Origin: Patescibacteria group bacterium | GTDB taxonomy: Bacteria > Patescibacteriota > Minisyncoccia > Phycocordibacterales > UBA918 | Direction: 5' to 3' | Assembly (NCBI GenBank): GCA_019750255.1 | Contig: JAIEOU010000005.1 | Coordinates: forward strand, 14,078 to 78,077 | Length of the DNA stretch: 64,000 nucleotides | Shown here: one piece after another, positions 1 to 64,000 of the stretch | Position numbering within the stretch: position 1 is the stretch's first letter | Layout: each line of letters starts with the position of its first letter | Position numbers and translations under genes: made by a program | The notes under the pieces: model-generated | What the model saw: only the letters and a program-made list of their open reading frames with translations | Told to the model about the DNA's origin: nothing | Database searches by the model: none

Positions 1-39
1 CCTTTTGAACCGGCCGTCAGTACGGGCCTGTAGGTTGCT

Positions 40-1872
40 ATGAATCCGCTGTCTCAATTACTTGAACGTGGTGTAATCACTGAGTCATCTGCGCGTCAGG
101 TTGAACAACATGTGGTGGATACTGGACACTCTTACGAGACCGCACTGCTTGAGACAGGTCTCGATGCTAGTGTCGTCCGTACCTTGTATGCCGAGTATTA
201 CCAGGTACCCGCTTTTGCCATCCCGGAAGCTTTTTCTATCTCACAAGAAATCCTGAATTACATCCCTGAGGAGTCAGCCTCTCACTATCGGGTCATTCCG
301 ATTCAGCTAGAAGGTGATGTTCTGACGGTTGGGGTCAATAATCCAGACGACATTGCGCTCCGTGAAGTGCTGAACTTCATTAGTACGAAACACAACATTC
401 CTTACAAAATGGTGTTCATGCTGGACCGTGATATTGCCACCACCTTAAGTTTTTATGAAAATCTCAAGGGCGATGTGAGTGATGCGCTCGGGAATATTGA
501 AAATGACCTGGATGCAGAGATTGCTGCTGGTGCCGAGGAGACCGTCCAGGAGACCAAGAAGGCTCTTGAACATATTGAAGAGGATGCGCCGGTCACCAAG
601 ATTGTGGCGACTATTTTACGCTATGCTGTCGATGGTGGAGCGTCGGATATTCATATAGAACCCCGAGACCAAAAAGTCCTTGTGCGGTTTCGAGTTGACG
701 GGTCGTTAGCGGCTTCGCTGGAGCTTCCAAAGGCTGTGCATATGGCAGTGGTAGCACGTGTGAAAATTTTGTCGTCGATGCGCCTTGATGAACGTCGTCG
801 CCCACAAGACGGTCGCTTCTCGGCGACATTTGATAATCGAAAGATTGATTTTCGTGTCTCGCTCTTGCCGACCAGCTTTGGCGAGAAGGTGGTAATGCGT
901 ATTCTTGATAATACCCGGGGGGTCGCAAAACTCGAGGATACCGGTATTTCCCCGCACTGGCTTACCACTATCAGAAAAATGATTGACGAACCATACGGTA
1001 TTATCCTTATTTCTGGTCCGACAGGTTCAGGAAAGTCGACGACGCTGTACGCTCTTTTGTCAGAGATGGATCGTTTGAGTAAAAACGTACTTTCCCTCGA
1101 AGATCCGGTGGAGTACAACATTGATGGTGTTTCCCAGTCGCAGGTGCGACCCGAGATTGGATATACCTTTGCCAATGGCTTGCGCGCTGCGCTCCGTCAA
1201 GACCCAGACATTATTATGGTAGGAGAAATCCGCGATAAGGAAACTGCGCAGCTGGCTATTCAGGCGGCTCTCACGGGTCACTTGGTGCTTTCGACGATTC
1301 ACACGAATAATGCCATTGGAGTTATTCCACGTTTGATTGATATGGGCGTTGATCCCTACCTTATAGCCCCGACGCTTAAGCTAGCGATTGCGCAGCGCCT
1401 CGCAAAGCGAGTCTATAACGATACTGGTCGAGAAGAGCCGGTATCTAAGAGTATGAAGATAGTGATGGATGAGAGCTTTAAAACACTCCCCACTAAATAT
1501 CATAACCGCATTCCCGAAGCCCGTACCGTCGTTCATCCCGAACCGTCGCCACAGAGCACAACGGGACTCAAGGGGCGTGTCGCGATCATGGAGGTTCTTG
1601 AGATTAATGATGATATTCAAGAACTTATTTTAAAAAACGCATCAGAAGGACAAATCTTCAACGTCGCTCGTTCACAAGGATTCATGACAATGAAAGAAGA
1701 CGCCATCATCAAGGCGCTTGAGCACGTTATTCCGTATCAAGAAATGAATGCATTTGGTTCAAAGGCCGGAAATGAATCGATTCTAGAAGACGTTGTGCTT
1801 GCTGTCGATAACCAACCTCCGCCAGAGGGCGCAGAGGCTATACTTACAAGTGATGAAGATCCTTCTGGTTGA
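40..1872 (+). CDS. pilB: Type IV pilus assembly ATPase PilB/GspE family
   Basis: 610-aa ORF with an N-terminal GSPII_E N-domain-like region. Walker A GPTGSGKSTT, Asp box, His box and the GspE signature are present. It heads a pil operon. Confidence 0.9.
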   Translation: MNPLSQLLERGVITESSARQVEQHVVDTGHSYETALLETGLDASVVRTLYAEYYQVPAFAIPEAFSISQEILNYIPEESASHYRVIPIQLEGDVLTVGVNNPDDIALREVLNFISTKHNIPYKMVFMLDRDIATTLSFYENLKGDVSDALGNIENDLDAEIAAGAEETVQETKKALEHIEEDAPVTKIVATILRYAVDGGASDIHIEPRDQKVLVRFRVDGSLAASLELPKAVHMAVVARVKILSSMRLDERRRPQDGRFSATFDNRKIDFRVSLLPTSFGEKVVMRILDNTRGVAKLEDTGISPHWLTTIRKMIDEPYGIILISGPTGSGKSTTLYALLSEMDRLSKNVLSLEDPVEYNIDGVSQSQVRPEIGYTFANGLRAALRQDPDIIMVGEIRDKETAQLAIQAALTGHLVLSTIHTNNAIGVIPRLIDMGVDPYLIAPTLKLAIAQRLAKRVYNDTGREEPVSKSMKIVMDESFKTLPTKYHNRIPEARTVVHPEPSPQSTTGLKGRVAIMEVLEINDDIQELILKNASEGQIFNVARSQGFMTMKEDAIIKALEHVIPYQEMNAFGSKAGNESILEDVVLAVDNQPPPEGAEAILTSDEDPSG

Positions 1873-2218
1873 TGACGATAATTTCTTGCGTGACATGTAT
1901 GCCACGAAGTTTTCTCAAACCGGCCACACCGTCGACGCTGTTGACAATGGGGCGGCTGCGCTCACGAAACTAAGTTCTACCCAAGACTATGATGTTGTCA
2001 TGCTCGACATGGTAATGCCAGGCATGAGCGGGCTCGAGCTTTTGGTAAAGATTCGCGAAGAATTCCCCAAACTTAAAGCTAAGCTGATTGTTCTCTCAAA
2101 CCAAGGCCAAGAAGAAGATATTCGGGAGGCTACGGCAGCTGGTGCGTGCGCGTATATCATTAAAGCTGAGTCGGTACCAAGTGAGGTGCTGTCTAAGGTG
2201 GAGGCTGTGTGTGGTTAA
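1853..2218 (+). CDS. Single-domain response regulator (CheY-like receiver, PilH/PilG-like)
   Basis: MKILLVDDD... carries the phospho-acceptor Asp and K-motif (LSNQG) and has no output domain. The likely start (ATG 1853) overlaps the pilB stop. The ORF-track start at 1793 is probably too early. Confidence 0.75.
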   Translation: MKILLVDDDNFLRDMYATKFSQTGHTVDAVDNGAAALTKLSSTQDYDVVMLDMVMPGMSGLELLVKIREEFPKLKAKLIVLSNQGQEEDIREATAAGACAYIIKAESVPSEVLSKVEAVCG

Positions 2219-2241
2219 TTTAACCGGTAATTTAATTTAGT

Positions 2242-3309
2242 ATGGCCGTCGACTACAAGCGAGAACTGAATACGCTCATTGACCTGGTTATCGAAGAGCG
2301 TGCCTCAGACCTGCATTTTTCCGTCGGTGCACATCCGATTATCCGCGTCTCAGGTTCTCTGATTCCCTTGTTAAAAAAACCCATCCTTACCGATGAGGAT
2401 ATGCTCGGCTTTGCTAAGGCGCTCATCAGAAAAGATATCTATGAACGCTATGAAGGACGTAAAGAGGTGGACTTTTCTTTTGAGAATACCGAATCCGTCC
2501 GCTTTCGTGGCAATGCGTACTACCAACGCGGACGTATGGCAATTGCCCTTCGCCTCATTCCGAATGTCATTCGTACTTTTGCGGATTTAAATCTGCCGCC
2601 AATTCTGGAAAGCTTTACTCAGCGGCCACAGGGTTTCTTTTTGTGTGTTGGGCCAGTAGGGCAGGGAAAGTCTACGACGCTTGCAGCCATGGTAAATCAC
2701 ATTAACCAAACTCGTTCGGAGCACATCGTTACCATTGAGGACCCTATCGAGTACGTGTACACCGAAGACAAGGCGCTCATTGATCAGCGTGAAGTGGGTA
2801 TCGATACTGAAAGCTTCCAGGTTGCGCTCAACGCTGCCTTTCGTGAAGACGTTGATGTGATTTTGGTAGGTGAGATGCGGAATATGGAAACTATTTCAAC
2901 CGCCGTAACTGCGGCTGAAACCGGCCATTTAGTGTATTCGACCCTTCACACAAATGACGCCGCACAGACCATTAATCGAATCATCGATACGTTTCCGGGT
3001 GACCAGCAAAGCCAAATCCGCACCCAGCTAGCAGGGTCTCTCATTGCTATCTTCTCGCAGCGACTCATTCCACACATTGCGGGTGGTCTTGTGCCAGCGT
3101 ATGAGCTGCTTATCAACAACAGTGCGGTAGCTAACCTAATTCGAGAAAATCGCGTTCATGAGATTAATTCCGTCATCGAGACTGGGCTTGAGCAGGGAAT
3201 GATTGACATGAATCGTTCTCTGTTACGTTTGGTACAGAACGGAGATATTACCGTAGAGAACGCATTTACCTACTCAACCAACCCTAAAGGTCTCGAACGC
3301 CTCATGTAA
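2242..3309 (+). CDS. pilT: Twitching motility ATPase PilT (pilus retraction)
   Basis: 355 aa. Walker A GPVGQGKSTT, the AIRNLIRE-like C-terminal motif (AVANLIRENRVHEI) and a PilT-typical N-terminus. Confidence 0.85.
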   Translation: MAVDYKRELNTLIDLVIEERASDLHFSVGAHPIIRVSGSLIPLLKKPILTDEDMLGFAKALIRKDIYERYEGRKEVDFSFENTESVRFRGNAYYQRGRMAIALRLIPNVIRTFADLNLPPILESFTQRPQGFFLCVGPVGQGKSTTLAAMVNHINQTRSEHIVTIEDPIEYVYTEDKALIDQREVGIDTESFQVALNAAFREDVDVILVGEMRNMETISTAVTAAETGHLVYSTLHTNDAAQTINRIIDTFPGDQQSQIRTQLAGSLIAIFSQRLIPHIAGGLVPAYELLINNSAVANLIRENRVHEINSVIETGLEQGMIDMNRSLLRLVQNGDITVENAFTYSTNPKGLERLM

Positions 3310-3312
3310 TAT

Positions 3313-4530
3313 ATGCTTTTCAAATACATAGCAATCGATAAGGGGAATGTACAAAGGGAAGGCACCGTTGAGGCGGCCAGTATTGATGCCGCTATTTCAG
3401 CTGTACAAAAGCGTGGCTACACAGTAACCTCGATTGATCCAATTGACGAAAAAGGTTCGATAACTGATTTGCTTAATTTTGATTTTGCAATATTTCACAG
3501 CGTGTCAAACAAAGACATTGTTATTTTGTCTCGACAAATTTCCACGTTGTTTCAAGCGCATGTTTCACCACTGCGTATTTTCCGTCTCCTGTCGGCCGAG
3601 GTAGGAAATGCACAGCTGCAAATTGTAATGAATAAGATTGTTGATGACTTGCAAGCGGGGAGTTCAATTTCTCGGGCTTTGGCGGCCCATCCAAAGGTAT
3701 TCTCTTCCTTCTATGTCAACATGGTGCGGGCGGGGGAGGAATCGGGATCGCTCGAGAAATCCTTTGCCTACCTAGCCGACTACCTGGACCGTTCGTATGA
3801 AATTGTTGCAAAAGCCAGAAACGCTCTAGTCTACCCAGCCTTCGTGGTCACTATCTTTTTTGGGGTGATGGGCCTGATGCTCACCCTAGTAATTCCAAAG
3901 ATTGCCAAAATTTTGACTGACTCTGGGCAGGAGCTGCCGATTTATACAAAGATTGTTATTGGTCTTTCCGAGTTCTTAATTGGCTATCTTCCGTTTATAT
4001 TTATCGGTGTGGCTGCGACTGGGGTGGGGATGTGGCGTTTCGCCCGAACTGATGTTGGGCGCCGGACCATAGACGAGCTGAAAATCTCGCTCCCTGTTTT
4101 CGGTAATCTCCAGCGTAAGTTGTTGCTCACCCGCATCTGTGACAACCTCTCGACGATGCTTTCAAGTGGCGTATCGATGGTGCAAGCGCTCGAGGTGACA
4201 GCTGATGTGGTAGATAATACGGTCTTTAAAGAAATTGTTCAGTCGGCTCTCTTTGAAGTGAAGGGAGGACGGTCGTTTGCTGATTCCATCGCTGAGTATC
4301 CAGAAATTCCAACGGTTCTGTCACAAATGGCGCGCGTGGGTGAAGAAACCGGAAGTCTGTCGGAAATCATGACCACACTCGCCAATTTCTACCGACGTGA
4401 AGTGAACCAAGCAGTGGACACCATGATTGGGCTCATTGAACCAGCTATGATTGTGATGTTGGGTCTCGGTGTGGGTGTGCTCTTGGCATCGGTTTTGATG
4501 CCGATTTATAACCTCACCGGCAACTTCTAA
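3313..4530 (+). CDS. pilC: Type IV pilus inner-membrane platform protein PilC/GspF
   Basis: 405 aa with a duplicated GspF domain architecture and three TM segments. Sits between pilT and pilA. Confidence 0.85.
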   Translation: MLFKYIAIDKGNVQREGTVEAASIDAAISAVQKRGYTVTSIDPIDEKGSITDLLNFDFAIFHSVSNKDIVILSRQISTLFQAHVSPLRIFRLLSAEVGNAQLQIVMNKIVDDLQAGSSISRALAAHPKVFSSFYVNMVRAGEESGSLEKSFAYLADYLDRSYEIVAKARNALVYPAFVVTIFFGVMGLMLTLVIPKIAKILTDSGQELPIYTKIVIGLSEFLIGYLPFIFIGVAATGVGMWRFARTDVGRRTIDELKISLPVFGNLQRKLLLTRICDNLSTMLSSGVSMVQALEVTADVVDNTVFKEIVQSALFEVKGGRSFADSIAEYPEIPTVLSQMARVGEETGSLSEIMTTLANFYRREVNQAVDTMIGLIEPAMIVMLGLGVGVLLASVLMPIYNLTGNF

Positions 4531-4979
4531 GGAGAAACAGGAAGCGGCGAAGCCGCGACCATGTTTTCCTTATGCAGACGCCTCGTTACTTTCGAGCCTC
4601 AAAGCGAGGAAAGTAACGGCGGCGACCTGCGAAAGGAGACTTTGGATTGCTTCGCTGCGGCTCGCAAAGACGAATGCTGAATACGACTGCTTCGTCTCTG
4701 CGAGTTTACGAAGCAGTCCAGGGTTCCATACCCTTCTTTCGATTACATCACTAAGGCTCGCAAAGACGAAATATAATTTAACCCAATCCTACTAAGTAAT
4801 AGGTGCAGGGGCTTACGGTTTATACGGGAGGTTGTCCCCAGGTCTAGTTTTGTAAGCCGAAGCTGGTCGTATAATTGAGGCTAGCTACGCTACAACGTAG
4901 ATCTGTCGTTTACTATTCAGGTACACAGCTGATATCTGAATATAAAAAGACTTTATTTCAAAACGATTAATTTTAATTC

Positions 4980-5477
4980 ATGATCAAAACCATGCGGACC
5001 CGCGGTTTCACCCTCATCGAACTTCTCGTTGTAATCGCTATTATCGGTATCTTGGCCGCAACGGTACTTGCCGCCCTTGGTAACGCGCGAAGTAGCGGAA
5101 ACGACGCTTCGACGCAGTCGCAAGTTAATTCTGCCAAGGCTCAAGCTGAAGTGTATGCTAATGGTAATACAACAGCTCCCGGAAGTTATGTAGGCCTCTG
5201 TACTGCTGCGAACCCCAACAGCTTGGGTACACTCCTAACGGGTATCGCTCGTACTGCGCCCGGTACCGATGCTGCTGTATTGACTGCCACTGTACAGACT
5301 GCTAACACAGACGGTACTGGGGGTTCGATTAATTGCAGGGATGCCGCAACTACTTGGGTCTTGTCTGCGCCTCTTGCTCGCTCTACGGGAGGTTTCTTCT
5401 GTGCGGACAGTACTGGCTTTAGTGGCGTAAGAACCACGCCACTACCAGCAGCCAATACTGCTTGTCCAGCTTCTTAA
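4980..5477 (+). CDS. pilA: Type IV major pilin (prepilin, class III signal)
   Basis: N-terminus MIKTMRTRGFTLIELLVVIAIIGILAA matches the prepilin cleavage/methylation motif (G|FTLIE). Followed by a rho-independent terminator. Confidence 0.9.
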   Translation: MIKTMRTRGFTLIELLVVIAIIGILAATVLAALGNARSSGNDASTQSQVNSAKAQAEVYANGNTTAPGSYVGLCTAANPNSLGTLLTGIARTAPGTDAAVLTATVQTANTDGTGGSINCRDAATTWVLSAPLARSTGGFFCADSTGFSGVRTTPLPAANTACPAS

Positions 5478-5497
5478 CAATCTTACTGGATAAAAAA

Positions 5498-5522
5498 ACA
5501 CCCGTTCACGGGTGTTTTTTTA
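5498..5522 (+). terminator. Rho-independent terminator after pilA copy 1
   Basis: acacccg-ttca-cgggtgt stem-loop followed by T7. Confidence 0.8.
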
Positions 5523-5604
5523 TTGAAAAACCTACTGGGGAAATCCTACATAAGCACAATGGACTGTGTCATGATTAGGATAAACAATAATTCAACATAC
5601 CATA

Positions 5605-6102
5605 ATGCTTAAACAAACTTATCAAAAGGGCTTCACCCTCATCGAACTTCTCGTTGTAATCGCTATTATCGGTATCTTGGCCGCAACGGTACTTGCCGCC
5701 CTTGGTAACGCGCGAAGTAGTGGAAACGACGCTTCGACGCAGTCGCAGATAAACTCTGCCAAGGCTCAAGCTGAAGTCTATGCGACGGGGAATAACAATT
5801 CTTATGATGGGGTTTGTACGATTGCAAGCGCCAATAGTCTGGGTCCATTGCTGACAGGAATTGTAAGGACAGCACCAGGAAACAACACTCCTGTTATTGA
5901 CGGAGCGGTACAGACAGCAAACACCGATGGTACAGGTGGGACTATTAATTGTAATGACGCGCCTACCGCCTGGGCAGTGTCAGCGCCGCTCAATCGATCC
6001 ACTGGCGGATTCTTCTGTGCGGACAGTAGCGGATTTAGTGGAGTTCGTGTGACGCCGTTACCGGCGAGCGGTGCTACGGGTAGAGTGTGTCCTTCATCAT
6101 AA
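5605..6102 (+). CDS. pilA: Type IV pilin, second tandem paralog
   Basis: Same prepilin N-terminus. The first ~150 nt are nearly identical at DNA level to copy 1 (4998-5150 vs 5623-5775), and the C-terminal globular part diverges. Confidence 0.9.
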   Translation: MLKQTYQKGFTLIELLVVIAIIGILAATVLAALGNARSSGNDASTQSQINSAKAQAEVYATGNNNSYDGVCTIASANSLGPLLTGIVRTAPGNNTPVIDGAVQTANTDGTGGTINCNDAPTAWAVSAPLNRSTGGFFCADSSGFSGVRVTPLPASGATGRVCPSS

Positions 6103-6131
6103 TCTGATTCCGTTAAAAACAGGACTACATC

Positions 6132-6156
6132 AAAGAGCGCCACGAGGCGCTTTTTG
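6132..6156 (+). terminator. Rho-independent terminator after pilA copy 2
   Basis: aaagagcgcc-acga-ggcgcttttt. Confidence 0.7.
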
Positions 6157-6249
6157 TAAACTCCAGATTATTTGTGCTAAGCCTATAAGTGTTAATGGCG
6201 CAGCAACAGAAGACTCCTATGGTTAACTTTTGGCCACGGGAAGGGATGG

Positions 6250-7125
6250 ATGGGCTATAATAGGAACGTGTTTAGTCTAGCTACGCTCGGTCTGTCGACC
6301 CTCGTTCTTTCCATTATTGCCTTTGGCTTTGGAGCTATCGTCGGTAGCTTTCTTAATGTGGTGATTTATCGGTTACATACTGGCCGCTCTCTGCAAGGTC
6401 GGTCCCATTGTCTCTCGTGCGCAACTCCGCTCCGAGTGTGGGAGCTCATACCACTTTTTTCATATCTCGGTCTGCGGGGTCGTTGTAGTCACTGCCGGTC
6501 ACGGTTTACTGCGCGCTACTTTGGGGTTGAGCTTTTGACGGCGCTATTGTTTGTGTTGACGATGCTTTATTTTGCGACTGATGTGGTACTGGTCGGTATA
6601 TTTCTCTTTGTGATGTCACTGCTTGTGGTCGTATTTGTCTATGATCTTCGACACATGATTATTCCTGACGAATATGTCGTGGCGCTTACGCTTGCGGCGC
6701 TCGGCCGAGAATTTTATAGTGCGGTCGTTGTGCTCGGAACATGGGTACCGTTTCTCTACAGTGCATTCGCCGCTTCGACTGGGGCACTATTTTTCTACGC
6801 CCTCTGGTTTATGTCTGGAGGAAAATGGATTGGCTTTGGTGATGTTAAGCTCGCTTGGCCACTGGGACTTCTCCTTGGCAGTGGGGGAGTGTTCTCAATG
6901 GTGGTGTTTTCGTTCTGGATAGGGGCGGGGATAAGTCTATTGCTTCTTGCGCTCATGAAGCTCTCTGCCCGCAGTGGGGGAAAACCGTTCTTACCTTTCG
7001 GTCTCGGAACGCTTACAATGAAGAGTGCTGTTCCGTTTGCTCCTTTCTTGATTGTTAGTTTTCTTACAGTTCTTTTTTTCCAAGTTGATGTGCTCGCCCT
7101 TTTATCCTATGACTTCTTCCTCTAG
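6250..7125 (+). CDS. pilD: Prepilin peptidase PilD (A24 family, with N-methyltransferase Zn-finger)
   Basis: 291 aa, polytopic. Two CxxC pairs (CLSCATPL...CSHCRSRF) sit in the first cytoplasmic loop, and Asp-containing motifs are present. Confidence 0.85.
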   Translation: MGYNRNVFSLATLGLSTLVLSIIAFGFGAIVGSFLNVVIYRLHTGRSLQGRSHCLSCATPLRVWELIPLFSYLGLRGRCSHCRSRFTARYFGVELLTALLFVLTMLYFATDVVLVGIFLFVMSLLVVVFVYDLRHMIIPDEYVVALTLAALGREFYSAVVVLGTWVPFLYSAFAASTGALFFYALWFMSGGKWIGFGDVKLAWPLGLLLGSGGVFSMVVFSFWIGAGISLLLLALMKLSARSGGKPFLPFGLGTLTMKSAVPFAPFLIVSFLTVLFFQVDVLALLSYDFFL

Positions 7126-7726
7126 CACGAAGCCATGCAGAGCGCGTCTGCGCGCAGGTTTTGGTCTCATAGAACTCCTTGTGAGCATCAGTATCATGGT
7201 ACTCGTTACCTCGATTGTGCTCGCGCGGCACTCCGCCTTTAGCGGTACCGTACTTCTGAAATCACAGGCATATGAAATAGCGTTACGGCTACGCGAAATA
7301 CAGCTCTCGGCGGTGAGTGTAGCGACTTCGACTGTCGGCATCCGCTCGCACTATGGTATGCGTTTTGGTACAGCGGCTTCAGAAAATAGCGTCTACCCGG
7401 TTTTTGCGACTCCTATCCCAGCGGTCAATGGCTTCTACACTAATAATGCTTATTCTCTTGTTGGGACTCCGGGGTTACTCGATCAGCGCTTTGTGATTAA
7501 AGGAATTGACCTGAACTGCAGTTCTGTGCAATCAGCTACGGGAGTTATTATTATGTTTAAGCGTCCAAACTATGACGCTGAATTCCGAAGTGGGACTGGC
7601 GGAGCGCCGGCCTGCGCGGCTGAGTCAGTGAGTATTAGGATTGGCCCACGTGGTTCCCTCGTTGGTGATACCGCCTCGGAACGACGTGTTGTTGTTTCGA
7701 GCTCAGGTCAAATCACTGTAGAGTAA
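7109..7726 (+). CDS. Minor pilin / pseudopilin (GspH/FimT-like)
   Basis: After trimming to ATG 7109 the N-terminus reads ...RAGFGLIELLVSISIMVLV, a prepilin signal. Overlaps the pilD end. Confidence 0.7.
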   Translation: MTSSSSTKPCRARLRAGFGLIELLVSISIMVLVTSIVLARHSAFSGTVLLKSQAYEIALRLREIQLSAVSVATSTVGIRSHYGMRFGTAASENSVYPVFATPIPAVNGFYTNNAYSLVGTPGLLDQRFVIKGIDLNCSSVQSATGVIIMFKRPNYDAEFRSGTGGAPACAAESVSIRIGPRGSLVGDTASERRVVVSSSGQITVE

Positions 7727-7730
7727 TTTT

Positions 7731-8402
7731 ATGATTCCAACAAAGCTTTCACAGCGACGCGGTTTCACTCTCATCGAGATGATTGTTTCGTTGGGAGTGT
7801 TTTCGGTGGTGGTGACCATTACGGCCGGGGCGCTTATTACCTTAATTGCAACAAACCAGCGCTTTCAGCGTGAGCAAAATACGACAACGAACTTGGCCTT
7901 TGCGCTTGACAGTATGACTCGTGAAATTCGCACCGGGTCAAATTTTTACTGTGCGACCGGCACGGGAACACCTTTTGATAATGGAGCCCATGAACATCTT
8001 TCTGGTGGAGTCATTGACGCAGGGGTTGGCTCATCGTTGCTACGGCGCGATTGTCCAGACGGAAGAAATGGAGAAAGTCTCCATGGGATATCTTTCTTTG
8101 AGGGGGGGAATAGCATCACGACGGACCCGGGGGTTAGGCGTATCCTCTATTATTTTGACCTGACGGCCGGTACTATCTATCGACGTGTCGGGGATGAAAG
8201 GCCAGAACAGATTATTTCAAATACCATTGAAATTGTTGATGCTGATATTTATGTTACCGACACCAACATTATGCTTGCCACACCTGCGGATACAAAACAG
8301 CCCACAGTAACCATTCATATCGAAGCTCGGGATCGTTCTGAGCCAAGTAGTGAGACGTACCTCATGCAAACGACTGTAACGCAGCGGTCACTTGATATAT
8401 GA
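7731..8402 (+). CDS. Minor pilin (PilW/PilV-like prepilin)
   Basis: RRGFTLIEMIVSLGVFSVVV prepilin N-terminus. Confidence 0.7.
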   Translation: MIPTKLSQRRGFTLIEMIVSLGVFSVVVTITAGALITLIATNQRFQREQNTTTNLAFALDSMTREIRTGSNFYCATGTGTPFDNGAHEHLSGGVIDAGVGSSLLRRDCPDGRNGESLHGISFFEGGNSITTDPGVRRILYYFDLTAGTIYRRVGDERPEQIISNTIEIVDADIYVTDTNIMLATPADTKQPTVTIHIEARDRSEPSSETYLMQTTVTQRSLDI

Positions 8403-8993
8403 AAAATCTACTACCCAGCTTATTACAGTTAACGAGACATAAAAATGGTTTTTCACTGGTGGAAACGCTGGTCGCAGTCTCCATCCTTCTCCTTGTTGTG
8501 GTTGGTCCCTTGACGATTACGTCGCGGACGGCGAAAAGTAGCACCTTTTCGAGTGAGCAATTGACTGCTCAATTACTCGCTCAAGAAGGACTGGAACTGG
8601 TGGAAAAAGCGCGTAATGACTACATTCTTGAGAATTTCACCAATGCAGCTAACGGTGGCTGGGATGCATTCACCTCAGGAAGTGGTGTTTTTTCACAGTG
8701 CTTTGACACCGATGGTTGTGGTATCGACATTGAAGATTCTGGTGACATTAACTTTCCATTAAAGGCATGTGATATCGCCGGGAGTCCAGATCCGTGCGCA
8801 CTCTACCAAGGAGCGGCAGGTGAGCGGGCGCGGTATTCGCACACTACCGGTGGTACCCTGACTCCGTTTACTCGCACTGTGCGCTTTTACTCGACCACAA
8901 ATCCTGATCAGATTCGCGTGGAATCAACCGTTACCTGGCGTACGGGTTCCCTGATTGCCAATCAACGGGTAGAGCTCGAGACGTATTTATTTA

Positions 8994-9010
<17 letters not shown>
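8399..9010 (+). CDS. Minor pilin (prepilin-type N-terminus)
   Basis: NGFSLVETLVAVSILLLVVVGP prepilin motif. Overlaps neighbours by 4 nt. Confidence 0.65.
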
Positions 9011-11673
<2,663 letters not shown>

Positions 11674-11691
11674 TTTTGCTATAGTTGCGCC

Positions 11692-11988
11692 ATGACAAAA
11701 GAGGAAATTGAGCACTTAGCCAGGCTATCACGGATTGCCCTGTCGCCAGCAGAAACGGTCAGTTTTCAGTCCGAAATCACATCGATACTCGATTATGTGA
11801 GTGTGGTTAATGCTATGGCTGCAGATGAAACACCCCATGCACCAACAGTTCCCGAACACATCAATATCTTCAGGGCTGACGAGGTAACCAATGAGCCAGG
11901 GAGCAATACCGAAGTCCTCCTCGCGGCAATGCCCGAGACACATGGTCGCTTTATGAAGGTGAAAAAAATCCTCAACCAAAATGACTAA
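11692..11988 (+). CDS. gatC: Asp/Glu-tRNA amidotransferase subunit C
   Basis: 98 aa with a typical GatC N-terminus (LARLSRIALSPAE). Immediately upstream of gatA. Confidence 0.85.
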   Translation: MTKEEIEHLARLSRIALSPAETVSFQSEITSILDYVSVVNAMAADETPHAPTVPEHINIFRADEVTNEPGSNTEVLLAAMPETHGRFMKVKKILNQND

Positions 11989-13420
11989 CCACAAACCCCT
12001 CCATAACACTGTTAGTGAATTACGCGCTGCGTACCTAGCAGGTGACACTACTCCAACCCAGGTGGTGGCTGAAGCTCTAGGGATAATAGAGCGGACAGAT
12101 AAGGACATACATGCCTTCCTAGATGTGTACAAAGAGCAGGCCACAGCCGCTGCAGCAGCGGCTACTGCGCGGTTTGCCGCAAAAGAAACTAATCTACCTC
12201 CACTGCTTGGGGTCCCCGTTGCAATCAAAAATAATATTCTTATTAAAGGTGAGCGCGCTACTGCCGGCTCCAAGATGCTCGAGCACTACCGGGCAAGTTA
12301 TGATGCTACTATCATCGAGCGTCTACGCGCGGCGGGTGCCATTTTTATCGGAGCTACCAACATGGACGAATTTGCGATGGGTGGATCAACGGAACATTCT
12401 GCCTACGGTCCCACTCGAAATCCTCTCGCTCCAACCCGTGTGCCGGGCGGGTCATCGGGCGGGTCGGCGGCAGCGGTTGCAATGGGAGCGGCTCCTGTAG
12501 CAATTGGTACTGATACTGGCGGATCCATCAGGCAGCCAGCTAGTTACTGTGGACTTGTTGGCTTCAAGCCGACGTACGGTGCAGTCTCTCGGTATGGCCT
12601 CGTGGCCATGGGTTCGTCACTCGACCAGGCTGGGCCTCTTACACATACTGTTGCTGACGCCAAACTGATTCATGAGGTTATGGTCGGGCGCGATAGTTAC
12701 GACGCGACCTCGCGTGACTATCCTGTCTCTAGCTATGTGAAAGGTACACCGCTCACTTTCGGGGTGCCTCGTTCATTTCTAAAGGACGGCGTTGATGCAG
12801 ATGTGTTGGCGCTATTTGATAAACATTGCGCGGCCATTACTGCTGCTGGTCACAAGGTTGTCGATATTGAACTGCCGCTCTTCGAACAAGGTCTTGCTGC
12901 GTACTACATTGTCATGCCAGCAGAGGTTTCGTCGAACCTAGCGCGCTACGACGGCATCCGTTACGGTTTATCAGTACCCGGCAATGATCTCCTTGCTGTC
13001 TATGAAAATTCTCGTGCGGAGGGATTGGGGGCCGAAGTAAAACGACGCATTTTGCTGGGTACTTACGTGCTGTCGTCCGGATACTACGATGCGTATTACA
13101 AAAAAGCTGAGCTTGTGCGCACAAAAATGCGAGCAGAATTAGCCCAGGTATTTTCTTCGGTTGACGTTATAGTAACTCCAACCGCTCCAACGCCAGCGTT
13201 TAGGTTGGGCGAACAGGCCGACCCTCTTTCAATGTATCGTCAGGATATTTTTACGGTCCCTGTCAATTTAACTGGAATCCCCGCCCTGACTTTTCCAATG
13301 GGGGAGGTCAATCGTGACGCCGATTGCCTGCCGGTTGGGGTACAATATAGTGCACCGCTCGGCCATGACACCCGTCTTCTTGAGATTGGTATCGCCCTTT
13401 ACGACGAGCGGAGTCTCTAA
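11981..13420 (+). CDS. gatA: Asp/Glu-tRNA amidotransferase subunit A (amidase signature)
   Basis: 479 aa with an amidase-signature [12 protein letters not shown] and a Ser-cisSer-Lys triad context. Confidence 0.95.
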
Positions 13421-13422
13421 CC

Positions 13423-14055
13423 ATGGACCCAATAACATTGACCGACCCGGCCATTACTGCTTCTTCAGGCGATGGTGTCGGGCTTATCGGATATGACATT
13501 CTCTCGCCACTACTCGCGTGGCTTTTTGGTTCTGGTCCTCTCAGCGGAGGGACCGCCGGAGTGTTTGGATTTTTAAGTGCTTTATGGTCCATTTATGCCG
13601 TACTTGCCTACATTTTTGCGGCCGCTTGTCTGTATTTGTATGTCTACGCCAGTGTACGTAAGGGGCAATTAGATGAGCTCCGCGATGAACTCTTAGCCCA
13701 TAGTGAGCAGTTGTATGATGAGCAATTCCGTACTGGTCCCAAAAATGACCGACTTGCCGACGTGATTACTCACATCGCTACCGACAATCCGAACGATTGG
13801 AAACTTGCCATCATTGAAGCCGACATTATTCTTGACGACAGTCTTAAGCGAGCTGGTTACAGCGGTGCTTCCTTAGGCGAACGTCTGCGCGCCATTTCAC
13901 CCGCGCAGTTACAAACGCTCGATGACGCCTGGCAAGCGCACAAAGTGCGCAATTTGGTAGCCCACGGTAATGATGACTTTGTCCTTACTCGTCGCTTGGC
14001 CGAAGATACCATTAAGCAATACCGCCGCGTGTTTGATGAATTGGGCGTGAGTTAA
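13423..14055 (+). CDS. Hypothetical membrane protein
   Basis: 210 aa with two TM helices at the N-terminus. No recognised domain. Confidence 0.5.
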   Translation: MDPITLTDPAITASSGDGVGLIGYDILSPLLAWLFGSGPLSGGTAGVFGFLSALWSIYAVLAYIFAAACLYLYVYASVRKGQLDELRDELLAHSEQLYDEQFRTGPKNDRLADVITHIATDNPNDWKLAIIEADIILDDSLKRAGYSGASLGERLRAISPAQLQTLDDAWQAHKVRNLVAHGNDDFVLTRRLAEDTIKQYRRVFDELGVS

Positions 14056-14119
14056 AAGCGCTTCCGCAACGCTGATAGTAAATAAACTTTTCCAGTATCT
14101 GGACAGTTGGTGTTTCTCA

Positions 14120-14127
14120 TGTATAAT
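14120..14127 (+). promoter_or_regulatory. Extended -10 (TGtTATAAT) upstream of tRNA-Met
   Basis: tgtataat lies 18 nt upstream of the tRNA 5' end. Confidence 0.4.
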
Positions 14128-14144
14128 TCTCGGGCTGTATATAT

Positions 14145-14214
14145 AGCGGGGTAGAGGAGCGGTACCTCGGGAGGCTCATAACCTCCAGACCCCGGTTCGA
14201 TTCCGGGCCCCGCA
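14145..14214 (+). tRNA. tRNA-Met (anticodon CAT), initiator-like
   Basis: Cloverleaf with anticodon loop cuCAUaa. Initiator hallmarks are A11:U24 and a 1:72 mismatch (A.A); only 2 of the 3 G-C pairs are in the anticodon stem. CCA is not encoded. Confidence 0.7.
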
Positions 14215-14223
14215 ACACGATAG

Positions 14224-14252
14224 AAAACCCCAGGCAAAAGCCTGGGGTTTTC
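14224..14252 (+). terminator. Rho-independent terminator
   Basis: aaaaccccagg-caaaag-cctggggtttt. Confidence 0.8.
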
Positions 14253-14320
14253 TAGTATTGCATGACTAAGATCCAGCTACATAAGCAGGTGAATTTGTTG
14301 TAAGACCGGTTGAGGTCGTT

Positions 14321-15028
14321 CTAATTCTGATTGGTGAGGTGGCGAGTCTGAGCTTCAATTACATCCTGAAGCGTTTTAGTTGCCAAGCCATCAAGGAGCC
14401 CTTGTGCTTGAAAAAATGAAATCTCCTCAGACAGATGTTCAAGTGAGGATGTCGAGGCCGCTGCAGTAATGTTGTTACTCAGCAGCAAGCTAGCTCTGTC
14501 GCGCAAATACTCCCAGGTTGGCATAAAGTCATCAGTGCTCATTCTTCCCTCCGCAACCTCATTTCGCAGCAGTGCTAGCGCTCCCATGACGTCATCTGGA
14601 TCAGTTAGTGCATCAAGGTCATTTGTGAGTATTGCAAGAGCTGGTTGCTCGGTTGAAGGAGCCGGATTTCTGGCTTCTTCAATGAAAGATTCTAGTTCGC
14701 TCAAGAACTCTTCGGTGGTCTCTGGGATTCGATAATCCTTTACTTCTGCCGCTATCGCCTGGTCTCTTTTATCTTTGACAACTAACGCAAAACTAACTAT
14801 GTGACCCCTGTCGGCTTCGGGTAACTCGCTCGCACCTGTATCGCGAAGATTACTGATTATTTGCGTGATATAAACAGCATTATCAACGAGGTCGCTGCGG
14901 TGTCCTTGTACCATATCGGGATGAACGCACTTTAATAAGGAAGTACATCTTTTTCTTTTCTCCACTTGTTCATTACGAGGCTGTATGGCTTCAGGCATAT
15001 GGAAACAGTGTACCAGTCTCATAACCAA
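14321..15028 (-). CDS. Hypothetical protein
   Basis: 235-aa ORF with no recognisable motif. Divergent from 15058. The true start may be an internal Met. Confidence 0.45.
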   Translation of the reverse strand: MVMRLVHCFHMPEAIQPRNEQVEKRKRCTSLLKCVHPDMVQGHRSDLVDNAVYITQIISNLRDTGASELPEADRGHIVSFALVVKDKRDQAIAAEVKDYRIPETTEEFLSELESFIEEARNPAPSTEQPALAILTNDLDALTDPDDVMGALALLRNEVAEGRMSTDDFMPTWEYLRDRASLLLSNNITAAASTSSLEHLSEEISFFQAQGLLDGLATKTLQDVIEAQTRHLTNQN

Positions 15029-15042
15029 GCGTCGAACCGTCT

Positions 15043-15051
15043 TGTTATAAT
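15043..15051 (+). promoter_or_regulatory. Extended -10 TGtTATAAT, 6 nt before ATG 15058 (leaderless)
   Basis: tgttataat immediately precedes the start codon. Confidence 0.45.
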
Positions 15052-15057
15052 GACCAT

Positions 15058-15735
15058 ATGCAATGCGTTATTTTAGCGGCCGGAAAAGGTACACGACTAC
15101 GTCCATTAACTGAACATACACCGAAGCCACTCGTGAAGGTGCTAGGAAAGCCTCTGCTCGACCATGTTGCTGAGGCGTTGCCGAGCGCTGTTGAAGAAAT
15201 TATCCTGGTGATTGGGTACTTGGGAGAGCAGATTCGCGAGCACTGTGGTGAGACATATTATGGTCGAAAGGTTACCTATGTTGAACAGGTTGAACAGAAA
15301 GGAACCGGACACGCACTATGGTTGTGCAAAGATTTAATCAAGGGCCGTTTTCTCTATATGTTTGCCGACGATATTCACGGTAAGTTGGATATCACTCGGG
15401 CATGTTCATTCACCCGTTCAATGCTCACGTTAACTACCGAAACCCCTGAACGGTTCGGTATCGTACTGCGTAATCCTGATGGAACTCTCGGTGAGTTTAT
15501 TGAAAAGCCCATCCATGCTCCGTCAAATCTCGCGTCCACCGGGGTCTTTGTCCTTGATCAGAAGATCTTTGAATTCAAACCTGAAATTGAAACAAACGGA
15601 GAGTTCTATCACACTAATGTTATTAAGGAGTATGCGAAGCACTACCCAATAGCGGTGGTTGAACAGTCGCTCTGGATACCGATTGGCTACCCAGAAGATA
15701 TAGAGAAGGCAGAGCATCTATTAGCGCATACATAG
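15058..15735 (+). CDS. Sugar-phosphate nucleotidyltransferase (NTP_transferase family, e.g. glucose-1-P thymidylyl/uridylyltransferase-like)
   Basis: N-terminus ILAAGKGTRLRPLTxxxPKPLV is the canonical nucleotidyltransferase G-rich loop. Confidence 0.75.
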   Translation: MQCVILAAGKGTRLRPLTEHTPKPLVKVLGKPLLDHVAEALPSAVEEIILVIGYLGEQIREHCGETYYGRKVTYVEQVEQKGTGHALWLCKDLIKGRFLYMFADDIHGKLDITRACSFTRSMLTLTTETPERFGIVLRNPDGTLGEFIEKPIHAPSNLASTGVFVLDQKIFEFKPEIETNGEFYHTNVIKEYAKHYPIAVVEQSLWIPIGYPEDIEKAEHLLAHT

Positions 15736-15765
15736 TAAAAGACCCCAGGAGGGGCCTTCTACATG

Positions 15766-15839
15766 CGCGAGCGAAGGGATTCGAACCCTCGACCTCTTCC
15801 GTGACAGGGAAGCGCTCTAACCAGCTGAGCTACGCCCGC
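15766..15839 (-). tRNA. tRNA-Asp (GTC)
   Basis: Reverse complement folds as GCGGGCG...anticodon loop cuGUCac...TTCGAATCC. 74 nt. Confidence 0.85.
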
Positions 15840-15909
15840 AAACTACTTGTATGTAGGTGGCACGAGTATATAAGGTTTACGTACAAAATTCAATAGCGGC
15901 CGTCCAGGG

Positions 15910-15983
15910 TGTCGATGGGAGGAATTGAACCTCCGACCTTAGCTTTATGAGTGCTACGCTCTAACCAACTGAGCTACATCGAC
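15910..15983 (-). tRNA. tRNA with CAT anticodon (elongator Met or lysidine Ile2)
   Basis: The reverse complement has anticodon loop cuCAUaa and acceptor GTCGATG/CATCGAC with a G1-C72 pair, so it is not an initiator. Confidence 0.75.
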
Positions 15984-16070
15984 AATTATGTAGGTCGTAG
16001 AGTACTACATAATTGAGCTGTTATCAACGGACCAAGAGGGAAGGAGTACCGGGCTGGTAGAATAATGTAT

Positions 16071-16706
16071 ATGCTTACCAAACATCACTATTACGTAATC
16101 GCTTTTTCAGCGCTCTATCTAATCCTTGGCGGTATCTTCTTCGCCCGTGATTTTAACCTCGAATTTATCATCTATGTCGGGGTAATTATCGCCATCTTTG
16201 CGGGTGTGTTTGCTTCGTTGCGACATACCCAATTCCCAGTGTGGATGTTGTGGCTCTTGTCGGTGTGGGGACTTATGCACGTCCTCGGTGGGGCGGTTGA
16301 TACCAGAGACGGAGTACTCTTCGCCTATCGTATCTACCCGTTTCTTGATAGTGGTGGAGATTTTTATATTCTCAAATATGATCAGGTTGTCCATGGCTAT
16401 TTATACGGCTTGGTCGCGCTCATGAGTTACCACCTCCTTCGGGTGCCCTTCGGTGTTTCCAAAAATACGGTACTGGTGGCATTGGCAGCAGCGCTCATTT
16501 CACTGGGCGTGAGCGGTCTGAACGAAATCATGGAGTTTCTGATTGCGGTTAATCTTGAGAATAATGGTGTGGGAGGGTACGAGAACGCTATGCTTGATCT
16601 CTGTTTTAATTGGGGTGGGGCAGTGTTGGCGGTTGTCATCTATGCATTCCTAGAGAACCGAAGTTGTGATTGTAAATCAGAGACGCTACTAGCTTTGCGG
16701 GAATAA
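16071..16706 (+). CDS. Hypothetical polytopic membrane protein
   Basis: About 6 TM helices. The ORF track starts at 16065, but a TGgTAGAAT -10 at 16055-16063 places the transcription start at about ATG 16071 (leaderless). Confidence 0.5.
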   Translation: MLTKHHYYVIAFSALYLILGGIFFARDFNLEFIIYVGVIIAIFAGVFASLRHTQFPVWMLWLLSVWGLMHVLGGAVDTRDGVLFAYRIYPFLDSGGDFYILKYDQVVHGYLYGLVALMSYHLLRVPFGVSKNTVLVALAAALISLGVSGLNEIMEFLIAVNLENNGVGGYENAMLDLCFNWGGAVLAVVIYAFLENRSCDCKSETLLALRE

Positions 16707-16753
16707 GGAGTCCATCAAGTTAACAAACGGAAGTCTACGATAAGTAGTCTTGT

Positions 16754-16829
16754 TGGAGCCGACCCGGGGATTCGAACCCCGGACCTACGATTTACGATAC
16801 CGTTGCTCTACCATCTGAGCTAGGTCGGC
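16754..16829 (-). tRNA. tRNA-Thr (CGT)
   Basis: The reverse complement is GCCGACC...anticodon loop auCGUaa...GGTTCGAATCC...GGTCGGC-T-CCA, with CCA encoded. Confidence 0.8.
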
Positions 16830-16940
16830 AATGGTAAAAATAATAGCACAAATAAAAAAGTAGATGTGACGGTGGTTTGAATCTATAAACTTTTGTTTTG
16901 TTAAATAGTAGACTAATATTACAATATAGTATCGCTCTGT

Positions 16941-17558
16941 ATGATAAATAAAAGTACCTTACAAAAGTTATATGGTGAAAAAAAGTATTCTTCTGTTCAG
17001 ATAGCTAAGGAGCGTGGCTGTTCACCGGGACAAGTTAATTACTGGCTGTCTAAGTATTGTATTAAGAAGCGATCAATTTCCGATGCGGTATATGAGAAAT
17101 CTAACCCTGGTGGGGATCCATTTAGTTTACTTAAGGTGCGCTCTAAAGAGGAGTGGTTTTTGTATGGTCTTGGTCTGGGGTTGTATTGGGGAGAAGGTAA
17201 TAAAGCTAATCGCCTAGCTGTTCGACTTGGTAACACTGACCCTGGTCTTGTCCGAACGTTTCTTCGTTTTCTCTCGACCATTTACCGTGTTGACACCAGT
17301 CGTCTACGATTTGGTTTACAAATTTTCTCAGATTTAGATCCGGTGGAAGCAAAAGCATTTTGGTCAAAGGAACTTGGTGTAAGTGCTACGCAATTCCAAA
17401 AAACAGCTACAGTCTCTCGAATCCGCCGCGGAACGTACACGCATAAGGCTGCACATGGTGTACTCACTGTTTATTTTTCAAATACTAAACTTCGTGCTAC
17501 TATCATGGCCGCAATTGAAAAATTGCAAAAGCAACAGAACAGTACACTGCCGATGTAG
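16941..17558 (+). CDS. HTH + LAGLIDADG-like (single-motif) putative homing endonuclease/maturase
   Basis: N-terminal HTH (SSVQIAKERGCSPGQVNYWLSKY). The motif GLGLYWGEGNK aligns to LAGLIDADGS (G-L-x-x-G-E-G-N). Its stop lies 10 nt inside the intron-containing tRNA-Thr. Paralog of 53323..53982. Confidence 0.5.
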   Translation: MINKSTLQKLYGEKKYSSVQIAKERGCSPGQVNYWLSKYCIKKRSISDAVYEKSNPGGDPFSLLKVRSKEEWFLYGLGLGLYWGEGNKANRLAVRLGNTDPGLVRTFLRFLSTIYRVDTSRLRFGLQIFSDLDPVEAKAFWSKELGVSATQFQKTATVSRIRRGTYTHKAAHGVLTVYFSNTKLRATIMAAIEKLQKQQNSTLPM

Positions 17559-17819
17559 CTCAGCTGGTAGAGCACTTCCATGGTGGGTCGCATGACCTTG
17601 CCCGTGCTTGCGGTAACGTGAGCAACGAATCCCGAATAACGGTTAATAGCCATGTGTTGGCCAAGACCGTGGCCTTCTTTGCAAGAAGGCCCGAACGACT
17701 GCCAAGGGAGCACCAATTAAATGGTGCAAGATACAGTCTAGCCCCTCGATATGCACATAAATAAACGAGGGTGTAAGCGAAGGAAGAGGTCTCCGGTTCG
17801 ATCCCGGACATCGGCTCCA
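17549..17819 (+). tRNA. tRNA-Thr (GGT) interrupted by a ~195-nt group I-like intron between positions 36 and 37
   Basis: 5' exon GCCGATG-TAGCTCAGCTGGTAGAGC-A-CTTCC-AUGGU (17549-17584). 3' exon AA-GGAAG-AGGTC-TCCGGTTCGATCCCGGA-CATCGGC-T-CCA (17780-17819). Acceptor, D, anticodon and T stems all pair. The rule that the 5' exon ends in U and the intron ends in G is met only for a 36/37 insertion. Confidence 0.7.
17585..17779 (+). mobile_element. Candidate group I intron (IC3-like, same anticodon-loop position as the Azoarcus tRNA-Ile and Agrobacterium tRNA-Arg introns)
   Basis: R/S-like elements form P7: cgaacGACUGccaa and aagauaCAGUCuag (compare S consensus AAGAUAUAGUCC). It ends in G (omegaG) directly before the 3' exon. 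No ORF lies inside. Confidence 0.55.
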
Positions 17820-17822
17820 CAT

Positions 17823-17846
17823 AAAACCCCGCAAGGGGTTTTATTT
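17823..17846 (+). terminator. Rho-independent terminator after tRNA-Thr
   Basis: aaaacccc-gcaa-ggggtttt. Confidence 0.8.
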
Positions 17847-17861
17847 ATCTCAAAAAGCGAG

Positions 17862-17890
17862 AAGGCCGCCCGGTTGGGCGGCCTTGCATT
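17862..17890. terminator. Second GC-rich hairpin (likely bidirectional terminator for the convergent genes)
   Basis: aaggccgccc-ggtt-gggcggcctt. Confidence 0.5.
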
Positions 17891-18376
17891 TTAATGATCC
17901 ATGAACCTTCGAGATCGAGCGAGGTTGAATAGTTTGCTGGCTGCCCGGCGAAGGATTGAGCACGTCAGCGAGTGGTCGTTGAGTATGCCGGCATCGAGCC
18001 ACCCTGCTTCTTCCGGTCCACGAGCCAGCGTGTGTTCTTCTGCTGGGGTAACGATGACGATAGGCAAATGTATGCGATAGGGAATGTCAGCTGCGATAAC
18101 ACTCGTGGTCCCCTCAAATGGCGATTGTTGCGGAATTACCCCCGCCGTACCAATGTCCTTTCCGGTGAAGCGAAGTGCGTGTGGCCCGACTTTTTCTACT
18201 ACTAGTCTTGTAACTGTATTCAAAAGAAAGTGAGGCGGTAGTTCCTGCTCAATGTGGACAACTCCCGCCATCAGTAGACGCCAATGATACCCCGGGCTAC
18301 GCACAGCCAATAATTTATAGTTTGGGTGGGGTGAGTCCGAGTTGATGCACATCGGCATGAAACGATGACTAATCAT
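17891..18376 (-). CDS. dCTP deaminase/dUTPase-superfamily protein (putative)
   Basis: 161 aa. ...TLARGPEEAGWLDAGILN resembles the Dcd/Dut G-x-x-D-x-G motif region. Weak assignment. Confidence 0.35.
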   Translation of the reverse strand: MISHRFMPMCINSDSPHPNYKLLAVRSPGYHWRLLMAGVVHIEQELPPHFLLNTVTRLVVEKVGPHALRFTGKDIGTAGVIPQQSPFEGTTSVIAADIPYRIHLPIVIVTPAEEHTLARGPEEAGWLDAGILNDHSLTCSILRRAASKLFNLARSRRFMDH

Positions 18377-18449
18377 TGTTCTTCCTCCACAAATCCTCTT
18401 CTACGCTACGCTTCTCTAATGTCTTTGTCAAAGCAGATCTGGGCTCTTT

Positions 18450-18458
18450 TTGGTATAC
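18450..18458 (+). promoter_or_regulatory. Extended -10 TGgTATACT, 10 nt before the prfB ATG
   Basis: tggtatact. Confidence 0.4.
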
Positions 18459-18468
18459 TGGGTGACTT

Positions 18469-19350
18469 ATGAAACCTGAAGAAAAGAGCGCCCGAATTGC
18501 CGAAATTGAAGCGGCCATGCTGGCGCCAACGTTTTGGAGCGACCCTCGGGTCGCGCAGTCACTCATCAAAGAGCTGCAAGATTTAAAGGATGTATCGGAT
18601 GGGAAGGGTAAATTTGATCGCAACGACGCCGTCTTTACGATTGTCGCGGGTGCTGGCGGTGATGACGCAGAAGACTTTGCACGTATGTTGGTTGAAATGT
18701 ATCAGCGGTATGCGCTCGGTCGGGGATGGCCAGTGACTATTCTTGATAGTAATGCTAATACCGAAAATGGCTACCGTAACATTACCTTTCAGGTGGGAGG
18801 AAAGGGAGCGTACGGTAGTTTACGGAGCGAGTCGGGCGTCCATCGACTCGTGCGCATCTCGCCATTTAACGCTAACGACAAACGACAGACTTCCTTTGTT
18901 CTCGTTGAGGTGTCACCCTATTTTGCTCAGGTAGAAGCGAGTGTCCTGGCTGACGATGATCTTGAGATTTCTTTTGCTCGGTCGGGCGGGGCTGGGGGGC
19001 AAAACGTTAATAAGCGGGAGACTGCCGTGCGCATCGTTCATACACCGACAAACATTTCTGTTAACGTTTCAACCGAACGATCACAGCAGCAGAACCGCGA
19101 GCGGGGGTTGGCACTCCTAGCTGGAAAGGTGTTCGCTTTTGAAGAGTTGCAACGAGCGCGTGAGCTTCAGGGACTGTCGGTAGAAAAGACAGTAAAGATT
19201 GAGTGGGGGAGTCAAATCCGTTCGTACGTCCTCCATCCCTACCAGCTGGTTAAGGATCACCGAACAAACTTAGAAATTCGGGATGTGGAGCGCGTACTGG
19301 GGGGCGATATCCAGGCGTTTATCGACGCTGCTAGCGAGGTGATTTTATAG
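18469..19350 (+). CDS. prfB: Peptide chain release factor 2
   Basis: SPF tripeptide (RISPFNAND) and GGQ ([10 protein letters not shown]). N-terminally short relative to E. coli RF2. No in-frame upstream segment or CUU-UGA frameshift site is present. Confidence 0.85.
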
Positions 19351-19352
19351 CG

Positions 19353-19361
19353 TGGTATACT
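19353..19361 (+). promoter_or_regulatory. Extended -10 TGgTATACT, 7 nt before the ftsE ATG (leaderless)
   Basis: tggtatact. Confidence 0.4.
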
Positions 19362-19368
19362 TTAGTGC

Positions 19369-20052
19369 ATGATTTATTTTGATAACGTTTCTAAGCTCTA
19401 TAGCGACGGTCGGTCGGCGGCGCTTCAAGAAGTTACGTTTCAAATTGCTCCTAAAGAATTTGTATCAATCGTCGGGCATTCGGGTGCCGGAAAGACTACG
19501 CTTCTTAAAATGATTATTGCCGAGGATAGACCGACGTCTGGTCAGGTATATTTTGAATCACTTGATGTTCACAAGATTCCGCGTTCGCGTCTACCACACT
19601 ATCGCCGTAAGATTGGTACGGTCTTTCAAGATTTTAAGCTCCTGCCTAATAAGACCGCATACGAAAATATCGCCTTTGCCATGGAGGCTAACGGTCGCAC
19701 TGACGAAGAGATTGCCGAAAATGTTCCCCAGGCCCTTGCCCTGGTAGATCTCGACGACAAAGCCTGGAATTTTCCTAGTGAACTGTCCGGTGGAGAAAAG
19801 CAACGGGTCGCGATTGCGCGGGCGATTGTTAATCAGCCTGACATCATTGTGGCGGACGAGCCAACAGGTAACCTCGACCCCATCGCTACCTACGAGGTAG
19901 TACAGATTCTTCGTAAAATTAATGACCTTGGCACCACGGTGATCATGACCACTCACAATAAGGGAGTGATTGACGAGCTTGGCCGGCGCGTTATTACTAT
20001 GGACGAAGGTCGCATTGTTCGTGACGATGAGACAGGTAAGTACGTGCTATAG
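19369..20052 (+). CDS. ftsE: Cell-division ABC ATPase FtsE
   Basis: Walker A GHSGAGKTT, signature LSGGEKQR and Walker B. Followed by ftsX. Confidence 0.85.
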   Translation: MIYFDNVSKLYSDGRSAALQEVTFQIAPKEFVSIVGHSGAGKTTLLKMIIAEDRPTSGQVYFESLDVHKIPRSRLPHYRRKIGTVFQDFKLLPNKTAYENIAFAMEANGRTDEEIAENVPQALALVDLDDKAWNFPSELSGGEKQRVAIARAIVNQPDIIVADEPTGNLDPIATYEVVQILRKINDLGTTVIMTTHNKGVIDELGRRVITMDEGRIVRDDETGKYVL

Positions 20053-20054
20053 TT

Positions 20055-20981
20055 TTGTCTATGTTCACTGGAATACGTCGCGTGGTGCGGGCAGGGTTTG
20101 TGGGGTTCTGGCGTAGTGCCTATGTAAGTTTGGCGTCAATTTTTGTCATGATGGTGGCGTTGTTTGTGATTGGGTCGACAATGCTTATCGAGCAACTACT
20201 GACTTCGTCGCTGTCGACACTTCAGTCGAAGGTAGATATTAACGTCTACTTTGAACCGTCAGCTCCACAGGAGGAAATCGATGCGGTACGCAAGGCAGTG
20301 GCAGCGCTACCAGATGTCGCGCACGTTACCTATCTTTCCCGAGAAGATGCACTCCAGCGGTATCGTGAACGCTACCAAAATAACGAGATTGCCATGCAGG
20401 CATTAAACGAACTTGGCGAAAACCCCTTGGGGGCTACCATCGCTATCCAGGCTCGAGAAACTTCACAGTACGAAAGTATTGCTCGCTTCCTCGAAGAGCA
20501 GCGTACTCAGACCGCAGCGCAAAATCCAATCATAGAAGACATTAACTACGCTCGCAATAAAGAATCAATCGATACGCTCACTTCAATTATTGCTGCCGTT
20601 GAGCGAGCGAGTTTTATCACAATGCTCGTGCTGCTAATTGCGGCTGTCCTTATTTCGTTTAATACAATTCGTCTCGCTATATACACGTCGCGAGAAGAAA
20701 TTGGCATCATGCGTCTTGTGGGAGCATCGAATACGTTCATTCGCGGTCCCTTTATGCTGCAGGGTGTTATGTATGGTGTGATTTCTGGTGTGCTTGCGCT
20801 CCTCATTCTTTACCCTGTGCTCGTGTGGCTTGGTCCACGCACAGAACTCTATTTTGAGTTCAATCTCTTTACCTACTTCGTCGGGAATTTCACCTACTTC
20901 TTCGTCACACTGGTCGGTATTGGTGTGGCTATCGGCCTCATTTCGTCGACGCTCGCGGTAGCTCGGTATTTGCGCGTGTAG
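20055..20981 (+). CDS. ftsX: Cell-division permease-like protein FtsX
   Basis: One TM, a large extracytoplasmic loop, then a 3-TM FtsX permease domain. Adjacent to ftsE. Confidence 0.8.
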   Translation: MSMFTGIRRVVRAGFVGFWRSAYVSLASIFVMMVALFVIGSTMLIEQLLTSSLSTLQSKVDINVYFEPSAPQEEIDAVRKAVAALPDVAHVTYLSREDALQRYRERYQNNEIAMQALNELGENPLGATIAIQARETSQYESIARFLEEQRTQTAAQNPIIEDINYARNKESIDTLTSIIAAVERASFITMLVLLIAAVLISFNTIRLAIYTSREEIGIMRLVGASNTFIRGPFMLQGVMYGVISGVLALLILYPVLVWLGPRTELYFEFNLFTYFVGNFTYFFVTLVGIGVAIGLISSTLAVARYLRV

Positions 20982-20991
20982 CTGAACGTAT

Positions 20992-22677
20992 ATGAAAAAA
21001 CTTTCCCGTACCGCAAAAAAGCCAACTGATACACCGATCACTCCTAAGACACCAAAGTACATTTTTGTCGTGGGTGGGGTCATGAGTGGGGTGGGGAAGG
21101 GAGTTGCTGCGTCATGTATTGCGGCAGTGCTCAAAGGTCGTGGACTTACCGTAACTGCGCTAAAAATCGACCCGTACATAAATGTAGACGCGGGTACGAT
21201 GAATCCGACCGAGCACGGCGAGGTGTTTGTCTTAAAGGATGGTCTGGAGACGGATCAAGATATGGGTAACTATGAGCGTTTTCTAAACACCGACCTCACG
21301 AGCCAAAACTATATGACCACCGGAAGTGTCTACCTTTCGGTTATTAAGAAAGAACGCAACCTTGAATACGGAGGCAAGAATGTTGAAGTGGTACCTGATA
21401 TCCCACTTGAAGTGATTCGTCGAATTAAAGAGGCGTCAAAATCGGCCAACGCCGACGTGGCGCTCATTGAAATTGGCGGTACGGTAGGGGAGTATCAAAA
21501 CATTCTTTTTCTAGAAGCAATACGCATGCTCAAGTCAGAACATCCTCAGGATGTGGTCACGGTGATGGTAAGTTATCTCCCGGTCCCTGGTTCAATCGGC
21601 GAGATGAAAACCAAACCCACGCAAACTGCAGTGCGCACTCTGAACAGCGCTGGGGTGTTTGCCGATATGATTATTGCGCGGAGTCCCGTCGGCGTTGATG
21701 ACAAGCGCAAGGAAAAAATTGCCACGTTTTGTAACGTCCGAAAAGAGAATGTAATCTCCGCTCCGGATGTAAGTAGTATCTACGATATTCCGCTCAATTT
21801 TGAAAAAGATAATCTATCATTCCGCCTCTGTGAACTCTTAAACGTACCGTGCTCTAAAACATCTGATTTGGCTGCATGGAAGCGCTTTGTTACTCGTACA
21901 AAAGACGCTAAGAGCGAGGTGACGATTGCGGTTGTCGGCAAGTATTTTTCCACGGGGGACTTCGTTCTCTCTGATGTGTATCTTTCCGTACTAGAAGCAA
22001 TTAAGTACTCAGCTTATCATCTCGATCTTAAGCCGAAGATTGTGTACCGCTCAAGCCTAGATTTTACTGACAAAAAAAAGTGTAAAGAGCTTGATGCGTA
22101 TGACGGGGTGCTCGTGCCGGGGGGATTTGGAAGTACGGGGATTGAAGGGAAGCTCAATGTAATTGAGTATGTTCGTAAGCGAGGAATTCCCTACTTCGGT
22201 ATCTGTTACGGCATGCAGCTTGCTGTGCTCGAGTACGCTAGAAATGTCGTCGGCCTAAAAAATGCGAGCACTGAAGAAATTGACGCTAGTGCAAATGATT
22301 TAGTTGTACACACCATGGCGGAGCAAAGGCTAAAAATAGCCTCTGCTGATATGGGGGGCACGATGCGTCTTGGTGAGTCTGAGGCTATACTCAAATCGGG
22401 CAGCGTGGCACGGCAAGCGTATAAAGCAGCAAAGGTTACCGAACGCCATCGTCATCGGTACGAGATCAATAATGCGTTCGTCGAGCGCCTTACCGATAAA
22501 GGTCTTGTATTTAGTGGCACCTCACCCGACGGTTTACTGATGGAAATCATTGAACTACCCCGGGGTATGCACCCGTTTTTCGTGGGTACACAGTTTCATC
22601 CGGAATTCTTGGCGCGCCCCCTCCGTCCCCATCCACTATTTACCGCTTTTGTGAAAGCCGCCTACGAGCAAAAATAG
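20992..22677 (+). CDS. pyrG: CTP synthase
   Basis: 561 aa. N-terminal synthetase domain (GGVMSGVGKGV) and C-terminal class I glutamine amidotransferase (GICYGMQ, HRHRYE). Confidence 0.95.
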   Translation: MKKLSRTAKKPTDTPITPKTPKYIFVVGGVMSGVGKGVAASCIAAVLKGRGLTVTALKIDPYINVDAGTMNPTEHGEVFVLKDGLETDQDMGNYERFLNTDLTSQNYMTTGSVYLSVIKKERNLEYGGKNVEVVPDIPLEVIRRIKEASKSANADVALIEIGGTVGEYQNILFLEAIRMLKSEHPQDVVTVMVSYLPVPGSIGEMKTKPTQTAVRTLNSAGVFADMIIARSPVGVDDKRKEKIATFCNVRKENVISAPDVSSIYDIPLNFEKDNLSFRLCELLNVPCSKTSDLAAWKRFVTRTKDAKSEVTIAVVGKYFSTGDFVLSDVYLSVLEAIKYSAYHLDLKPKIVYRSSLDFTDKKKCKELDAYDGVLVPGGFGSTGIEGKLNVIEYVRKRGIPYFGICYGMQLAVLEYARNVVGLKNASTEEIDASANDLVVHTMAEQRLKIASADMGGTMRLGESEAILKSGSVARQAYKAAKVTERHRHRYEINNAFVERLTDKGLVFSGTSPDGLLMEIIELPRGMHPFFVGTQFHPEFLARPLRPHPLFTAFVKAAYEQK

Positions 22678-22687
22678 CAGGACGCCT

Positions 22688-22987
22688 ATGATCAAAGAAC
22701 AGCAAGTGCTCGACGAGTGGTTTAAGGCAAAGGGCTGGCCTTACTGGTCTCCGCATGAGATATTGGCGCGACTCATGGAAGAAACGGGAGAATTTGCTCG
22801 TCTCGTTAATCACGAGTATGGTCCGAAGAAGAAAAAAGACGGTGAGGCAACACAAGATTTTGAAGATGAACTAGGGGATATTCTCTATACTCTGGCTTGT
22901 TTTGCGAACACTCACCACATTGACCTCGACAGCGCCCTCGCGCGCAGTCTTGAAAAGGTAGCTGGTCGGGACAAAGACCGCTTCTAA
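22688..22987 (+). CDS. MazG-like nucleotide pyrophosphohydrolase (small single-domain)
   Basis: EETGEFARLV...ELGDILYTLACFAN is the EExxE/ExxD MazG helical motif. Confidence 0.7.
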   Translation: MIKEQQVLDEWFKAKGWPYWSPHEILARLMEETGEFARLVNHEYGPKKKKDGEATQDFEDELGDILYTLACFANTHHIDLDSALARSLEKVAGRDKDRF

Positions 22988-23042
22988 GGCCGGCACTTTT
23001 ATGGTAGTCTTTCGGAGCGCAAATTGCGCACCGAAGCAGATT

Positions 23043-23060
23043 TGGGATATCGTCTAATGG
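23043..23060 (+). repeat. Orphan 18-nt copy of the tRNA-Gln 5' end (direct repeat with 23186-23203)
   Basis: tgggatatcgtctaatgg is identical to tRNA positions 1-18. Its inverted complement gcctttccattagacgg sits at 23150-23166 and forms a ~16-bp hairpin. Confidence 0.8.
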
Positions 23061-23185
23061 AAAGCAAAGCTTCCTTGAACGGCGCTCGCACAATGGATGT
23101 AAGTACTCTTCCATCCCCGTGCTCGCTTGTTCAAGTAGGACAGCGAACTGCCTTTCCATTAGACGGACGGCAGGGTGAAACGTAT

Positions 23186-23256
23186 TGGGATATCGTCTAA
23201 TGGTAGGACAGAGGCCTTTGAAGCCTTTAATTGGGGTTCGAATCCCTGTATCCCAG
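23186..23256 (+). tRNA. tRNA-Gln (TTG)
   Basis: U1-A72 acceptor (UGGGAUA/UAUCCCA), anticodon loop cuUUGaa, T-arm GGGGTTCGAATCCCTG and discriminator G. Resembles E. coli tRNA-Gln. Confidence 0.85.
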
Positions 23257-23262
23257 CTCATA

Positions 23263-23292
23263 GAAAAACAACCACTCTTGTGGTTGTTTTTC
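23263..23292 (+). terminator. Rho-independent terminator after tRNA-Gln (centre of a nested palindrome)
   Basis: aaaaacaaccac-tctt-gtggttgttttt. Confidence 0.8.
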
Positions 23293-23295
23293 GTT

Positions 23296-23321
23296 TATGA
23301 GCTGGGATACAGGGATTCGAA
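23296..23321 (-). repeat. Inverted 26-nt copy of the tRNA-Gln 3' half
   Basis: tatgagctgggatacagggattcgaa is the reverse complement of tRNA 23231-23259. Confidence 0.85.
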
Positions 23322-23433
23322 AAGCGCAGCAATGTGAGGAGCTTTTACTAAAGCGACGAACCAGCGAGCTGGGGTCGAGAGCACTTACTAGAATTGGAGC
23401 GTCAGCGAACAATTATAGTTAGTGACTCGTGAC

Positions 23434-23454
23434 CGAATCCCTGTATCCCAGCTC
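23434..23454 (+). repeat. Direct 21-nt partial copy of the tRNA-Gln 3' half, followed by a terminator-like hairpin
   Basis: cgaatccctgtatcccagctc, then aaaacacccg-tca-gggtgctttt (23458-23481). Confidence 0.8.
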
Positions 23455-23486
23455 GAGTAAAACACCCGTCAGGGTGCTTTTACGTA

Positions 23487-23537
23487 GTGCTGGGATACGT
23501 AAGGTCTGGGAGACCTTGCGTCAGGGATTCGAAACCC
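23487..23537 (-). repeat. Second inverted tRNA-Gln 3' fragment, split by a 23-nt palindromic insert
   Basis: gctgggatac + gtAAGGTCTgggAGACCTTgcgt + cagggattcgaa. Confidence 0.65.
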
Positions 23538-23710
23538 GATTGAGCATAATTTTGCGCGAAGTGAACTATATGTACGATTGCAATAGTCCCTATGGATTTT
23601 TAGAGCCCTTCAGCTCGTTGGATTGTAAAAAATATCGGTCTTAACTGGTGATACACTGATTACTCGAACAGGCACATGTTGATATTCTTTAAATCATACC
23701 GACTCCCACT

Positions 23711-25243
23711 TTGAAACTCATGAGACAAATATTATTTGGCTTTTTACTGCTCCTCGTTTTACCGCTTCCGTTTTTGGCCGATGCACACAGTAATGAAGAT
23801 TTAGAACCGGTCACAATTATAATGACCGAACGCGGCTATGATGTAAAAACTTTAGAAATTGAAGTCGGGCAAAGGGTCATATTTAAGAATGAAGGGTCTG
23901 AGGGCCTTTGGCCGGCATCAAACATTCATCCTACTCACGAAATATATTCAGAATTTGACCCGAAAAAACCTATTCTGCCTGGTCAGTCGTGGGAGTTCAC
24001 CTTCGATAAGGAAGGAGAGTGGAGATTTCACGATCACCTGCTTCCGACCATTGTCGGCACCATCAGAGTTGTGTCCTCAAATGATGTGAGTGTGGAGAGT
24101 AAAGAAGTTCACGGTGAGCGCTCTGGCGTCTTCAGTAAAGTAAAAACATTTTTTGTAAATTTGATTAACTCACTTTTTGCATCCAATCGGTCGACAAGTG
24201 AAGTCGCTGAAAACACTCTGAATCTGCCAACGGTAACAAGGGACACTAAGGAGATTTTTTCAAACGACGAACTCCTTAAGTCATATGTGCAAAGCTTTGG
24301 ACCTAAAGCGACTGTCGAGTATTTGCATGAGCTTTCAGCTGAGTTTGGCGACTGCCATCAAAGCGCCCACGCTGCTGGTCATTTTGCGTATGAACTTTAT
24401 GGTAGCGAAGCGTTTCAAGCTTGTAGCGCTCAGTGTCACTCAGGTTGCTACCATGGAGCAACCGAAGCCTATTTTGGTGAACATGGTACCAAGGACTTAG
24501 CAAAAAATTTGGGTATTATCTGTGGCTCAGTATCCAATCCATTTTTTAGCCATCAGTGCATTCATGGCGTAGGTCATGGTTTAACCGCCTGGACCAGTTA
24601 TGATGTGCCTGAAGCCCTTAGGGCCTGTGACTTGCTTCCAAGCGGGCATGAGTCTTGCTACACGGGTGTTTTTATGGAAAACGTAGTTGGTGGAATTGCT
24701 AAAGATGAAGCAAAAAACAGTGAGGAAACTGCCCATGTTACCCAATACCTAAGTCAAGACCCGCAGTTTCCCTGCACTGTGGTAGATGAGAAATATAAAG
24801 CTTCATGTTACATATTCCAAACGTCTCGAATGGTCCAGTTGTATGATGGGGATTTTTCTAAGGTAGCTAAAGCCTGTCTTGCTGCTCCCGAGCTGTATCG
24901 AGCACATTGTTTCCAGAGTATGGGGCGTGATGTTGGTGGAGTAAATCGGGGAAATCCGAGCAGAGCGATTGCTGAATGTAAACATGTACCAGATGGAAAC
25001 TTCCGTAGTGATTGTTTGGTGGGGGCGGTACAAGATTCATTCTGGGACTCGTCAGGACACGATGTGGCCATAAATTTTTGCAAACTTTTAGTCGATAGCA
25101 CTGAAAAACATCACTGCTATAAAACAATTATTGAACGAGCGCCGCAGGTAATTGAAGCTAAAACCGACCGCCACATATTCTGCAATAAAGTTGAAACTCC
25201 TTTTCAGCAGGACTGTGCTGCAGTCATTGATCTAAACATTTAA
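23711..25243 (+). CDS. Secreted protein: cupredoxin-like N-domain plus degenerate Cys-pair repeat region
   Basis: Signal peptide (LLLLVLPLPFLADA). The N-domain fits a plastocyanin-like pattern (V.G..V.F.N...H...H...PG.S.EFTF..GE..FHDHL.P.IVG.I.V) but lacks the Cys ligand. The C-terminal ~350 aa carry about 8 Cys-x(n)-Cys/His-Gly modules. Confidence 0.5.
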   Translation: MKLMRQILFGFLLLLVLPLPFLADAHSNEDLEPVTIIMTERGYDVKTLEIEVGQRVIFKNEGSEGLWPASNIHPTHEIYSEFDPKKPILPGQSWEFTFDKEGEWRFHDHLLPTIVGTIRVVSSNDVSVESKEVHGERSGVFSKVKTFFVNLINSLFASNRSTSEVAENTLNLPTVTRDTKEIFSNDELLKSYVQSFGPKATVEYLHELSAEFGDCHQSAHAAGHFAYELYGSEAFQACSAQCHSGCYHGATEAYFGEHGTKDLAKNLGIICGSVSNPFFSHQCIHGVGHGLTAWTSYDVPEALRACDLLPSGHESCYTGVFMENVVGGIAKDEAKNSEETAHVTQYLSQDPQFPCTVVDEKYKASCYIFQTSRMVQLYDGDFSKVAKACLAAPELYRAHCFQSMGRDVGGVNRGNPSRAIAECKHVPDGNFRSDCLVGAVQDSFWDSSGHDVAINFCKLLVDSTEKHHCYKTIIERAPQVIEAKTDRHIFCNKVETPFQQDCAAVIDLNI

Positions 25244-25729
25244 GTTACCTGATAACCCTTCAAATTTTAGATAATATTAATACTTTGAAACGTTTTTTGT
25301 GAGCACTTCTGAAGAGTAATAATACACAGTGTGAGAGGGACAATAGTTGTGCGCTGAATGACTGTACCTAGCTCAAGTGACCAGAACTCCGGTGTGGTGC
25401 AGGTCTCGGCCGTCTCTTCTCACTGGCCACAGAAAAAGATTGCGCTATCGATTGATTTCACTGGTAGAGACCGTAAAGCTCAAAAAGCTGACCGATTAAC
25501 ACGTGTGCGTAATGGAAGTAGAGGCTCAACGGCTGTAATAAAAAGAAACATCCACCCGCTATTACTATACGGTTCGGATTCATCACCTGCGTTTGTCTTT
25601 GGCGCAGGCGTACGGGAGCACTTTTCGGTAACATGGAAGACGCAAAGAGCATATTCTTTTGACTCTTTGTGTCCGACTTCTGCAGTTATGAATTTATTTA
25701 TGCTAATCCCTGCTTAGCAAGGACGCATA

Positions 25730-26266
25730 GTGTTGAGTATTACCCATAATATATTTCCACCTTTTATGAAAAACGAACTCCAGAATAGAGATGATCACAA
25801 TCAACCTCACTCGCGTCGTGACGAATTCGCTAACCCGTTATCTCTGATTGATAAATTTTTTGAAGCTTCATCGGAGCCGTTTTCTCTGATGCCGCCGAGC
25901 CTCTTGCGTAATCGGGGATTTGGCACTGTTTCATCAATATTTCCTAAAGTAGATGTTGAAGAGACTGATCAGGAAATCAGGGTTGTCGCCAATGTTCCAG
26001 GCATAGATGCGCAGAACATTATTGTGGAGGTGGGGGACGACTACCTGTCGCTATCCGGTACGATTGATAAGGAAACGAAAGATGAAAAGAAAGGTAAGGT
26101 CTACCGCTACGAGCGCGAAAACGGTGAGTTCAGGCGCGAGTTTGCTCTTCCAGCTCGAGTGAATAAGAACGAAATAGTGGCAAGGTCAAAAAACGGGGTA
26201 CTTACCATCACCTTACCGAAGTCGGAAGAGGAACAGAAGAAACGCGTCAAGATACAAGTGGAATAA
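25730..26266 (+). CDS. Hsp20/alpha-crystallin family small heat-shock protein
   Basis: Alpha-crystallin domain (VDVEETDQEIRVVANVPGIDAQNIIVEV...GVLTITLPK). The start may be Met-13 (25766). Confidence 0.85.
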   Translation: MLSITHNIFPPFMKNELQNRDDHNQPHSRRDEFANPLSLIDKFFEASSEPFSLMPPSLLRNRGFGTVSSIFPKVDVEETDQEIRVVANVPGIDAQNIIVEVGDDYLSLSGTIDKETKDEKKGKVYRYERENGEFRREFALPARVNKNEIVARSKNGVLTITLPKSEEEQKKRVKIQVE

Positions 26267-26475
26267 ATTTACGTATTACTGCGGGGCGGGTCATGTATAG
26301 ACGTTGGGTAAAGAAATAAAATATCTAAAAGTAGTTAATGATTTCTTGCGTGGTTCAGGGCGTTATTCGGTTTACGATGTTCAGAGAACCACACCACATG
26401 TATGGATGTGGCCATTACTTACGCGAATCGTTGGAAGCAGGCAGCGTGAACCAAGTGCTGATCTGAGAATGATTT

Positions 26476-26484
26476 TGGTATAAT
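26476..26484 (+). promoter_or_regulatory. Extended -10 TGgTATAAT, 8 nt before ATG 26493 (leaderless)
   Basis: tggtataat. Confidence 0.45.
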
Positions 26485-26492
26485 TACTGAGT

Positions 26493-26771
26493 ATGACAAC
26501 GCTTGCTGCAGGAGTAATTCATTCAGTGCCGGTTGATATGCGGCGCGCCTTGTTGCAGTCAGGTAAGGTGAGTACTGCTTGGAACAGCCTTACGCCGCTC
26601 GCACGAAACGAGTGGATTTGTTGGACAACCTCAGTTAAAAGATCAGAGACGAGAGCGGCGCACATCGAGCGGCTGGTGTACGACATCACTCACGGTAAGC
26701 GGCGACCATGTTGCTGGCCTGGGTGTTCGCATCGAAGCAAAGTTCAGGCATCGATTAAGTCTAGGAAGTAA
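26493..26771 (+). CDS. YdeI/OmpD-associated family protein (DUF1801-like C-terminal domain)
   Basis: ARNEWICWTTSVKRSETRAAHIERLVYDITHGKRRPCCWPGCSHR matches the family signature ...KRRPCCWxGCxHR. Confidence 0.65.
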   Translation: MTTLAAGVIHSVPVDMRRALLQSGKVSTAWNSLTPLARNEWICWTTSVKRSETRAAHIERLVYDITHGKRRPCCWPGCSHRSKVQASIKSRK

Positions 26772-26802
26772 AGTGGTATGGCTTGGCTCACGCCACACCG
26801 AT

Positions 26803-27312
26803 CTACTGCTTGCTGCGTTTGAAGCAGTCGAGACACTTGAGGTTGCTTGTGTTTCGTGGAGTGAACGGAAGGGAGGCAATTGATCCGCCACAGCTTGAGC
26901 AGACCCAACTGCCCTCGACCTTCGGCTTTTCTGTGCTCATGGGAGATTCTCCAAGACCAAGGTCGTCGCCGTGCGCCGGTTCGCTGGCGAGTGGGGCGTC
27001 AAAAGGGAAGTCGGGGGCCTCGGATGCGACTGTCATCATCGGTTCAGATGATTCTGTTGGCTTGGCGCCGTTTTTGCCTTTGGCGTAGCAGGTGCGGCAG
27101 GTGAGACCTGAATCGCTCCGGGGTGTAAAGGGTAATTCGGTAATGGTTCCTCCGCATTGACTGCACTTCCAGTTTCCTTGTGGCATATGTTGTAAATTAT
27201 TGTGGGCACAGTATACGCCATAACCCCAGAAGCAGTCAGGGTTTGGATGGTAATTCTGGGGTAGAAGCGAAGTCAACACAATAAAGCGGAGATGCAATGA
27301 TAGTCTCATCAT
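26803..27312 (-). CDS. Protein with two tandem CxxCG-x7-PFxPR-x6-CxxC zinc-ribbon motifs
   Basis: WKCSQCGGTITELPFTPRSDSGLTCRTCY and WVCSSCGGSIASLPFTPRNTSNLKCLDCF. Hydrophobic N-terminus. Confidence 0.55.
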   Translation of the reverse strand: MMRLSLHLRFIVLTSLLPQNYHPNPDCFWGYGVYCAHNNLQHMPQGNWKCSQCGGTITELPFTPRSDSGLTCRTCYAKGKNGAKPTESSEPMMTVASEAPDFPFDAPLASEPAHGDDLGLGESPMSTEKPKVEGSWVCSSCGGSIASLPFTPRNTSNLKCLDCFKRSKQ

Positions 27313-27529
27313 GTTCTTAAGCCCCTCACCGTTGCTTAAGGAGGATAGCTGCTGTAGCGGATTTTAATATATAAACTGCATAAAGAGCCTAATGCTGTGG
27401 GGGTTGCGAAGCATATGCATCGGGTACTAGTGATCAATGGTCCGATTTGACCGTCAGTAACCTTGCGCAAGGATGGCTGGTTTATGGATACTCCTTTATC
27501 CCCGGGTGTAATTCCGCAGGTTTGTTATA

Positions 27530-28504
27530 TTGGTGCACGTTATGTTACTTACCACAGTTTTGTTTTTTATTGGATTTGTTTTATTAATCAAGGGAGCTGA
27601 TTTATTGGTAGAAGGAGCTTCTTCGCTTGCTACTCGCCTTGGGGTTTCGGCGCTGGTGGTCGGTTTAACTATTGTGGCCTTTGGTACATCGGCCCCGGAA
27701 TTAATCGTTAATCTCCTCGCGAGCATTAATGGTAATACTGATATAGCGATTGGAAATATTCTTGGAAGCAATATTGTTAACATTCTGATTATTCTTGGTG
27801 TAACCGCGGTCATTTATCCACTCACTGTTGGCCGGGGTACTGTCTGGAAGGAAATCCCGTTCGCGTTACTCGCAGTGGTGGTGCTTGGCTTTGTTGCCAT
27901 GGATACCGTCATTGACGGCGCGGCTACTTCGACCATAACCCGTGGTGACGGGCTGGTGCTTATTGCGTTCTTTGTCATCTTTCTTTATTACATCTTTAGC
28001 CTTGCTAAAAGTGATGCCGGGAGCGCGTCAGAACCGGTACCCGTTAAGCACACCTATACTCGCTCGGCCGTGATGATTGGTGTTGGGTTGGCAGGGCTGG
28101 TGGTGGGTGGTAAGTGGATAGTGGATGGAGCGGTAACGTTTGCGACGGCTCTTGGGGTAAGTCAGGCGCTTATTGGTCTGACGGTGGTGGCTATCGGGAC
28201 GTCCTTACCTGAACTTGCGACCTCAGTAACGGCGGCGCTTAAGAGAAATATCGATATTGCGGTAGGAAATGTGATCGGTTCAAACATCTTTAATATATTT
28301 TGGATTTTGGGCATCTCCGCATTTATTACTCCCTTACCATTTTCACCAGCCCTGGCGGTCGATTTAGCAGTAACCCTGGGCGCCACACTCGTGCTCTTCA
28401 TGGCCCTATTTGTGGGAAAGCGACACACGCTTGAACGCTGGCAGGGTGTGCTGTTCATCATTACTTATGTCGTTTACGTGGTCTTTCTCATTGCTCGAGG
28501 ATAG
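27530..28504 (+). CDS. Ca2+/Na+ antiporter (CaCA family, YrbG-like)
   Basis: Two alpha-repeats, GNILGSNIVNILIILG and GNVIGSNIFNIFWILG, with 10 TM segments. Confidence 0.85.
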   Translation: MVHVMLLTTVLFFIGFVLLIKGADLLVEGASSLATRLGVSALVVGLTIVAFGTSAPELIVNLLASINGNTDIAIGNILGSNIVNILIILGVTAVIYPLTVGRGTVWKEIPFALLAVVVLGFVAMDTVIDGAATSTITRGDGLVLIAFFVIFLYYIFSLAKSDAGSASEPVPVKHTYTRSAVMIGVGLAGLVVGGKWIVDGAVTFATALGVSQALIGLTVVAIGTSLPELATSVTAALKRNIDIAVGNVIGSNIFNIFWILGISAFITPLPFSPALAVDLAVTLGATLVLFMALFVGKRHTLERWQGVLFIITYVVYVVFLIARG

Positions 28505-28586
28505 TGTCCGTGATGCGCGCCAGGATGGGAAATAATACGTCCATTAAAGGGTGTGTTGTGGCTTTATTGTCAAAGTTATATTTATA

Positions 28587-28595
28587 TGATATAAT
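28587..28595 (+). promoter_or_regulatory. Extended -10 TGaTATAAT, 8 nt before ATG 28604
   Basis: tgatataat. Confidence 0.4.
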
Positions 28596-28603
28596 CCGAA
28601 ACA

Positions 28604-29200
28604 ATGAAAAACTTTAAATCAGGCGGCTTCCGTAAGGAGCGCGGTGGAGACGGGATGTTTCCGCGAGGTGGGGGAGCAAAGCGACCGGGGGGAAGTTACA
28701 CAAAGCGTCCTGAACGGTCGTCCGGAGGAGATCGTGAGAACCGAGAAATGTTTACCGCTCAGTGCACAATGTGTGGCAAGTCCTGCGAAGTGCCTTTCCG
28801 TCCAAGTGGTGATCGGCCAGTGCTCTGTCGTGATTGCTATGTCCGTAAGGATGGTGATGCGCCGCGCGAGGATCGTCGTCCAGACGCGCGAGCTAATGAC
28901 GGAGCTCGTCCCCAGCGTCGCGATGAGCGTGCCCCAGCCGAGTATCCAACCGTTCGTGTTGATCGGGGTATGGAAGAGGTCAAGCAAAAACTTGCGACAC
29001 TTGAAGCTAAGCTCAACCGAATTCTAGATCTGATTAATCCACCACAGCCTCGAGCGATTGTTCCTGAAGAAGCGGCTCCAGCAAAGGTGGTAAAGGTGGC
29101 AAAGGTTGCAGCAGAAGTGGTAGAAGTAAAAAAAGTGCGTAAAGAAAAAGTCGAGAAAGTTGCTCCAAAGAAGAAAGTGACCAAAAAATCCACGAAGTAA
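28604..29200 (+). CDS. RGG-rich / zinc-ribbon / lysine-rich putative nucleic-acid-binding protein
   Basis: N-terminal RGG/Gly-Arg region. One CxxCG...PFRP...RPVLCRDCY zinc ribbon, the same motif as in 26803..27312. A coiled-coil follows, and the tail is KVVKVAKVAAEVVEVKKVRKEKVEKVAPKKKVTKK. Confidence 0.55.
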   Translation: MKNFKSGGFRKERGGDGMFPRGGGAKRPGGSYTKRPERSSGGDRENREMFTAQCTMCGKSCEVPFRPSGDRPVLCRDCYVRKDGDAPREDRRPDARANDGARPQRRDERAPAEYPTVRVDRGMEEVKQKLATLEAKLNRILDLINPPQPRAIVPEEAAPAKVVKVAKVAAEVVEVKKVRKEKVEKVAPKKKVTKKSTK

Positions 29201-29202
29201 TA

Positions 29203-29228
29203 AAGGCCCCTGCGGGGGCTTTTATCGT
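29203..29228 (+). terminator. Rho-independent terminator
   Basis: aaaggcccc-tgc-gggggcttttat. Confidence 0.75.
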
Positions 29229-29230
29229 GC

Positions 29231-31147
29231 TTGCCTGATTCAGTGTTACAATTAAAACGTATGCTGCAAGCGCTCTGGTCTCACCGCTCGTTCGTTGTTC
29301 TGACAGCAGCCATCATGCTCCTGGCGTTCTTTAGCGCGCGGTGGGTATTTCTATCTATGACACCTCCTCCGCCTAAGGAAAATGCAGAGTATAAAGACAG
29401 CACGCTGCCAGCATCAGTGCGTGCACTCGATCTCCTTTCCTACATGTCACTCGAAGAAAAGGTGGGGCAGATGGCTCTGGTTGAGAAGAACAGTGTGGCG
29501 TCATCAAACGACATTGTTGCCTATGGTTTGGGCGGATTGCTGAGTGGTTCGGGAGCAAGGCCCGTGGACAACTCATTTAGTGGGTGGCGCACGATGATCG
29601 ATGACTATATGGATACCGCCCGTAGCTCACGCCTTGGTATTCCATTACTGTATGGGGTTGATGCGGTCCACGGACATGCGCATGTGCCGGGGGCGACCAT
29701 TTTTCCGCATGCTATTGGTTTGGGGGCTGCGGCTGATCCGGCGCTTGTCGAGGCGATTGGCAGAGCAACTGCTCGTGAGCTTTCCGCTACGAGTATTAAC
29801 TGGAATTACGCACCTACACTCGACCTGCCTCGCGACATACGCTGGGGGCGTGTATATGAAAGTTTTTCTGATGATGCGGAGCTTGCTGGAATTCTGGGGG
29901 CGGCCTATGTGCGCGGGCTTCAGGGTGCTAACACTGCGGGCGAAGAAAAAGTGGTGCTGGCGACACTGAAGCACTACATCGGTCTGGGTTCCATGCAGTG
30001 GGATACCTCGAGCAATAAAAATTTTCGAATTGATCAAGGCCTTACCGTTGCGGATGATGCTGCCTTGCGCAGTGATTACCTGCCGGCTTTTGCGACCGGC
30101 GTTGCGGCCGGAGCGGGGAGCGTGATGGTGGGATTAAATACCTGGGGCAAAAAGAAACTGGCGGCCGAATCATATTTGATAACTGATGTGTTGAAGGGAG
30201 AGCTCGGCTTTAAAGGGTTTGTTGTGTCTGACTGGTACGGTGTGTATGAAATTCCTGGCCCCCGCTTTTTCGCGACGGCAGAAGCGGTTAATGCAGGGGT
30301 GGATATGGTTATGTTACCGTTTGACTATAAAGCCTTCACTCGCCATATGAAGATTGCCGTATGGCTGGGGCTCGTGTCACAAGCCAGAGTTGATGATGCT
30401 GTGGTGCGAATACTGGAAGCCAAGTTCGCCTTGGGTTTATTTGATGATAGGGAAGTGCCGGTGTCGTACGATGAGGTAGCGCACAGCAACCTCGCACGAA
30501 CCGCAGTGGCAGCGTCGCAGGTGTTACTTAAAAATGATAATTCGCTCCTGCCGCTTAGCTCAAACACTCGCCATATTAGGGTGGTTGGGAGCGCCGCCAA
30601 TAACGTAGGGATGCAAGCTGGCGCCTGGACAGTGGAGTGGCAGGGAGTTGATGGGAACTGGCTGCCAAACACTACTTCAATCCTGGCTGGGATAAAAGAA
30701 GCGGTGGCGCCGGGAGTTATTGTTGAATACGATGAGCGGGGCGAGTTTGCTCCGGGTAGTAAACGAGCACCCGTGGGGATTGCGGTTGTGGGTGAGCGGC
30801 CGTATGCAGAAGGGTGGGGTGACAAGGAATACCCCATGCTTGATGAGGCAGATCGCGAGGCAATCAAAAAACTCCAAGCGTCCACTGAACAGGTGGTGGT
30901 GGTGATTGTGTCGGGCCGGCCGCTTTTTATTTCGAATGAAATTGATTCGTGGGACGGGCTTGTAGCTGCCTGGTTGCCGGGCGGGGAAGGAGCAGGGGTC
31001 GCTGATGTGTTGTTCGGCAAGGTACCCTTTACGGGCACCCTACCACTGCCGTGGCCGCGCCACGCAGAACAACTACCACTGACGGCCGACGGCGTAACGG
31101 CTGACGGGACACCGATATTGTTCCCTCGTTTCTATTCGCTGCGTTAG
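29231..31147 (+). CDS. Glycoside hydrolase family 3 (beta-glucosidase/beta-hexosaminidase-like), membrane-anchored
   Basis: N-terminal TM. GH3 catalytic region with KHYIGLG and the nucleophile motif GFKGFVVSDW. GH3 C-terminal domain. Confidence 0.8.
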   Translation: MPDSVLQLKRMLQALWSHRSFVVLTAAIMLLAFFSARWVFLSMTPPPPKENAEYKDSTLPASVRALDLLSYMSLEEKVGQMALVEKNSVASSNDIVAYGLGGLLSGSGARPVDNSFSGWRTMIDDYMDTARSSRLGIPLLYGVDAVHGHAHVPGATIFPHAIGLGAAADPALVEAIGRATARELSATSINWNYAPTLDLPRDIRWGRVYESFSDDAELAGILGAAYVRGLQGANTAGEEKVVLATLKHYIGLGSMQWDTSSNKNFRIDQGLTVADDAALRSDYLPAFATGVAAGAGSVMVGLNTWGKKKLAAESYLITDVLKGELGFKGFVVSDWYGVYEIPGPRFFATAEAVNAGVDMVMLPFDYKAFTRHMKIAVWLGLVSQARVDDAVVRILEAKFALGLFDDREVPVSYDEVAHSNLARTAVAASQVLLKNDNSLLPLSSNTRHIRVVGSAANNVGMQAGAWTVEWQGVDGNWLPNTTSILAGIKEAVAPGVIVEYDERGEFAPGSKRAPVGIAVVGERPYAEGWGDKEYPMLDEADREAIKKLQASTEQVVVVIVSGRPLFISNEIDSWDGLVAAWLPGGEGAGVADVLFGKVPFTGTLPLPWPRHAEQLPLTADGVTADGTPILFPRFYSLR

Positions 31148-31199
31148 CGGGCGAAAGAAAGTGGCTTTCGTACCGTAGTAAGGGTGCTCAGCTGATTTA

Positions 31200-31739
31200 T
31201 TGTTAACATCTTTTATGTCAATTTCATATTACGACACTACCGTACCGGTTTTTATTAAAAATCTCGAGAACCTCAAAGCCTTTATGGCCAAAGGTGTGGC
31301 ACATGCGGCACAGAACAGTGTAGCCGAAACAGATTTTCTTGCCCTGCAACTTTCGCCTGATATGTTCCCACTCATCCGCCAGATTCAGATTTCAACTGAC
31401 AACGCGAAGGGGGCGGTAGCACGACTTACTGGTGCTACTCCACTGGCTCTCCCGGATACCGAAACTACCTGGGCTGAACTGTCAGCTAGAGTTGATACGG
31501 TGATCGAGCATCTACGTACGTTTACTCCCGGGCACTTTGAAAAGGCTGGTGAAGCCGAGGTGTCTCTGCCATATTTCCCGGGTAAGTACTTTACCGGCCA
31601 TGACTATCTCGTTGAGTATGTCCTCCCAAACTTCTTCTTCCATATCAATATGGCGTACGCCATTATTCGCAGTAGTGGGGTACCCCTCGGAAAGGGTGAT
31701 TACCTTGGGTCGCTTACCCTCCACGATGTTAAGGCTTAG
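31200..31739 (+). CDS. DUF1993 family protein
   Basis: LPNFFFHINMAYAIIRSSGVPLGKGDYLG matches the DUF1993 C-terminal signature. Confidence 0.6.
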   Translation: MLTSFMSISYYDTTVPVFIKNLENLKAFMAKGVAHAAQNSVAETDFLALQLSPDMFPLIRQIQISTDNAKGAVARLTGATPLALPDTETTWAELSARVDTVIEHLRTFTPGHFEKAGEAEVSLPYFPGKYFTGHDYLVEYVLPNFFFHINMAYAIIRSSGVPLGKGDYLGSLTLHDVKA

Positions 31740-31756
31740 CTAGCGCTGAACATACT

Positions 31757-32341
31757 ATGATAACTATTAAAATAATTAGTGGCTCTAGTCGTCCTCTGCG
31801 CTTTAACGATCAGCCGGTTCGGTTTGTTGAGCAGGTTGCGCGCGAGGCACTGATGAGTAAAGAGGTTACTGTTGAGGTGCTTGATCTAGCTTCCATAAAC
31901 CTCCCGTTTCTAGATGAGGCTAAGCCTCCGATGATGCAGGACTATGCACATGACCATACGAAGGTCTGGTCAAAGACCATTGCTGAGGCTGACGGCTTCA
32001 TTATGGTGACGCCCGAGTATAATCACTCCTATTCACCGGTACTGAAGAATGCTATCGATTATTTGTTTAAAGAGTGGAACCATAAGCCGGTGTCGTTTGT
32101 TAGTTACGGTTCTCTAGCGGGTGGGTCAAGGGCAGTCGAGCATTTGCGAGGTGTCGCCGGAGAGCTCAAAATGTATGACTTGCGGGAACAAGTGATGCTA
32201 CCCAACTATTGGGATCATATGACAGAAGAAGGAACGTATGATTTTACGGAACGTCACAAAGAGAGCGTGAAGGAACTCGTAGAACAGCTCACGTTTTGGG
32301 CAACGGAGATGAAGGCTGTCCGTGCCAAGATGGTCGTGTAA
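31757..32341 (+). CDS. NAD(P)H-dependent FMN reductase family oxidoreductase
   Basis: IISGSSRP...FIMVTPEYNHSYSPVLKNAIDYL is the flavodoxin-like FMN_red signature. Confidence 0.8.
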   Translation: MITIKIISGSSRPLRFNDQPVRFVEQVAREALMSKEVTVEVLDLASINLPFLDEAKPPMMQDYAHDHTKVWSKTIAEADGFIMVTPEYNHSYSPVLKNAIDYLFKEWNHKPVSFVSYGSLAGGSRAVEHLRGVAGELKMYDLREQVMLPNYWDHMTEEGTYDFTERHKESVKELVEQLTFWATEMKAVRAKMVV

Positions 32342-32350
32342 ATTGAATTA

Positions 32351-32389
32351 AAATCACTCCCTCTAATCTATTGAGGGAGTGATTTTTTT
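32351..32389 (+). terminator. Rho-independent terminator
   Basis: aaatcactccctc-taatctatt-gagggagtgattttttt. Confidence 0.8.
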
Positions 32390-32436
32390 GTGGTGATAAA
32401 GAGCATGGAAGGAAAAGGTGGGAGTATAATCTAACA

Positions 32437-33465
32437 ATGCAAGGAAAAAAATATGGGCTTGGTTTTTTGGTACTTCTCGCTGCTGCCATTACCATTGGAC
32501 TTCTGGTGTATGCGTATCAGGTTAAGACGGGCCAGAATTTTGACGAACAAGACGGGACGCAGCCAGTACCTATTACTTTGTCGGGTAAGCGTGAGTGCTT
32601 GCCTCGTAAAGATACGGGTGGTGCAGAGGCGAAAGAATGCACACTAGGATTTCGAACGGAAAGTGGGGAGTACTACATATTTGATACAGAAAGTGCGGCA
32701 GAGGTACCTGACTTTATGAAGGAAGAAGTATTTACGGCCATCGGGACCATTAAGCCGATAGAGCGGTTAAGTACAACCACGTGGAATGCCTTCGATGTGG
32801 TTGGCGTATTTTCGGTAAATGAAATTAAGATGGTCGCGGGTGCAAAACCAGAACCAGAACCAGAACCAGTTCCTGTCGCGCCTGCGCCACCCACACCGCT
32901 ACCACCAGTGCAGGGGTGCTTTGTGGGAGGGTGCTCGAGAGAGGTGTGCGGTAGTGAGCCGGAGGTGGTCACAAACTGCATGTACAAAGAAGAATACGCC
33001 TGTTACCAGACCGCCGTATGTGAGCGTCAAGCGAGTGGTGTGTGTGGATGGACCGAGACCCCCGGTTTGGTTTCGTGTCTCAGTGCTGTGGCTGATGGAG
33101 ATTCTGAAGTGCCGGCAGTCAATTCATCGCTCACTGTTAAGTCGTGGGAATGGATAACGGCAGAATACAGTGATGGACGTACTGTTGTGCCTAAGGAGTC
33201 GGGGCGATTCGTACTCAGCTTTGATGCTAAGGGAACTTGGTTTGCGCGCACCGATTGTAATGGGGTAGGGGGAGAGTACGTACTTGGTGCAAATGATCAG
33301 CTCACCTTTTCAGAGATGATGCGTAGCACGCTCATGTACTGTGGCGACTCGCAGGAAGTGGTATTTCAACAGCTGCTCCGGGATACTGTGGTCTATCACA
33401 TTACCGGCGCAGGTGAGTTGGTCCTTACCCTCAAGGCGGGTGGTGGAACTGTTCTCTTTCGCTAG
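32437..33465 (+). CDS. Membrane-anchored protein with Pro/Glu linker, Cys-rich segment and C-terminal META/HslJ-like domain
   Basis: N-terminal TM and a (PE)n linker encoded by a GAACCA microsatellite. The C-terminal ~110 aa fit the META pattern (W.W......G.......G.F.L.F.......R.DCN...G.Y.......L.F......T.M.C). Confidence 0.55.
   Translation: MQGKKYGLGFLVLLAAAITIGLLVYAYQVKTGQNFDEQDGTQPVPITLSGKRECLPRKDTGGAEAKECTLGFRTESGEYYIFDTESAAEVPDFMKEEVFTAIGTIKPIERLSTTTWNAFDVVGVFSVNEIKMVAGAKPEPEPEPVPVAPAPPTPLPPVQGCFVGGCSREVCGSEPEVVTNCMYKEEYACYQTAVCERQASGVCGWTETPGLVSCLSAVADGDSEVPAVNSSLTVKSWEWITAEYSDGRTVVPKESGRFVLSFDAKGTWFARTDCNGVGGEYVLGANDQLTFSEMMRSTLMYCGDSQEVVFQQLLRDTVVYHITGAGELVLTLKAGGGTVLFR
32838..32868 (+). 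repeat. (GAACCA)n microsatellite encoding PEPEPEP
   Basis: ccagaaccagaaccagaaccagaaccag inside the CDS. Confidence 0.8.
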
Positions 33466-33523
33466 ATGGACGCGCAACGTACGGTGAGGCAGCAAGGCGC
33501 ATTCATTGGGTTGCTTTTGCTTC

Positions 33524-33532
33524 TGCTACAAT
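33524..33532 (+). promoter_or_regulatory. Extended -10 TGcTACAAT, 7 nt before GTG 33540 (leaderless)
   Basis: tgctacaatagtag is the same 14-mer as at 52581. Confidence 0.4.
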
Positions 33533-33539
33533 AGTAGGT

Positions 33540-33998
33540 GTGAAAGAACGATTTCCTTTCGTCAGTGCGGTGTACCTCCTTCACATCAAAGATGGTCAGA
33601 TACTGCTCGCGAGGCGGTGTAACACTGGTTATAAAGATGGTGAGTACGGAGTGCCGGCTGGGCATCTGGACGGTAATGAGACAGCTCGTGCGGGTATGGT
33701 ACGAGAGCTTAAGGAGGAGATAGGAATTACCGCTTCCCCCGATGATCTTCAGGTCGTACATGTCCTCCAGCGTAAAGCGAGCAACGAGAGGATTGAGTTT
33801 TTCCTCACCCTCAGTCGTCATGAGGGCGAGATTAGAAACACCGAGCCAGATAAGTGTGATGACCTACGGTTCTTTCCATTAACAGCCCTCCCTGAAAACA
33901 CCATTGATTTTGTCAGGTTTGTTGTAGAACGCTATCAGGTCGGTGAGTTTTACTCAGAGTTCGGGTACTCGTCACAAGAGCATACTGACAGTGTATAG
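33540..33998 (+). CDS. Nudix hydrolase
   Basis: GTG start. Nudix box GHLDGNETARAGMVRELKEEIGI. Confidence 0.8.
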   Translation: MKERFPFVSAVYLLHIKDGQILLARRCNTGYKDGEYGVPAGHLDGNETARAGMVRELKEEIGITASPDDLQVVHVLQRKASNERIEFFLTLSRHEGEIRNTEPDKCDDLRFFPLTALPENTIDFVRFVVERYQVGEFYSEFGYSSQEHTDSV

Positions 33999-34457
33999 TT
34001 GTGTGTTATGTCTTTAACTTCAAAGTTTGTAGTTCGTAGTCGTGCGGTTGTTGTTCATGATGGTAAGTTGTTGGTCGTACGCCACGCACATAATCCCTCA
34101 TACGCAGCCCTTCCCGGGGGACATCTCGAGTTTGGTGAATCACCTGAAGAGTGTTTGATTCGCGAGATTATAGAGGAGCTCGGCGCAACGCCAGTGCTCG
34201 GTCGCTTGCTGTACGTAAACACTTTCACCATCACCGTCGACGGAGTTCCTACCCAACCGCTAGAGTTTTTCTTTGAGGTTACAAATTCCGTTGATTTCCT
34301 CGACATTACAGAAGAGGGACGTAGTCATGCCCACGAGCTTGCCGCTATCGAGTGGGTGGAGGCCGACTCAAGTGTTACCATTTTACCGACTCGCATTGCT
34401 GAAGATTTGAGAGCGGGGAAGCTCCTTGCTGAAGGTGTTCGTTTTAATAAAAATTAA
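33999..34457 (+). CDS. Nudix hydrolase (second, tandem)
   Basis: Nudix box GGHLEFGESPEECLIREIIEELG. Confidence 0.8.
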   Translation: MCVMSLTSKFVVRSRAVVVHDGKLLVVRHAHNPSYAALPGGHLEFGESPEECLIREIIEELGATPVLGRLLYVNTFTITVDGVPTQPLEFFFEVTNSVDFLDITEEGRSHAHELAAIEWVEADSSVTILPTRIAEDLRAGKLLAEGVRFNKN

Positions 34458-34462
34458 TTACT

Positions 34463-35179
34463 ATGGAGTTCCTTCCGGTAATGACGCGGGTATTGCTTCC
34501 GCCACAAGACGATTTACGTGCCGTGTTGAAAGAGTCACTCCCGCCTTTAAGGGAACGTGATATTGTCGTCATTTCTTCAAAGGTGGTGGCGATTCACGAG
34601 GGGCGCTGTGTTGCGAAATCTGGTTTTGACAAAAATGCGCTCATTAAACAGGAAGCTGAGTTGGTTATTCCGCGCGGGTACGCTAAGTGGCCGCTTGTCG
34701 TATCCCGGCACGCCTTTGTCAGCGGCGCTGGTATTGATGAAAGTAATGGTAATGGCTACCATATATTGCTACCCGAGGACGTTTTTAAGAGTGCGCAGTC
34801 TCTCCACGAACACCTGTGTGTTACATACGGAATTGCCGATCTGGGCATAATTATTACTGATAGTGCCTCGGCACCCTTTCGTTACGGCGCACAGGGGGTT
34901 GCGCTTTCATGGTGGGGAATGGAACCACTCCAAAACCACATTGGCCGAACAGATTTATTTGGTCGTGAGATTCGCTACGAACGTTCAAACGTGGTTGATG
35001 GTATCGCGGGGGGAGCAACAGTCGTCGGTGGTGAAGTGGATGAGGCAACGCCAATTGTTATCGTGCGCGGTGTCCCGCGGGTAACGTTCGTGGCGGGCGA
35101 TACTCGCGATCAATTACTGGCACCATTTAGTGAGGACCGGTTCCGAGTTTTGTATGAAGAGTGGCTCCCTAAGGATTAG
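34463..35179 (+). CDS. CofE-like (F420-0:gamma-glutamyl ligase family) protein
   Basis: N-terminal RERDIVVISSKVVAIHEGRCV resembles the CofE substrate-binding region. About 240 aa. Confidence 0.5.
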   Translation: MEFLPVMTRVLLPPQDDLRAVLKESLPPLRERDIVVISSKVVAIHEGRCVAKSGFDKNALIKQEAELVIPRGYAKWPLVVSRHAFVSGAGIDESNGNGYHILLPEDVFKSAQSLHEHLCVTYGIADLGIIITDSASAPFRYGAQGVALSWWGMEPLQNHIGRTDLFGREIRYERSNVVDGIAGGATVVGGEVDEATPIVIVRGVPRVTFVAGDTRDQLLAPFSEDRFRVLYEEWLPKD

Positions 35180-35241
35180 ATTGATTTTTCAGTCAGTTGT
35201 GACATAGTAGCTGTAGAAACATCCTGCTACCTGCACGGGCG

Positions 35242-35694
35242 GTGCTGAAAGGATATGCGATGTCCGCTGTTGATAAACTAAACAATAGTGAGAACGTTTA
35301 CGCTCAGCTGCTTGGGGCGCCAGAAAAAATTCTGCAGGCGCTCACGGCGTTGCATCAATTCTCAGCAACCTTAGCTCCTCCTCATCGCCTCACGAGTAAT
35401 GAATTCGCAGAGGAGGTTTCTCGTGCCGTCAATGTAGGTGCCCCTCGCAACAGTGGCCCGTTCATTGCGCTATTAAAGGCGCTCAAGAAAATGGGTCTAA
35501 TTGAAGAGGCGGTATTAGCACTTACGTATAAGTATCCCGCAAACAAGCGGTACATTCAGGTGAGTGCGCTTGGAATAAAAATGGTTGAGTGGGGACTTGA
35601 TTTTTCACGAAAAGAGAAAGCACTCACAAGCATCAAGGAGCTGGTCGGAAAAAATGTTCCGCTATACGCTCCGCCCCCGTCAGGAAGTTCCTGA
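35242..35694 (+). CDS. Hypothetical protein
   Basis: 150-aa ORF with no recognised motif. Confidence 0.4.
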   Translation: MLKGYAMSAVDKLNNSENVYAQLLGAPEKILQALTALHQFSATLAPPHRLTSNEFAEEVSRAVNVGAPRNSGPFIALLKALKKMGLIEEAVLALTYKYPANKRYIQVSALGIKMVEWGLDFSRKEKALTSIKELVGKNVPLYAPPPSGSS

Positions 35695-35738
35695 CGGGGT
35701 ATCTTTAATAAAAGACCTCGTACGGTGCCCTGTCAGAT

Positions 35739-37136
35739 TTGTGCTGTATAATGTCACCTATGCCTACCACATCATCCCTTGCAGCCAATTACCTTCAAGC
35801 CTTTAAAGAAGCCGATATTCGCGGCGTCTACCCAAAAGAGATTGACGAAGAAGTGGCGTATTTAATAGCGCGCGCCTTTGTTGAGGAATTTTCCTATAAG
35901 CAAGTAGTGGTCGGGCGTGACATGCGACTATCATCACCCCAGCTTAGGGACTCTTTTGTTCGAGGTGTCATTGATGCGGGCGCAAGGGTGGTTGATATCG
36001 GCCTCGTAACCACCCCTATGCTGTATTTTGCGTCAGCTACGATGAAGCTTCCGGGGGTAATGATCACCGCATCGCACAGCCCTAAGGACCAGAACGGACT
36101 CAAGCTCGTTTCGACTGGAGCGGTACCTCTGACCGAAAAGACCGGCTTGCGCGCGATCCGTAACCGACTTACAAAAGGAACGTTCTTGCCCGATGCTGCG
36201 CGACCGGGAACGGTGGTGGAAAAAGACATCATAGCTGCGTTTGCTCGGTATGTACTTAAGGGGAACAAAATTCCTAAAGGAGCGGCCCAGGTGCGGGTGG
36301 TGGTGGACTGCGGGAACGGCATGGGGACGCTCCTGTTGCCAATACTCAGGGATCTTGGTTTGGACGTGACGCCTCTCTTTGTCGAGCTTGATGGAGCCTT
36401 TCCGCATCGTGGTTCCAATCCAACCGTGCCAAAAAATCAAAAGGCGATAGCAGCTGCGCTCAAAGCGGGAGAGTTCGATTTTGGTATAGCGTTTGATGGG
36501 GATGCCGATCGGGTGGCTTTCTTTGATGAGCGTGGTCAGTTCATAAACTGTGGAGCAATTGGGGCTCTGATCGCAGAGACGCTTCTACCGAAGAATCCAA
36601 AGGCGGTGTTTGTGGGTACGGTACTCACCAGTCGCGCCTTTCGTGAGGCGGTAATTACCCACGGTGGGCGATACAAGGAAGCGAGAGTAGGGCACTCGTA
36701 TGTCAAAGAGGTGATGCATAAAAACGACGCAGTGTTCGGGTGTGAGCACTCGGGACATTTTTTCTTTAAAGATTTTTTCCATACTGATACGGTAGAGCTC
36801 ACTATCCGAAGCGTCCTACATGCATATCGTACGGCTGGGGTCGCGTTTTCTGCACTGGTCTCACCGTATACTCAGTATTATCAAACTGAAGATTTGATGG
36901 TGGCAGTGTCTGATGAGAAAACGGCGTTGGCGGGAATGGTGGCGCAGGCACAGAAAGAAGCGGGAGCGAGGATGGTACTGCGGGACGGACTGACGCTCAA
37001 TTATGGAGATGCTTGGGTGGTTATTAAGCCGAGTGTTACTGAGACAGCCCTCAATATCATAGCTGAAGGGACTAATAAAAAGCGAGTCATTACTCTGCGT
37101 GACGCGGCAGTTGCGCAAGCGCGTCTCCTCGCGTAA
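35739..37136 (+). CDS. Phosphohexomutase (phosphomannomutase/phosphoglucomutase/GlmM family)
   Basis: Active-site Ser loop TASHSPKDQNGLK and metal-binding GIAFDGDADR. Confidence 0.85.
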   Translation: MCCIMSPMPTTSSLAANYLQAFKEADIRGVYPKEIDEEVAYLIARAFVEEFSYKQVVVGRDMRLSSPQLRDSFVRGVIDAGARVVDIGLVTTPMLYFASATMKLPGVMITASHSPKDQNGLKLVSTGAVPLTEKTGLRAIRNRLTKGTFLPDAARPGTVVEKDIIAAFARYVLKGNKIPKGAAQVRVVVDCGNGMGTLLLPILRDLGLDVTPLFVELDGAFPHRGSNPTVPKNQKAIAAALKAGEFDFGIAFDGDADRVAFFDERGQFINCGAIGALIAETLLPKNPKAVFVGTVLTSRAFREAVITHGGRYKEARVGHSYVKEVMHKNDAVFGCEHSGHFFFKDFFHTDTVELTIRSVLHAYRTAGVAFSALVSPYTQYYQTEDLMVAVSDEKTALAGMVAQAQKEAGARMVLRDGLTLNYGDAWVVIKPSVTETALNIIAEGTNKKRVITLRDAAVAQARLLA

Positions 37137-37146
37137 GGTACCGTAC

Positions 37147-37977
37147 ATGGAGAAAAAATTCCGCCGTCCGGCCACTAAGGGGAGCGCATCTTTTACCGGT
37201 CAGCCTCTTCGCAAAAGTAAACCCAAAAGTGCACTTGAGTTTATTTTTGGCAAACACGCGGTTTTAGAAGCGGTAGAGCGGCGTCCCGATGTAGTGAGGG
37301 AGCTGTATGTGTCAGCTGATTTTACGGACGGTGCGTACCTGGAGCGTCTTCTTAAAACTGGTCTGTCACCTCGGCCACTTAATCCCAAAAATCCACCGCG
37401 CGGTATTTCTGCCAATGCCCCACACCAAGGGGTGGTGGCCGGAATCATGCCCGAGCGGCTCATGGTACCGTATGCGGATTTCATTACTACCTTCACTCCG
37501 GACGCACACACGGCACTCCTTCTTCTTGGGGAGGTACAAGATCCACATAATGTAGGGGCGGTGATTCGTAGTGCTGCTGCCTTTGGTTTTGCGGGCGTGC
37601 TTATTCCGCCACACAACCAAGCGCCAGTAACGGGAACTGTGGTTAAAGTATCTGCGGGGATGGCGTTTCGAATTCCGCTTGTGGCTATCGGTAACGTGAA
37701 CACCACTATGCGCGATTTAAAAGACCGCGGTTTCTGGATGTATGGTCTTGAGGGGGAAGGGAACGCTTCGACCACCACCGAGAAATTTACTCACCCCACC
37801 GTATTTCTCCTCGGAAACGAAGGAGAAGGTTTGCGCGAGAAAACCAAAGAGCTGTGTGACGGTCTGATTTCTATTCCGATTCACCCGAGGTGTGAATCTC
37901 TAAATGCGGCGGCGGCGGCGGCAATTGTTATGGCGACGTGGAGTGCCCAGCACCCCAAGGCCCTCTCGCGCAGATAG
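37147..37977 (+). CDS. TrmH/SpoU-family RNA 2'-O-methyltransferase (RlmB-like)
   Basis: SpoU motifs LLLGEVQDPHNVGAVIRSAAAFG, FLLGNEGEGL and ISIPIHP...SLNAAAAAAI. The start is taken at MEKKF. Confidence 0.8.
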   Translation: MEKKFRRPATKGSASFTGQPLRKSKPKSALEFIFGKHAVLEAVERRPDVVRELYVSADFTDGAYLERLLKTGLSPRPLNPKNPPRGISANAPHQGVVAGIMPERLMVPYADFITTFTPDAHTALLLLGEVQDPHNVGAVIRSAAAFGFAGVLIPPHNQAPVTGTVVKVSAGMAFRIPLVAIGNVNTTMRDLKDRGFWMYGLEGEGNASTTTEKFTHPTVFLLGNEGEGLREKTKELCDGLISIPIHPRCESLNAAAAAAIVMATWSAQHPKALSRR

Positions 37978-38059
37978 GGGGAATTGTAGTACAATAGCGC
38001 CACGATTTCGCCATGAGGCTCCTCATCGTGATACGTTTAGTAATGTAACTGTTTTGAAT

Positions 38060-38845
38060 ATGGATGATCAGCAACAGCAGCCTGCTGAAACAACTACAGC
38101 AGCGGCAGCACCAACAGTCGCTGCGTCAGGAGCGCGCACCAGTCGACAGGGCATGTGGTATGTCCTCGCCTTTGTTGTAGTCGCGCTCATTGGCCTTGGG
38201 CTGTGGTTTATGATGGAAAAGGATGGTCGGGTATCGACGGGAGTATTTAGCGGTATTACTGCATACATGAAGAGTGGTGAGGCGGCTGCAACGGTAAATG
38301 GTGCTGATATCTCAGTGCTCGATTTCGAATCAACTTTGCGCCAGCTTACCGCCAACACTGCCGAACAAGGAGTTGATGTGGCTGACCCAACAATTGTAGA
38401 GGAGCTTCGTACTCAAGCGATCGAATCTCTTGTTAATACTGAGGTACTGCGCCAAAAGGCCGAAGCGAGTAATGTTACCGTAAGCGATGAGGACATCCAG
38501 GCACGGTACAGCCAGATCGAAGCGGGTCTGGGCGGAGCAGAGGGTTTGGCGGCACGCATGGTTGAGCTAGGTGTTACGGATGAAATGCTAAGGCGCGATA
38601 TCAAGAATGATATTCTCATTCAGTCACATCTTGAAGCGTCTATCGATCGTTCGGCGGTTACTGTTAGTGATGAAGAAATCCAGTCACTCTATAATCAAGC
38701 GACGGCCGGTGGTGCCGACGTACCGCCACTTGCCGATGTGCGGGAACAAGTAGAGATGCAGATTCGTAGTGAGAAGGAGCAGTCTCTCGTAGCGCAATAT
38801 GTTGAAGAACTGCGTGCAGATGCTGCGATTGAAGTTAAGATTTAA
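38060..38845 (+). CDS. SurA N-terminal-domain chaperone-like protein (membrane-anchored, no PPIase domain)
   Basis: Start ATG 38060. TM WYVLAFVVVALIGLGLWFMM, then a SurA_N-like helical region. Confidence 0.55.
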   Translation: MDDQQQQPAETTTAAAAPTVAASGARTSRQGMWYVLAFVVVALIGLGLWFMMEKDGRVSTGVFSGITAYMKSGEAAATVNGADISVLDFESTLRQLTANTAEQGVDVADPTIVEELRTQAIESLVNTEVLRQKAEASNVTVSDEDIQARYSQIEAGLGGAEGLAARMVELGVTDEMLRRDIKNDILIQSHLEASIDRSAVTVSDEEIQSLYNQATAGGADVPPLADVREQVEMQIRSEKEQSLVAQYVEELRADAAIEVKI

Positions 38846-38865
38846 GTAGACGCGACACGTAAAGA

Positions 38866-38900
38866 AAACGCCTCTCCCCAAAAAGGGGGAGGCGTTTTCT
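38866..38900 (+). terminator. Rho-independent terminator
   Basis: aacgcctctcccc-aaaaa-ggggaggcgtttt. Confidence 0.8.
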
Positions 38901-38980
38901 TGTGGTTTTTCGCTAGTCGACTTCACAAACACCCCAGAGACTTTCGAGTGTTTAAACAGGGTATACTTATCTGGTATTGT

Positions 38981-40234
38981 ATGTCGCCTGATCTTTTACA
39001 GAAGTCTAAACAACTTACCCGAAGTGCCCGGGAACGCATGAGTCTTTTGCGCGCACTTACCTTGCCAGAGCAGAGTGTGGTGCTGCTCGCGCTCACCCCA
39101 CACGTGCAGCAAAGTATTCTCACCCAGCTAAAAAATCATGAGCTGGTCGATATTCTTGACCATATGGATGTGAGAAGTGCCGAGTCGCTTCTCTCCCGTA
39201 TTTCCAGTATTAAGCGTCGCGATCGCATTGTCGCAGCGCTTAAGGGGGCCGTTAAAGATAAAATTGAATACTTCCTTCGCTTTCATCCAAAAGCAACGGT
39301 GGCGCTGATTAACTTTAATTATTTACTTCTCCCCGCCTCGCTTACTATTGGAGCAACGGCCGACGCAATTGATGAGCACTACAATGACACCGGGAAATTT
39401 CCTGAAGTGTTAGTACACGAAGCGGGGGTGCTCGTAGGTGAGGTGCCTATGAGTAACCTTGTGCGTGAGCGTAATACTACCTTATTGCGTAAGCAAGTGG
39501 TGCCGGTAGCAACTGTTCCGTATCAGGCCGAAGTGGCTGATATTGTAAATGCCCTCGCTGGATCACAAAAGCGGAAGGTAGTGGTGCTCGACGTCGATGA
39601 TAGTGTCCTCGGTATTATTTATGCTGACGAAGCCTTGTCACTATTTGGGGATCGCCTGGATGAGTCGCTCTATGATGTTGCGGGTGTGGCTGATAATGAG
39701 CGACCGTTTGACGGAGCTCTCACTAAGTTTAAAAATCGGTACCGCTGGCTTATGCTGAATCTCCTCACCTGTTTTTTTGCTGGGGGAGTGATTTATCTGT
39801 TTGAAGATACGATTGATACGCTCGTGATTCTCGCTATGTATATACCCATTGTGGCGGGTATGGGTGGGAATGCGGCAGCGCAGACCTTCGCGGTCACATT
39901 GCGCGGCATAACGCTGGGCAGTATTTCTCTAAAAAACTGCTGGCCGGCCATTTGGCGAGAGGTGGGTGCGGGTATGCTAAACGGAGTTGTTATCGGTATT
40001 ATCGTGGCAGCTATTTCTGTCATTTGGAACGAGAGCTGGTTACTGGGCCTTGCCGTCGGACTCACAATGGTTGGGGCACACATGATAGCCGGGTTCTTCG
40101 GTGGGGTAGTGCCGCTTATTATGAAGCGTCTGGGGTACGACCCGGCCGCCACATCTAGTATTTTTATCACTACAGCGACTGACGTCGGTGGGCTTGTGTT
40201 GCTGCTTGGTCTGGGTACCCTCCTCTTGATGTAG
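38981..40234 (+). CDS. mgtE: Magnesium transporter MgtE
   Basis: MgtE_N domain, two CBS domains and a C-terminal 5-TM MgtE channel domain. The start is trimmed past the upstream terminator. Confidence 0.85.
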   Translation: MSPDLLQKSKQLTRSARERMSLLRALTLPEQSVVLLALTPHVQQSILTQLKNHELVDILDHMDVRSAESLLSRISSIKRRDRIVAALKGAVKDKIEYFLRFHPKATVALINFNYLLLPASLTIGATADAIDEHYNDTGKFPEVLVHEAGVLVGEVPMSNLVRERNTTLLRKQVVPVATVPYQAEVADIVNALAGSQKRKVVVLDVDDSVLGIIYADEALSLFGDRLDESLYDVAGVADNERPFDGALTKFKNRYRWLMLNLLTCFFAGGVIYLFEDTIDTLVILAMYIPIVAGMGGNAAAQTFAVTLRGITLGSISLKNCWPAIWREVGAGMLNGVVIGIIVAAISVIWNESWLLGLAVGLTMVGAHMIAGFFGGVVPLIMKRLGYDPAATSSIFITTATDVGGLVLLLGLGTLLLM

Positions 40235-40245
40235 AGAGGGTGCGC

Positions 40246-40605
40246 TTATTTTTTTGCGTGACTGCGGCAGCGGCCACTGATAGATACCTCAAGGTCGCTA
40301 ATGATAAAACCGGGTAGCGAAAACTCCTTCGCCAGTTCGGCGTCGTTCGTCGTAAAGTGGATAACCTTTCCACACTCCGTACATACCGCATGGTGATGGG
40401 GTTCGTGCTGCACTTCAAAAAACGCCTCATCTCCCGCTAGGTGAACCTTTTTAACCGCTGACTCTGCCACGAGGTAGTCAAGGGCGCGGTAGATGGTAAC
40501 GAGGTTGATGTGGGGGAGGGCGCTATGGAGGGCGCTCGCTGAAAGTGCCTCACGAGAGTGGGTGAGGTAATCGAGGATTTCTTTTCGATGGGTAGTAAGT
40601 CTCAT
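40246..40605 (-). CDS. zur: Fur-family metalloregulator (Zur-like by genomic context)
   Basis: The ORF is trimmed to Met MRLTTHRKEILDYL. It has a winged helix plus HEPHHHAVCTECG and CxxC metal sites. Adjacent to the ZIP/COG0523 locus. Confidence 0.7.
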   Translation of the reverse strand: MRLTTHRKEILDYLTHSREALSASALHSALPHINLVTIYRALDYLVAESAVKKVHLAGDEAFFEVQHEPHHHAVCTECGKVIHFTTNDAELAKEFSLPGFIISDLEVSISGRCRSHAKK

Positions 40606-40878
40606 GAGTGTTTCCTGGTGGTTGTAGCCCGTCGCTTCCGCTCGCAGCGCAGACACAGTGTTACTAAGGTGAGGCGCGCACCGAGATATATGGTCAAGTC
40701 TCCTAATAGAAGGCTTATGGTGCCACGTGTCATCAAGAGGCTGTAATGGGTGCTCGGTAGTCCACACACAGTGCGCATAGGTAGATGATACAAAAGATTT
40801 AGGGATTTTAATAGTTCTAGTACTTCGATATAAAAAAGTGGGTGCGCGTCCATAGAGGTTGGCGCGCACCCGACTCGT

Positions 40879-41835
40879 TCAGACGCTTTCTGCGATGAAT
40901 CGACCCCTCGGTTTTAGGAGGGCCTGAATGGCGGCCGATTCCTCGGAGATGCCGTAGGCGAAGGGCAGGCAGTCTTCTTGTAGCTTCCAGGTCTCAGCCA
41001 GGAGATGGGTGAGCAGACTAGCAGTCATTCCGGCAACGTTTGATCGGGCCGGAGAAAATGCCATGGTCGGTGTACTGCAGGCCTCCACGGACACGAGACT
41101 GCAGTTGCAGTCGCAGTTGTGGTTGAGGACCATCCCGGTACGTTGCTGGAACACCGACTGCACATGGAGCATGAACGTATAGACCAGGCCAGCAGCGTGG
41201 AGGCAGCTATCGACGATGGTGTAGTGGGCTGGCAGTTTCCCACCACCCGCTTCGCGAAGAATCGACTGCTCTTCGGTAGGGTTTTCGCGCAAAGCGATGT
41301 GTGCGAACGAATGCCAGACGATTGAGGGCACTCGATCCCCATAAAAATCTGCGAGTTCGTCGAGGGCTGCCAGGACTTGCCTTGAGAGGGGGTTCGTGGC
41401 GTTGGGGTAGCTCGCAGTATCGAACCGCACTGCAAAACTGTGCCCGATGACGGCCAGGGTCGCCTGGGCGTTCGCTGTCCGGCCACGCTGTGCAGCGTAG
41501 GCTGCATGGGCACGGGCCCGCTCCACAAGATCGGGGTAAAAACCCTTGGCTTCGAGTTCCTGCCACTCGGGCGGCAGGCTGGCTGCGGCGCGGTCCTCTT
41601 TCTGTAGGAAGATATAGACCGGCTTGATGGTCTCACTGCGTTTACGCAGGTCGCACTTGATGCACATTCGTTTTGGTCTCCGCAAAGAACGGTTGAAGAA
41701 CAACTGGCACGTTGCCAGCCCGCTGTGCACGATGATTATCATGAACGGTGGGCTGGGAACGTACTTACGCGCGTGCTTGTAGGCGAGCTGCTTCAAATTT
41801 TTGCACCCGAGCCAGTCCATTTCCTGTAGGTGCAT
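40879..41835 (-). CDS. Hypothetical Cys-cluster protein (in the putative zinc regulon operon)
   Basis: 318-aa ORF containing CIKCDLRK and HNCDCNC clusters. Overlaps the upstream ATPase by 71 nt, so the true start is probably an internal Met. Confidence 0.4.
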   Translation of the reverse strand: MHLQEMDWLGCKNLKQLAYKHARKYVPSPPFMIIIVHSGLATCQLFFNRSLRRPKRMCIKCDLRKRSETIKPVYIFLQKEDRAAASLPPEWQELEAKGFYPDLVERARAHAAYAAQRGRTANAQATLAVIGHSFAVRFDTASYPNATNPLSRQVLAALDELADFYGDRVPSIVWHSFAHIALRENPTEEQSILREAGGGKLPAHYTIVDSCLHAAGLVYTFMLHVQSVFQQRTGMVLNHNCDCNCSLVSVEACSTPTMAFSPARSNVAGMTASLLTHLLAETWKLQEDCLPFAYGISEESAAIQALLKPRGRFIAESV

Positions 41836-42601
41836 GTTTTCTGATATTTTCTAGCGCTATGGCCATGGCTTCCGTGGTGGCAGCGTTTAATTGTGTGCTA
41901 TCGGCATGGCGTATACCCTCGTCATTTGGAATGGTGCCAATAATAGGTAATGAAAGGGTCGGAAGAGTATCGGAGGCACTGTGCTTGTTGATAAGTGCAA
42001 AGATAGGAAGCTGAGTATGAAGAGCGATGCGTGCTACTTCATTCGCGACACGAATACTGTTTGGGTGATTCTCGATTACCGTAACAATAGCATCAACACC
42101 ATTAAAGAGGCCAAAATTCATCATGTCTACTCCAGCTACCCCGTCAACTATCAGTGATTCCTGTGCTGCTAGGTGTAGTAATGGTAAGTAGAACTTGAGT
42201 GGCGCACTATGACCATGGGCACATTTTCCAGAGAAAAGAATATCTTCGGCCCCGAGACCGACGACAATTAGGTCGGTAGTATTGTTGATGGCGATAGTGA
42301 TACTGCGGGTAAAATCATCTTTGGGGTTGAGGGTGAAGGCGGGTAAGGTGCGACCATCAAGTACAATGTCGCTCCAACGTGCAGAGGCAGACTGTCGGAC
42401 AGCGACAAGAAATTCCGGGTGTGAGCGGTGCAGAGTAGGAGTTTGTTCGGAAACGGCAGCTCCCAGATTATGGGCTAGGTCCATATTATGGTCGGCGTCA
42501 ATTAAGAGGACGCGCTCATTGTCTCTATGTAGTACGGAATAAGCGAGCCAAGCAAGGCTACTTTTACCACTACCACCCTTGCCGATAAACGCTATTTTCA
42601 T
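41765..42601 (-). CDS. P-loop ATPase of the MinD/ParA/CooC family
   Basis: N-terminal KIAFIGKGGSGKSS deviant Walker A. About 278 aa. Confidence 0.65.
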   Translation of the reverse strand: MKIAFIGKGGSGKSSLAWLAYSVLHRDNERVLLIDADHNMDLAHNLGAAVSEQTPTLHRSHPEFLVAVRQSASARWSDIVLDGRTLPAFTLNPKDDFTRSITIAINNTTDLIVVGLGAEDILFSGKCAHGHSAPLKFYLPLLHLAAQESLIVDGVAGVDMMNFGLFNGVDAIVTVIENHPNSIRVANEVARIALHTQLPIFALINKHSASDTLPTLSLPIIGTIPNDEGIRHADSTQLNAATTEAMAIALENIRKHAPTGNGLARVQKFEAARLQARA

Positions 42602-42604
42602 AAC

Positions 42605-42619
42605 TGCAAATGATTTGCA
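42605..42619. promoter_or_regulatory. Candidate Zur/Fur box 1 (15-bp palindrome TGCAAATGATTTGCA)
   Basis: Perfect 7-1-7 palindrome in the divergent intergenic region between the CooC-like gene and the ZIP transporter. Confidence 0.55.
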
Positions 42620-42642
42620 TTATAGCGGGAACTAAGATAAAA

Positions 42643-42657
42643 TGCAAATCATTTGCA
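42643..42657. promoter_or_regulatory. Candidate Zur/Fur box 2 (TGCAAATCATTTGCA)
   Basis: Second copy of the same palindrome, 17 nt upstream of the ZIP start. Confidence 0.55.
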
Positions 42658-42673
42658 AATTTAAATAATACCT

Positions 42674-43579
42674 ATGTTAATTGAGATCTTGATTGCGGCG
42701 TTTAGTATCATGCTCGCATCGCTTGTGGGTGTCCTTTTCCTCTCGAGTGTAGCCCAGCAGTTCCTTAATGAGCGCCTCTCATACCTGGTGGCCTTTTCGG
42801 CGGGTGTCTTCTTGGTAACCGCAGGGGCTCTCGCGCTTGAAGTTTTTCATATTTACGAGACGGCACTGTGGTGGGGTCTTGGACTTATTATCGGCGGCTA
42901 TGTCCTCGGTTGGGTACTACAGGTGCTTTTGCCTGAATCCCACCATCATCATGATCCAGCGTGTGGTCATGGTCACGGTAAAGGTGCCCGTAAGCTCATG
43001 GTTGGTGATGCCATTCATAATATTGGAGACGGTATTATTTTGGTCCCCGCCTTCCTCGCTTCTCCCGCTATCGGCATTGCGGTGACGATCTCAATTTTGA
43101 TTCACGAAGCCCTACAAGAAATATCTGAATTCTTCGTGTTGAAGCAAGCGGGCTATAGCACCAAGCGAGCTTTGGCAATAAATTTTGGTATTTCCAGCAC
43201 CATTTTAATTGGTGTTGGGCTTTCGTATTTTGCCCTCGCAACACTTAACCTCGAGGGCGTGTTACTTGCTCTTAGTGCCGGATTTTTCCTCCACGTTGTG
43301 GTCCACGATCTTCTTCCGAAGCGGTCACAGCATGAATCATTTGGCGACTTTCTGAAGCACATGGTGGTGGTCGCGTGCGGACTTGCCCTCATGGCCGCGG
43401 TCAACAATGTCCTGGGAGATTCGCACGTACATGGTGATTCACATGATCATGGTGAAGCGCACGACCCTGAGCATCACGGTGCGCACGAAGGCACTCCAGG
43501 GGGAGCTGTGGTCCCAAAGCCAGCTGAGGAACATCATCATGGTGAGGGGTCTGATCATCATCACGAAGCTCCGCACTAG
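42674..43579 (+). CDS. zupT: ZIP family zinc transporter (ZupT-like) with His-rich loops
   Basis: Eight TM segments. HHHHDPACGHGHG loop and a C-terminal His-rich tail (HVHGDSHDHGEAHDPEHHGAHEG...HHHGEGSDHHHEAPH). Confidence 0.8.
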   Translation: MLIEILIAAFSIMLASLVGVLFLSSVAQQFLNERLSYLVAFSAGVFLVTAGALALEVFHIYETALWWGLGLIIGGYVLGWVLQVLLPESHHHHDPACGHGHGKGARKLMVGDAIHNIGDGIILVPAFLASPAIGIAVTISILIHEALQEISEFFVLKQAGYSTKRALAINFGISSTILIGVGLSYFALATLNLEGVLLALSAGFFLHVVVHDLLPKRSQHESFGDFLKHMVVVACGLALMAAVNNVLGDSHVHGDSHDHGEAHDPEHHGAHEGTPGGAVVPKPAEEHHHGEGSDHHHEAPH

Positions 43580-43585
43580 ATTCAC

Positions 43586-44644
43586 ATGAGTAATCCAGCT
43601 CCAGTTCCAGTAACAGTTCTCTCGGGTTTTTTGGGTGCAGGGAAAACCACGCTCTTAAATGCCTTGTTAAAAAATCGTGATGGTCTACGCCTGGCGGTGA
43701 TTGTGAACGATATGAGTGAGGTAAATATTGATGCCGAGTTAGTGGCGCGCGGAGAAGCCGCGTTTGACCGAACAGAGGAACGCTTGGTTGAGATGAGTAA
43801 CGGATGCATTTGTTGTACCCTGCGCGAGGATTTGTTACTAGAGGTTAGGGCGCTTGCTGCCGAGGGGCGATTTGATGCCATTGTCATTGAATCAAGTGGT
43901 ATCTCAGAACCACTTCCGGTCGCTGAAACCTTTACCTTTACCGACGAAGCCGGGCAGACACTCAATGAGGTCGCGCGACTTGATACGATGGTGACGGTCG
44001 TAGACGTAGCGCAGTTTTTAGACCTCTACCGTAGTAATGCTACTTTGGCTGATCAGGGTCAGGGTACAAGCGACACCGACGAGCGGACTATCGTACATCT
44101 TCTTACCGACCAGATTGAATTTGCCGACACCATTGTACTTTCCAAAGCTGATTTGGTTGCAGAGGAGAGGCTGGTTGAGCTACGAGCATTTGTTACTCGA
44201 CTTAATCCGGGCGCCCGTATCTTGGTTTCGGCTCACGGAATTGTACCGATTAAAGAACTCATCAACACGGGTCGTTTTAATTTTGAGTCGGCAGCGAGTA
44301 ATCCTGGGTGGCTAAAGGAGCTGCGCGGAGAACACCAGCCCGAAACCGAAGAGTATGGTATTTCTAGCTTTGTGTACACAGCACACAAGCCCTTTGACCG
44401 AAGCCGGCTGACGTCCCTGCTCGAAGCAGGAGTGTTTGCGTCGGTATTGCGCTCAAAAGGGTTTGCTTGGTTTGCTGACCGGCCCAAAGTTGCACACGTG
44501 TGGTCACAAGCAGGCAATATAATTAATCTTGACCCGTACGGTAGTTGGACTAGCGAAACCCCCGAGCAGAAGATTGTCTTTATTGGGCAACGTCTTAAGC
44601 GAGAAGAAATTGAAAAGTCATTGTCGAGCGCGCTTGTTGGGTAG
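43586..44644 (+). CDS. COG0523 CobW/ZigA-like GTPase (putative zinc metallochaperone)
   Basis: P-loop GFLGAGKTT, GCICCT CxCC metal motif and a CobW C-terminal domain. Confidence 0.8.
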   Translation: MSNPAPVPVTVLSGFLGAGKTTLLNALLKNRDGLRLAVIVNDMSEVNIDAELVARGEAAFDRTEERLVEMSNGCICCTLREDLLLEVRALAAEGRFDAIVIESSGISEPLPVAETFTFTDEAGQTLNEVARLDTMVTVVDVAQFLDLYRSNATLADQGQGTSDTDERTIVHLLTDQIEFADTIVLSKADLVAEERLVELRAFVTRLNPGARILVSAHGIVPIKELINTGRFNFESAASNPGWLKELRGEHQPETEEYGISSFVYTAHKPFDRSRLTSLLEAGVFASVLRSKGFAWFADRPKVAHVWSQAGNIINLDPYGSWTSETPEQKIVFIGQRLKREEIEKSLSSALVG

Positions 44645-44799
44645 TACGCCAGGCTAACAATCTGATGGGTAGTGAATAAGTCATGATGATACGCGTCGTT
44701 GCTTGTAACCCTAGAGCGCAAAAAATAGCCCGGAACAACTAATGTCGTTATGCGAGGTATGGTGCCGAGGTGAGGTAAAATTAGACGCCACAGATACCT

Positions 44800-45405
44800 A
44801 TGATACAAATCATTCTTGTTGTTTTTATAATGCTAGGGGCAAGCGTCTGGTGGTTTGAGGGTGGACAGTCCCCGTTCGGGGGGAGTGTGGCCACCACGAC
44901 GAATCCGGTTGCGGTGGTCGAGTCCGTAGAAACACTCCTAGAAGATATCGCTACAAGGACGGCAGTACGCAGGGAGGATGTGCTGGGGGAATCTCTTGGG
45001 TTCGTTGATGGAGATCTGCCGGCTGCCCTAAACGAATTTCCGGTGCGTTACCCAATGCAGATTGGAACGACTGCTGTAGAGGCTTCCGTTGCAACGTCCT
45101 TACCTGATCGGGTGCGCGGACTTTCTGGTACTAAAAACTTGCCTGACTCCGTTGTTAAATTGTTTATCTTTGAAACCGACGAACCCCACGGTATCTGGAT
45201 GAAAGACATGAACTATCCAATTGATATCCTTTGGGTTGATGGGACAGGTACGATTGTACATATAGCACCAAATACGCTTCCTGACACCTACCCGGAGTCA
45301 TTCTCTTCACCCGTCCCGGCTCGGTATGTCATTGAGGCTGTTGCCGGTTTTGTCGCAAAGCACAACGTCGCTGTCGGCACTCGCGTAGAGTTACCTACCT
45401 TGTAG
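44800..45405 (+). CDS. DUF192 (COG1430) domain protein
   Basis: MKDMNYPIDILWVDGTGTIVHIAPNTLPDT...ARYVIEAVAGF is typical of DUF192. Confidence 0.6.
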   Translation: MIQIILVVFIMLGASVWWFEGGQSPFGGSVATTTNPVAVVESVETLLEDIATRTAVRREDVLGESLGFVDGDLPAALNEFPVRYPMQIGTTAVEASVATSLPDRVRGLSGTKNLPDSVVKLFIFETDEPHGIWMKDMNYPIDILWVDGTGTIVHIAPNTLPDTYPESFSSPVPARYVIEAVAGFVAKHNVAVGTRVELPTL

Positions 45406-45420
45406 CAGAAAGCTTTCCAT

Positions 45421-45428
45421 TGTATAAT
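45421..45428 (+). promoter_or_regulatory. Extended -10 TGtTATAAT for rnpB
   Basis: tgtataat lies about 8 nt upstream of the predicted RNA 5' end. Confidence 0.45.
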
Positions 45429-45436
45429 AGGCAAGT

Positions 45437-45726
45437 ATGATGATCGCCCTTTCTTCGTAAGAAGGTGGGGAGGAAAGTCCGAACACGTCCTGGGTGACCA
45501 GGAGTAGGGTAGCGGGTAACCCCCGTCCGCCGCGAGGCGCGAGGTGCGAACAGAGACGCCCAAAGTGAAAATGATGGGCTTCCTTCGTAAGAAGGAAGAG
45601 TCGTCACGGTAACGTGTCGGGTGAAACGGCAAAATCCTTACCTACGTGCAAGGCCGTGCTATCGGTAACGGCGGCAACGCCCGAACTGATAGAGAGCCGC
45701 TTGAGGGTGATGGTAACATCATTCCT
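45437..45726 (+). ncRNA. rnpB: RNase P RNA (bacterial type A, reduced ~290 nt)
   Basis: Universal P4 motif GGAGGAAAGTCCG. AGGGTAgCGGGTAACCCC, ACAGAGA, GGGTGAAACGG, and AGAGCCGCTTGA (the P4 3' strand) are also present. The 5' ATGATG pairs with the 3' CATCAT as P1. Confidence 0.8.
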
Positions 45727-45780
45727 AGGTATATGATCATCCTGTACGCATGTGCAGACAGAATTCGGCTTATATACATG

Positions 45781-45815
45781 AAACGCTGCGCCACTTAAGG
45801 CGCGGCGTTTCTTTT
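45781..45815 (+). terminator. Rho-independent terminator after rnpB
   Basis: aaacgctgcgcc-acttaa-ggcgcggcgtttctttt. Confidence 0.75.
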
Positions 45816-45865
45816 GTGATAAAATAGTATCCGTACTTTATCAAGTAGCGTGGCGTGATTTATAT

Positions 45866-48412
45866 ATGATGAATATGACCTTTTCTCCCAAGTTTCGCTC
45901 GGGCAAAGACACTATAGAGCAGTGGTTACTATCAATTGCGCAGTATGTGCTCATTGTTACCGTCGTCGTCACCCCGTTCTTGTTCTTACCGCAGGCACAG
46001 TTATCGCTCGGTTTTACCAAAGGCTTTGTTGTTTTGGTGGGTGGACTGGTGGCGGTCATTGTTTTCAGTCTCTTCATGCTGCGAATTGGGGTGGTGCGTA
46101 TGGTCGCTCCTGTCGTGCTCATTCCATTGTGGACTTTCGTTTTGCTCGCCTTCGCGTCAGCGTTGCTGTCGGGTGACCGGCTTGATGCGCTTGTGGGCGA
46201 CACAGTGCAAATTCATACCGCTACGTTTATTGCGCTGATGGCGCTTGTTGTGTCGGCTACTGCGCTCATTTTGGAAGGGAAGGGCGTCATAATTCGTTTT
46301 TTTATGGCGTTCAGTATCATTAGCTTTGTCGTGCAACTTTGGCACGTGCTGAGACTATTTATTGGTCCGGAATTTTTATCATTTGGCATTTTTACCGCCA
46401 ACACTGTTTCACCACTAGGTAGCTTTAACGATGTTGCCCTTTTCTCAGGGTTAATAATTATGGTTTCAGTGGTCGCTCTTCAACAGCTCCCGCTGCGTGG
46501 CGTGGCGTTTTGGTTTGTTACCGGACTGGTTGTTTTGTCGCTCATCATGCTTATGGTGGTTAACTTCTTCCTGGTCTGGTTGGTGGTTGGGTTTTTCGGG
46601 CTAGTGGTATTTCTCTATACTCTGACTCGTGATCGACTGCTCTTGAAAGAACAAGTGGAAGGCGGCGTGCCGCCTAGTCCCACCGTTTCGCGCCAGGTGC
46701 TCGTTATTGTTGGGATGATCTGTGCTATTTCAGCAGTGTTTGTTGTAGCGGGAAATTTTGTGGGAGCAGCAATCAGTACAGCATTTAATGTCCAGTACAT
46801 TGAGGTACGACCATCCTTTGCAACTACACTTGATATCATTGGTGCCACGTATAGTAATGATAATGCAATACTTGGTATCGGACCTAATCGTTTTGAAGAC
46901 GCGTGGCGTCAGTACAAGAACCCGGTCATTAATGAAACTCTTTTCTGGAACACCACCTTCGTAGCAGGAAGCGGATACGTGCCAACACTGTTTGCAACGA
47001 TGGGCATTGCCGGCGGCCTGGCCTTTCTGGTATTTTTGGGCAGTTTTTTGTTTGTGGGATATCGTATGCTTGTCGCCTCTGTCCAGGGTGAATCATTCTG
47101 GTACTTTGTGGGAACGGCAGCCTTTACTGCAGCGGTGTACGTCTGGGGTATGGCTCTACTCTATGTTCCTGGAACGGCAGTCTTGCTCCTGGGGGCGTTC
47201 TTTACCGGACTTACGCTGGTGGCGTATGCCCAGCTCATGCCGCAGTCGCTGCGCGTGATGAACTTTACACAAAACCGTCCGCGTGCCTTTGTTCTCATAG
47301 GACTCGTGATGGTTGTTATCATTGCAGCAATCGCTTCATTGTTTGTCATGAGTAAACAATTCGTAGCTCATGTGGTGTATGCGCAAGCAGTGGTGGAGGC
47401 GGCAAACACCGCCGACGCGTCGATGGCTGCGGCCAATGCAGACGTAGCGCTCGATCGTGCCTACACATTGTTCCCGAGCGATCGCTATATATCGGAGCGC
47501 GTACAATTACGCCTTGGGGTAATTGGGGAGCTGCTTAATCTTCAGTCTCCATCAGAAAATGATATCGCTCGATTTAACACGGCGGCCGCTGAAGCGTTGC
47601 GGCTTTCAGTAATGGCAGTAACGGCTGACACTTCTAACCCTGCTAATCATGCGTTGCTTGGCAGCATCTATGGCATTCTGTCTGTAGCTGGTGCGACCAC
47701 AACGAAGGATAGTGCCACAGCGAGCTTCGAGAAAGCTCGTGCCCTCGATCCGCAAAATCCAGAATATGGTCTTATCGAGGCTCAGATTGCGACCAGAAGT
47801 GGTGATTTGGCTGCTGCCCGAACATCTCTTGCTCAGTCATTAACCGTAAAGCCTAATTATATCGACGCCCTCTTCTTGCTTTCACAGATTGAAGTAACAG
47901 AAGGTAATGCTGAAGGGGCGCTTGCAGCTACCCGTTCAATTGTAGCTATTGAACCACAGAATCCTGTGCGGTACTTCCAGCTCGGCTCACTACTTGTAGC
48001 TAATCGTGATCTTGTTGCTGCTCGGCAAGCTTTTGAGACAGCCATTGCGCTGGATCCGAACTTTGCTAACGCTCGGTACCTTCTCGCGCTCGTACATCTT
48101 GAAGAGGGTCGCCGCGATGAAGCGCTCGTACAGTTGCGGGTTGTGCAGTCAACTAATAGTGATAATGCTGATCTGGCGACCCTCATTACTCAGTTAGATT
48201 CGGGAGGTGCGGTTCCTCCGCCTCTCGGTCTGTCGACGCCGGTCGATGAACCATCGGTCGAAGTTGATGGTGAAGGTGTAACTACTACAGACACTGCGCC
48301 AGAAACAAATCTTATTGTGCCGGTCAATCGAGGCGGCGAAGAGACTGGTGACGCAGAGGCGGAAGCTGCGTCCGTACCGGTGGGTGACGCAACCAGCGCT
48401 CCTGCCGAGTAG
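45866..48412 (+). CDS. Large polytopic membrane protein (O-antigen ligase/Wzy-like) with C-terminal TPR repeats
   Basis: About 12 TM helices over the first ~500 aa, then an extracytoplasmic region with at least 5 TPR-like repeats (ALDPQNPEYG...AIALDPNFANARYLLALVHLEEG). Confidence 0.5.
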   Translation: MMNMTFSPKFRSGKDTIEQWLLSIAQYVLIVTVVVTPFLFLPQAQLSLGFTKGFVVLVGGLVAVIVFSLFMLRIGVVRMVAPVVLIPLWTFVLLAFASALLSGDRLDALVGDTVQIHTATFIALMALVVSATALILEGKGVIIRFFMAFSIISFVVQLWHVLRLFIGPEFLSFGIFTANTVSPLGSFNDVALFSGLIIMVSVVALQQLPLRGVAFWFVTGLVVLSLIMLMVVNFFLVWLVVGFFGLVVFLYTLTRDRLLLKEQVEGGVPPSPTVSRQVLVIVGMICAISAVFVVAGNFVGAAISTAFNVQYIEVRPSFATTLDIIGATYSNDNAILGIGPNRFEDAWRQYKNPVINETLFWNTTFVAGSGYVPTLFATMGIAGGLAFLVFLGSFLFVGYRMLVASVQGESFWYFVGTAAFTAAVYVWGMALLYVPGTAVLLLGAFFTGLTLVAYAQLMPQSLRVMNFTQNRPRAFVLIGLVMVVIIAAIASLFVMSKQFVAHVVYAQAVVEAANTADASMAAANADVALDRAYTLFPSDRYISERVQLRLGVIGELLNLQSPSENDIARFNTAAAEALRLSVMAVTADTSNPANHALLGSIYGILSVAGATTTKDSATASFEKARALDPQNPEYGLIEAQIATRSGDLAAARTSLAQSLTVKPNYIDALFLLSQIEVTEGNAEGALAATRSIVAIEPQNPVRYFQLGSLLVANRDLVAARQAFETAIALDPNFANARYLLALVHLEEGRRDEALVQLRVVQSTNSDNADLATLITQLDSGGAVPPPLGLSTPVDEPSVEVDGEGVTTTDTAPETNLIVPVNRGGEETGDAEAEAASVPVGDATSAPAE

Positions 48413-48415
48413 AAC

Positions 48416-50101
48416 ATGGTCCGGCGCGCGCTGTCACTTATGTATAGCGAGATACGCGGCCTTCACCAGGCTGCGTATCTTTTAGCGCTGTTTGCGCTCG
48501 GTTCGCAAATCCTAGCAATTGTTCGAGATCGCACGCTCACACACACCTTTGGTGCAGGAGAGGAACTGGATCTCTACTATGCCGCCTTTCGTATACCGGA
48601 TCTCCTGTACGTGTTATTCGTATCAGTGCTTTCCGTATATGTCCTCTTACCGTTTGTTGATCGGGCAAGGACGAGCGGCGGTAACGCTGCGGGGGCACGA
48701 GTGCTCGGCCAGTTTTTCTCGCTGTTCCTGTATGTCTATGTTGTTGTGGCGGGGGCTTTATTCCTTCTTGCTCCACTCTTCATTCCCTGGTTGTTTCCGG
48801 GATTGACCGAAGAGGCGGATACGCTGACGCTTCTTACGCGCATACTGCTCGTGCAGCCGTTTCTTCTTGGACTATCAACTTTGTTTGGAGTGATTACGCA
48901 GGCTGAGCGGCGGTTTGTGCTCTATGCTATCAGTCCTCTGCTTTACAACCTCGGCATTATTTTTGGAGTGATGGTGTTGTATCCTTATTTTGAATTATCA
49001 GGTCTCGTCTGGGGTGTGGTGTTGGGAGCTGCGGGACATATGCTGGTGCAGTGGCCGCTCGTGCGCAAAAGTGAGCTGTGGTTTCGTTTCATTCCCCGTA
49101 TCGAGTGGCCGCTCGTTCGGGAGGTGTTGTTCGTTGCGGTACCGCGCGCGCTCACCCTGTCAGTCCATCAGCTTATTCTCATTATCCTCGTTGGAGTTGC
49201 CACCACCATGACAGCTGGGTCGGTTGCTGTCTTTCAACTTGCATTTAATCTGCAGTCCGTGCCGCTCGCGATTATTGGTATGAGCTATTCGGTTGCTGCC
49301 TTCCCGATGCTGGCTGAATCTTTTGCTAAGAATGACCGGGTCACGTTTAATGCTCACGTTGTCAGTGCGCTCCGGCATATTATATTTTGGTCGCTACCAA
49401 TTGTGGGTCTCATTATTGTCCTGCGTGCACAGCTTGTCCGTACACTTTTTGGCAGCGGTTCGTTTGATTGGAGTGATACGCGGCTCACTGCGGCGGTACT
49501 TGCCTTATTTGTGTTGTCGCTCCTTGGGCAATCAATTCTTCTCCTCATTGTACGAGCGTTTTATGCTGCGAGTAAGATGTTTGTTCCATTGTGTGTGGCA
49601 GCGGTGGGGGTGGTAGTAACACTTGGTTCGGCTCTGTGGCTTCACAGCGCCTACGCAACCTCTGAAGGGTTTCGTACCAGGCTCGAAACCCTGCTGCGCC
49701 TATCGGACGTCCCTGGAACCGAAGTTTTAACCTTGTCGCTCGCGTTTACACTGGGAGTATGGGCCGAAACTATAATCCTTTTAATCCTTTTTATTCGCGG
49801 ATTTGAGGTGCAGCTTGGAGCATTGTGGCGCCAGACGTTACAGGCAGTCTGTGCGGCTCTCGCGGGCGCGCTCGCTGCGTACGTTACGCTCAACTTTATT
49901 GTTGATGGCGTTAATCAGGAAACGTTCATCGGCATCTTTTTGCAAGGTGCAGTAGCTGGCACAGTTGGCCTCATAGCGGTCATTCTTGCTTATATAGCAG
50001 TAGGATCACGTGAGCTTAATGAGCTCTACCGTTCGTTTAAAACCAAGCTCTTCAAGTCTGATGTTATTGCGCCTCAGGTGGATACTATCGACGCTCTCTA
50101 G
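48416..50101 (+). CDS. murJ: Lipid II flippase MurJ/MviN
   Basis: 561 aa, 14 TM. MurJ N-terminal signature RDRTLTHTFGAGEELDLYYAAFRIPDLLY. Confidence 0.85.
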   Translation: MVRRALSLMYSEIRGLHQAAYLLALFALGSQILAIVRDRTLTHTFGAGEELDLYYAAFRIPDLLYVLFVSVLSVYVLLPFVDRARTSGGNAAGARVLGQFFSLFLYVYVVVAGALFLLAPLFIPWLFPGLTEEADTLTLLTRILLVQPFLLGLSTLFGVITQAERRFVLYAISPLLYNLGIIFGVMVLYPYFELSGLVWGVVLGAAGHMLVQWPLVRKSELWFRFIPRIEWPLVREVLFVAVPRALTLSVHQLILIILVGVATTMTAGSVAVFQLAFNLQSVPLAIIGMSYSVAAFPMLAESFAKNDRVTFNAHVVSALRHIIFWSLPIVGLIIVLRAQLVRTLFGSGSFDWSDTRLTAAVLALFVLSLLGQSILLLIVRAFYAASKMFVPLCVAAVGVVVTLGSALWLHSAYATSEGFRTRLETLLRLSDVPGTEVLTLSLAFTLGVWAETIILLILFIRGFEVQLGALWRQTLQAVCAALAGALAAYVTLNFIVDGVNQETFIGIFLQGAVAGTVGLIAVILAYIAVGSRELNELYRSFKTKLFKSDVIAPQVDTIDAL

Positions 50102-50333
50102 TTCCTCATCAAAACATGACATGATGTTATTGTCAGCTTGCTGCTTCCAGCCTATCTTGCGGTCTGTCATTTTCTTTGATTGTGCTTCGGTTATTGCGAC
50201 TTCTTTCCATAATATTGACCCAGAACATCAGTAGTGCTGGTTTTTGGATAATGAGGCGCTACAAGTAGTTCCTTAACTCACCTGACTAGTCTTTTGGCCT
50301 AAATAAGGTAGAGTATGCTCACTAATACCTCAC

Positions 50334-52133
50334 ATGAACACCACTATTCGCAATTTTAGTATTATCGCTCACATCGACCATGGAAAGTCGACCTTGGCTG
50401 ATCGTATGCTCGAAATCACCAAGACCGTCGAGGCCCGCAAAATGAAGGATCAGGTCCTTGACTCGATGGAGCTCGAGCGAGAGCGGGGTATCACTATCAA
50501 AATGCAGCCGGTGCGTATGCGTTACGATTATAAGGGGCAACCGTTTGAATTAAATCTCATCGATACTCCCGGACATATCGATTTTTCCTACGAGGTCTCT
50601 CGTGCGCTAAAAGCAGTTGAAGGAGTGTTGCTGCTTGTTGACTCTACTCAAGGCATTCAGGCGCAGACGCTTACTACCCTGCAAATGGCCAAAGACCAGG
50701 GTCTCACTATCATTCCGGTGCTGACTAAAATCGACGTGCCGCACTCGCGTGTTGCGGATGTGAGTGACGAGGTGGTGACGCTCCTTGGCTGTGCGCCGGC
50801 AGATATCATGTGTGTGTCTGGCAAGACGGGAGAGGGGGTTAGGGAGCTCCTGGAGGCGCTCTGCGAGCGTATCCCACCACCGCGTCCCAGCGAAACCACG
50901 ACAGGTTTCCGAGGACTAATTTTTGATTTTCAATACAGTAACCATCGTGGAGTGATTGTGTATTTCCGTGTCTTTGACGGTGAGGTAAAGAAGGGTGATG
51001 TGTTACGGTTTATCGCTAGTGGCAAGAGCTTTACGGCGCTTGAGGTAGGGATTGTTACCCCTGAACAGCAGCCCGTGTCGTCACTCCTCGCTGGCGAAAT
51101 TGGCTACATCGTGACTGGGATAAAAGAGCCTGGAGTGGCGTCGGTAGGTGACACCCTTACGCAAGACAAAACTCCACTTCCGGCACTCCCTGATTATGCC
51201 CAAGCGCGACCGGTAGTGTGGGCGTCGGTGTTTCCCGATAACCAAGATGACTTTACTATGCTTCGCCAGGCTCTCGATCGTCTTAAACTCTCCGACTCAT
51301 CGTTGTCGTATGAAGAAGAGTCTTCTGGAGTACTTGGTCGTGGTTTCCGTTGTGGCTTTCTCGGCATGCTCCATCTTGAAATTGTCACCGAGCGTTTGCG
51401 TCGGGAATTTGATATTGAAATCATCATTACGGCGCCATCGATTGCCTACGAAGTCACCTACCTGGACGATGGGCGAATTGAGCATATATATGCCGCTTCG
51501 CGTTTCCCTGATCATGGTGACAAGGTTTCGGTACGTGAACCTTGGATTCTGGGCCAAATCTTTCTCCCCCCTCTGTATATGGGTGGTATTCTCACCCTGT
51601 TGTATGAGCATGAAGGAAGTGTGATCGATACTGAAGTGTTTCGGGATGGGCGCAATCTCCTAACGCTCGAGATGCCTCTGCGCGAACTCATGCGAAACTT
51701 TTTTGACAAACTAAAAAACGTCTCAAGTGGCTACGCTTCGCTTTCCTACGAAATTGCTGAGATGCGTCCGGCTGATGTGGTGCGACTTGATATTTTGGTT
51801 TCAGAAGAACTTATCCCGGCATTTTCACGAGTGGTTGGGGCGCGCAAGGCTGAATTTGATGCGAGGGCAATGGTTGAAAAACTTCACGACACCATGCCGC
51901 GACAACAATTTGTGCTTAAGATTCAAGCGATGGTGCGAGGTAAGGTCATTGCATCGCGTTCACTCTCGGCTTTGCGTAAAGATGTAACGGGGTACCTCTA
52001 TGGTGGCGACATTACTCGAAAAATGAAGCTCCTGCAAAAGCAGAAGGAAGGGAAGAAGAAAGCCCTCGAACGGGGTAAGGGTAATGTGCACATTCCTCAA
52101 GAAGTATTCATGAAAATGGTTAAATCAGACTAA
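50334..52133 (+). CDS. lepA: Elongation factor 4 (LepA)
   Basis: G1 AHIDHGKST and G3 DTPGH. LepA-specific C-terminal domain. Confidence 0.95.
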   Translation: MNTTIRNFSIIAHIDHGKSTLADRMLEITKTVEARKMKDQVLDSMELERERGITIKMQPVRMRYDYKGQPFELNLIDTPGHIDFSYEVSRALKAVEGVLLLVDSTQGIQAQTLTTLQMAKDQGLTIIPVLTKIDVPHSRVADVSDEVVTLLGCAPADIMCVSGKTGEGVRELLEALCERIPPPRPSETTTGFRGLIFDFQYSNHRGVIVYFRVFDGEVKKGDVLRFIASGKSFTALEVGIVTPEQQPVSSLLAGEIGYIVTGIKEPGVASVGDTLTQDKTPLPALPDYAQARPVVWASVFPDNQDDFTMLRQALDRLKLSDSSLSYEEESSGVLGRGFRCGFLGMLHLEIVTERLRREFDIEIIITAPSIAYEVTYLDDGRIEHIYAASRFPDHGDKVSVREPWILGQIFLPPLYMGGILTLLYEHEGSVIDTEVFRDGRNLLTLEMPLRELMRNFFDKLKNVSSGYASLSYEIAEMRPADVVRLDILVSEELIPAFSRVVGARKAEFDARAMVEKLHDTMPRQQFVLKIQAMVRGKVIASRSLSALRKDVTGYLYGGDITRKMKLLQKQKEGKKKALERGKGNVHIPQEVFMKMVKSD

Positions 52134-52211
52134 ATGTCTGATTTAAGACCTTACCAGATACTTTTGAGTTTACGAAAAAGTAGCGACAAGGTGTACTGGC
52201 ACCTGTAAGGT

Positions 52212-52318
52212 GAAGAGTGACTAGATGTCACTCTGCCAGACTCATTGAGAATTTTGCGAGTGGGCGAGCAAAAGTCCAATGAGTGGACAGGCCGCTGTAA
52301 GCGGAAGGGTGACTAAAA
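52212..52318. repeat. Dispersed ~100-nt intergenic hairpin repeat, family B, copy 1
   Basis: atgtcactctgcCAGACTCATTGag...CCAATGAGTggacag..ctgtaagcgg. A second copy is at 54821-54925 with conserved arms and a variable centre. Confidence 0.6.
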
Positions 52319-52580
52319 ATTGTGTATAATAAGGGGTGTAACGACTTTGTTTTTCATATATAGAATGTTCTCCTAGCAGAGAAAATCCTATGCTTCGCTT
52401 GGCACTATCCTGAAATAACGGAGAGTGAAGCTCCGTGGTCTTCGGAGCTATACTCCGCTTGAGTAGGCCAAAAGCATGCTGAGAATAATCACAATAGCAA
52501 TTGCACCCCAAATCCATTTAATGGCCGTTTTTGTGTTTTTGTGAAAAAGGAAACTCATATCAGCAAGCTATTTTTGTAAG

Positions 52581-52589
52581 TGCTACAAT
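52581..52589 (+). promoter_or_regulatory. Extended -10 TGcTACAAT, 8 nt before ATG 52598 (leaderless)
   Basis: tgctacaatagtag. Confidence 0.4.
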
Positions 52590-52597
52590 AGTAGCAC

Positions 52598-52918
52598 ATG
52601 CTAAGTTTTAACCAAAAACGGCAATTACGGCGAGTTGCCACTTCGCCGATTATGCAAGGGGTACTCCTCCTTGTGTGTATCTTTATGGCCCACAGTGCCT
52701 ATGGCCGCTACGCGATTGCCCGAGATATGGCAGAGCGTCGTATTGCTGCTGAGCGAGAAGTGGCAGAGCTGGAGGGCCGTCGGGCCGCGCTTAAAGAACA
52801 AGTGCAGTACATCACGAGCGAGCGGGGAATTGAGGCTGAGATGCGCCGGCAATTTGATATCGCTCGTGAGGGCGAACGGGTCGTTATTATTTTGGACGAG
52901 CCTGTGGCTGCAGAGTGA
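52598..52918 (+). CDS. Septum formation initiator family protein (FtsB/DivIC-like)
   Basis: N-terminal TM, a coiled coil, and a C-terminal ERGIEAEMRRQFDIAREGERVVII motif. Confidence 0.65.
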   Translation: MLSFNQKRQLRRVATSPIMQGVLLLVCIFMAHSAYGRYAIARDMAERRIAAEREVAELEGRRAALKEQVQYITSERGIEAEMRRQFDIAREGERVVIILDEPVAAE

Positions 52919-52985
52919 AAGAAGCTACCGTAAGGCTGCGTATATTTGGTATACTAGAAAGACTTAGCCATAAATCAATCTGATC

Positions 52986-53225
52986 ATGTCAAAGACCGTA
53001 ACTATTTACAGTACCCCCGTTTGTCACTTCTGTCACAAGGCGAAAGAGTTTTTTAAAGAGAACAACATCGCCTACACGGAGCATGATGTGGCGTCTGATG
53101 CCGACAAGCGCACCGAGATGATTGATATGACTGGCCAAATGGGCGTGCCAGTGATTCAGGTCGATGAGGATGTAATCATTGGGTACGACGAAGATAAGTT
53201 GAAGGAGTTGCTCGAGATTAAGTAA
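52986..53225 (+). CDS. Glutaredoxin-like protein (NrdH/Grx family)
   Basis: 79 aa with a thioredoxin fold and CHFC active site. Confidence 0.8.
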   Translation: MSKTVTIYSTPVCHFCHKAKEFFKENNIAYTEHDVASDADKRTEMIDMTGQMGVPVIQVDEDVIIGYDEDKLKELLEIK

Positions 53226-53242
53226 ACAGTTCTGTAAAAGCC

Positions 53243-53269
53243 AAAAAGCCACCCTAGAGAGGTGGCTTT
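53243..53269 (+). terminator. Rho-independent terminator
   Basis: aagccacc-ctagaga-ggtggctttt. Confidence 0.75.
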
Positions 53270-53322
53270 TGTGTTGACAACTGTATCTATAAATAATCTA
53301 TAGATAGTATTATGGTTCATAC

Positions 53323-53982
53323 ATGGCAAGTCGCCTTACAAGTGAAGCCGTAGAAGAGATTATAAACTTAAGAAAAACTGGTCATAGTTTGCCAGAGATA
53401 CGGCGAATTACAGGTCGTTCAAACGGTACCGTTTATAATTTGATCTCAAAAACTAATGTTCTGCCAGAATTCGCGTCACTTTTAAAATCAAAGCAAGGTG
53501 GTAGTAAAGAAAGGGCACGAATAGCATGGGAAAGTGCACGCTCTCATGCAAGCAGTATCATTCCCGAAATTTTTTCGCAACAGAGTATTCTTTTAGTGCT
53601 TGCGGCACTATACTGGGGTGAGGGGACGAAGCATGAGCTCAACATAATAAATGGTGACCCTTGTCTGCTACGCACAACCGTTATTGGACTTCGTGCGCTA
53701 GGCGTTCATGATGATGAATTCCGCGTTACGGTTAGGTTGTTTGGAAAGATGCCCGAAGTAGATGCTATAAACTACTGGTCTACAGCTGTTGATGTTCCAA
53801 AACACCAGTTCATAGGTATTGAACGATTGCCGGGTAACGAAAGTAAAAAGCTCCCTCGTGGAATGTGTCGTATCCGAGTTGCAAAAGGAGCAAAGTATTT
53901 CAAACTTATTATGAGTATGATAGATTTGATCAAATCTCAAAATTGCCCTGGTAGTTCAATGGATAGAACTTCGCACTCCTAA
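53323..53982 (+). CDS. HTH + LAGLIDADG-like putative homing endonuclease (paralog of 16941..17558)
   Basis: HTH SLPEIRRITGRSNGTVYNLISKT and motif LAALYWGEGTK. Its last 38 nt overlap tRNA-Arg, and its stop codon lies in the tRNA anticodon loop. Confidence 0.5.
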   Translation: MASRLTSEAVEEIINLRKTGHSLPEIRRITGRSNGTVYNLISKTNVLPEFASLLKSKQGGSKERARIAWESARSHASSIIPEIFSQQSILLVLAALYWGEGTKHELNIINGDPCLLRTTVIGLRALGVHDDEFRVTVRLFGKMPEVDAINYWSTAVDVPKHQFIGIERLPGNESKKLPRGMCRIRVAKGAKYFKLIMSMIDLIKSQNCPGSSMDRTSHS

Positions 53983-54016
53983 CGCGAGAATTCAGGTTCG
54001 ACTCCTGACTAGGGCA
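53945..54016 (+). tRNA. tRNA-Arg (CCT)
   Basis: Acceptor GCCCTGG/CTAGGGC, anticodon loop cuCCUaa and T-arm TCAGGTTCGACTCCTGA. No intron. Confidence 0.75.
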
Positions 54017-54037
54017 CAGAGCTGGTATACTAAAGTT

Positions 54038-54331
54038 ATGAAAGACATCCCCGATGTGGTGACAAACGAGCAGCTAAAAACCTTGCTCGAGGAAAATAAG
54101 CGTCTTCTGTCGGAGAATAACGAAATGCTTCACAAGCTCCGTCGGGGAGCACTATGGGCGACCGTCTTTAGGGTGGTCTGGTTTGCCTTTATTGTAGGGC
54201 TTCCCATTGCTTTGTACTACATGATATTAGAACCTAACCTGGCGACGCTCGAGCGTGCCTGGGGAGTGATTGAATCAAGCGTGCAAGACGTATCTGGGTG
54301 GCAGCGTTTCTTTGATCAAGCGGGTTCGTAA
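54038..54331 (+). CDS. Hypothetical small single-pass membrane protein
   Basis: 97 aa. N-terminal coiled-coil-like region, then one TM helix. Confidence 0.45.
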   Translation: MKDIPDVVTNEQLKTLLEENKRLLSENNEMLHKLRRGALWATVFRVVWFAFIVGLPIALYYMILEPNLATLERAWGVIESSVQDVSGWQRFFDQAGS

Positions 54332-54476
54332 CCGCAGGAGAGGAGTGGTTGAAAATACTGTCAAAATAGGTACAATACTCCATACCGAAGTAGAGGTGCC
54401 TGCGTGGGTAAGAGGAAACTTACCCAAGCTGCATTCAAACAGAATGTATGCCTAGCATCCATTTCGGTTCTCATTT

Positions 54477-54549
54477 GCTTGGGTAGCTCAGTTGGTAGAG
54501 CATTTCCCTGAAGAGGAAGGGGTCGCCGGTTCGAGCCCGGCCCCAAGCA
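54477..54549 (+). tRNA. tRNA-Phe (GAA)
   Basis: GCTTGGG-TA-GCTCAGTTGGTAGAGC...anticodon loop cuGAAga...GCCGGTTCGAGCCCGGC-CCCAAGC-A. Confidence 0.85.
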
Positions 54550-54552
54550 CAA

Positions 54553-54594
54553 GAAAAGCGCCTTCGGGCGCTTTTTGCGTGCTTGGGGCCGGGC
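54553..54594. repeat. Terminator hairpin plus inverted 16-nt copy of the tRNA-Phe 3' end (nested palindrome)
   Basis: aaaagcgcc-ttcg-ggcgctttt, then gtgcttggggccgggc, which is the reverse complement of gcccggccccaagcac. Confidence 0.8.
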
Positions 54595-54671
54595 GTGAAG
54601 GGGGTCGGGGAAACAGTTGTTTCCCCGTGGAGGAAGGCAGTGAGCGACGTTAGGAGCGAGCGTTGGAAAAC

Positions 54672-54697
54672 CGTGGGTTTCCAAAGTGCCTGGGCCC
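54672..54697 (+). repeat. 26-nt direct repeat, copy 1 (cgtgggtttccaaagtgccYRggccc)
   Basis: A second copy at 55088-55113 differs at 2 positions. Confidence 0.7.
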
Positions 54698-54820
54698 TAA
54701 GCTATATTACAAACTAATGCACCTTTCGTCCGGGCTCGAACGCCGGAGCGTTGTCACGAGCGTGCTTCCTAGCGCGAGTGATCACGAGGCGCGTCCAGCG
54801 GTCGTAATGACCGTAGCGTG

Positions 54821-54925
54821 AGAAGTGAATAAATGTCACTTCGCAAGACTCATTGAGGCACTATATGAGCGGTAGCGAAATATAGAACCCAATGAGTGGA
54901 CAGCTTCTGTAAGAAGTTAGAAAAA
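54821..54925. repeat. Family B dispersed hairpin repeat, copy 2
   Basis: See 52212..52318. Confidence 0.6.
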
Positions 54926-54931
54926 GCGGGA

Positions 54932-54943
54932 CGAGCCCGGCCC
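54932..54943 (+). repeat. Direct partial copy of the tRNA-Phe T-arm/acceptor (cgagcccggccc)
   Basis: 12-nt identity to tRNA 54532-54543. Confidence 0.55.
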
Positions 54944-54961
54944 TAATATGTAACCAAGCCC

Positions 54962-55042
54962 TGGATTGCTTCGTTGCGACTCGCAAAGACGAGGACCTCG
55001 CCGAGTGGAGGTCGAGCGAGTGAGATAGATTGTGAGCGAAGC
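54962..55042. repeat. Family A dispersed hairpin repeat, copy 2 (ggattgcttcg..ctcgcaaagacga...cgaagc)
   Basis: Shares about a 30-nt core with 4643-4718, plus a half-copy at 4753-4776. Both fold as long imperfect hairpins. Confidence 0.6.
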
Positions 55043-55067
55043 TAAACAAAGTATGCACAAGAGTGAC

Positions 55068-55081
55068 CGAGCCCGGCCCAA
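55068..55081 (+). repeat. Second direct partial copy of the tRNA-Phe 3' end (cgagcccggcccaa)
   Basis: 14-nt identity to tRNA 54532-54545. Confidence 0.55.
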
Positions 55082-55198
55082 CATTCTCGTGGGTTTCCAA
55101 AGTGCCCAGGCCCGAAGCAAATGTATCCTACTAACTTCGAATAAAAAAATATGATATCCGCAAAAAGAAACCGCTCCTTTAGGAGCGGTTGTCTCGTA

Positions 55199-55711
55199 TT
55201 ACTTCTGTACCGCGTTTGTCCGAACTCTAAGCTGCGTACTCCTTTGCTTATCGAGCTTTGGTAGGCGAATCTCAAGCATGCCATGCTTTTCCTGTGCTTC
55301 TGCCTCGTCAATTACAATTTCTTCGGGAAGAAGAATCGACCTCGAGAAGCTGCCCCAGAATAGCTCCCGGTTCTGGTAGTTGTCTTCATGTGTTTCTTGG
55401 AACTCTTCGCGCACGCCACGAATAGTAACCATATCCCGGGTGATTGAAATATCTAAATCTGTTGGACTAACACCGGCCACCAGGGCGCGAATGACGATAG
55501 TGTCGTTTGTTTGGTACATGTCGACGGGAAGTTCGCCCTCTTGTGGGCTACGGGCTGCGCCGGGTTCGCTTTGCCAATTGTCGTCTTCGTCTTGGGTCTC
55601 ATCCTCGGCACTATCGTCGTCACCAAAATGGCGATTATCATCCAGGATGCGGTCGTAATCTTCGCCAGGTGTGGCGCCGGTGAGTCGTTCTAAGAATGAC
55701 GGTTTTTTCAT
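55199..55711 (-). CDS. Hsp20/alpha-crystallin family small heat-shock protein (second copy)
   Basis: Alpha-crystallin domain (DMYQTNDTIVIRALVAGV...MLEIRLPK). Overlaps the prsW stop, so the two are likely co-transcribed. Confidence 0.85.
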   Translation of the reverse strand: MKKPSFLERLTGATPGEDYDRILDDNRHFGDDDSAEDETQDEDDNWQSEPGAARSPQEGELPVDMYQTNDTIVIRALVAGVSPTDLDISITRDMVTIRGVREEFQETHEDNYQNRELFWGSFSRSILLPEEIVIDEAEAQEKHGMLEIRLPKLDKQRSTQLRVRTNAVQK

Positions 55712-56436
55712 AGTGATGATGGCGCGGGGTTAGTGTCTGATGACTCAAGCAATTTTACTTTTTCAAAGAGAAGAAACAGCATGATGATGCCCATCCAGAC
55801 GAACAGAAATACTCCGAGAATCGTCTCTCCGCTTGCGTCTAGTATAAAAAAGTTAAAGAGCGCATGCAATACGATGGCAATGAATAACCCAACGGTGGCA
55901 TAGACGAGTCTCATGAAGGGTCGTTTATAAAAACCGAGCGCTAGAGCCATACCAACGGTTCCGGAGGCAAGGACGTGAAGTAGGGTGGCGCCAAGGAAAC
56001 GGAAGGTGCCCGCGAGCGCAGAGTCGAGATAGGCTCCTTCGCCCAATGGTCTAAAGATAAAGAGTGCGTTCTCTAGGGCAGCAAACCCAAGCGCAATCAC
56101 AATCATATAAATGACCATATCAATCGGCTCATCGACTTCACGGCGCCACAAGATCACGATGAGCGCGACGGCGTACTTGAGCACCTCTTCAATAATTACC
56201 CACAAGGTCATCAAATTATCACTAGGCGGATAGCACATGCCGGCCTGCATTATGTCGCAGGCAAATTTCTGCAGCGGTAGAGCCAGGGGTACTACCATCA
56301 TGCCCGCGATAAAGGTAATGGCGATAAGGAGGTATGGTTCAGGACGGGTACGGTCCTCTCGCAGCCAAAACCACAACCAAAATAGGGCGGGAATAAGACC
56401 GCCGAGAAAGGCTATGGCAAAGACGGTTGACGTCAT
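55708..56436 (-). CDS. PrsW-family intramembrane metalloprotease
   Basis: Six to seven TM helices. Motifs EEVLKYAV (EExxK), GFAALENALF (FxxxEN) and HxxxxG. Confidence 0.6.
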   Translation of the reverse strand: MTSTVFAIAFLGGLIPALFWLWFWLREDRTRPEPYLLIAITFIAGMMVVPLALPLQKFACDIMQAGMCYPPSDNLMTLWVIIEEVLKYAVALIVILWRREVDEPIDMVIYMIVIALGFAALENALFIFRPLGEGAYLDSALAGTFRFLGATLLHVLASGTVGMALALGFYKRPFMRLVYATVGLFIAIVLHALFNFFILDASGETILGVFLFVWMGIIMLFLLFEKVKLLESSDTNPAPSSL

Positions 56437-56560
56437 GGGTGTAGGTATTGTAACAAGCGCGGCGGCCCTGTAGGGCCGCCGCGCTTGTGTTCTGGGGACG
56501 TGGCTATGATGTAGAGTAGCTCGCCACCGCTACTTTTTTAGTATTGAGACAGAACTCGAT

Positions 56561-56940
56561 TCCTTAGTAAGTCGCTGCCACTGGTTTTTTCGCTCCGAAG
56601 CTTAAAACCAGTGAAGCGATTACATAAAGAAAACATAGTCGGTACTTCGTACCTTCTTGTTTCTCCTTAGTAAGTCGCTGCCACTCGTTATCTCGCTTTG
56701 AATCTCGAAACGAGTGAAGTGATTTCACCACAAGGGTACTTCATTTTTATAGTCGCTAGGCTCCTTAAAAATTGGTCGCATAAGGAAAGTATAGTCGGCC
56801 TGTGGCCTCCTTACTTCTCCTTATTATTTCTGCACAGCAGCTCGCCGCCGCTACTTTCCTCGCTTTGATGCTCGAAAGTAGCGAGGCGCCTGCATAATCA
56901 AAATATAGTCGTAGCTGCGCTACTCCTTATTTCTGCACAG
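56561..56940. repeat. Tandem array of ~100-nt degenerate structured repeats, overlapping the valS 3' end
   Basis: Units begin at 56561, 56664, 56763, 56808, 56818 and 56924, each with tcctta. Every full unit has a 9-10-bp hairpin of different sequence but maintained pairing, then gtgaagYgatt, atagtcg and a mini-hairpin. Confidence 0.7.
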
Positions 56941-59182
56941 GCCACTTCGCAACCATAAGGATTTCACGATCTTTGAGGTTTTTTGGTAGTTCTTGCCAAA
57001 TCGTTTCAGTAACAAACGGCATGAACGGGTGTAGTAATTTTAGGGAGGTGACTAGACATTCAGCTAATACGGCTTGTCTCGATTGTTTTGCTGCCCTGTC
57101 GTTACCGCTAAGAATGGTTTTAGACTCCTCTAAAATCTGATCGGCTAATTCGTGCCAGACGTAATGGTACGCTTTTTCAGCAGCGAGGTGCAAAGAGAAT
57201 TTTTCAATATCGGTTGTTATTTCATTGACCGTGCTCTTCAGTTGACTAAGTATTTCTGTGTCACGTTCAGTTAGCGGTATCGATTCCTGTGGCGTGTAGC
57301 CTTCAATGGAGGTCAAAGTAAAGCGTGTGATGTTCCAGAGCTTGTTGGCAAAGTGTTTGTAGCCTTTAGTCTTTTGCTCAGAGAGAGGGAGATCGTTTCC
57401 GGGAGCGACACCAATGATAAGCGAAAGGCGCACGGCATCTGCACCGTACTTGGCAATCATGTCGAGCGGGTCGATGATGTTACCTAGACTCTTGCTCATC
57501 TTGCGATTCTGCTCATCTCGAACCAGTCCGTGAAGGTACACGTTCTTGAACGGCACTTGTCCTAGGTGGAATGTGGACATAAGGACCATTCGAGCCACCC
57601 AGAAGAAGAGAATGTCATACCCGGTTTCAAGAACACTCGTCGGGTGGTAGGTGGCAAGATCTTTCGTTTTTTCTGGCCAGCCTAATGTTGAAAAGGTCCA
57701 CAAACCAGAAGAGAACCAGGTATCGAGTGTGTCGTTATCTTGTTCCCAGCCATCGCCCTCAGGTGCCGTGGTGTCGCAAAAGACTTCACCGTTTCTGTAC
57801 CAGACTGGTATTCGGTGTCCGTACCAAATCTGCCGTGAAATACACCAGTCTCGTAGGTTTTCAATCCAGTGGTAATAGATACGCTTGAATCGCTCGGGGA
57901 AAATATCGGTTCCACCGTGCTCTACCGCAGCGACCATAAGTTCCTTTAAGGTTACCGAGCTGCCACTTGCGACGCCAGGGATTTCTGAGTGTGGAAGAAT
58001 AAACTTTTTATTGACGTCTATGAACCACTGCTCTTTAATTTGCGGTTCGATAGTACCGCCACCGCGACTATTGGTGGCGACATTGTGTACATATTTTTCG
58101 TCGATTTTATCCACTAAGCCCTTTGACTGTAACTTTTCGATAATAGCAGCACGAGCTTTTTTGATGTGGGTGCCAGCAAACTCTCCGGCAATAGGGAGCA
58201 ATAATCCACGCTCATCGATTACTTGTTGTGTATCGAGTTTGTGTCGTTCAGCAATTTCAAAGTCGGTTGCATCATGCCACGGAGTAATCGTCATTACGCC
58301 CGTACCAAACTCCATGTCGATACTTTCGTCCTTGATTACCGTTGCGGTAATCGGACCGTTAATCCACTCGACCTCTAGCGTTTGTCTGTGGACGTAATCT
58401 TTGTAGCGCTGGTCTTCTGGGTGCATGACCACGTACTTATCGCCAAACTTTGTTTCGGGGCGGGAGGTACCAATGACAAATGGTCCGTACTTGAGGTAGT
58501 AAAACTGATCAGTTTGCTCAACGTGTTCAATTTCGTCGTCAGACACCGTGGTCTGCATCTTTGGGTCCCAGTTTACAATGCGGGCCCCGCGGTAAATGAG
58601 ACCAGCTTCATACATGTTCTTAAACGCCGTCATAACTGCCTTGTATCGCGGTTCATCGAGCGTAAAGGCATACCGTGACCAATCAAGGGAAGATCCCATG
58701 CGTTTGGTTTGGTTGATGATGGTGTCTTTACTCGCTTCAGCAAAGGCGTACACGCGCTTCAAGAACTCTTCCCGTCCAAGGTCGTGCCGGGTTTTTCCCA
58801 CTGCCTTATAAATTTCACTTTCCACTTTTGATTGTGTAGCAATGGCTGCAGAATCAGTACCTGGTATCCATAAGGTACGCTTTCCGAGCATTCGGGAATA
58901 ACGAACAAGGATGTCTTCAACAGCGAGCATAGCGGCGTGTCCCATATGAAGAGTGCCTGTAACATTTGGAGGCGGAAGGACAATCGAAAAGGTATCTGCG
59001 TCTGGTGCCGCAACGCCATGTTCTATGCAGATATCCGGATTAAAAAAACCGCTCTTTTCCCAGTGCGTATAGATACGGTCTTCGTGATCTTTAGGTTCAA
59101 ACGGTTTAAGAAAAACTTCGGGAATGTTTGGGGCGGAGGGCTTTGTTGAATCGCTCATAAATACGGTTAATTTAAAGCGCAT
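56927..59182 (-). CDS. valS: Valyl-tRNA synthetase
   Basis: HIGH (PNVTGTLHMGHA) and KMSKS motifs, plus editing and anticodon-binding domains. At 751 aa it is shorter than typical ValS, consistent with a reduced C-terminal coiled coil. Confidence 0.95.
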   Translation of the reverse strand: MRFKLTVFMSDSTKPSAPNIPEVFLKPFEPKDHEDRIYTHWEKSGFFNPDICIEHGVAAPDADTFSIVLPPPNVTGTLHMGHAAMLAVEDILVRYSRMLGKRTLWIPGTDSAAIATQSKVESEIYKAVGKTRHDLGREEFLKRVYAFAEASKDTIINQTKRMGSSLDWSRYAFTLDEPRYKAVMTAFKNMYEAGLIYRGARIVNWDPKMQTTVSDDEIEHVEQTDQFYYLKYGPFVIGTSRPETKFGDKYVVMHPEDQRYKDYVHRQTLEVEWINGPITATVIKDESIDMEFGTGVMTITPWHDATDFEIAERHKLDTQQVIDERGLLLPIAGEFAGTHIKKARAAIIEKLQSKGLVDKIDEKYVHNVATNSRGGGTIEPQIKEQWFIDVNKKFILPHSEIPGVASGSSVTLKELMVAAVEHGGTDIFPERFKRIYYHWIENLRDWCISRQIWYGHRIPVWYRNGEVFCDTTAPEGDGWEQDNDTLDTWFSSGLWTFSTLGWPEKTKDLATYHPTSVLETGYDILFFWVARMVLMSTFHLGQVPFKNVYLHGLVRDEQNRKMSKSLGNIIDPLDMIAKYGADAVRLSLIIGVAPGNDLPLSEQKTKGYKHFANKLWNITRFTLTSIEGYTPQESIPLTERDTEILSQLKSTVNEITTDIEKFSLHLAAEKAYHYVWHELADQILEESKTILSGNDRAAKQSRQAVLAECLVTSLKLLHPFMPFVTETIWQELPKNLKDREILMVAKWPVQK

Positions 59183-59235
59183 CGTAGCATAAAACAGGCT
59201 ACGCTTGAAGTGTCTAATGAAATTTTATTTTGGTC

Positions 59236-60396
59236 TTACGAAAGAGATTTGTTCCCCTGTGCCCGAAGCTCCCGGGCACCGATCGGAGTGAGCGATGACG
59301 AAAGGTGGGCATGGGCCGCGAGCGCAATCATTACGCTATTATCAGTCGAAAGAGCGATACTCGGTAGGTGGACCTGAAGGTGGGGAAAGGCCAGGGTGGT
59401 GCCAAGAGCGCTAATGCTTTCCCGTAGACGCGCATTAGCAGCGACGCCACCACCAAGAATGACGCTGGCTGCTCCATGCGTCTCTACTGCCTTGGTTAAT
59501 TTAGCAATAAGAACGTGAACGGCTGCATCCTCAAAATCGCGCGCCAGCGCTCTGACCTCGTCGTCAGTGAGGGACTTTTCAGCAATACCGTAGCGGACGG
59601 CGGTCTTGAGTCCAGAAAAAGAGAAGTCCAGGTCCCCTGAATGCAGCATTGGCCGGGGGAGGGAAATATACTCCGGTAGGGAAGCTTTGCGCGCTTCGTC
59701 CGCTCTACGGCTGATTTCTGGTCCTCCGGGATACGGAAGTCCGAGCAGTCGCGCTACTTTATCAAAGGCTTCGCCAACGGCGTCATCGCGCGTCTGTCCG
59801 ATAAGTTCATAGCGGCCCCATTCCTTCATGAGTACTAGTTCGGTGTGGCCACCTGAGACGAGGAGGGCAACGGATGGGAAGGAGAGGTTTGCTAAGCTGC
59901 TTCCGTCAAAGACGGAGGCGAGGATGTGCCCTTCCATATGATTGACGGGGATTACTGGAACATTCCACAGGTGAGCTAGCGCTTTGGCAAAGTTTATGCC
60001 AACCCAGAGGGCGGGCTCAAGCCCGGGTCCATTCGTAACACCGATAGCGTCGATGGGCGGAACGCCATGCTCCTCGTGAAAGGTGAGAAGTTGGTGACAG
60101 AGACCTGGTTCACGGGTGAGTAGGTCTTCTAGCAGAGATTCATCCCGGGTACCGTGCGGATGGGCACCGGTTAACCCGGCTTCCTTAATCGCTTTCTCCA
60201 GCATCGGAACGACCGTCGCTATATGTTCGCGTTTTGCAATAAGCGGAAAGACGCCGCCGTACTCACGATGTATATCAATCTGTGAAAACAGCGCGTTACC
60301 AAGCACCTTATATCTAGCATGAGGAAAATCGCCCGCTGCTTCGACTATACTGATAGCGGTTTCGTCGCAACTGGTTTCGATAGAAAGGAGAAGCAT
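59236..60396 (-). CDS. tsaD: tRNA N6-adenosine threonylcarbamoyltransferase TsaD (Kae1/Gcp)
   Basis: N-terminus LLSIETSCDETAISIV, two His metal ligands (HMEGH) and an ASKHA fold. Confidence 0.9.
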   Translation of the reverse strand: MLLLSIETSCDETAISIVEAAGDFPHARYKVLGNALFSQIDIHREYGGVFPLIAKREHIATVVPMLEKAIKEAGLTGAHPHGTRDESLLEDLLTREPGLCHQLLTFHEEHGVPPIDAIGVTNGPGLEPALWVGINFAKALAHLWNVPVIPVNHMEGHILASVFDGSSLANLSFPSVALLVSGGHTELVLMKEWGRYELIGQTRDDAVGEAFDKVARLLGLPYPGGPEISRRADEARKASLPEYISLPRPMLHSGDLDFSFSGLKTAVRYGIAEKSLTDDEVRALARDFEDAAVHVLIAKLTKAVETHGAASVILGGGVAANARLRESISALGTTLAFPHLQVHLPSIALSTDNSVMIALAAHAHLSSSLTPIGARELRAQGNKSLS

Positions 60397-60417
60397 GGGT
60401 GCTACTCTAGCGTGCTC

Positions 60418-61263
60418 TTAGAGGAAGGTAAAGGGGAGGTCGTTAAACGTGGCGACGCGGATACTGGCCGCATGTTTGTGTCCACCTGCGTTATATTTTT
60501 CGGCGATTGCTCCGACGTCTATATCACCTTCGCTCCGCAACGAAAGGTGAACCGCACCGCCATAATGATAGTAGACAATACCAAGGGGGATTCTTCCTTC
60601 GGCTGCATTGAGCTTTGCGAGGTGGTGACCGACAATTGACCGGTGTGGTCGAGCTATATTAACGGCGTACACTTCATGGCCTTCAAAAAGCACACGTTCA
60701 CGATAGGTAAGAAGTTCAAGAACGAGGGCGTCAGAAACTTTTGCAGCGGTGGTGCCGGTGGTGACACATTGTCTAAATTCCTGATCGTCTTCTAGTAGTG
60801 TCGCGAGCTGGTCCCAGCGTTCAAAGGATACAGGCTCGAGTGCGACGGCGGCGTTTATTTCGCGGTTATATGGCAGTACAAATTTCCATAAGTCGTGGTC
60901 TTCGACGTAGGTGAGTAATCGGGGAACTGGAGTGTTGGGATGGAAATAACGCCAGGCAAGGACCGCTCCAGAGTGGTCTAGGTCGAAAACGTTTTCAGAA
61001 AAAGCAGTGACGGCTGACTGCGCAGTTGCGTGATGGTCAATGACGACCATTGATTTGTTTACCGAACGTAGCCTGGTAAGTGTCGGAAGGTCAAAGCTGT
61101 AATCGACGACGTAAAGTTCCTTTTCAGTAATTCCGTCCGGCAGGGGTGCTTGTGTCTTCTGTGGTATATAGGTGGCAGTGTCACCAAATTTTTTCCAGGC
61201 TGCAAAGGCAGCACCGAAACCATCTTTACATTGGTCGTGGTAGATAATGACGATGTCTTTCAT
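60418..61263 (-). CDS. DHH/DHHA1 family phosphoesterase (NrnA-like nanoRNase/pAp phosphatase)
   Basis: N-terminal DHH-like HDQCKDGFGAA and C-terminal DHHA1 GGGHKHAAS. Confidence 0.7.
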   Translation of the reverse strand: MKDIVIIYHDQCKDGFGAAFAAWKKFGDTATYIPQKTQAPLPDGITEKELYVVDYSFDLPTLTRLRSVNKSMVVIDHHATAQSAVTAFSENVFDLDHSGAVLAWRYFHPNTPVPRLLTYVEDHDLWKFVLPYNREINAAVALEPVSFERWDQLATLLEDDQEFRQCVTTGTTAAKVSDALVLELLTYRERVLFEGHEVYAVNIARPHRSIVGHHLAKLNAAEGRIPLGIVYYHYGGAVHLSLRSEGDIDVGAIAEKYNAGGHKHAASIRVATFNDLPFTFL

Positions 61264-61478
61264 TAGTACAGGGTAGCGCGTAAGTGAGTGGAGTCAAGGA
61301 AGGGTGCGGGACTCGACCCGCAATCGCGGATTTTGTTGCGTCTTTAAGAGTAATTATTTACGGACTCGGTCACGAATCACTAAGTATATTTGTTCGTCTG
61401 CGACTCCAAATCTACTAAGTGTTCTTGACCACGGCTCACTGGTTCGTCGCCCAAGGGAAGGGGCGACTCACATCGCTG

Positions 61479-61504
61479 CGCCTTTCGAGTCCTGTGTCGC
61501 GCAC
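61479..61504 (+). repeat. Inverted, degenerate copy of the tRNA-Val 3' end
   Basis: The reverse complement gtgcgcgacacaggactcgaaaggcg matches 61553-61578 at 22 of 26 positions. A nested hairpin (gggtcatgc-aca-gcatgaccc) separates the two copies. Confidence 0.7.
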
Positions 61505-61553
61505 ATAAAGCAAAGAAGGGTCATGCTGTGCATGACCCGACTTATTGCTTTAG

Positions 61554-61626
61554 TGCGCGATACAGGACTCGAACCTGTGACCTCCACAATGTCAATGTGA
61601 TGCTCTACCAGCTGAGCTAACCGCGC
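61554..61626 (-). tRNA. tRNA-Val (GAC)
   Basis: The reverse complement is GCGCGGT-TA-GCTCAGCTGGTAGAGC...anticodon loop uuGACau...GGTTCGAGTCC...ATCGCGC-A. Confidence 0.85.
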
Positions 61627-61820
61627 AAATGTGTCCACGATGGTAGCATAATAAATAAGGCACGTAAAACCAGAGTAAGCGGTCAGGACTGGGTTTGTCG
61701 GGGTCCGAAAAAAGTCACCTTAACATCGAAACCTCGATGGATTATGAGAGGTGTGGCTAAGAATTGATATTTTTTATTCACCAGTACTGGCACAAGAACA
61801 GCTCGTTTCACTCTTTGTCT

Positions 61821-61829
61821 TGATATAAT
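61821..61829 (+). promoter_or_regulatory. Extended -10 TGaTATAAT, 11 nt before ATG 61841
   Basis: tgatataat. Confidence 0.4.
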
Positions 61830-61840
61830 AGAAATGCATT

Positions 61841-62632
61841 ATGATTCGTTTACCGCATCCGTTTCTTCGAGGAATGATCGCTGGTATTTTTGTTATCGCA
61901 TCAGGCCTCGCTTCGGTTAGTACATTTAATTTTGCCCGTACCGGCGAGGCGTGGCAGCAGTGGCAAGCAGGAAGACTGAGTGCGTCTAGTTTCTATTTTC
62001 AGCGCGGCAATTATTACTTTGGTGGTACAGAATATGACGTTGATAAGGCGCTTGCCAGCTTTGAAAAGGCGCTCAGGTACGATAATGTTCATAATGACCC
62101 GATTAGATATCAGATCGGCAGGGTTTATTTTATTAAAGGCGATTTAACGAAAGCGCTCAGCGAGTTTGATGCGCAGCTCGCGGAGGATCCGGACTATGTG
62201 AAGGCATATTATATGCGCGGTCTCACCTACGGCTACCGGCATCAGTTTAAACAAGCTGAAGAGGATTTTTTACGGTATATAGAAGTCGTGCCAGAGAGTT
62301 GGGCAGCGCATAATGATCTTGTCTGGGTGTACTTTCGCTCAGGTCAGTATGAGAAAGCAGAAAAATACGCTCGGGCGGGATTACAATTTGCTCCGGGTAA
62401 CGCCTGGCTCTCTAACGCGCTTGGAGCAATTTTAATTAATCAGAAGCGCTACGCTGAAGCTAAAGAGCCTTTAGAGGTTGCCTTGGCCGGGTTTACTGGT
62501 ATGGGAGCGGAAGGATGGGGAGTTGCCTATCCGGGTAATGACCCGGCGATATACCAGCAGGGCTATGAAGCATCTGTTAAATCGGCAGAGGACAATTTGC
62601 GAGTAGTGCGGGAGAATGTAGAAGTCGAGTAA
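61841..62632 (+). CDS. Membrane-anchored TPR-repeat protein
   Basis: N-terminal TM, then about 5 TPR-like repeats. Confidence 0.6.
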   Translation: MIRLPHPFLRGMIAGIFVIASGLASVSTFNFARTGEAWQQWQAGRLSASSFYFQRGNYYFGGTEYDVDKALASFEKALRYDNVHNDPIRYQIGRVYFIKGDLTKALSEFDAQLAEDPDYVKAYYMRGLTYGYRHQFKQAEEDFLRYIEVVPESWAAHNDLVWVYFRSGQYEKAEKYARAGLQFAPGNAWLSNALGAILINQKRYAEAKEPLEVALAGFTGMGAEGWGVAYPGNDPAIYQQGYEASVKSAEDNLRVVRENVEVE

Positions 62633-62881
62633 TTTCAAGATCACGTCCGCATAGTTCTGGTTGTTGATATATAAAGGTGTATAAGCATTATTTATACGTT
62701 CGCGACTTGCTATATAATAAATCAGTGGCTTTCTTCTCTATAAAATCAGGGGTATGTGCAAGAGTGATTGCATTGCGTAATCAGGAGGCACTGTTTTTGG
62801 GCGGTGTTATAAGCGTCCTTGTTCTTTTTTTGTTTATAGTTTTTTTTATACAGTAGTACAGTCGGACCCGGTCCCAACAGC

Positions 62882-64000
62882 TTGCATACGGCTGAGCTTG
62901 AATATGCGACCTACTCCCTCGCTACCGGTGAGTCGGGTGGTTCAGTCATTCCTGCTTCGTGCGATTCAAATCCAAGGGAGGCACACAGAGCGGGGGACTT
63001 AGATGGTTGTCTTAATTGGATACCTTATTGCACCGGTGCAGAAGGAGGGGCGAATGATTGGCAGTGGTGGGAATATACCGATTCTGATCCTTTTGTGGGA
63101 CGTCAGACAAGATTTTTAAGGGCGGGTGACGGCTCTTGTGTGCCCCCGACTGTTGTAAACTGGACCACGTACTGCACTGGTGGCGCTGATGTTAATGGTA
63201 ATAATTGGCAGTGGTGGCAATACTCTGATCAGCAACCTCCTCAGTATAGATTTTTGAGGCCAGGGGATGGGTCGTGTGCCCCCGGTCCGCGGGGTGACGT
63301 GCCATGGATTAACGCTTCATGTTACAACGCGCAAAATAACATGTACTTTGATTGGGGTCCCGTTGTGGCTGATCGGTACGGCTTAAGCTTTTCGGGCTTA
63401 TCAGCTGGTGAGTGTGCGGCGATGGGTTGGACATATGAAACGGTAGGAAATTCTTGCTACCACCTTAACTGGCCGACTGCGTGGACCGCGGTTTCTTTGG
63501 GAGCAGGAGGGTCATATAATCTTGGCAACATGACCGGACGTACGGTAAGTCTATCAGTTATTGCTGGATTACCCTGGGGTAACTGGACTGGAAGGTGGTT
63601 AACCTGCCGTCCGCCGACAGTTGCTCCTACTGGCCTCGCGCGTACCTGTGGGGCTGGGGGAACTAGCGCCACCATTACCTGGAATCAAGTACCGGGGGCG
63701 GTCCGTTATCTACCCCGCCTGCAAGGAATGACTCCCGCTCAGTGTGCAGCTAATGGGCTGACTTTATGGACTGATAACGTTACGTGCTACCACAATAACT
63801 GGACGTCTACATCCCTGACGGTAGCAATAACTCCTGATACCTGGCACAGCTTTTGGGTGCACGCCGGTGATTCGGTGGGTGATGCTAGTGTGGGACTGGG
63901 CTTCTCGTGCCCGTCGACGGCACCACCCATACCACCACCTACAGCGGTTACTGGGTCATGCAGTGCTGATGGTCGAACAGGTACGTTTTCGTGGACCGCT
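62882..64000 (+). CDS. Secreted Cys/Trp-rich repeat protein, 3'-partial (runs off the window)
   Basis: An open frame with codon starts at positions 2 mod 3 runs from the stop at 62837-62839 to the window end. Repeated modules C..G(A)DGSC.P and C..CY..NNWT are present. There is no in-frame ATG, so a TTG at 62882 or a join to an upstream short ORF across a poly-T tract is possible. Confidence 0.5.
   Translation, partial: MHTAELEYATYSLATGESGGSVIPASCDSNPREAHRAGDLDGCLNWIPYCTGAEGGANDWQWWEYTDSDPFVGRQTRFLRAGDGSCVPPTVVNWTTYCTGGADVNGNNWQWWQYSDQQPPQYRFLRPGDGSCAPGPRGDVPWINASCYNAQNNMYFDWGPVVADRYGLSFSGLSAGECAAMGWTYETVGNSCYHLNWPTAWTAVSLGAGGSYNLGNMTGRTVSLSVIAGLPWGNWTGRWLTCRPPTVAPTGLARTCGAGGTSATITWNQVPGAVRYLPRLQGMTPAQCAANGLTLWTDNVTCYHNNWTSTSLTVAITPDTWHSFWVHAGDSVGDASVGLGFSCPSTAPPIPPPTAVTGSCSADGRTGTFSWTA

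Follow-up and report, generated by a model that had tools for sequence, protein, structure and literature searches.

The window analyzed here, the whole 64,000-nt stretch of Patescibacteria DNA under study (assembly GCA_019750255.1, contig JAIEOU010000005.1, positions 14,078 to 78,077), carries three tRNA genes, for tRNA-Gln, tRNA-Phe, and tRNA-Val, in which the 3' part of the gene is repeated in inverted orientation just beyond a terminator-like hairpin (Table 1). A preliminary description of the sequence had pointed out these three inverted copies, and all of them are present where it placed them or within a few bases. At each gene, the inverted copy starts at T54 of the T-loop and continues past the discriminator into the trailer. 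The resulting palindrome has arms of 39 nt with 87% complementarity at tRNA-Gln (23237-23275 and 23283-23321), 33 nt with 85% at tRNA-Phe (54530-54562 and 54567-54599), and 21 nt with 95% at tRNA-Val (61484-61504 and 61553-61573), where RNAfold predicts a hairpin of ~40 bp that includes the nested terminator. The same description found the pattern missing at tRNA-Met, -Asp, -Thr, and -Arg, and indeed the five other tRNAs called by ARAGORN (Met, Asp, Met, Thr, and Arg) lack such a copy; their local scores do not exceed 6, compared to 16 to 21 for Gln, Phe, and Val.

Table 1. Features of the tRNA-Gln, tRNA-Phe, and tRNA-Val loci (window positions)
Locus	Feature	Position	Strand	Evidence and remarks
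Gln	Displaced copy of tRNA-Gln nt 1-19 (relic of old 5' end)	23042..23060	+	100% direct repeat of 23185-23203
Gln	5'-side inserted segment, between 5' relic and tRNA-Gln	23061..23185	+	
Gln	tRNA-Gln(UUG)	23186..23257	+	ARAGORN; Rfam, 62.8 bits; 3' part from T54 (23237) is left palindrome arm
Gln	Terminator-like hairpin T1 (AAAAACAACCAC tctt GTGGTTGTTTTT), palindrome center	23264..23291	+	Sequence, folds
Gln	Inverted copy y' of tRNA-Gln T54 to C74 plus trailer	23296..23321	+	Repeats; 25 Watson-Crick pairs with tRNA 3' part
Gln	Module A (P1, internal loop, P2, P3), GTGAC end	23322..23433	+	nhmmer E = 1e-35 vs Val copy; covariance model 95.5 bits, E = 6e-22
Gln	Distal direct copy, tRNA-Gln C56 to 3' end plus 3 nt (displaced old 3' end)	23434..23454	+	21/21 identical to 23239-23259; 100% complementary to 23299-23319
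Gln	Older terminator-like hairpin T2, after displaced 3' end	23459..23481	+	Terminator scan match 23463-23476
Gln	Second, older inverted copy of tRNA-Gln 3' part, interrupted by 21-nt hairpin (23499-23519)	23489..23533	+	Sequence, k-mers
Gln	Type-B-like module start (ACCCGATTGAGC...)	23534 onward	+	Motif also in L025, L053, L062, L027, L065
Phe	tRNA-Phe(GAA)	54477..54550	+	ARAGORN, Rfam; 3' part from T54 (54530) is left palindrome arm
Phe	Terminator-like hairpin (AAAAGCGCC ttcg GGCGCTTTT)	54554..54575	+	Fold; symmetric
Phe	Inverted copy y' of tRNA-Phe 3' part	54580..54599	+	2 mismatches in T-loop part; score 16
Phe	Stack of decayed older layers behind tRNA-Phe	54600..55118	+	k-mers, repeats, alignment
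Phe	Stack: different module ending AAAGTGCC, then apparent relic GGGCCCTAAGC	relic 54691-54702		Read from sequence
Phe	Stack: inverted T-arm copy	54727-54745		
Phe	Stack: direct relic	54932-54945		
Phe	Stack: degenerate module A	54981-55068		Pattern match 55010-55068; covariance model 21.7 bits, E = 0.0027
Phe	Stack: relic CGAGCCCGGCCC after degenerate module A	55068-55081		
Phe	Stack: second AAAGTGCC-type end	55088-55118		
Val	tRNA-Val(GAC)	61553..61626	-	ARAGORN, Rfam; 3' part (61553-61573) is one palindrome arm
Val	Trailer plus terminator-like nested hairpin	61505..61552	-	Folds; terminator scan match 61538-61518, minus strand
Val	Inverted copy y' of tRNA-Val 3' part	61479..61504	-	1 mismatch; 24 Watson-Crick pairs with tRNA 3' part
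Val	Module A, second full copy in window	61369..61483	-	nhmmer E = 5e-39; covariance model 89.9 bits
Val	Truncated distal direct copy of tRNA-Val 3' part (CGAGTCCG)	61361..61368	-	

The central hairpin at tRNA-Val was flagged by a terminator scan on the tRNA strand and the one at tRNA-Phe on the minus strand only, while T1 at tRNA-Gln was missed by this simple scan because its T-run is absorbed into the palindrome stem. Three features of these loci had been overlooked earlier: the conserved module past the inverted copy, the extra direct 3' copies, and a mirror-image arrangement at the 5' end of tRNA-Gln. In the latter, positions 23156-23165 within the 5'-side segment are a 10-nt inverted copy of tRNA-Gln positions 10-19. 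The segment 23061-23185 was considered as a reversed module A and rejected, as an nhmmer profile built without this segment does not find it and only the arrangement mirrors. Similar 5' arrangements, with a displaced 5' copy upstream, occur at 6 of 81 tRNAs in related loci and at none in controls. A look-up of the exact sequence of the 510-amino-acid protein adjoining tRNA-Gln gave no match.

The preliminary description regarded the inverted copies as a recurrent design, a view that would fall if a scan of this and related genomes found them no more often than expected by chance. When each of 82 tRNAs from the window and related loci was compared, by its own 3' 24 nt, to the 200 nt downstream of it, 36 had an inverted copy, against 0 in the upstream control and 2 when the downstream region of a different tRNA was used. 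Inverted copies hence recur behind the tRNAs of related loci far beyond chance, and the design is indeed recurrent. The structures at tRNA-Gln and tRNA-Val are reproduced gap-free in independent assemblies of the same species (Logan contigs, 99.6 to 100% identical), which excludes an assembly artifact; the species was detected in samples DRR851307, DRR851322, DRR851323, DRR851327, and SRR15085122.

The inverted copy is part of a unit of ~200 nt, which on the tRNA strand runs from the tRNA 3' part (y) through the trailer, the terminator-like hairpin (T), the inverted copy (y'), and the module to a direct copy of the tRNA 3' part. The y' segment is often interrupted by a small hairpin with a CTGC-type loop, and the module (~100 to 115 nt) consists of a 3-bp P1, an internal loop, a variable P2, a long conserved P3, and a GTGAC end. 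The terminal direct copy is often decayed and is followed by what appears to be the original trailer and terminator of the gene. The module copies at tRNA-Gln and tRNA-Val match each other with nhmmer E values of 1e-35 to 5e-39, and a divergent third copy lies behind tRNA-Phe. A search pattern with 25 fixed bases, for which the estimated chance expectation was ~0.03, identified 63 loci (65 matches) in 185,579 species genomes, all of them Patescibacteria, and had 0 matches in 2.9 million viral contigs. Wherever a tRNA was called at a module locus, it was located just upstream on the same strand, and ~16 tRNA identities are represented. In 447 kb of loci, chosen for containing the module, a covariance model detected 95 module copies, with 49 lying within 150 nt of a tRNA, 16 in tRNA-started chains, and 9 at locus edges.

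The fold of the module is supported by covariation and is specific to the tRNA-sense strand. Of all cells in the predicted pairs, 98.9% were paired compared to 27 to 37% in slid controls, and 12 pairs had compensatory changes. A tally from the pair tables gave ~44 wobble cells overall against 5 A.C, with G.U at 59:114 in 31 of 34 module sequences. The module remains near consensus in genomes whose coding DNA is only 65 to 74% identical, but this conservation figure is inflated by ascertainment, since the search pattern itself fixed 25 of the 62 core positions, and a much stronger conservation of the module relative to coding DNA can be claimed only with that reservation. Two other readings of the module were rejected: a K-turn in the P1/P2 internal loop, where the fourth nucleotide covaries as a Watson-Crick pair, and a small open reading frame from a conserved ATG in P2, where neither frame nor length is conserved.

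The junctions fall into two classes. In class 1 (T-loop, 55|56), the distal copy starts from C56 and y' reaches T54, and in class 2 (acceptor end, 71|72), the distal copy starts from position 72 and y' reaches position 70, giving a direct repeat of 19 nt or 3 nt depending on the class. G69 is present at 15/15 class 2 sites, and the match between y' and the tRNA itself is limited to 5 nt in this class. A G-N-N-C motif would fit both junction positions, which is suggestive. The distal copy ends around position 74; it is identical over 19/19 nt in 10 of 23 class 1 loci and frequently diverged or truncated. Comparison of y' to the two direct copies showed it to be nearer the proximal tRNA copy in 10 loci and equally near both in 13, with no locus where the distal copy was nearer, and y' is ~94% complementary to the functional tRNA (mean of per-locus values) even with a decayed distal copy. 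Pooled over loci, the palindrome arms form 607 Watson-Crick pairs with 13 G.T and ~10 mismatches (97% Watson-Crick); a strand test on the arms gave 13 G.T versus 3 A.C, a weak result in view of the small numbers and the asymmetric counting. At tRNA-Val of the window and at two related loci (L036 and L056), the module is intact despite a truncated distal copy, and such retention may indicate selection in place and a function rather than a purely selfish element. A reading of y' as a primer-binding site was discarded, as y' matches the gene and its trailer and not the CCA end.

Orthologous tRNAs are occupied differently in different genomes. At tRNA-Phe, two loci (L017 and L036) are class 1 and one (L055) is class 2, while the window has a stack; at tRNA-Val, class 1 is found in the window and at L013, and class 2 at L068. 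Another locus, L026, shares synteny with the window on the upstream side of tRNA-Gln yet has a different module type. These differences in class and type represent independent events. Tandem or nested arrays are found in the window (Gln and Phe) and at L047, L049, L043, and L058.

It had also been suggested that each primary transcript could fold into the long palindrome and thereby sequester the tRNA 3' half. This holds thermodynamically for read-through RNA: the predicted fold of tRNA-Gln with its downstream region reaches -76.3 kcal/mol and disrupts the acceptor and T stems, compared to -43.8 kcal/mol with an intact acceptor stem for RNA ending at the terminator. The inverted copy lies beyond the terminator-like hairpin, however, and would therefore be missing from transcripts that stop at this predicted terminator. 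The further proposal of an alternative processing or termination structure is not supported as a self-contained device of the tRNA gene, since the palindrome forms just one end of a larger insertion that also comprises a conserved module and a displaced 3' end, and since the units are present at only some tRNAs, differ between orthologous tRNAs of related genomes, and stack in tandem. The other role proposed, a recombination or att-like site, fits the evidence much better.

Our searches for a partner of the units were negative. A Pfam scan found no recombinase, transposase, or reverse transcriptase among the ~59 open reading frames of the window, no integrase or cargo was found in the module neighborhoods or the window, TnpA (a Y1 HUH transposase) and TnpB were absent from the window and the 8-kb module neighborhoods, and no nuclease gene adjoined a module in these neighborhoods. 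Protein co-occurrence was equally low, with the commonest family present in 8 of 68 module neighborhoods (8 kb). With Rfam 15, the window yielded only tRNAs and RNase P and no match to the module at the gathering threshold, and the region 22980-23720 gave nothing credible at E values up to 10. No sigma-70-like promoter for the module was found at the units of the window. The literature that we searched, including a paper on tRNA introns in Patescibacteria, held no prior description of such units, and the element family is apparently undescribed.

On balance, we lean toward the view that the inverted tRNA 3' halves belong to a family of non-autonomous insertion elements of small size (~200 nt) that are site specific and reside in the 3' part of Patescibacteria tRNA genes. 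This view starts from the conserved architecture, the exclusive association with tRNAs, the discrete junctions, and the strand-specific covarying fold, together with distal copies that decay while y' is maintained, the stacked arrangement of units, and orthologous tRNAs that were occupied independently, and from these we infer that the units are mobile and in which direction the events ran. The element would enter the tRNA gene at T55/C56 in the T-loop or at 71/72 at the end of the acceptor stem. We propose that the gene survives insertion because the proximal side supplies it with a new 3' end and a new terminator, while the original 3' end would be pushed downstream and decay there. Later insertions at the same tRNA would push older ones outward and produce stacks. 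The long palindrome (tRNA 3' part, T, and y') would be the left-end hairpin of the element and P3 its right-end hairpin. The specificity of the fold for the tRNA-sense strand points to a single-stranded intermediate, which could be single-stranded DNA, as for IS200/IS605, integron attC, and CTX-phage integration, or RNA, and mobilization would probably be performed by a trans-acting enzyme encoded elsewhere. The matching of y and y' to each new tRNA would involve rewriting. An empty site is expected to read GGTTCGAATCCCTGTATCCCAGCTCGAG, the intact T-loop joined to the old trailer, and a circle or excision junction would have ...TCGTGAC joined to CGAATCC...CAGCTCATAG. A search of metagenomes for the empty-site allele of the tRNA-Gln unit returned 0 matches and was uninformative, and no excised or circular form of a unit was observed.

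Several observations speak against parts of this scheme. The tRNA-matching parts of the element differ at every tRNA, and we know of no transposition or integration mechanism that rewrites the target-matching parts of an element. Simple carry-over of a foreign 3' end is unsupported: tRNAs with an element show no excess of wobble or mismatched pairs in their acceptor and T stems compared to tRNAs without one (P = 0.87). Across tRNAs, terminator type is not generally linked to module subtype (r = 0.05), with a few shared sub-lineages only, so that the left boundary of the element is uncertain, and this linkage was not used as evidence that the unit moves. For an active form made of RNA, the position of the module behind a terminator-like hairpin, without a sigma-70-like promoter, is a further counterpoint. 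It is conceivable, but in our judgment rather unlikely, that the units represent a new class of programmable element, in which a compact scaffold of RNA or folded single-stranded DNA carries a target-complementary arm of ~20 nt rewritten from each occupied tRNA gene, with the scaffold directing a trans-acting or host enzyme to tRNA 3' parts.

The module and y' could alternatively be tRNA-specific guide or antisense RNAs, in which the conserved scaffold (P1 to P3) recruits a protein for tRNA processing, modification, or surveillance, or for homing as omega-RNAs do for TnpB/IscB, and 20 to 25 nt are complementary to the neighboring tRNA, its gene, or its precursor. We consider this improbable though plausible; it overlaps with the mobile-element reading, and a unit could be both. 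A strand-specific covarying fold resembles that of a functional RNA, and y' keeps its complementarity to the functional tRNA despite distal decay, with arms almost entirely in Watson-Crick pairs. The near-consensus state of the module in diverged genomes also agrees with it, subject to the ascertainment inflation described above. The omega-RNA of TnpB consists of a scaffold with a 3' guide, and the units would have an analogous layout, as GTGAC is directly followed by flank-derived sequence from C56 (or C72) onward. In addition, y' with its inserted hairpin has the connectivity of a tRNA 5' strand, that is, acceptor 5' strand, side arm, and T-stem 5' strand. Against this stand the lack of any Rfam match even at an E value of 10, of an effector gene nearby, and of a promoter-like site for a module located behind a terminator-like hairpin. 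Moreover, y' complements the gene or precursor including the trailer and not the mature CCA-ended tRNA, y' of class 2 shares just 5 nt with the tRNA itself, and the units occur at some tRNAs only, with orthologous tRNAs differing between genomes.

Template switching during replication is an established route to the perfecting of imperfect palindromes, and the palindromes could be functionless by-products of such switching at terminator hairpins (quasi-palindrome extension), with the module an unrelated repeat. The palindromes are centered exactly on terminator-like hairpins with the trailer included, switching could explain how y' matches a selected tRNA sequence without selection of its own, and the conserved TCGAA at the end of class 1 y' may have served as re-annealing microhomology. 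We nevertheless find this account very unlikely, as it leaves unexplained the same conserved module always at a fixed position after y', the distal direct copies and the stop of y' at exactly T54 or N70 at dozens of independent loci, and the missing palindrome at module-free tRNAs such as Met, Asp, Thr, and Arg of the window; at best, template switching is a maintenance mechanism within the element. Another explanation would regard the units as what is left, in the form of decayed attL/attR scars, of ordinary prophages or genomic islands that encoded an integrase and formerly resided in these tRNA genes. A direct repeat that begins in the T-loop or at the acceptor end and extends to the tRNA 3' terminus is a classical integrase signature, and the two junction positions coincide with crossover sublocations of integrases in tRNA genes, which Williams is said to have described in 2002. 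This explanation is hardly credible given the constant small size and the conserved internal module in >60 diverged genomes, the use of ~16 different tRNAs by one family, the absence of integrase or cargo from every neighborhood and the window and of viral matches, and the presence of an inverted copy, which is not part of classical att sites.

Among known systems, integrative elements at tRNA genes share with the units the tRNA 3' part as target, the preservation of a functional gene, a direct repeat that covers the tRNA end from the T-loop or acceptor end onward, a displaced original 3' end at the far junction, and the accretion of arrays at one tRNA. Phage Ms6 has its attB in the T-loop of tRNA-Ala (PMC1762012). 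The units likewise have an attL/attR-like block of identity from the crossover point to the tRNA 3' end, but they differ from integrative elements in being ~200 nt long without integrase or cargo, in using ~16 tRNA identities within one family, and in adding an inverted copy, which pairs with the tRNA 3' part in a near-perfect hairpin, and a conserved, strand-specific structured module.

IS200/IS605 elements have strand-specific structure, hairpins near both ends, and no classical terminal inverted repeats; the hairpins at the two ends are alike, and insertion takes place 3' of a fixed tetra- or pentanucleotide without duplicating the target. In their omega-RNA (reRNA), a structured right-end module is followed by flanking target sequence at the guide position. 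The units resemble them in strand-specific structure, hairpins near both ends, a possible short motif, and a right-end module followed by target flank. In contrast to IS200/IS605, the left (tRNA 3' part, T, and y') and right (P3) hairpins of the units are unrelated in sequence, 19 nt (or 3 nt) of the target are duplicated, a long target-complementary arm is carried, no TnpA/TnpB is found nearby, and there is no Rfam match; the latter and the lack of an adjacent nuclease also set the units apart from OMEGA guide RNAs. The integron attC site and the attP(+) hairpin of CTX phage (IMEX) are similar in logic only, in that an inverted repeat inside the element folds on one strand and thereby reproduces the chromosomal target; in the units, the corresponding duplex is that of the tRNA 3' part with y'. 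The units lack an integron integrase context and a dif-like site, their hairpin stem ends essentially at the junction, and two recombinase-binding arms are not evident.

The rtT repeats of the Escherichia coli tyrT operon (RF00391) are repeated units behind a tRNA gene, each containing the last ~19 nt of that tRNA. They share with our units the location downstream of a tRNA gene and the inclusion of its 3' end, but they occur as simple direct repeats in tandem, at a single locus in a single species, with neither inverted copy nor conserved hairpin module, and the rtT family of Rfam has no match in the window. MITEs, REP elements, and Rickettsia palindromic elements are, like the units, small, gene-less, structured, and multicopy in compact genomes. 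The units differ from them in having no conserved terminal inverted repeats and in flanks that are target derived and different for each tRNA; as to MITEs, which also have a short target-site duplication of fixed length, the inverted segments of the units are local tRNA copies and the direct repeat is 19 nt or 3 nt by class. The IStron is an insertion built not to destroy the product of its host gene (PMC4227781). The product is spared in both cases, in the units by a replacement gene end and not by splicing.

tRNA genes are classic landing pads for mobile DNA, and the known users of these sites are large elements carrying an integrase specific for one tRNA. This is in contrast to the gene-less unit of ~200 nt found here, which has a conserved fold and occurs at the 3' ends of many tRNAs, with related arrangements at 5' ends, which in every case matches the local tRNA, and which is spread across the ultra-small CPR/Patescibacteria, a major and poorly understood radiation. 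The units account for much of the unusually long intergenic DNA beside tRNAs in these compact genomes and probably cause contigs to break near tRNAs in CPR assemblies. If they are mobile, this implies a novel mechanism that copies the target into the element in both orientations and a novel enzyme, possibly nucleic acid guided. If they are host RNAs, they would constitute a large family of tRNA-specific antisense RNAs in bacteria. Should the possibility of a programmable element turn out to be true, the smallest known bacterial genomes would harbor a tRNA-programmed, self-retargeting mobile guide system. Either way, the units represent a new and abundant family of structured RNA or single-stranded DNA.

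The 3' parts of three of the eight tRNA genes in the window (called by ARAGORN; Rfam finds the same eight and one RNase P RNA) are repeated in inverted orientation just past a GC-rich hairpin, the copied stretch beginning at T54 in the T-loop and passing the discriminator into the trailer. The preliminary description had placed this arrangement at tRNA-Gln, tRNA-Phe and tRNA-Val only, and our results bear this out, with local scores of 16 to 21 at these genes versus at most 6 at the two tRNA-Met genes, tRNA-Asp, tRNA-Thr and tRNA-Arg. Since other samples have Logan contigs of this species (99.6 to 100% identical) in which the Gln and Val structures are collinear, these are real genomic features. 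The suggestion that the transcript could sequester the tRNA 3' half agrees with predicted folds, in which inclusion of the inverted copy favors a hairpin of about 40 bp and breaks the acceptor and T stems; tRNA-Gln RNA ending at the hairpin keeps its acceptor stem at -43.8 kcal/mol, RNA with the inverted copy reaches -76.3 kcal/mol, and Val and Phe are similar. Chance, the alternative raised at the time, does not account for the copies, as a tRNA's 3' end recurs inverted in its own downstream sequence for 36 of 82 tRNAs, in the upstream sequence for none, and downstream of a mismatched tRNA for 2.

The inverted copy (y', the copied tRNA 3' part being y) belongs to a larger unit whose order on the tRNA strand is invariant: tRNA, trailer and terminator-like hairpin, y', a conserved structured module (module A), a distal direct copy of the tRNA 3' part, and then an apparent older trailer and terminator. 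A hairpin with a loop of CTGC or CCTGCG often splits y' at a point about 13 nt ahead of the module. In the window, the Gln and Val loci have in common a module of about 115 nt directly after y' (nhmmer E = 1e-35 to 5e-39), which ends in TCGTGAC and is abutted by a direct copy starting at C56; only 8 nt of this distal copy are left at tRNA-Val. The Gln distal copy is followed by a second terminator-like hairpin, a second inverted copy with a 21-nt hairpin inside it and then a different module, and the approximately 650 nt of noncoding DNA behind tRNA-Phe hold four further tRNA-Phe 3' fragments, which lie in both orientations, along with a degenerate module A. A second module type occurs in the same place behind the inverted tRNA copy, with an inserted-hairpin loop of the CTGGGAG type and not CTGC, and because it holds this position, several module families have one common architecture.

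Repeats and tRNA-linked features by window position, with matching loci from other Patescibacteria genomes (L numbers)
Feature	Position or locus	Strand	Description
tRNA-Gln palindrome arms	23237-23275 / 23283-23321		39 nt, 87% complementary
tRNA-Phe palindrome arms	54530-54562 / 54567-54599		33 nt, 85% complementary
tRNA-Val palindrome arms	61484-61504 / 61553-61573		21 nt, 95% complementary
Distal direct copy, tRNA-Gln	23434-23454		21/21 identical
Second module type	23534-~23600; L025, L027, L053, L062, L065		GCCYGATTGAGC, hairpin, GCCAATTGGGGTACTGA, hairpin
5'-side duplication, tRNA-Gln	23042-23185		First 19 nt duplicated 143 nt upstream, partial inverted copy between
Mirror-image 5' loci besides the window	L021, L026, L029; L009, L047		tRNA-Gln; tRNA-Ser
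Interrupted tRNA gene	17548-17810	+	Insert of ~190 nt in anticodon loop; 5' half GCCGATGTAGCTCAGCTGGTAGAGCACTTCC..., 3' half ...GGAAGAGGTCTCCGGTTCGATCCCGGACATCGGCTCCA
219-aa ORF	53323-53982	+	Overlaps start of tRNA-Arg(CCU) at 53945, stops inside tRNA 5' part
Other intergenic repeat family	4529-4631; 56561-56937 (three copies)	+; -	Directly past protein-gene stop codons
tRNA-like stretch downstream of tRNA-Val unit	61290-61330	-	GCGGGTCGAGTCCCGCACCC, resembles another tRNA's T-arm and acceptor 3' strand
Two adjacent 165-aa genes	5004-5169 / 5629-5794; 5292-5449 / 5908-6065		Blocks 93% and 72% identical

Module A is built of a 3-bp P1, a 3x2 internal loop (GNA/GA), a variable P2 hairpin and, after GG, a long P3 hairpin whose internal loops are conserved; an Rfam search gave no match to it. 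Over 34 sequences, 98.9% of cells were paired, versus 27 to 37% with partners slid; both sides had changed in 12 pairs, one P1 position had four pair types and no shuffle reached the observed covariation. A G.U pair was present at 59:114 in 31 of the 34, and our tally from the pair tables gave about 44 wobble cells in all versus 5 A.C cells. As wobbles become C.A mismatches on the opposite strand, the fold is strand specific and the folded strand is the tRNA-sense one.

A degenerate search pattern, made from positions common to the three window copies (25 fixed bases) and matching nothing in shuffled window sequence, found 63 loci among 185,579 species with one genome each. All were from Patescibacteria (Kaiserbacteria, Paceibacterota, Parcubacteria, Nomurabacteria and others), and 2.9 million viral contigs gave no match. 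Wherever a tRNA was called in a locus it lay on the same strand just upstream of the module, the identities being Gly, Arg, Ser, Val, Leu, Phe, Gln, Glu, Thr, Lys, His, Ala, Trp, Asn, Tyr and Pro. With a covariance model built from 34 copies, 95 non-overlapping modules were found in the 447 kb of pattern-matched loci, 49 of them within 150 nt of a tRNA 3' end, 16 in tRNA-started chains and 9 at locus edges; judged by eye, most of the others come after apparent tRNA 3' ends missed by ARAGORN. Inverted 3' copies are also present at 11 of 41 tRNAs without an exact module-A core, and the modules there are divergent or different. The P3 core has a mean identity of 85%, but we discount this figure because the pattern had fixed 25 of the 62 positions, and we treat it only as evidence for constraint at those positions.

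Two classes of junction were seen across loci. In class 1, C56 is the first base of the distal copy and T54 the limit of y'; in class 2 the distal copy comprises just C72-N73-C74, with y' extending to position 70. In both, y' runs exactly 2 nt past the distal-copy start, and in class 2 these 2 nt are tRNA specific. The end of the direct repeat is near position 74. The two junction positions appear to coincide with integrase crossover sublocations known in tRNA genes. A G-N-N-C motif, with the junction after the C, fits both classes and also the end of the module itself, where GACC pairs with GGTC at the base of P3. G69 was found in 15 of 15 class 2 sites versus a background of 0.44 to 0.56; as these sites represent about eight tRNA species, this is no more than suggestive. 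In six distal copies (L009, L028, L040, L049, L052 and L067) the sequence is CGA-AC-TTCC, an additional AC lying between A58 and T59; the module ends in this dinucleotide too (GTG-AC), and the additional AC may be the footprint of an earlier insertion or excision.

The inverted copy tracks the functional tRNA: the proximal copy is the better match to y' in 10 loci and the distal copy in none, with 13 ties. By our average y' is about 94% matched where the distal copy has diverged, has indels or is truncated. Over 38 loci the palindrome arms have 607 Watson-Crick pairs, 13 G.T pairs and about 10 mismatches. The genomes are deeply diverged (65 to 74% DNA identity in syntenic coding regions), and orthologous tRNAs differ between them in class or type: tRNA-Phe is class 1 in L017 and L036, class 2 in L055 and a stack of layers in the window; tRNA-Val is class 1 in the window and L013 and class 2 in L068; and L026, syntenic with the window upstream of tRNA-Gln, has a different module. 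Units in tandem or nested are common.

Other repeats and tRNA-linked features were also found. In a mirror-image arrangement at 6 of 81 tRNAs versus none in controls, nucleotides 1 to about 12 to 19 are copied directly about 120 to 140 nt upstream, with a partial inverted copy between; the repeat in L021 also takes in about 27 nt of upstream sequence, and the window tRNA-Gln segment is unrelated to module A by nhmmer. The interrupted tRNA gene was called by neither ARAGORN nor Rfam, and its insert probably belongs to the group I introns that are reported to be frequent in tRNA genes of Patescibacteria (PMC13011429). The 219-aa ORF encodes a helix-turn-helix at its N terminus (weak Pfam HTH_38) and a motif that we read as LAGLIDADG-like (LAALYWGEGTK). 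It has homologues in five other CPR loci, that of L032 just upstream of tRNA-Gly(GCC), and may be a free-standing homing-endonuclease-like gene tied to tRNA genes. The tRNA-like stretch could be what is left of another tRNA gene or of an older layer. The other intergenic repeats follow a T2SS-F-like gene and ValRS and match the module-A model only weakly (E = 0.04 to 0.2). The last 14 nt of the ValRS gene including the stop (ctgtgcagaaataa) recur just past the first repeat unit (56835-56822), which by sequence has the logic of the tRNA units: functional end, element, displaced end. Both 165-aa genes, inside a type IV pilus gene cluster (1-9000), have prepilin-type N-terminal methylation motifs and are a recent tandem duplication.

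Taken as a set, these features are those expected of tRNA genes whose 3' part has taken up site-specific insertions repeatedly: the gene is intact, its old 3' end is displaced and decaying, junctions are discrete, units stack, occupancy is patchy and nonorthologous and the internal module is conserved. The inverted copy would then be part of the element, forming a left-end hairpin with the tRNA 3' part. The strand-specific module fold points to a single-stranded intermediate, which could be ssDNA, by analogy with IS200/IS605, attC and CTX hairpins, or RNA. y and y' match each tRNA exactly, including the 2 nt past the junction and the local trailer, and this would require templating from the target, possibly by fold-back synthesis from the central hairpin or by template switching after insertion that perfects the palindrome.

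The main rival, which does not exclude insertion, is that the module and y' are a functional tRNA-specific guide or antisense RNA; this is favored by the maintenance of both at sites with a decayed distal copy. However, a terminator-like hairpin stands in front of the module, occupancy is patchy and y' is complementary to the gene and its trailer, not to the mature tRNA. Such an RNA would also be without promoter and effector: a search of the window for promoter-like sites found no sigma-70-like promoter ahead of the module, and no protein family recurred in more than 8 of 68 module neighborhoods, the recurring ones being housekeeping genes or local synteny. No candidate enzyme for moving the element turned up either, as the proteins encoded in the window all have housekeeping roles (type IV pilus components, LigA, GatCA, RF, FtsEX, CTP synthase, LepA, MurJ, ValRS, TsaD and others).

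Scars left by ordinary islands would be larger and less uniform than these units, and would not be so empty of genes. Among known elements, the units come nearest to integrative elements that target tRNA genes and restore the gene's 3' end. They have this logic in common with them but not the defining feature, the integrase; key hallmarks of IS200/IS605 elements, omega-RNAs and MITEs are lacking as well. We found no earlier description of such units in the literature searched or in Rfam, and we consider it possible, if rather unlikely, that they are a categorically new kind, a self-retargeting nucleic-acid-guided element.

What the first reader, a model, noticed from the sequence alone, without database searches (positions are those of the whole stretch)
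40246..44644. Divergent zinc-homeostasis locus with twin 15-bp palindromic operator candidates
The minus-strand operon runs CooC/MinD-like ATPase, then a Cys-cluster hypothetical, then a Fur-family regulator. It diverges from a plus-strand operon carrying a His-rich ZIP transporter and a COG0523 (CobW/ZigA-like) GTPase. The 72-nt spacer between them holds two perfect 7-1-7 palindromes, TGCAAATGATTTGCA (42605-42619) and its complement-symmetric twin (42643-42657). This resembles Zur boxes (AT-rich core ATGAT/ATCAT), so the regulator is probably Zur autoregulating a zinc-limitation regulon. The 318-aa Cys-cluster protein and the CooC-like ATPase are not standard Zur-regulon members and may be new zinc-economy components.
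Basis: partly seen in the sequence, partly recalled or inferred. Interest (0 to 1): 0.55.

Follow-up and report, generated by a model that had tools for sequence, protein, structure and literature searches.

The report
Metal-sensing switch with new chaperone genes
Two identical 15-base palindromes between two back-to-back operons of a Patescibacteria (CPR) genome are very probably the binding sites of the Fur-family metal repressor encoded next door, and the same switch recurs across this phylum in front of an uncharacterised CooC-like ATPase and its cysteine-rich partner, which look like a new metal-handling system.

Summary
Two perfect 7-1-7 palindromes (42605-42619, 42643-42657) lie in the 72-nt spacer between the ATPase operon (-) and the ZIP/COG0523 operon (+), and they are the only such sites in the window.

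They are real operators. The core TGCAA-N5-TTGCA occurs 41 times in 552 kb of 61 related CPR loci, against about 1 expected. Almost all copies sit just upstream of the ATPase, COG0523, ZIP or Fur genes, often as a pair 37-46 bp apart. Each box overlaps the -35 of one divergent promoter and the -10/+1 of the other.

"Zur" is only partly supported. The regulon content (ZIP, ZigA-like COG0523) points to zinc. However, the 119-aa regulator lacks the Cys4 structural site and the thiolate sensory ligand of known Zurs, it scores higher against PerR and Fur models, and its box core equals the Nur (nickel) box.

The ATPase is closest to CooC. It has an invariant C-x-H where CooC has its metal-binding C-x-C. 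It is always followed by a Cys-cluster protein, and the 262-aa "Cys-cluster hypothetical" is one such partner. That partner also travels with a Fur gene and the same box outside CPR.

Verdict: a new variant of a known kind.

The parts
40246..40605 (-). Short Fur-family regulator, 119 aa. It carries an HHH-x-x-C-x-x-C motif, has C-R-S-H in place of the second CxxC, and has no other Cys.
   Evidence: PF01475, 66 bits. Best NCBIfam hit is PerR at 57 bits versus Zur at 30 bits, all far below cut-offs. Best PDB hit is BsPerR 2fe3 at 43 bits versus MtZur at 33.5 bits. It belongs to a conserved short subgroup seen in L006, L008, L044, L048, L051, L057 and L061.
40602..40778 (-). Small ORF of 58 aa (MRTVCGLPSTH...). 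Its stop overlaps the regulator's ATG (ATGA). It is a member of a conserved M-C-x-x-C-G-L-P-x-x-H single-TM peptide family. In this copy Cys2 is Arg.
   Evidence: Homologues lie next to the short Fur genes in L006, L008, L044, L048 and L049. Sequence read.
40805..40834 (-). Weak sigma-70-like match (TTTATA-18-TAAAAT) in the 100-nt gap upstream of the small ORF. It is a possible internal, box-free promoter for the small ORF and the regulator.
   Evidence: 9 of 12 matches. The scan as a whole was at chance level, so this is only a lead.
40879..41667 (-). Cys-cluster protein 'CysP', 262 aa. It has an N-terminal M-C-x-x-C, an invariant H-N-C-D-C-x-C-S hairpin and several invariant His/Glu residues. 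No Pfam or NCBIfam family matches.
   Evidence: 15 homologues among 5.8e9 clusters. 71 representatives among 1.84e9. Alignment A2. AF2 model with pLDDT 82.5. No PDB fold match. GC is 0.58-0.60 versus about 0.50 in the surroundings.
41765..42601 (-). CooC-like SIMIBI ATPase, 278 aa. It has the deviant Walker A GKGGSGKS, and invariant DADHNMDL, C127-A-H129-G-H and DGVAGxDM motifs.
   Evidence: Pfam CbiA/ParA. Alignment A3. Best solved relative is CooC1 3kje at 68.6 bits. More than 317 homologues, mostly CPR.
42605..42619 (.). Operator box 1, TGCAAATGATTTGCA. It spans -18..-4 from the ATPase ATG, contains the -35 of the plus-strand promoter, and covers the -10 edge and +1 of the minus-strand promoter.
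   Evidence: The -18 position recurs in 9 loci, and 15 loci have a box at -16..-24.
42643..42657 (.). Operator box 2, TGCAAATCATTTGCA, the reverse complement of box 1. It lies 16 nt upstream of the ZIP ATG, contains the -35 of the minus-strand promoter, and covers the -10 edge and +1 of the plus-strand promoter.
42619..42648 (-). Predicted promoter of the ATPase operon: -35 TTTGCA (42648-42643), 18-nt spacer, -10 TATAAT (42624-42619). The leader is about 10 nt or less.
   Evidence: 10 of 12 matches, the best in the region.
42614..42643 (+). Predicted promoter of the ZIP/COG0523 operon: -35 TTTGCA (42614-42619), 18-nt spacer, -10 TAAAAT (42638-42643).
   Evidence: 9 of 12 matches.
42674..43579 (+). 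ZIP-family metal importer, 301 aa. It has a His-rich loop (SHHHHDPACGHGHG) and a His-rich C-terminal tail.
   Evidence: PF02535, 76 bits. ZupT model 36 bits, below its cut-off.
43586..44644 (+). COG0523 GTPase, 352 aa. It has Walker A GAGKTT and a CXCC motif (GCICCT), and starts 7 nt after the ZIP gene.
   Evidence: cobW 187 bits and CobW_C 84 bits. ZigA equivalog model 500 bits (cut-off 600) versus CobW 158 bits.

Best explanation
The 72-nt spacer is a mirror-symmetric, bidirectional control region.

Two copies of a Fur-family operator (consensus aTGCAAnTnAnTTGCAt) lie 38 bp apart centre to centre. Each box holds the -35 hexamer of one promoter and overlaps the -10/+1 of the opposite promoter. 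Two bound repressor dimers would therefore shut off both operons at once.

The repressor is the short Fur-family protein encoded last in the minus-strand operon, which gives negative autoregulation. When its co-repressor metal, most likely Zn(II), becomes scarce, it leaves the DNA and both operons are expressed. One operon encodes a ZIP importer and a ZigA-like COG0523 GTPase. The other encodes a CooC-like ATPase, a Cys/His-cluster partner protein, a small Cys-motif membrane peptide and the regulator itself.

The ATPase is inferred to be a nucleotide-dependent metallochaperone that dimerises around a metal held by its invariant C-x-H motif, which sits at the position of CooC's C-x-C. It is inferred to work with, or load, the Cys-cluster partner.

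Shown: the sequence anatomy, the conservation of the box, its positions and its gene partners. Inferred: repressor-box pairing, metal identity, and the chaperone function of the ATPase and its partner.
For: Boxes and geometry:
- The boxes and the dyad are as described.
- The promoter hexamers are nested in the boxes.
- Two boxes 37-38 bp apart are kept in the close relatives L006 and L008 despite point changes.

Enrichment and placement:
- The exact core occurs 41 times in 552 kb of 61 CPR loci, versus 0.95 expected (maximum 2 in 20 Markov shuffles).
- 38 of the 41 sites are intergenic and face ATPase, COG0523, ZIP, Fur or CysP genes.
- 35 of 61 loci have at least one box within 130 nt of the ATPase ATG, and 17 have at least two. 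The position mode is -18.
- Positions 7 and 9 of the box, which were not used to select sites, are T and A in 79% of sites.

Link to a Fur-family repressor:
- A Fur-family gene lies within 2.5 kb of the ATPase in 46 of 61 loci. One of Fur, ZIP or COG0523 is present in 52 of 61.
- Outside CPR, Fur and CysP are divergent neighbours with the same box between them (TGCGAATTATTTGCA in L001 and L005; two boxes in L214).
- Paired Zur boxes over -35 and -10 are known for Sc znuA and Bs yciC (PMC6103462).

Zinc:
- The COG0523 protein scores 500 bits against ZigA versus 158 against CobW.
- Zur-linked COG0523 subgroups are described in PMC2770081.

ATPase and partner:
- The ATPase is closest to CooC1, whose Cys112 and Cys114 bind Zn or Ni at the dimer interface (PMC6006190).
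- C127 and H129 are invariant.
- A Cys-motif protein always follows the ATPase.
Against: - The regulator fails the sequence hallmarks of known Zurs: it has no Cys4 site and no thiolate in a sensory site. It scores higher against PerR and Fur models.
- The box core is also the Nur-box core.
- No classic Zur targets (C-minus ribosomal paralogues, znuABC) were seen. However, only about 5 kb on each side of each ATPase gene, and one 64-kb window, could be examined.
- The core was used to find sites, so its own conservation is partly circular. Only the enrichment, the positions and the inner bases are independent.
- A possible internal promoter (40805-40834) could uncouple the regulator from autoregulation.
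- There is no experimental evidence for any step.
Confidence: 0.6

Rival explanations
1. The architecture is the same, but the effector metal is not zinc. The regulator could be a Nur-like nickel sensor, or a Fe/Mn-sensing Fur, and the CooC-like ATPase with its Cys partners would traffic that metal. The ZIP protein would then act as a broad-range importer.
For: - The box core TGCAA-N5-TTGCA equals the core of the Nur box tTGCaa-N5-ttGCAA (PMC2691836).
- The ATPase's closest characterised relative is the Ni-insertase CooC.
- P-loop ATPase metallochaperones are so far known only for Ni (PMC9164220).
- An N-terminal Cys2 motif in the partners recalls the Ni-binding Cys2 of CooT (PMC6006190).
- The regulator's ligand set is all His/Glu, as in Fur and PerR, and it gives better PerR/Fur scores.
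Against: - The COG0523 gene is ZigA-like (500 bits) rather than CobW-like.
- No nik/cbi transporter, sodF/sodN, urease, hydrogenase, CODH, feo or siderophore genes are seen next to any box.
- The Nur Ni-site histidines (H70, H72, H126) are not conserved when positions are counted from the CxxC motif (versus PMC2691836).
- Inner box positions T7 and A9 are conserved, giving 7-1-7 character, unlike the 6-5-6 Nur box.
- 9 of the 11 specified positions of the S. coelicolor Zur box tGaNNatSatNNtCa match (PMC5472717).
Confidence: 0.25
2. The regulator is a PerR-type peroxide sensor, and the locus responds to oxidative stress rather than to metal supply.
For: The best NCBIfam and PDB hits are PerR proteins. 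In the alignment, Glu, His, His and Glu fall at the positions of the PerR ligands D85, H91, H93 and D104.
Against: - The scores are far below the family cut-offs (57 versus 200 bits).
- The residue at the position of PerR H37 is not His.
- The box differs from the Per box at the specificity positions.
- No catalase, peroxiredoxin or Dps genes lie near any box.
- All box-flanked genes are metal importers or NTPase chaperone-type genes.
Confidence: 0.05
3. The palindromes are operators, but the ATPase and the Cys-cluster partner are not metal-trafficking proteins. The ATPase could be, for example, a ParA/MinD-type positioning ATPase with an adaptor, or a redox/Fe-S protein pair, that merely shares the promoter.
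For: - The ATPase hits ParA, MinD and NifH models weakly.
- Neither partner family has any fold or family match.
- Homology among the partner families is only weakly supported.
Against: - The ATPase sits next to Fur, ZIP or COG0523 genes in 52 of 61 CPR loci, under the same box.
- It has an invariant Cys/His motif at the position where CooC has its metal site.
- Every partner carries a conserved Cys cluster.
- CysP travels with a Fur gene even without the ATPase.
Confidence: 0.1

Closest known systems
Zur regulons with paired Zur boxes (S. coelicolor znuA, B. subtilis yciC)
   Same: - A Fur-family repressor gene is linked to its targets.
- A 15-bp 7-1-7 AT-rich palindrome occurs in two copies covering -35 and -10.
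- The targets are a metal importer plus a COG0523 GTPase.
- 9 of the 11 specified positions of tGaNNatSatNNtCa match (PMC5472717, PMC6103462).
   Different: - The regulator has no Cys4 structural site and no Cys in a sensory site. It is 119 aa and is not closest to any Zur by score.
- The importer is a ZIP protein rather than ZnuABC.
- The regulon core includes a CooC-like ATPase and Cys-cluster proteins that are unknown in Zur regulons.
- The two boxes serve two divergent promoters symmetrically.
Nur (nickel-responsive Fur homologue) and the Nur box of Streptomyces coelicolor
   Same: The outer bases of the operator are identical (TGCAA ... TTGCA, 5 bases apart). The metal-site chemistry is His-rich and N/O only.
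   Different: - The Ni-site histidines are not conserved.
- The inner box bases are conserved (7-1-7 character).
- The targets are ZIP, COG0523 and the ATPase, not sodF or nik.
- The similarity score to Nur (3eyy, 28 bits) is lower than to PerR or Fur.
CooC (ATP-dependent Ni insertase of CO dehydrogenase; C. hydrogenoformans CooC1, PDB 3kje/3kji)
   Same: CooC1 is the best solved relative (68.6 bits). Both have the deviant Walker A with a signature lysine, the same length class, and a Cys-containing motif about 15 residues before the conserved DxxAG block, where CooC1 binds Zn or Ni at its dimer interface.
   Different: - The motif is C-A-H-G-H, not C-x-C.
- There is an extra invariant DADHNMDL motif.
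- No CODH or other Ni enzyme lies nearby.
- The gene sits under a Fur-family operator, next to ZIP and COG0523.
- Its partner is a Cys-cluster protein of unknown fold rather than CooT or CooJ.
COG0523 / ZigA-type Zn metallochaperone GTPases
   Same: The plus-strand GTPase has cobW and CobW_C domains, Walker A and CXCC motifs, and lies downstream of a metal importer under a Fur-family box, as Zur-regulated COG0523 genes do (PMC2770081).
   Different: It scores 500 bits, below the ZigA equivalog cut-off of 600, and matches only profile positions 1-323 of 390. In several CPR genomes it is co-transcribed with the CooC-like ATPase (L014-L016, L051, L061, L081).

Membership tests
Fur family (PF01475) | Winged-helix DNA-binding domain plus dimerisation domain matching the Fur profile above its gathering score | tested here: met
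   66.1 bits versus a cut-off of 23.1.
Zur | Structural Cys4 zinc site formed by two CxxC motifs | tested here: not met
   Only C-T-E-C is present. The second motif is C-R-S-H, and the protein has three Cys in all. The four Cys are described as well conserved among Zurs (PMC6103462).
Zur | Sensory site of N2OS type that includes an essential Cys (ScZur C79, EcZur C88) | tested here: not met
   Glu occupies the position 11 residues before the first CxxC, and there is no spare Cys anywhere (PMC6103462). All CPR relatives have Y-E at this position.
Zur | Closer in sequence to characterised Zurs than to other Fur subfamilies | tested here: not met
   NCBIfam: PerR 57, Fur 38, Zur 30 bits. PDB: PerR 43, Fur 38, MtZur 33.5, ScZur 27.6, EcZur 24.7 bits. 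The neighbours' regulators show the same pattern. No tree was built.
Zur | 7-1-7 (or similar) AT-rich palindromic operator overlapping the promoters of its targets | tested here: met
   Actual binding was not tested.
Zur | Regulon of zinc-uptake and zinc-sparing genes (importer, COG0523, C-minus ribosomal paralogues) | tested here: inconclusive
   ZIP and ZigA-like COG0523 are present under the box. No ribosomal paralogues or znuABC were seen, but only about 5 kb of flank per locus could be searched.
Zur | Zn(II)-dependent DNA binding and derepression on zinc depletion | not testable with these tools
   Needs EMSA or footprinting, and expression data.
Nur | 6-5-6 box tTGCaa-N5-ttGCAA | tested here: inconclusive
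   The core TGCAA-N5-TTGCA is identical. However, the flanking T/A of the hexamers is weak (T at position 0 in 35% of sites), and the inner positions 7 and 9 are conserved at 79% (PMC2691836).
Nur | Ni-site His70, His72 and His126 | tested here: not met
   Positions were counted from the first CxxC. The window protein has K and H at the H70/H72 positions and E at the H126 position. Relatives do not conserve them (PMC2691836). This was a positional comparison, not a structural alignment.
Nur | Targets sodF and nik transport genes | tested here: not met
   None were found next to any box in 61 loci.
PerR | Ligand set H37, D85, H91, H93, D104, and a regulon of peroxide-defence genes | tested here: not met
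   The H37 position is Ala/Glu, and D85 and D104 are Glu. No peroxide-defence genes lie near the boxes. The score is 57 bits versus a cut-off of 200.
CooC (Ni-insertase ATPase) | MinD-type deviant Walker A with signature Lys | tested here: met
   GKGGSGKS is invariant. CooC1 has GKGGVGKTT (PMC6006190).
CooC (Ni-insertase ATPase) | Strictly conserved C-x-C metal site at the dimer interface | tested here: not met
   The motif is replaced by an invariant C127-A-H129(-G-H) at the corresponding distance from the DxxAG block. The motif region itself was not aligned by HMMER.
CooC (Ni-insertase ATPase) | Genomic association with CO dehydrogenase / ACS genes | tested here: not met
   The neighbours are Fur, ZIP, COG0523 and Cys-cluster proteins.
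COG0523 | G3E GTPase domain with Walker A and CXCC, plus the CobW_C domain | tested here: met
   cobW 187 bits and CobW_C 84 bits. GAGKTT and GCICCT are in the translation. Features as defined in PMC2770081.
ZigA (NF038288 equivalog) | Score above the curated equivalog cut-off | tested here: not met
   500 bits versus 600. Profile positions 1-323 of 390 are matched.
ZIP transporters (PF02535) | Profile match above the gathering score | tested here: met
   76 bits versus 35.1.

The most novel reading that the evidence does not exclude
Patescibacteria carry a previously undescribed, phylum-wide metal-limitation regulon. Its core is not ZnuABC and ribosomal paralogues. Instead it is a new ATP-dependent metallochaperone: a CooC-like ATPase with an interfacial Cys/His site, working with interchangeable Cys-hairpin partner proteins. 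The 262-aa CysP is one such partner, and it is also mobile between phyla together with its own Fur gene and operator. The regulon is controlled by a new Fur subfamily that senses zinc without any thiolate ligand. This would be the first MinD/CooC-class ATPase dedicated to a metal other than nickel.
Probability: 0.35. Interest if true: 0.8.

Novelty: new variant of a known kind. Interest (0 to 1): 0.62.

Why it matters
CPR/Patescibacteria are a large, mostly uncultured part of bacterial diversity with tiny genomes. Almost nothing is known about how they regulate genes or manage metals.

This locus provides four things:
- A concrete, testable operator and repressor pair that is conserved across the phylum.
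- A compact example of one pair of operators controlling two divergent promoters symmetrically.
- Two or more uncharacterised protein families, the CooC-like C-x-H ATPase and its Cys-cluster partners. They have confident predicted structures with no known fold relatives, and their genomic context ties them to metal supply.
- A Fur subfamily whose sequence does not predict its metal.

If the ATPase proves to be a zinc (or other non-nickel) chaperone, it would extend nucleotide-dependent metal delivery beyond the G3E GTPases and CooC. The searchable literature returned no paper combining Patescibacteria or Candidate Phyla Radiation with COG0523 or zinc uptake regulator.

Tried and rejected
- Pfam and NCBIfam gave nothing for CysP, the 230-aa partner family, the small ORF, or the 115-129-aa membrane protein.
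- Remote homology between the three partner families is only weakly supported. hhalign gave P = 0.0019, 6.7e-4 and 0.055, and reciprocal HMM hits had E of about 1e-3 to 1e-4 in small databases. I therefore treat 'one superfamily' as a lead and not a result.
- Classifying the regulator by curated models or solved structures failed. All scores are far below the cut-offs.
- The metagenome-wide scan for the 14-base box returned 120 loci. Only about six have Fur or ZIP beside the box, and the rest look like chance or other organisms. No new regulon members were obtained.
- The weaker motif matches in the window are inside ORFs or a coding repeat.
- The Actinoplanes homologues of the ATPase gave no functional clue.
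- Rfam found no riboswitch in the locus. The miRNA-precursor hits on the spacer are artefacts of the dyad.
- The exact look-up of the 318-aa ORF found nothing, and cluster look-ups gave no organism names.
- I considered and rejected the idea that the 273-nt gap before the regulator gene is non-coding, because it holds the conserved small ORF.

Full report
**1. Observation**

TGCAAATGATTTGCA lies at 42605-42619 and its reverse complement TGCAAATCATTTGCA at 42643-42657. Both sit in the 72-nt spacer between the ATG of a minus-strand ATPase gene (42601) and the ATG of a plus-strand ZIP gene (42674).

They are the only exact matches to TGCAAATNATTTGCA in the 64 kb. The six further matches with three mismatches are at chance level (expected 3.8). 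Those I examined are inside long ORFs or in a coding repeat.

The two boxes belong to a larger dyad with 20-nt arms (42605-42624 and 42638-42657, 95% complementary).

**2. Genes**

On the minus strand, in order of transcription:
- A 278-aa MinD/ParA/CooC-type ATPase (41765-42601).
- The 'Cys-cluster' protein. Its real start is almost certainly MCIKCDL at 41667, giving 262 aa, because all homologues are 246-271 aa and the closest ones start MCI[KR]C.
- A 58-aa ORF (40602-40778) whose stop overlaps the next start codon (ATGA).
- A 119-aa Fur-family protein (40246-40605). The 207-aa ORF is an over-extension: PF01475 matches residues 89-182 of it.

On the plus strand:
- A His-rich ZIP transporter (42674-43579).
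- Seven bases later, a COG0523 GTPase (43586-44644) with Walker A and CXCC motifs. It scores 500 bits against NCBI's ZigA model (cut-off 600) and 158 bits against CobW.

The window comes from a Patescibacteria (CPR) MAG. The proteins are identical to NCBI entries K2Q16_02495 and K2Q16_02500.

**3. The boxes are conserved operators**

In the two closest syntenic relatives the spacer keeps two boxes at the same spacing although individual bases differ:
- L006: TGCAAATGACTTGCA and TGCAAATTACTTGCA, 37 bp apart.
- L008: TGCAAATCATTTGCA and TGCAAATGACTTTCA, 38 bp apart.

I then fetched 80 genomic loci encoding relatives of the ATPase. With the earlier loci, 61 of the loci in hand are from CPR genomes.

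Enrichment in these 552 kb:
- The core TGCAA-N5-TTGCA occurs 41 times, against 0.95 expected from first-order Markov shuffles (maximum 2 in 20 shuffles).
- Thirty-eight of the 41 sites are intergenic. They face the ATPase gene, a COG0523 gene that precedes the ATPase in the same operon (L014-L016, L051, L061, L081), a ZIP gene, a Fur gene, or a CysP gene.

Placement relative to the ATPase:
- Thirty-five of 61 loci have at least one box (at most one core mismatch) within 130 nt upstream of the ATPase ATG.
- Seventeen loci have two or more, with spacings clustering at 37-38 and 44-46 bp.
- The commonest position is -18 (box spanning -18 to -4), exactly as in the window.

The inner bases were not used to select sites, yet position 7 is T and position 9 is A in 79% of sites. 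The consensus is aTGCAAnTnAnTTGCAt, a 7-1-7 element with a strong outer core.

**4. Promoter geometry**

The consensus scan places two promoters:
- Minus strand: -35 TTTGCA at 42648-42643 (inside box 2) and -10 TATAAT at 42624-42619 (abutting box 1).
- Plus strand: -35 TTTGCA at 42614-42619 (inside box 1) and -10 TAAAAT at 42638-42643 (abutting box 2).

Each box is therefore the -35 region of one promoter and covers the start region of the other. The ATPase mRNA would have a leader of about ten bases or less. These hexamers are predictions.

The design is consistent with the fixed -18 position of the proximal box in other genomes. It is also consistent with the known use of paired Zur boxes over -35 and -10 in S. 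coelicolor znuA and B. subtilis yciC (PMC6103462).

**5. Who binds**

A Fur-family gene lies within 2.5 kb of the ATPase in 46 of 61 CPR loci, usually divergent and directly across the box. One of Fur, ZIP or COG0523 is present in 52 of 61.

Independent support comes from outside CPR. The rare CysP family sits divergently next to a Fur gene in unrelated genomes, with the same box between the two genes:
- L001 and L005: TGCGAATTATTTGCA.
- L214: two boxes.

The pairing of this Fur clade with this box is therefore well supported by comparative evidence, although no binding has been shown.

In the window's sub-lineage the operon order ATPase, partner, (small ORF), Fur recurs (L006, L008, L044, L051, L057, L061). 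Autoregulation is therefore likely. A weak promoter-like match at 40834-40805 leaves room for box-independent expression of the regulator.

**6. Is it Zur?**

By content the regulon looks like a zinc-limitation regulon, with a ZIP importer and a ZigA-like COG0523 (PMC2770081). The window boxes match 9 of the 11 specified positions of the S. coelicolor Zur box tGaNNatSatNNtCa (PMC5472717).

By sequence the regulator is not a recognisable Zur:
- It scores 57 bits against a PerR model, about 38 against Fur models and 30 against the Zur model, all far below the cut-offs. The regulators of the related loci behave the same way.
- Among solved structures the order is BsPerR 43, SpPerR 39, VcFur 38, MtZur 33.5, Nur 28, ScZur 27.6 and EcZur 24.7 bits.
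- It has only three cysteines (C-T-E-C and C-R-S-H), so the Cys4 structural site that is well conserved in Zurs is incomplete.
- The position of the essential sensory cysteine (ScZur C79, EcZur C88; PMC6103462) is Glu. All CPR relatives have Y-E there, followed by HHHH.

The conserved outer core of the box is identical to the core of the Nur box tTGCaa-N5-ttGCAA (PMC2691836). Against a Nur identity:
- The Ni-site histidines are not conserved by positional comparison.
- The inner box bases are conserved.
- No nickel genes were found near any box.

I conclude that this is a distinct Fur subfamily whose metal cannot be read from sequence. Zinc is the best inference from the target genes (about 0.6-0.65). 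Nickel or iron/manganese are live alternatives. PerR-type peroxide sensing is unlikely.

**7. The ATPase**

The family has more than 317 members, nearly all from Patescibacteria. It has these invariant motifs:
- GKGGSGKS, the MinD-type deviant Walker A with the signature lysine.
- DADHNMDL.
- C127-A-H129-G-H.
- DGVAGxDM.

Its best solved relative is the Ni-insertase CooC1 (3kje, 68.6 bits). CooC1 binds Zn or Ni at its dimer interface through Cys112 and Cys114 (PMC6006190).

The aligned C-terminal block starts at query position 144, equivalent to CooC1 position 129. This places the C-x-H motif where CooC1 has C-x-C. This is an inference from positions, because that segment itself was not aligned.

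A recent review lists nickel as the only metal known for P-loop ATPase metallochaperones (PMC9164220).

**8. The Cys-cluster protein and its relatives**

CysP has no Pfam or NCBIfam match. It has 15 relatives at E <= 1e-3 among 5.8 billion clusters and 71 representatives among 1.84 billion.

Invariant residues include H54, H157, H168, H183-N-C-D-C-x-C-S, H221 and E225. The AlphaFold model is confident (pLDDT 82.5, pTM 0.82). It is mostly helical, with the Cys cluster on a beta-hairpin, and it has no Foldseek match in the PDB.

Its DNA is richer in G+C (0.58-0.60) than the neighbourhood (about 0.50).

In other CPR genomes the slot directly downstream of the ATPase is filled by other Cys-motif proteins:
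- A 230-266-aa family starting M-C-x-x-C, with a CSCG or CDCGC cluster. It is present in 22 loci. One member begins MCIKCDLKK, like CysP. Its model has pLDDT 92.2 and again no PDB fold match.
- A 116-135-aa family with N-C-C. This family fills the slot in the closest syntenic relative L008.
- Smaller CCxxC and CGGCPPCC proteins.

Profile comparisons align the helix / beta-strand / Cys-cluster segments of these families with only weak scores (P = 0.0019 and 6.7e-4). Reciprocal HMM hits are marginal. A common origin is therefore a lead and not a result.

What is solid is the rule 'CooC-like ATPase followed by a Cys-cluster protein, under the Fur-type box'. It is also solid that CysP keeps company with a Fur gene and the same box even where the ATPase is absent. 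In those genomes it is followed by a 115-129-aa membrane protein with an L-x-C-G-S-C-F-T-Y-W-L motif.

The 58-aa ORF of the window belongs to a conserved M-C-x-x-C-G-L-P-x-x-H single-TM family that lies next to the short Fur genes. In the window its Cys2 is Arg and its hydrophobic segment carries charges, so this copy may be decaying.

**9. Mechanism proposed**

With the metal replete, two repressor dimers occupy the two boxes and exclude RNA polymerase from both promoters. When the metal, probably zinc, is scarce, both operons fire.
- The ZIP protein imports the metal.
- The COG0523 GTPase and the CooC-like ATPase, with its Cys/His-cluster partner, distribute or hold it.
- The regulator is resynthesised, resetting the switch.

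The steps concerning metal identity and protein function are inferences.

**10. Novelty and verdict**

The kind of system, a Fur-family repressor with palindromic operators in front of metal-uptake genes, is well known. The new elements are:
- The CPR-wide operator motif.
- A sensor subfamily that lacks the Zur hallmarks.
- The symmetric two-box, two-promoter design.
- The ATPase plus Cys-cluster partner module as a core regulon member.

Full-text searches combining Patescibacteria or Candidate Phyla Radiation with COG0523 or zinc uptake regulator returned nothing. A recent comprehensive review of metallostasis mentions MinD only as part of the SIMIBI class name.

I rate it a new variant of a known kind, with interest 0.62.

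Noticed in passing
window 45432-45784 (+): Bacterial RNase P RNA, class A (132 bits, above the gathering score). It lies just downstream of the DUF192 gene, and the ORFs listed over it are spurious.
   Followed up: partly
window 40602-40778 (-); L006 4314-4493; L008 7412-7576; L044 2213-2398; L048 6620-6784; L049 6298-6483: Conserved 54-61-aa single-TM peptide family starting M-C-x-x-C-G-L-P-x-x-H, always next to the short Fur genes. The window copy has Arg for Cys2 and charged residues in the hydrophobic segment, so it may be degenerating.
   Followed up: partly
L001 8813-9196; L005 6499-6888; L214 2205-2552: Outside CPR, the Fur / box / CysP unit is followed by a 115-129-aa membrane protein with the motif L-x-C-G-S-C-F-T-[YF]-W-L and a His-rich C-terminus. 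It has no Pfam family.
   Followed up: partly
window 40879-41700 versus flanks; L008 6917-7312: The CysP gene is 8-10 points richer in G+C than its neighbours. In the closest syntenic relative the same slot holds an unrelated-looking 131-aa N-C-C protein. This suggests partner genes are swapped, possibly by horizontal transfer.
   Followed up: partly
L048 5923-6177; L049 5923-6186; L031 5766-6173; L037 5775-6200; L081 5801-6274: Further small Cys-rich proteins occupy the slot after the ATPase: 84-87 aa with CGGCPPCC, and 135-157 aa with CCxxC.
   Followed up: no
window 42596-42666: The 53-bp dyad formed by the two boxes and the -10 elements gives sub-threshold Rfam hits to miRNA precursor models on both strands. 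This is an artefact of the hairpin potential.
   Followed up: yes
window about 62900-64000 (+): An ORF running off the window end contains a repeated coding unit, (N[DN]WQWW[EQ]Y...RFL[RK]xGDGSC). This explains two weak box-like matches at 63049 and 63196.
   Followed up: partly
L060, L063-L070, L072-L078, L080, L084, L090, L092 (Actinoplanes); L077, L085-L087 (archaea): Relatives of the ATPase carrying the DADHNMD and GKGGSGKS motifs also occur in Actinoplanes, where they are embedded in an ORF of about 500 aa, and in Bathyarchaeia and Syntrophoarchaeum. The Actinoplanes context (LacI, acyl-CoA dehydrogenase, aldehyde dehydrogenase) gave no clue.
   Followed up: partly
L016 3518-3802 (-); L081 3456-3740 (-); L054 1925-2446; L033 4411-4902 (-); L061 3104-3688 (-): Other genes face a box: DUF1653 (94 aa), a MauE-like membrane protein, a His-rich 163-aa membrane protein, and a 194-aa secreted protein. 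These are possible additional regulon members.
   Followed up: partly
L094-L213 (metagenome scan): Most exact matches to the 14-base box in metagenomes are not next to Fur or ZIP genes. Many come from a few sample series with similar GC. The box contains ATGCAAAT/ATTTGCAT, the eukaryotic octamer sequence (from my own knowledge), so some hits may be eukaryotic DNA.
   Followed up: no

Follow-up and report, generated by a model that had tools for sequence, protein, structure and literature searches.

Several described systems share traits with the locus reported here. The REP/BIME mosaics and REPINs of Proteobacteria, mobilised by RAYT, are short ORF-less hairpin modules located past gene 3' ends and terminators, and form variable mosaics that are multicopy in each genome and turn over among strains. 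Islands and prophages that use tyrosine integrases to enter tRNA and tmRNA genes carry a direct repeat of the tRNA end starting at the T-loop or at the extreme 3' end, leave the tRNA intact and can form tandem arrays. Integron arrays (attI plus attC) and CTX-phage-type integrations of folded single strands are laid out as a site followed by spacer, inverted arm, variable structure and direct arm, and then by the next unit; integron arrays also keep one orientation, a strand-specific structure and unit-by-unit change. Group IIC introns insert just past intrinsic terminators in the orientation of the upstream gene and contain an internal complement to the upstream flank, and the omega-RNA of IS200/IS605 elements (TnpB) is a structured scaffold followed by about 19 nt equal to the flanking target DNA. 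GOLLD and ROOL are structured RNAs of unassigned function that lie next to tRNA genes, with co-transcription suggested (PMC5737381), and are the only two mentioned near tRNAs by Weinberg (2017; PMC5737381). The TIGR-Tas system, which occurs in CPR and uses dual guides, consists of 36-nt dual-spacer units with box C/D-like repeats and an adjacent Nop-domain gene (PMC12045711).

The locus lies in a stretch of 64,000 nt, hereafter called the window. The 650-bp tract behind its tRNA-Phe gene is a degenerate array of approximately three units of a structured-cassette family that is widespread in Paceibacterota (CPR), with the following features:

54477-54550, + strand: tRNA-Phe(GAA) (ARAGORN; Rfam tRNA, 68.4 bits)
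54551-54578, + strand: T1, an intrinsic-terminator-like hairpin (from the sequence; inverted repeat I1)
54579-54594, + strand: first inverted copy of the tRNA-Phe 3' end (exact reverse complement of 54535-54550)
54596-54710, + strand: cargo module C (nhmmer E = 1.7e-24)
54706-54741, + strand: 3' half of hairpin h2 and second inverted copy, forming the left arm of unit 2 (inverted repeat I2)
54742-54819, + strand: 5' part of an M-type cargo (weak covariance-model match at 54726-54819, 5.8 bits, E = 9.2)
54818-54925, + strand: B domain, or "family B" (72.5% identity to 52205-52301)
54927-54946, + strand: D1, direct copy of the tRNA-Phe 3' end, right arm of unit 2 (direct-repeat family D1)
54947-55067, + strand: unit 3 cargo, comprising the "family A" hairpin and then a divergent P4 hairpin ending in GTGACC
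55068-55081, + strand: D2, direct copy of the tRNA-Phe 3' end (right after GTGACC, as in canonical units)
55088-55118, + strand: copy 2 of a 31-nt repeat (direct-repeat family D2; inverted repeat I5)
55169-55190, - strand: terminator of the convergent Hsp20 gene (terminator scan; Hsp20 confirmed by Pfam)

A canonical unit of the family sits directly 3' of a tRNA, on the tRNA strand, and consists in order of a terminator hairpin, X' (the tRNA 3' end in inverted copy), a structured cargo of about 115 nt and the tRNA 3' end once more, now as a direct copy. The arm X starts either in the T-loop or a few nucleotides before the tRNA 3' end, X' is often split by the small side hairpin h2, and the cargo may be M, M with the B domain, or C. 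The inverted copy is a constant part of every unit and not an incidental one. Elsewhere in the window, the family is represented by:

23258-23535, + strand: intact reference array behind tRNA-Gln (covariance model, 105.7 bits)
61361-61552, - strand: intact unit behind tRNA-Val (covariance model, 90.5 bits)
52134-52305, + strand: related module with a B domain, behind the protein gene lepA

The tRNA-Gln array comprises T1, a 21-nt inverted copy, M (23307-23441), a direct copy matching at 19/19 positions (23434-23455) and T2, after which comes a second inverted copy interrupted by a small hairpin. Its fold (-83.3 kcal/mol, z = -10.8) is closed by 20-bp arms. The tRNA-Val unit has the terminator, the inverted copy and M, with a direct copy shrunk to 7 nt, and its M is 77% identical to that of the tRNA-Gln array, with six compensated pairs. 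The lepA-linked module is kept in locus L006, where a direct repeat of the lepA terminator hairpin flanks it.

At tRNA-Phe, X is taken as the last ~20 nt of the gene, from the T-loop to the 3' end, and this sequence is duplicated downstream. T1 has its stem at 54554-54562 and 54567-54575, a UUCG loop, an A-run on its 5' side and a T-run on its 3' side, and was called on the minus strand by the terminator scan because the hairpin is bidirectional. The first inverted copy, made of the complements of the acceptor strand and T-stem, forms the outside of a palindrome whose arms are 33 nt long (54530-54562 and 54567-54599, 85% complementary) and that holds the UUCG-looped terminator inside; X, T1 and the inverted copy together form this single long palindrome. 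A second inverted copy, the T-stem and T-loop complement CCGGGCTCGAA, had been overlooked before and lies at 54723-54741. Among the direct copies, D1 matches X at 85% of 20 nt, with an exact 12-mer at 54932-54943, and pairs with 54730-54738, the fold closing through CCGGGCUCG/CGAGCCCGG, while the D2 region (55063-55082) matches at 70% of 20 nt, with an exact 12-mer at 55068-55079. A search of both strands of the window for GAGCCCGGCCC, allowing at most one mismatch, returned only three matches, all on the plus strand within 54533-55079, where about 0.9 matches are expected per 64-kb window. An earlier note on this tract, made from its letters alone, had listed an inverted copy at 54579-54594, two direct partial copies of the tRNA-Phe 3' end, a 26-nt direct-repeat pair and single copies of two hairpin families, A and B. 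Every one of these repeats is real and non-random: the inverted copy proved exact, and the two direct copies were recovered at 54927-54946 and 55063-55082.

Module C contains two hairpins, GGGGAAAC..GTTTCCCC and GGAAAACCGTGGGTTTCC, as well as copy 1 of the 26/31-nt repeat (54672-54702). Its homologues fill the equivalent slot behind tRNA-Gly (L152, L136) and tRNA-Phe (L056, L210), and two more copies occur in L031, neither adjoining a tRNA. Positions 54716-54749 are 94% identical to the h2/t' segment behind the tRNA-Phe of a close relative (L206). The M-type 5' part that follows shows a 3-bp P1' stem, a G-N-A/G-A internal loop, hairpin P2 and a P4 stump, with these landmarks correctly ordered and the same order of parts in L047 and L210. 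The B domain is an optional part of the long-form M cargo, with a GUAA loop closing the last of its three hairpins. It aligns with the lepA-linked copy over 102 nt (54813-54913 against 52205-52301), is 88.6% identical to L207, and has nhmmer matches in L047, L025, L013, L031, L068 and L148. It lies between P2 and P4 behind tRNA-Phe in L047, and in the equivalent internal position in L025, with no adjoining tRNA called.

In unit 3, the family A segment at 54962-54992 is 93.5% identical over 31 nt to 4643-4673, which has a second copy of its own at 4736-4770. The unit 3 cargo yields a covariance-model match at 54966-55075 (9 bits, E = 1.3), is 69% identical to the tRNA-Phe element of L063 and has an ortholog in L208; its fold is weak (z = -2.0), and the unit is therefore decayed. 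The 26-nt direct-repeat pair extends to 31 nt (54672-54702 and 55088-55118) at 90% identity, and copy 2 is a partial fragment of the second hairpin of module C; the nhmmer profile of module C matches 55088-55106. The 12 nt at 55112-55123 are 92% complementary to the tRNA-Phe leader and gene start, and this tail is kept in L208. The Hsp20 terminator is the boundary of the array and not a member of it. Families A and B do have copies elsewhere, in the window and in other genomes, as had been proposed, but they are not independent dispersed hairpin repeats: both, like the 26-nt repeat, are sub-domains or fragments of cargo modules that use one common slot.

The tract folds much better than shuffled sequence, more so on the plus strand (z = -11.1) than on the minus strand (z = -6.2). 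The earlier note saw no ORF behind tRNA-Phe; mechanical ORFs of 40-89 aa do overlap the tract, but they probably do not represent genes, since whole modules are inserted or deleted here between close relatives. A promoter scan detected no promoter-like site inside the tract. Four independent Logan assemblies span part or all of it at 99.7-100% identity, L001 covering nearly the whole tract from 54545 onward and L002-L004 only its 3' ~300 nt, while a fifth contig (L005) covers the upstream flank only. The tract is therefore no assembly artefact. Four Logan contigs break at 54545, 54887, 54888 and 54906, every break falling inside repeats, and such arrays disrupt short-read assemblies of CPR genomes.

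The covariance model identified 135 copies in approximately 0.95 Mb of DNA (the window together with related and metagenomic DNA), with no ORF-bearing copy among them. Where a tRNA lies within 150 nt (79 copies), 75 copies are downstream of it and in the same sense, and one is antisense. The family occurs behind at least 16 tRNA identities, behind tmRNA genes (which lie directly 5' of the copies concerned in L146 and L159) and, at times, behind protein genes. Across 80 related loci, the gene's own 3' end recurs downstream in inverted form for 49 of 186 tRNAs, typically near +50, and in direct form for 45 of 186, typically near +170. A cargo-only pattern returned at least 120 stretches in a metagenome scan; in the 80 loci, 46 of 82 matches to this pattern had a same-strand tRNA ending 75-140 nt upstream. 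In 1.17 Mb of related genomes the family accounted for 37 matches. Related DNA covered in this work amounted to about 1.7 Mb. Scanning viral contigs with the cargo pattern gave 0 matches, and BLAST against phage and plasmid collections gave none. Rfam 15, at gathering and permissive thresholds, returned only tRNA for the tract (54300-55400), the tRNA-Gln region (23150-23720) and the interrupted tRNA, non-tRNA matches at the tract and the tRNA-Gln region being hairpin noise far below the gathering score. The structural support of the family equals that of curated RNA families, the family itself is absent from Rfam, and a literature search found no description of it. Two loci with near-identical cargo pairs, L119 and L146, were considered as the site of an autonomous parent element and turned out to be a segmental duplication and a tmRNA context, respectively. 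An ORF with a helix-turn-helix (HTH) next to tRNA-Arg was considered as a possible tRNA-gene endonuclease, but comparison with Pfam and PDB yielded no more than a weak match to an HTH.

The cargo is a conserved, orientation-locked fold of the tRNA-sense strand. Standard pairs fill 97.8% of its pair cells, 410 pair cells are changed on both sides (111 in shuffles), and the covariation score is 0.469, compared with 0.169 in shuffles and 0.03-0.08 in slid controls. One G.U pair is kept in 117 of 130 copies, and GUAA loops close B-domain hairpins. The cargo has only three helices, too few for a group I P1/IGS reading. Other structural readings were likewise rejected: a hammerhead-like core in the apical GAG..CGAA loop lacks the CUGA half, an anticodon-like loop in h2 has no U33, a kissing contact between the h2 loop CUGC and the cargo GCAG shows no covariation between the two, and in a retroviral-type primer-binding site the inverted copy would have to complement the CCA end, whereas it complements the genomic trailer. 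The length of the duplicated target varies between 4 and more than 40 nt, and arm starts cluster at two points, the T-loop and the extreme 3' end, which we take to match the sublocations used by tyrosine integrases in tRNA and tmRNA genes.

Behind tRNA-Phe, the orthologous regions of relatives vary in extent, from no more than a terminator through 349 nt up to approximately 880 nt. They are neither collinear nor of one length, and each repeat family recurs in the window and in other genomes. The core proposal of the earlier note, a landing pad or cluster of small structured elements, therefore stands, with copies of the tRNA 3' end delimiting the tract; the two options it offered, mobile elements or structured RNAs, are not exclusive, the cargo bearing the signature of a tRNA-sense single strand that folds. 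Close relatives (chosen by Hsp20 identity of 95%, 92%, 85% and 85%) have differing unit sets behind tRNA-Phe, which suggests that the tRNA-end copies are where units come in, drop out or are exchanged. In L206 the neighbouring cargo differs despite the 94% identity of its h2/t' segment to that of the window, and the orthologous arrays of close relatives differ in which whole units they carry, with cargo also replaced between arms that are conserved. One slot holds M or C in alternation (L152, L136), and C also occurs behind tRNA-Phe in L056. The nearest cargo relative in another locus lies behind a tRNA for a different amino acid in 59 cases and for the same one in 16. Copies within one genome or locus are mostly 50-79% identical. 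Exact-protein look-ups with two flanking genes returned near-identical strains only and no empty site. Serial integration is only one possible history: unit loss by recombination between tRNA-end copies explains the relatives equally well, an integrase is absent, and each unit measures just ~200 nt.

The family combines traits of the systems introduced above and departs from each of them. The mosaic trait of REP/BIME elements is present, modules M, B, C, A and h2 occurring in varying combinations behind genes, but the modules are larger (~115 nt) and multi-helix with covariation, and they are locked to tRNA and tmRNA 3' ends in a single orientation, framed by inverted and direct copies of the end of the neighbouring gene. 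The far-end direct tRNA repeat of tRNA-targeted integrative elements is found at 54927-54946 and 55063-55082, and at 19/19 positions in many relatives, whereas the units are ~200 nt long, carry an extra inverted copy of the site, share one cargo family across at least 16 identities and have no integrase ORF inside the element (650-bp tract, tRNA-Gln unit and tRNA-Val unit). Co-oriented units with imperfect hairpin sites beside a fixed site, as in integrons, are present (tRNA-Gln, L018, L152/L136; orientation 75 to 1), but only a terminator lies between the hairpins, with no gene cargo; the terminal structure that is variable in integrons is the conserved part here, and the arms, up to 21 nt long, are gene-specific with no common 7-nt core, their drifted direct copies being uncompensated. 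Unlike group IIC introns, the units lack ribozyme domains I-VI, any Rfam intron match and a reverse transcriptase, and are about one tenth the size. In comparison with IS200/IS605 omega-RNA, the scaffold has a second copy of the target, in antisense, at its opposite end, and there is neither an adjacent TnpA, TnpB or IscB ORF nor an Rfam match to the TnpB/IscB omega-RNA models. GOLLD and ROOL have no tRNA-derived arms and share neither sequence nor structure with the present modules (no Rfam match), which do have such arms, are far smaller and show no phage linkage. Miniature inverted-repeat elements (MITEs) share the inverted repeats (X'/X, up to 21 nt) around a short non-coding cargo, but here the repeats are the end of the neighbouring gene and not a family consensus, and neither a fixed-length target duplication nor an abundance of near-identical copies in each genome is present. 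A TIGR-Tas array was rejected, the units being ~200 nt long with a different fold.

Taking these results together, we consider it somewhat probable that the tract is a partly decayed array of ORF-less ~200-nt cassettes anchored on tRNA 3' ends, mobilised in trans and semi-selfish. It is possible, if rather doubtful, that the cargo is instead a host-useful small RNA or cis-acting RNA domain of tRNA transcription units, with the tRNA-end copies as pairing partners. X' and X might then fold into an acceptor/T-stem minihelix to which RNase P, RNase Z and the CCA-adding enzyme are recruited, giving a natural tRNA scaffold, or X' might pair with the tRNA 3' end in read-through transcripts and create a processing or decay site. 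The strong covariation, the conserved non-canonical features and the GNRA loops speak for such an RNA, as does the 75-to-1 orientation lock, which persists though inverted-repeat arms could permit flipping. So do the arms: mismatches between X and X' are G.U in 18 cases and A.C in 7, X' remains matched to the tRNA (where the direct copy has drifted, X' agrees with the tRNA at 68 positions and the direct copy at 11), and h2 sits exactly at the acceptor/T-stem junction, forming a tRNA-like three-way junction. Orthologous units also persist in distant relatives, and full direct copies often carry their own terminator downstream, in a gene-like manner. However, a canonical terminator stands between tRNA and cargo, the tract showed no internal promoter-like site, and a minihelix is not possible for about one third of the elements, whose arms are no more than short 4-12 nt stretches of the extreme 3' end, nor for another third, in which the direct copy is 7 nt only. 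Presence moreover varies between close relatives, many tRNAs have no unit at all, decayed copies such as unit 3 are tolerated, protein genes too are followed by these modules, and module C is found away from tRNAs.

That prophages or islands went repeatedly in and out at tRNA-Phe, the partial copies being old attL and attR sites with degraded island DNA between them, is extremely improbable and already largely refuted. Direct repeats from the T-loop to the 3' end are a textbook att signature and tmRNA genes are used too, but the units are ~200 nt long with no ORF remnants, many genomes carry the same cargo and inverted copy behind tRNAs of at least 16 identities, structural selection acts on the cargo, and the phage and plasmid collections and viral contigs gave no match. 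Passive replication errors, namely fold-back and template switching at the terminator and the TTCGAA T-loop that would yield inverted and direct duplications locally, with the modules then spread among loci by microhomology and neither a dedicated enzyme nor a function involved, are very unlikely to account for the array. They would fit the derivation of the arms from the local target, the junctions at the palindromic T-loop (TTCGAA) or at GTG/CAC microhomologies, the exact X + T duplicates that flank the cargo on both sides in arrays such as L152 and L018, and the mirror-image cases, where the left-hand tRNA copy is a truncated 5' one and the right-hand tRNA is intact. Passive copying cannot, however, hold the cargo fold through hundreds of compensatory changes, and it leaves the orientation lock unexplained.

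In the cassette reading, the X copies would be the points at which units are gained, removed or exchanged by recombination, in a layout X, T-X'-cargo-X, T-X'-cargo-X that forms a formal parallel to integron cassette arrays or to the CTX-phage-type integration of a folded single strand, and the cargo would be made as RNA from the tRNA side. In the tRNA-Phe tract, C may have become nested within a unit, after which deletions between X copies would have led to the present state, and the semi-selfish units, mobilised in trans, would have been inherited vertically for long periods. Several observations weigh against this reading. No recombinase, transposase or reverse transcriptase was linked to the units at the loci examined; the arms match the local tRNA across at least 16 identities, and a cassette with its own site should not retarget easily. 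The low identity of copies within one genome marks them as old, with no sign of a recent burst, and units kept at one locus across distant relatives (L016, L206, L210) fit the vertical inheritance of something useful. Since X' tracks the tRNA and not the drifted direct copy, an attC-like X'-cargo-X hairpin is not what is maintained; the terminator between tRNA and cargo means that co-transcription is not assured, and deletions alone can explain the differences between relatives. A more far-reaching version, which we regard as unlikely, is that CPR bacteria harbour a cassette system new to the literature, in which tRNA and tmRNA 3' ends would serve as attachment sites, ORF-less ~200-nt units would be captured, shuffled and lost whole via a folded single-strand X'-cargo-X, much like integron attC sites or the attP of CTX phage, the arms would be re-templated from the local tRNA, and the cargo would be a new structured-RNA class riding on tRNA transcription and processing.

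Despite the tiny, compact genomes of CPR bacteria, this lineage devotes several non-coding tracts of 300-650 bp per 64 kb to these modules. If the cargo is RNA, it would represent a new class tied to tRNA and tmRNA genes in organisms with scarcely known RNA biology. If the units move, any tRNA gene could be targeted and restored, with the arms copying the target, which would bear on how small mobile elements choose safe sites.

Each class of repeat described in the earlier note for the tract 3' of tRNA-Phe was recovered, starting with the exact inverted copy of the tRNA 3' end:

54477-54550, tRNA-Phe(GAA)
54579-54594, 16-nt inverted copy of the tRNA-Phe 3' end, exact reverse complement of 54535-54550

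This copy forms the outer portion of a palindrome whose arms, 33 nt each, surround a UUCG-looped terminator hairpin, and a second inverted copy, missed by the earlier note, lies at 54723-54741. The two direct copies are likewise real: GAGCCCGGCCC, searched on both strands with at most one mismatch, has three matches in the 64 kb, every one inside 54533-55079. The 26-nt direct repeat can be lengthened to 31 nt with 90% of positions identical, and self-comparison of the window located further copies of "family A" (4643-4673) and "family B" (52205-52301). The tract folds with z = -11.1 on the plus strand versus z = -6.2 on the minus strand. Four independent assemblies contain it, partly or wholly, at 99.7-100% identity, showing that it is not an assembly artefact.

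Self-comparison also revealed a four-part unit behind two other tRNA genes:

23186-23257, tRNA-Gln
61553-61626, minus strand, tRNA-Val

In both cases the order is a terminator hairpin (T), an inverted copy of the tRNA's own 3' end (X'), an element of about 115 nt (M) and a direct copy of that 3' end (X), the last immediately past a GTGACC motif. The two elements are 77% identical and show six compensated base pairs between them alone. Behind tRNA-Gln the pattern repeats as X T1 X' M X T2 X', and past the second terminator and inverted arm (23458-23700) lies a different, shorter cargo (CCGATTGAGC..hairpin..), resembling short modules behind tRNA-Val and tRNA-Glu in three related loci (L008, L011, L019) that end in GTACTG..CTGTAAG hairpins.

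The valyl-tRNA synthetase (ValRS) of the window has its best match at 83% amino-acid identity, placing it with Paceibacterota/Kaiserbacteria-like CPR. Across 80 related loci (1.17 Mb), 49 of 186 tRNAs are followed by an inverted copy of their own last 30 nt and 45 of 186 by a direct copy, usually near +50 and +170. Searching with an HMM trained on the two elements behind tRNA-Gln and tRNA-Val gave 24 matches, nearly all on the same strand and 30-110 nt 3' of a tRNA. A metagenome scan with a pattern describing the long hairpin of the cargo alone, and hence blind to tRNAs, returned at least 120 stretches; in the 80 loci, among the matches listed, 46 of 82 have a same-strand tRNA end 75-140 nt upstream. 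A covariance model derived from 48 copies matched 135 copies in about 0.95 Mb. A tRNA is no more than 150 nt away from 79 of them: 75 are downstream of it and share its sense, one is antisense and three are upstream. Copies within 120 nt of a tRNA represent 16 tRNA identities. Genes for tmRNA also serve as upstream neighbours, and rare copies follow protein genes (rplL in L156; also L086), with a left arm complementary to the end of the coding sequence. No match to the family was found in viral contigs, phages or plasmids, and no Rfam family matched the cargo. In the related locus L119, a segment of about 650 bp is tandemly duplicated (8350-9612). Both duplicates contain a full T-X'-M-X unit together with a short ORF and a degenerate tRNA-like 3' end, and their M copies are 97% identical.

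The cargo is a real, strand-specific structure. In the 135-copy alignment, which was fitted to the model but whose two pairs richest in double changes had been left free by the search pattern, 97.8% of pair cells show standard pairing, both sides have changed in 410 cells versus 111 in shuffles, and the covariation score is 0.469, whereas shuffles score 0.169 and slid controls 0.03-0.08. Irregular positions are conserved as well, among them a G-N-A/G-A internal loop, a U.U mismatch, a bulged A and a G.U pair that 117 of 130 copies share. An RNA in the sense of the tRNA is favoured by the GNRA loops, the conserved G.U pairs, a bias of G.U over A.C and the 75-to-1 orientation lock.

The arms begin at two preferred points, which coincide with the sublocations used by integrases within tRNA and tmRNA genes. 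Class I left arms are inverted copies from the T-loop onward, terminating in ...ATTCGAA, and class I right arms restart at CGAATCC, often matching 19 of 19 positions up to the tRNA end; class II arms comprise just the last 4-6 nt of the tRNA and a few trailer bases. The left arm is often divided by a small hairpin (h2), whose loop is usually CUGC; the division falls exactly where the complement of the acceptor gives way to that of the T-stem. Left arms of full length tend to accompany 7-nt right arms, and split left arms full right arms. Where right arms have drifted, the left arm still agrees with the tRNA (68 positions) rather than with the right arm (11), and mismatches between tRNA end and left arm comprise 18 G.U and 7 A.C. 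A few copies are mirror images, in which the intact tRNA is on the right and the left side has a truncated 5' tRNA copy.

Homologues in the arrays of relatives allowed the tract to be read module by module. The tRNA-Gly arrays of L152 and L136 have the order T X' M X T X' C X, where C is a two-hairpin module unlike M. Its homologue in the window (54596-54710) includes the first copy of the 26-nt repeat, the second copy being a partial C fragment. "Family B" is a domain of three hairpins that includes a GUAA loop; in L047 it lies between helices P2 and P4 of a long-form M cargo behind tRNA-Phe, and in L025 it occupies the same internal position. "Family A" and the hairpin after it, which ends in GTGACC, together form a divergent M that has an orthologue in L208 and resembles the tRNA-Phe element of L063. 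The tract accordingly resolves into the tRNA, T1, inverted arm and C nested at the h2 position; the 3' half of h2 with inverted arm, the 5' part of M with B (P4 lost) and a direct arm; A with a variant P4 and a direct arm; and a C fragment, after which comes the terminator belonging to the convergent Hsp20 gene. The arms of unit 2 still close it (z = -5.7), and unit 3 has barely any fold (z = -2.0). In the related locus L031, two C copies (4753-4858 and 19694-19821) lie far from any tRNA, so module C is not strictly tied to tRNA genes.

Close relatives were found via Hsp20 homologues (amino-acid identity 95% in L206, 92% in L207, 85% in L208 and L210). At tRNA-Phe, the window has a C/M2+B unit and then an A unit, L210 an M1 unit and then a C/M2 unit, and L206 a single unit with a different cargo (M1) and then an A-like tail, its h2/t' segment being 94% identical to window 54716-54749. 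L207 shares B, the direct copy at 54927-54946 and the start of A with the window (88.6% identity) and diverges beyond. In farther relatives the locus varies between a bare terminator (L010, L020, L074, L076) and several units (L012, L018). Change affects whole units, with the tRNA-end copies as boundaries, and inside conserved arms the cargo may differ. These loci differ in their unit sets, being neither collinear nor equally long, so the earlier suggestion of a landing pad or cluster of small elements is not refuted. Deletion between direct copies is enough to explain the differences among these close relatives, and accounts for them as well as the serial integrations that the earlier note invoked; any gain of units is putative. 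L206 also carries a phosphoribosyltransferase gene (4557-5063), absent from the window, between Hsp20 and the tRNA-Phe array.

Other parts of the window are similarly repeat-dense. The ValRS-PrsW spacer (56507-56939, about 430 nt; 7 nt only in L206) holds three hairpin units of about 100 nt:

56561-56624, ValRS-spacer hairpin unit
56664-56727, ValRS-spacer hairpin unit
56819-56884, ValRS-spacer hairpin unit

The unit ends repeat ctgtgcagaaataa, the last ValRS codons and stop codon, and the C-terminus reads ..WPVQK* in the window versus ..WPSN* in L206, which suggests that the insertion took the place of the original ValRS gene end. An additional copy of this repeat (4527-4633) supplies one unit to another spacer of about 450 bp (4531-4979), where family A is represented by a long hairpin (4640-4720) and by a second, partial copy (4736-4770), and where the minus strand gives a weak P4-like match (4748-4798). 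Next to it, two adjacent 165-aa ORFs (4980-5477 and 5605-6102) are 76% identical in DNA, which indicates tandem gene duplication. A B-domain module follows the protein gene lepA (52134-52305), whose terminator hairpin has the stop codon of the gene in its loop; the lepA module of L006 (15330-15540) has copies of this terminator hairpin on both flanks (aatcagactaaatgtctgat).

At 17549-17819, a tRNA gene missed by default ARAGORN and by Rfam has its anticodon loop split by an insertion of 195 nt; run with the intron option, ARAGORN assigns the gene as tRNA-Arg(GCG), and the insertion matched no Rfam intron family. The gene seems to carry an encoded CCA end, in contrast to tRNA-Phe and most other tRNA genes checked. 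Two paralogous ORFs (53323-53982 and 16941-17558; 33% identity over 73 aa, E = 4e-9) have the motif LYWGEG[TN]K in common and end within the 5' part of tRNA-Arg(CCT) and of this interrupted gene, respectively. With a weak N-terminal HTH as their sole Pfam feature and no PDB match, they could be homing-endonuclease-like genes next to tRNA genes. The window also encodes a class A bacterial RNase P RNA (45432-45784, 132 bits), so a processor of tRNA-like frames would be an ordinary RNA-based enzyme.

We searched Rfam 15 and the full-text literature and found no description of this family. The layout of a site followed by successive T-X'-cargo-X units is formally shared with integron cassette arrays and with CTX-type integration of a folded single strand. 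The nearest known systems are these integron/CTX-type arrays, REP/BIME mosaics, tRNA-targeted integrative elements, group IIC introns, TnpB omega-RNAs and tRNA-adjacent ncRNAs (GOLLD, ROOL); each has some features in common with the family, but failed at least one tested defining feature. That the family constitutes a categorically new cassette system seems improbable to us. Several findings speak against a simple cassette model: no recombinase, transposase or reverse transcriptase is known to be linked to the units, the arms are tRNA-specific, the X'-cargo-X hairpin is not the thing maintained, the cargo is preceded by a terminator, and a promoter scan of the tract found no promoter-like site. 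The main rival, a small RNA useful to the host and set in a tRNA frame, is a serious though rather doubtful candidate.

Related cargos are not grouped by the identity of their tRNA. The closest relative that a copy has in another locus stands behind a tRNA for a different amino acid in 59 cases versus 16 for the same (about 9% expected at random), as illustrated by an Ala and a Ser copy that are 87% identical, and copies inside one locus are mostly 50-79% identical. Together, these figures speak for long-term exchange among tRNA loci and against a recent burst. On balance, we lean towards the tract being an array of semi-selfish structured cassettes on tRNA 3' ends, in which recombination at the tRNA-end copies would drive unit turnover and the cargo is probably RNA.
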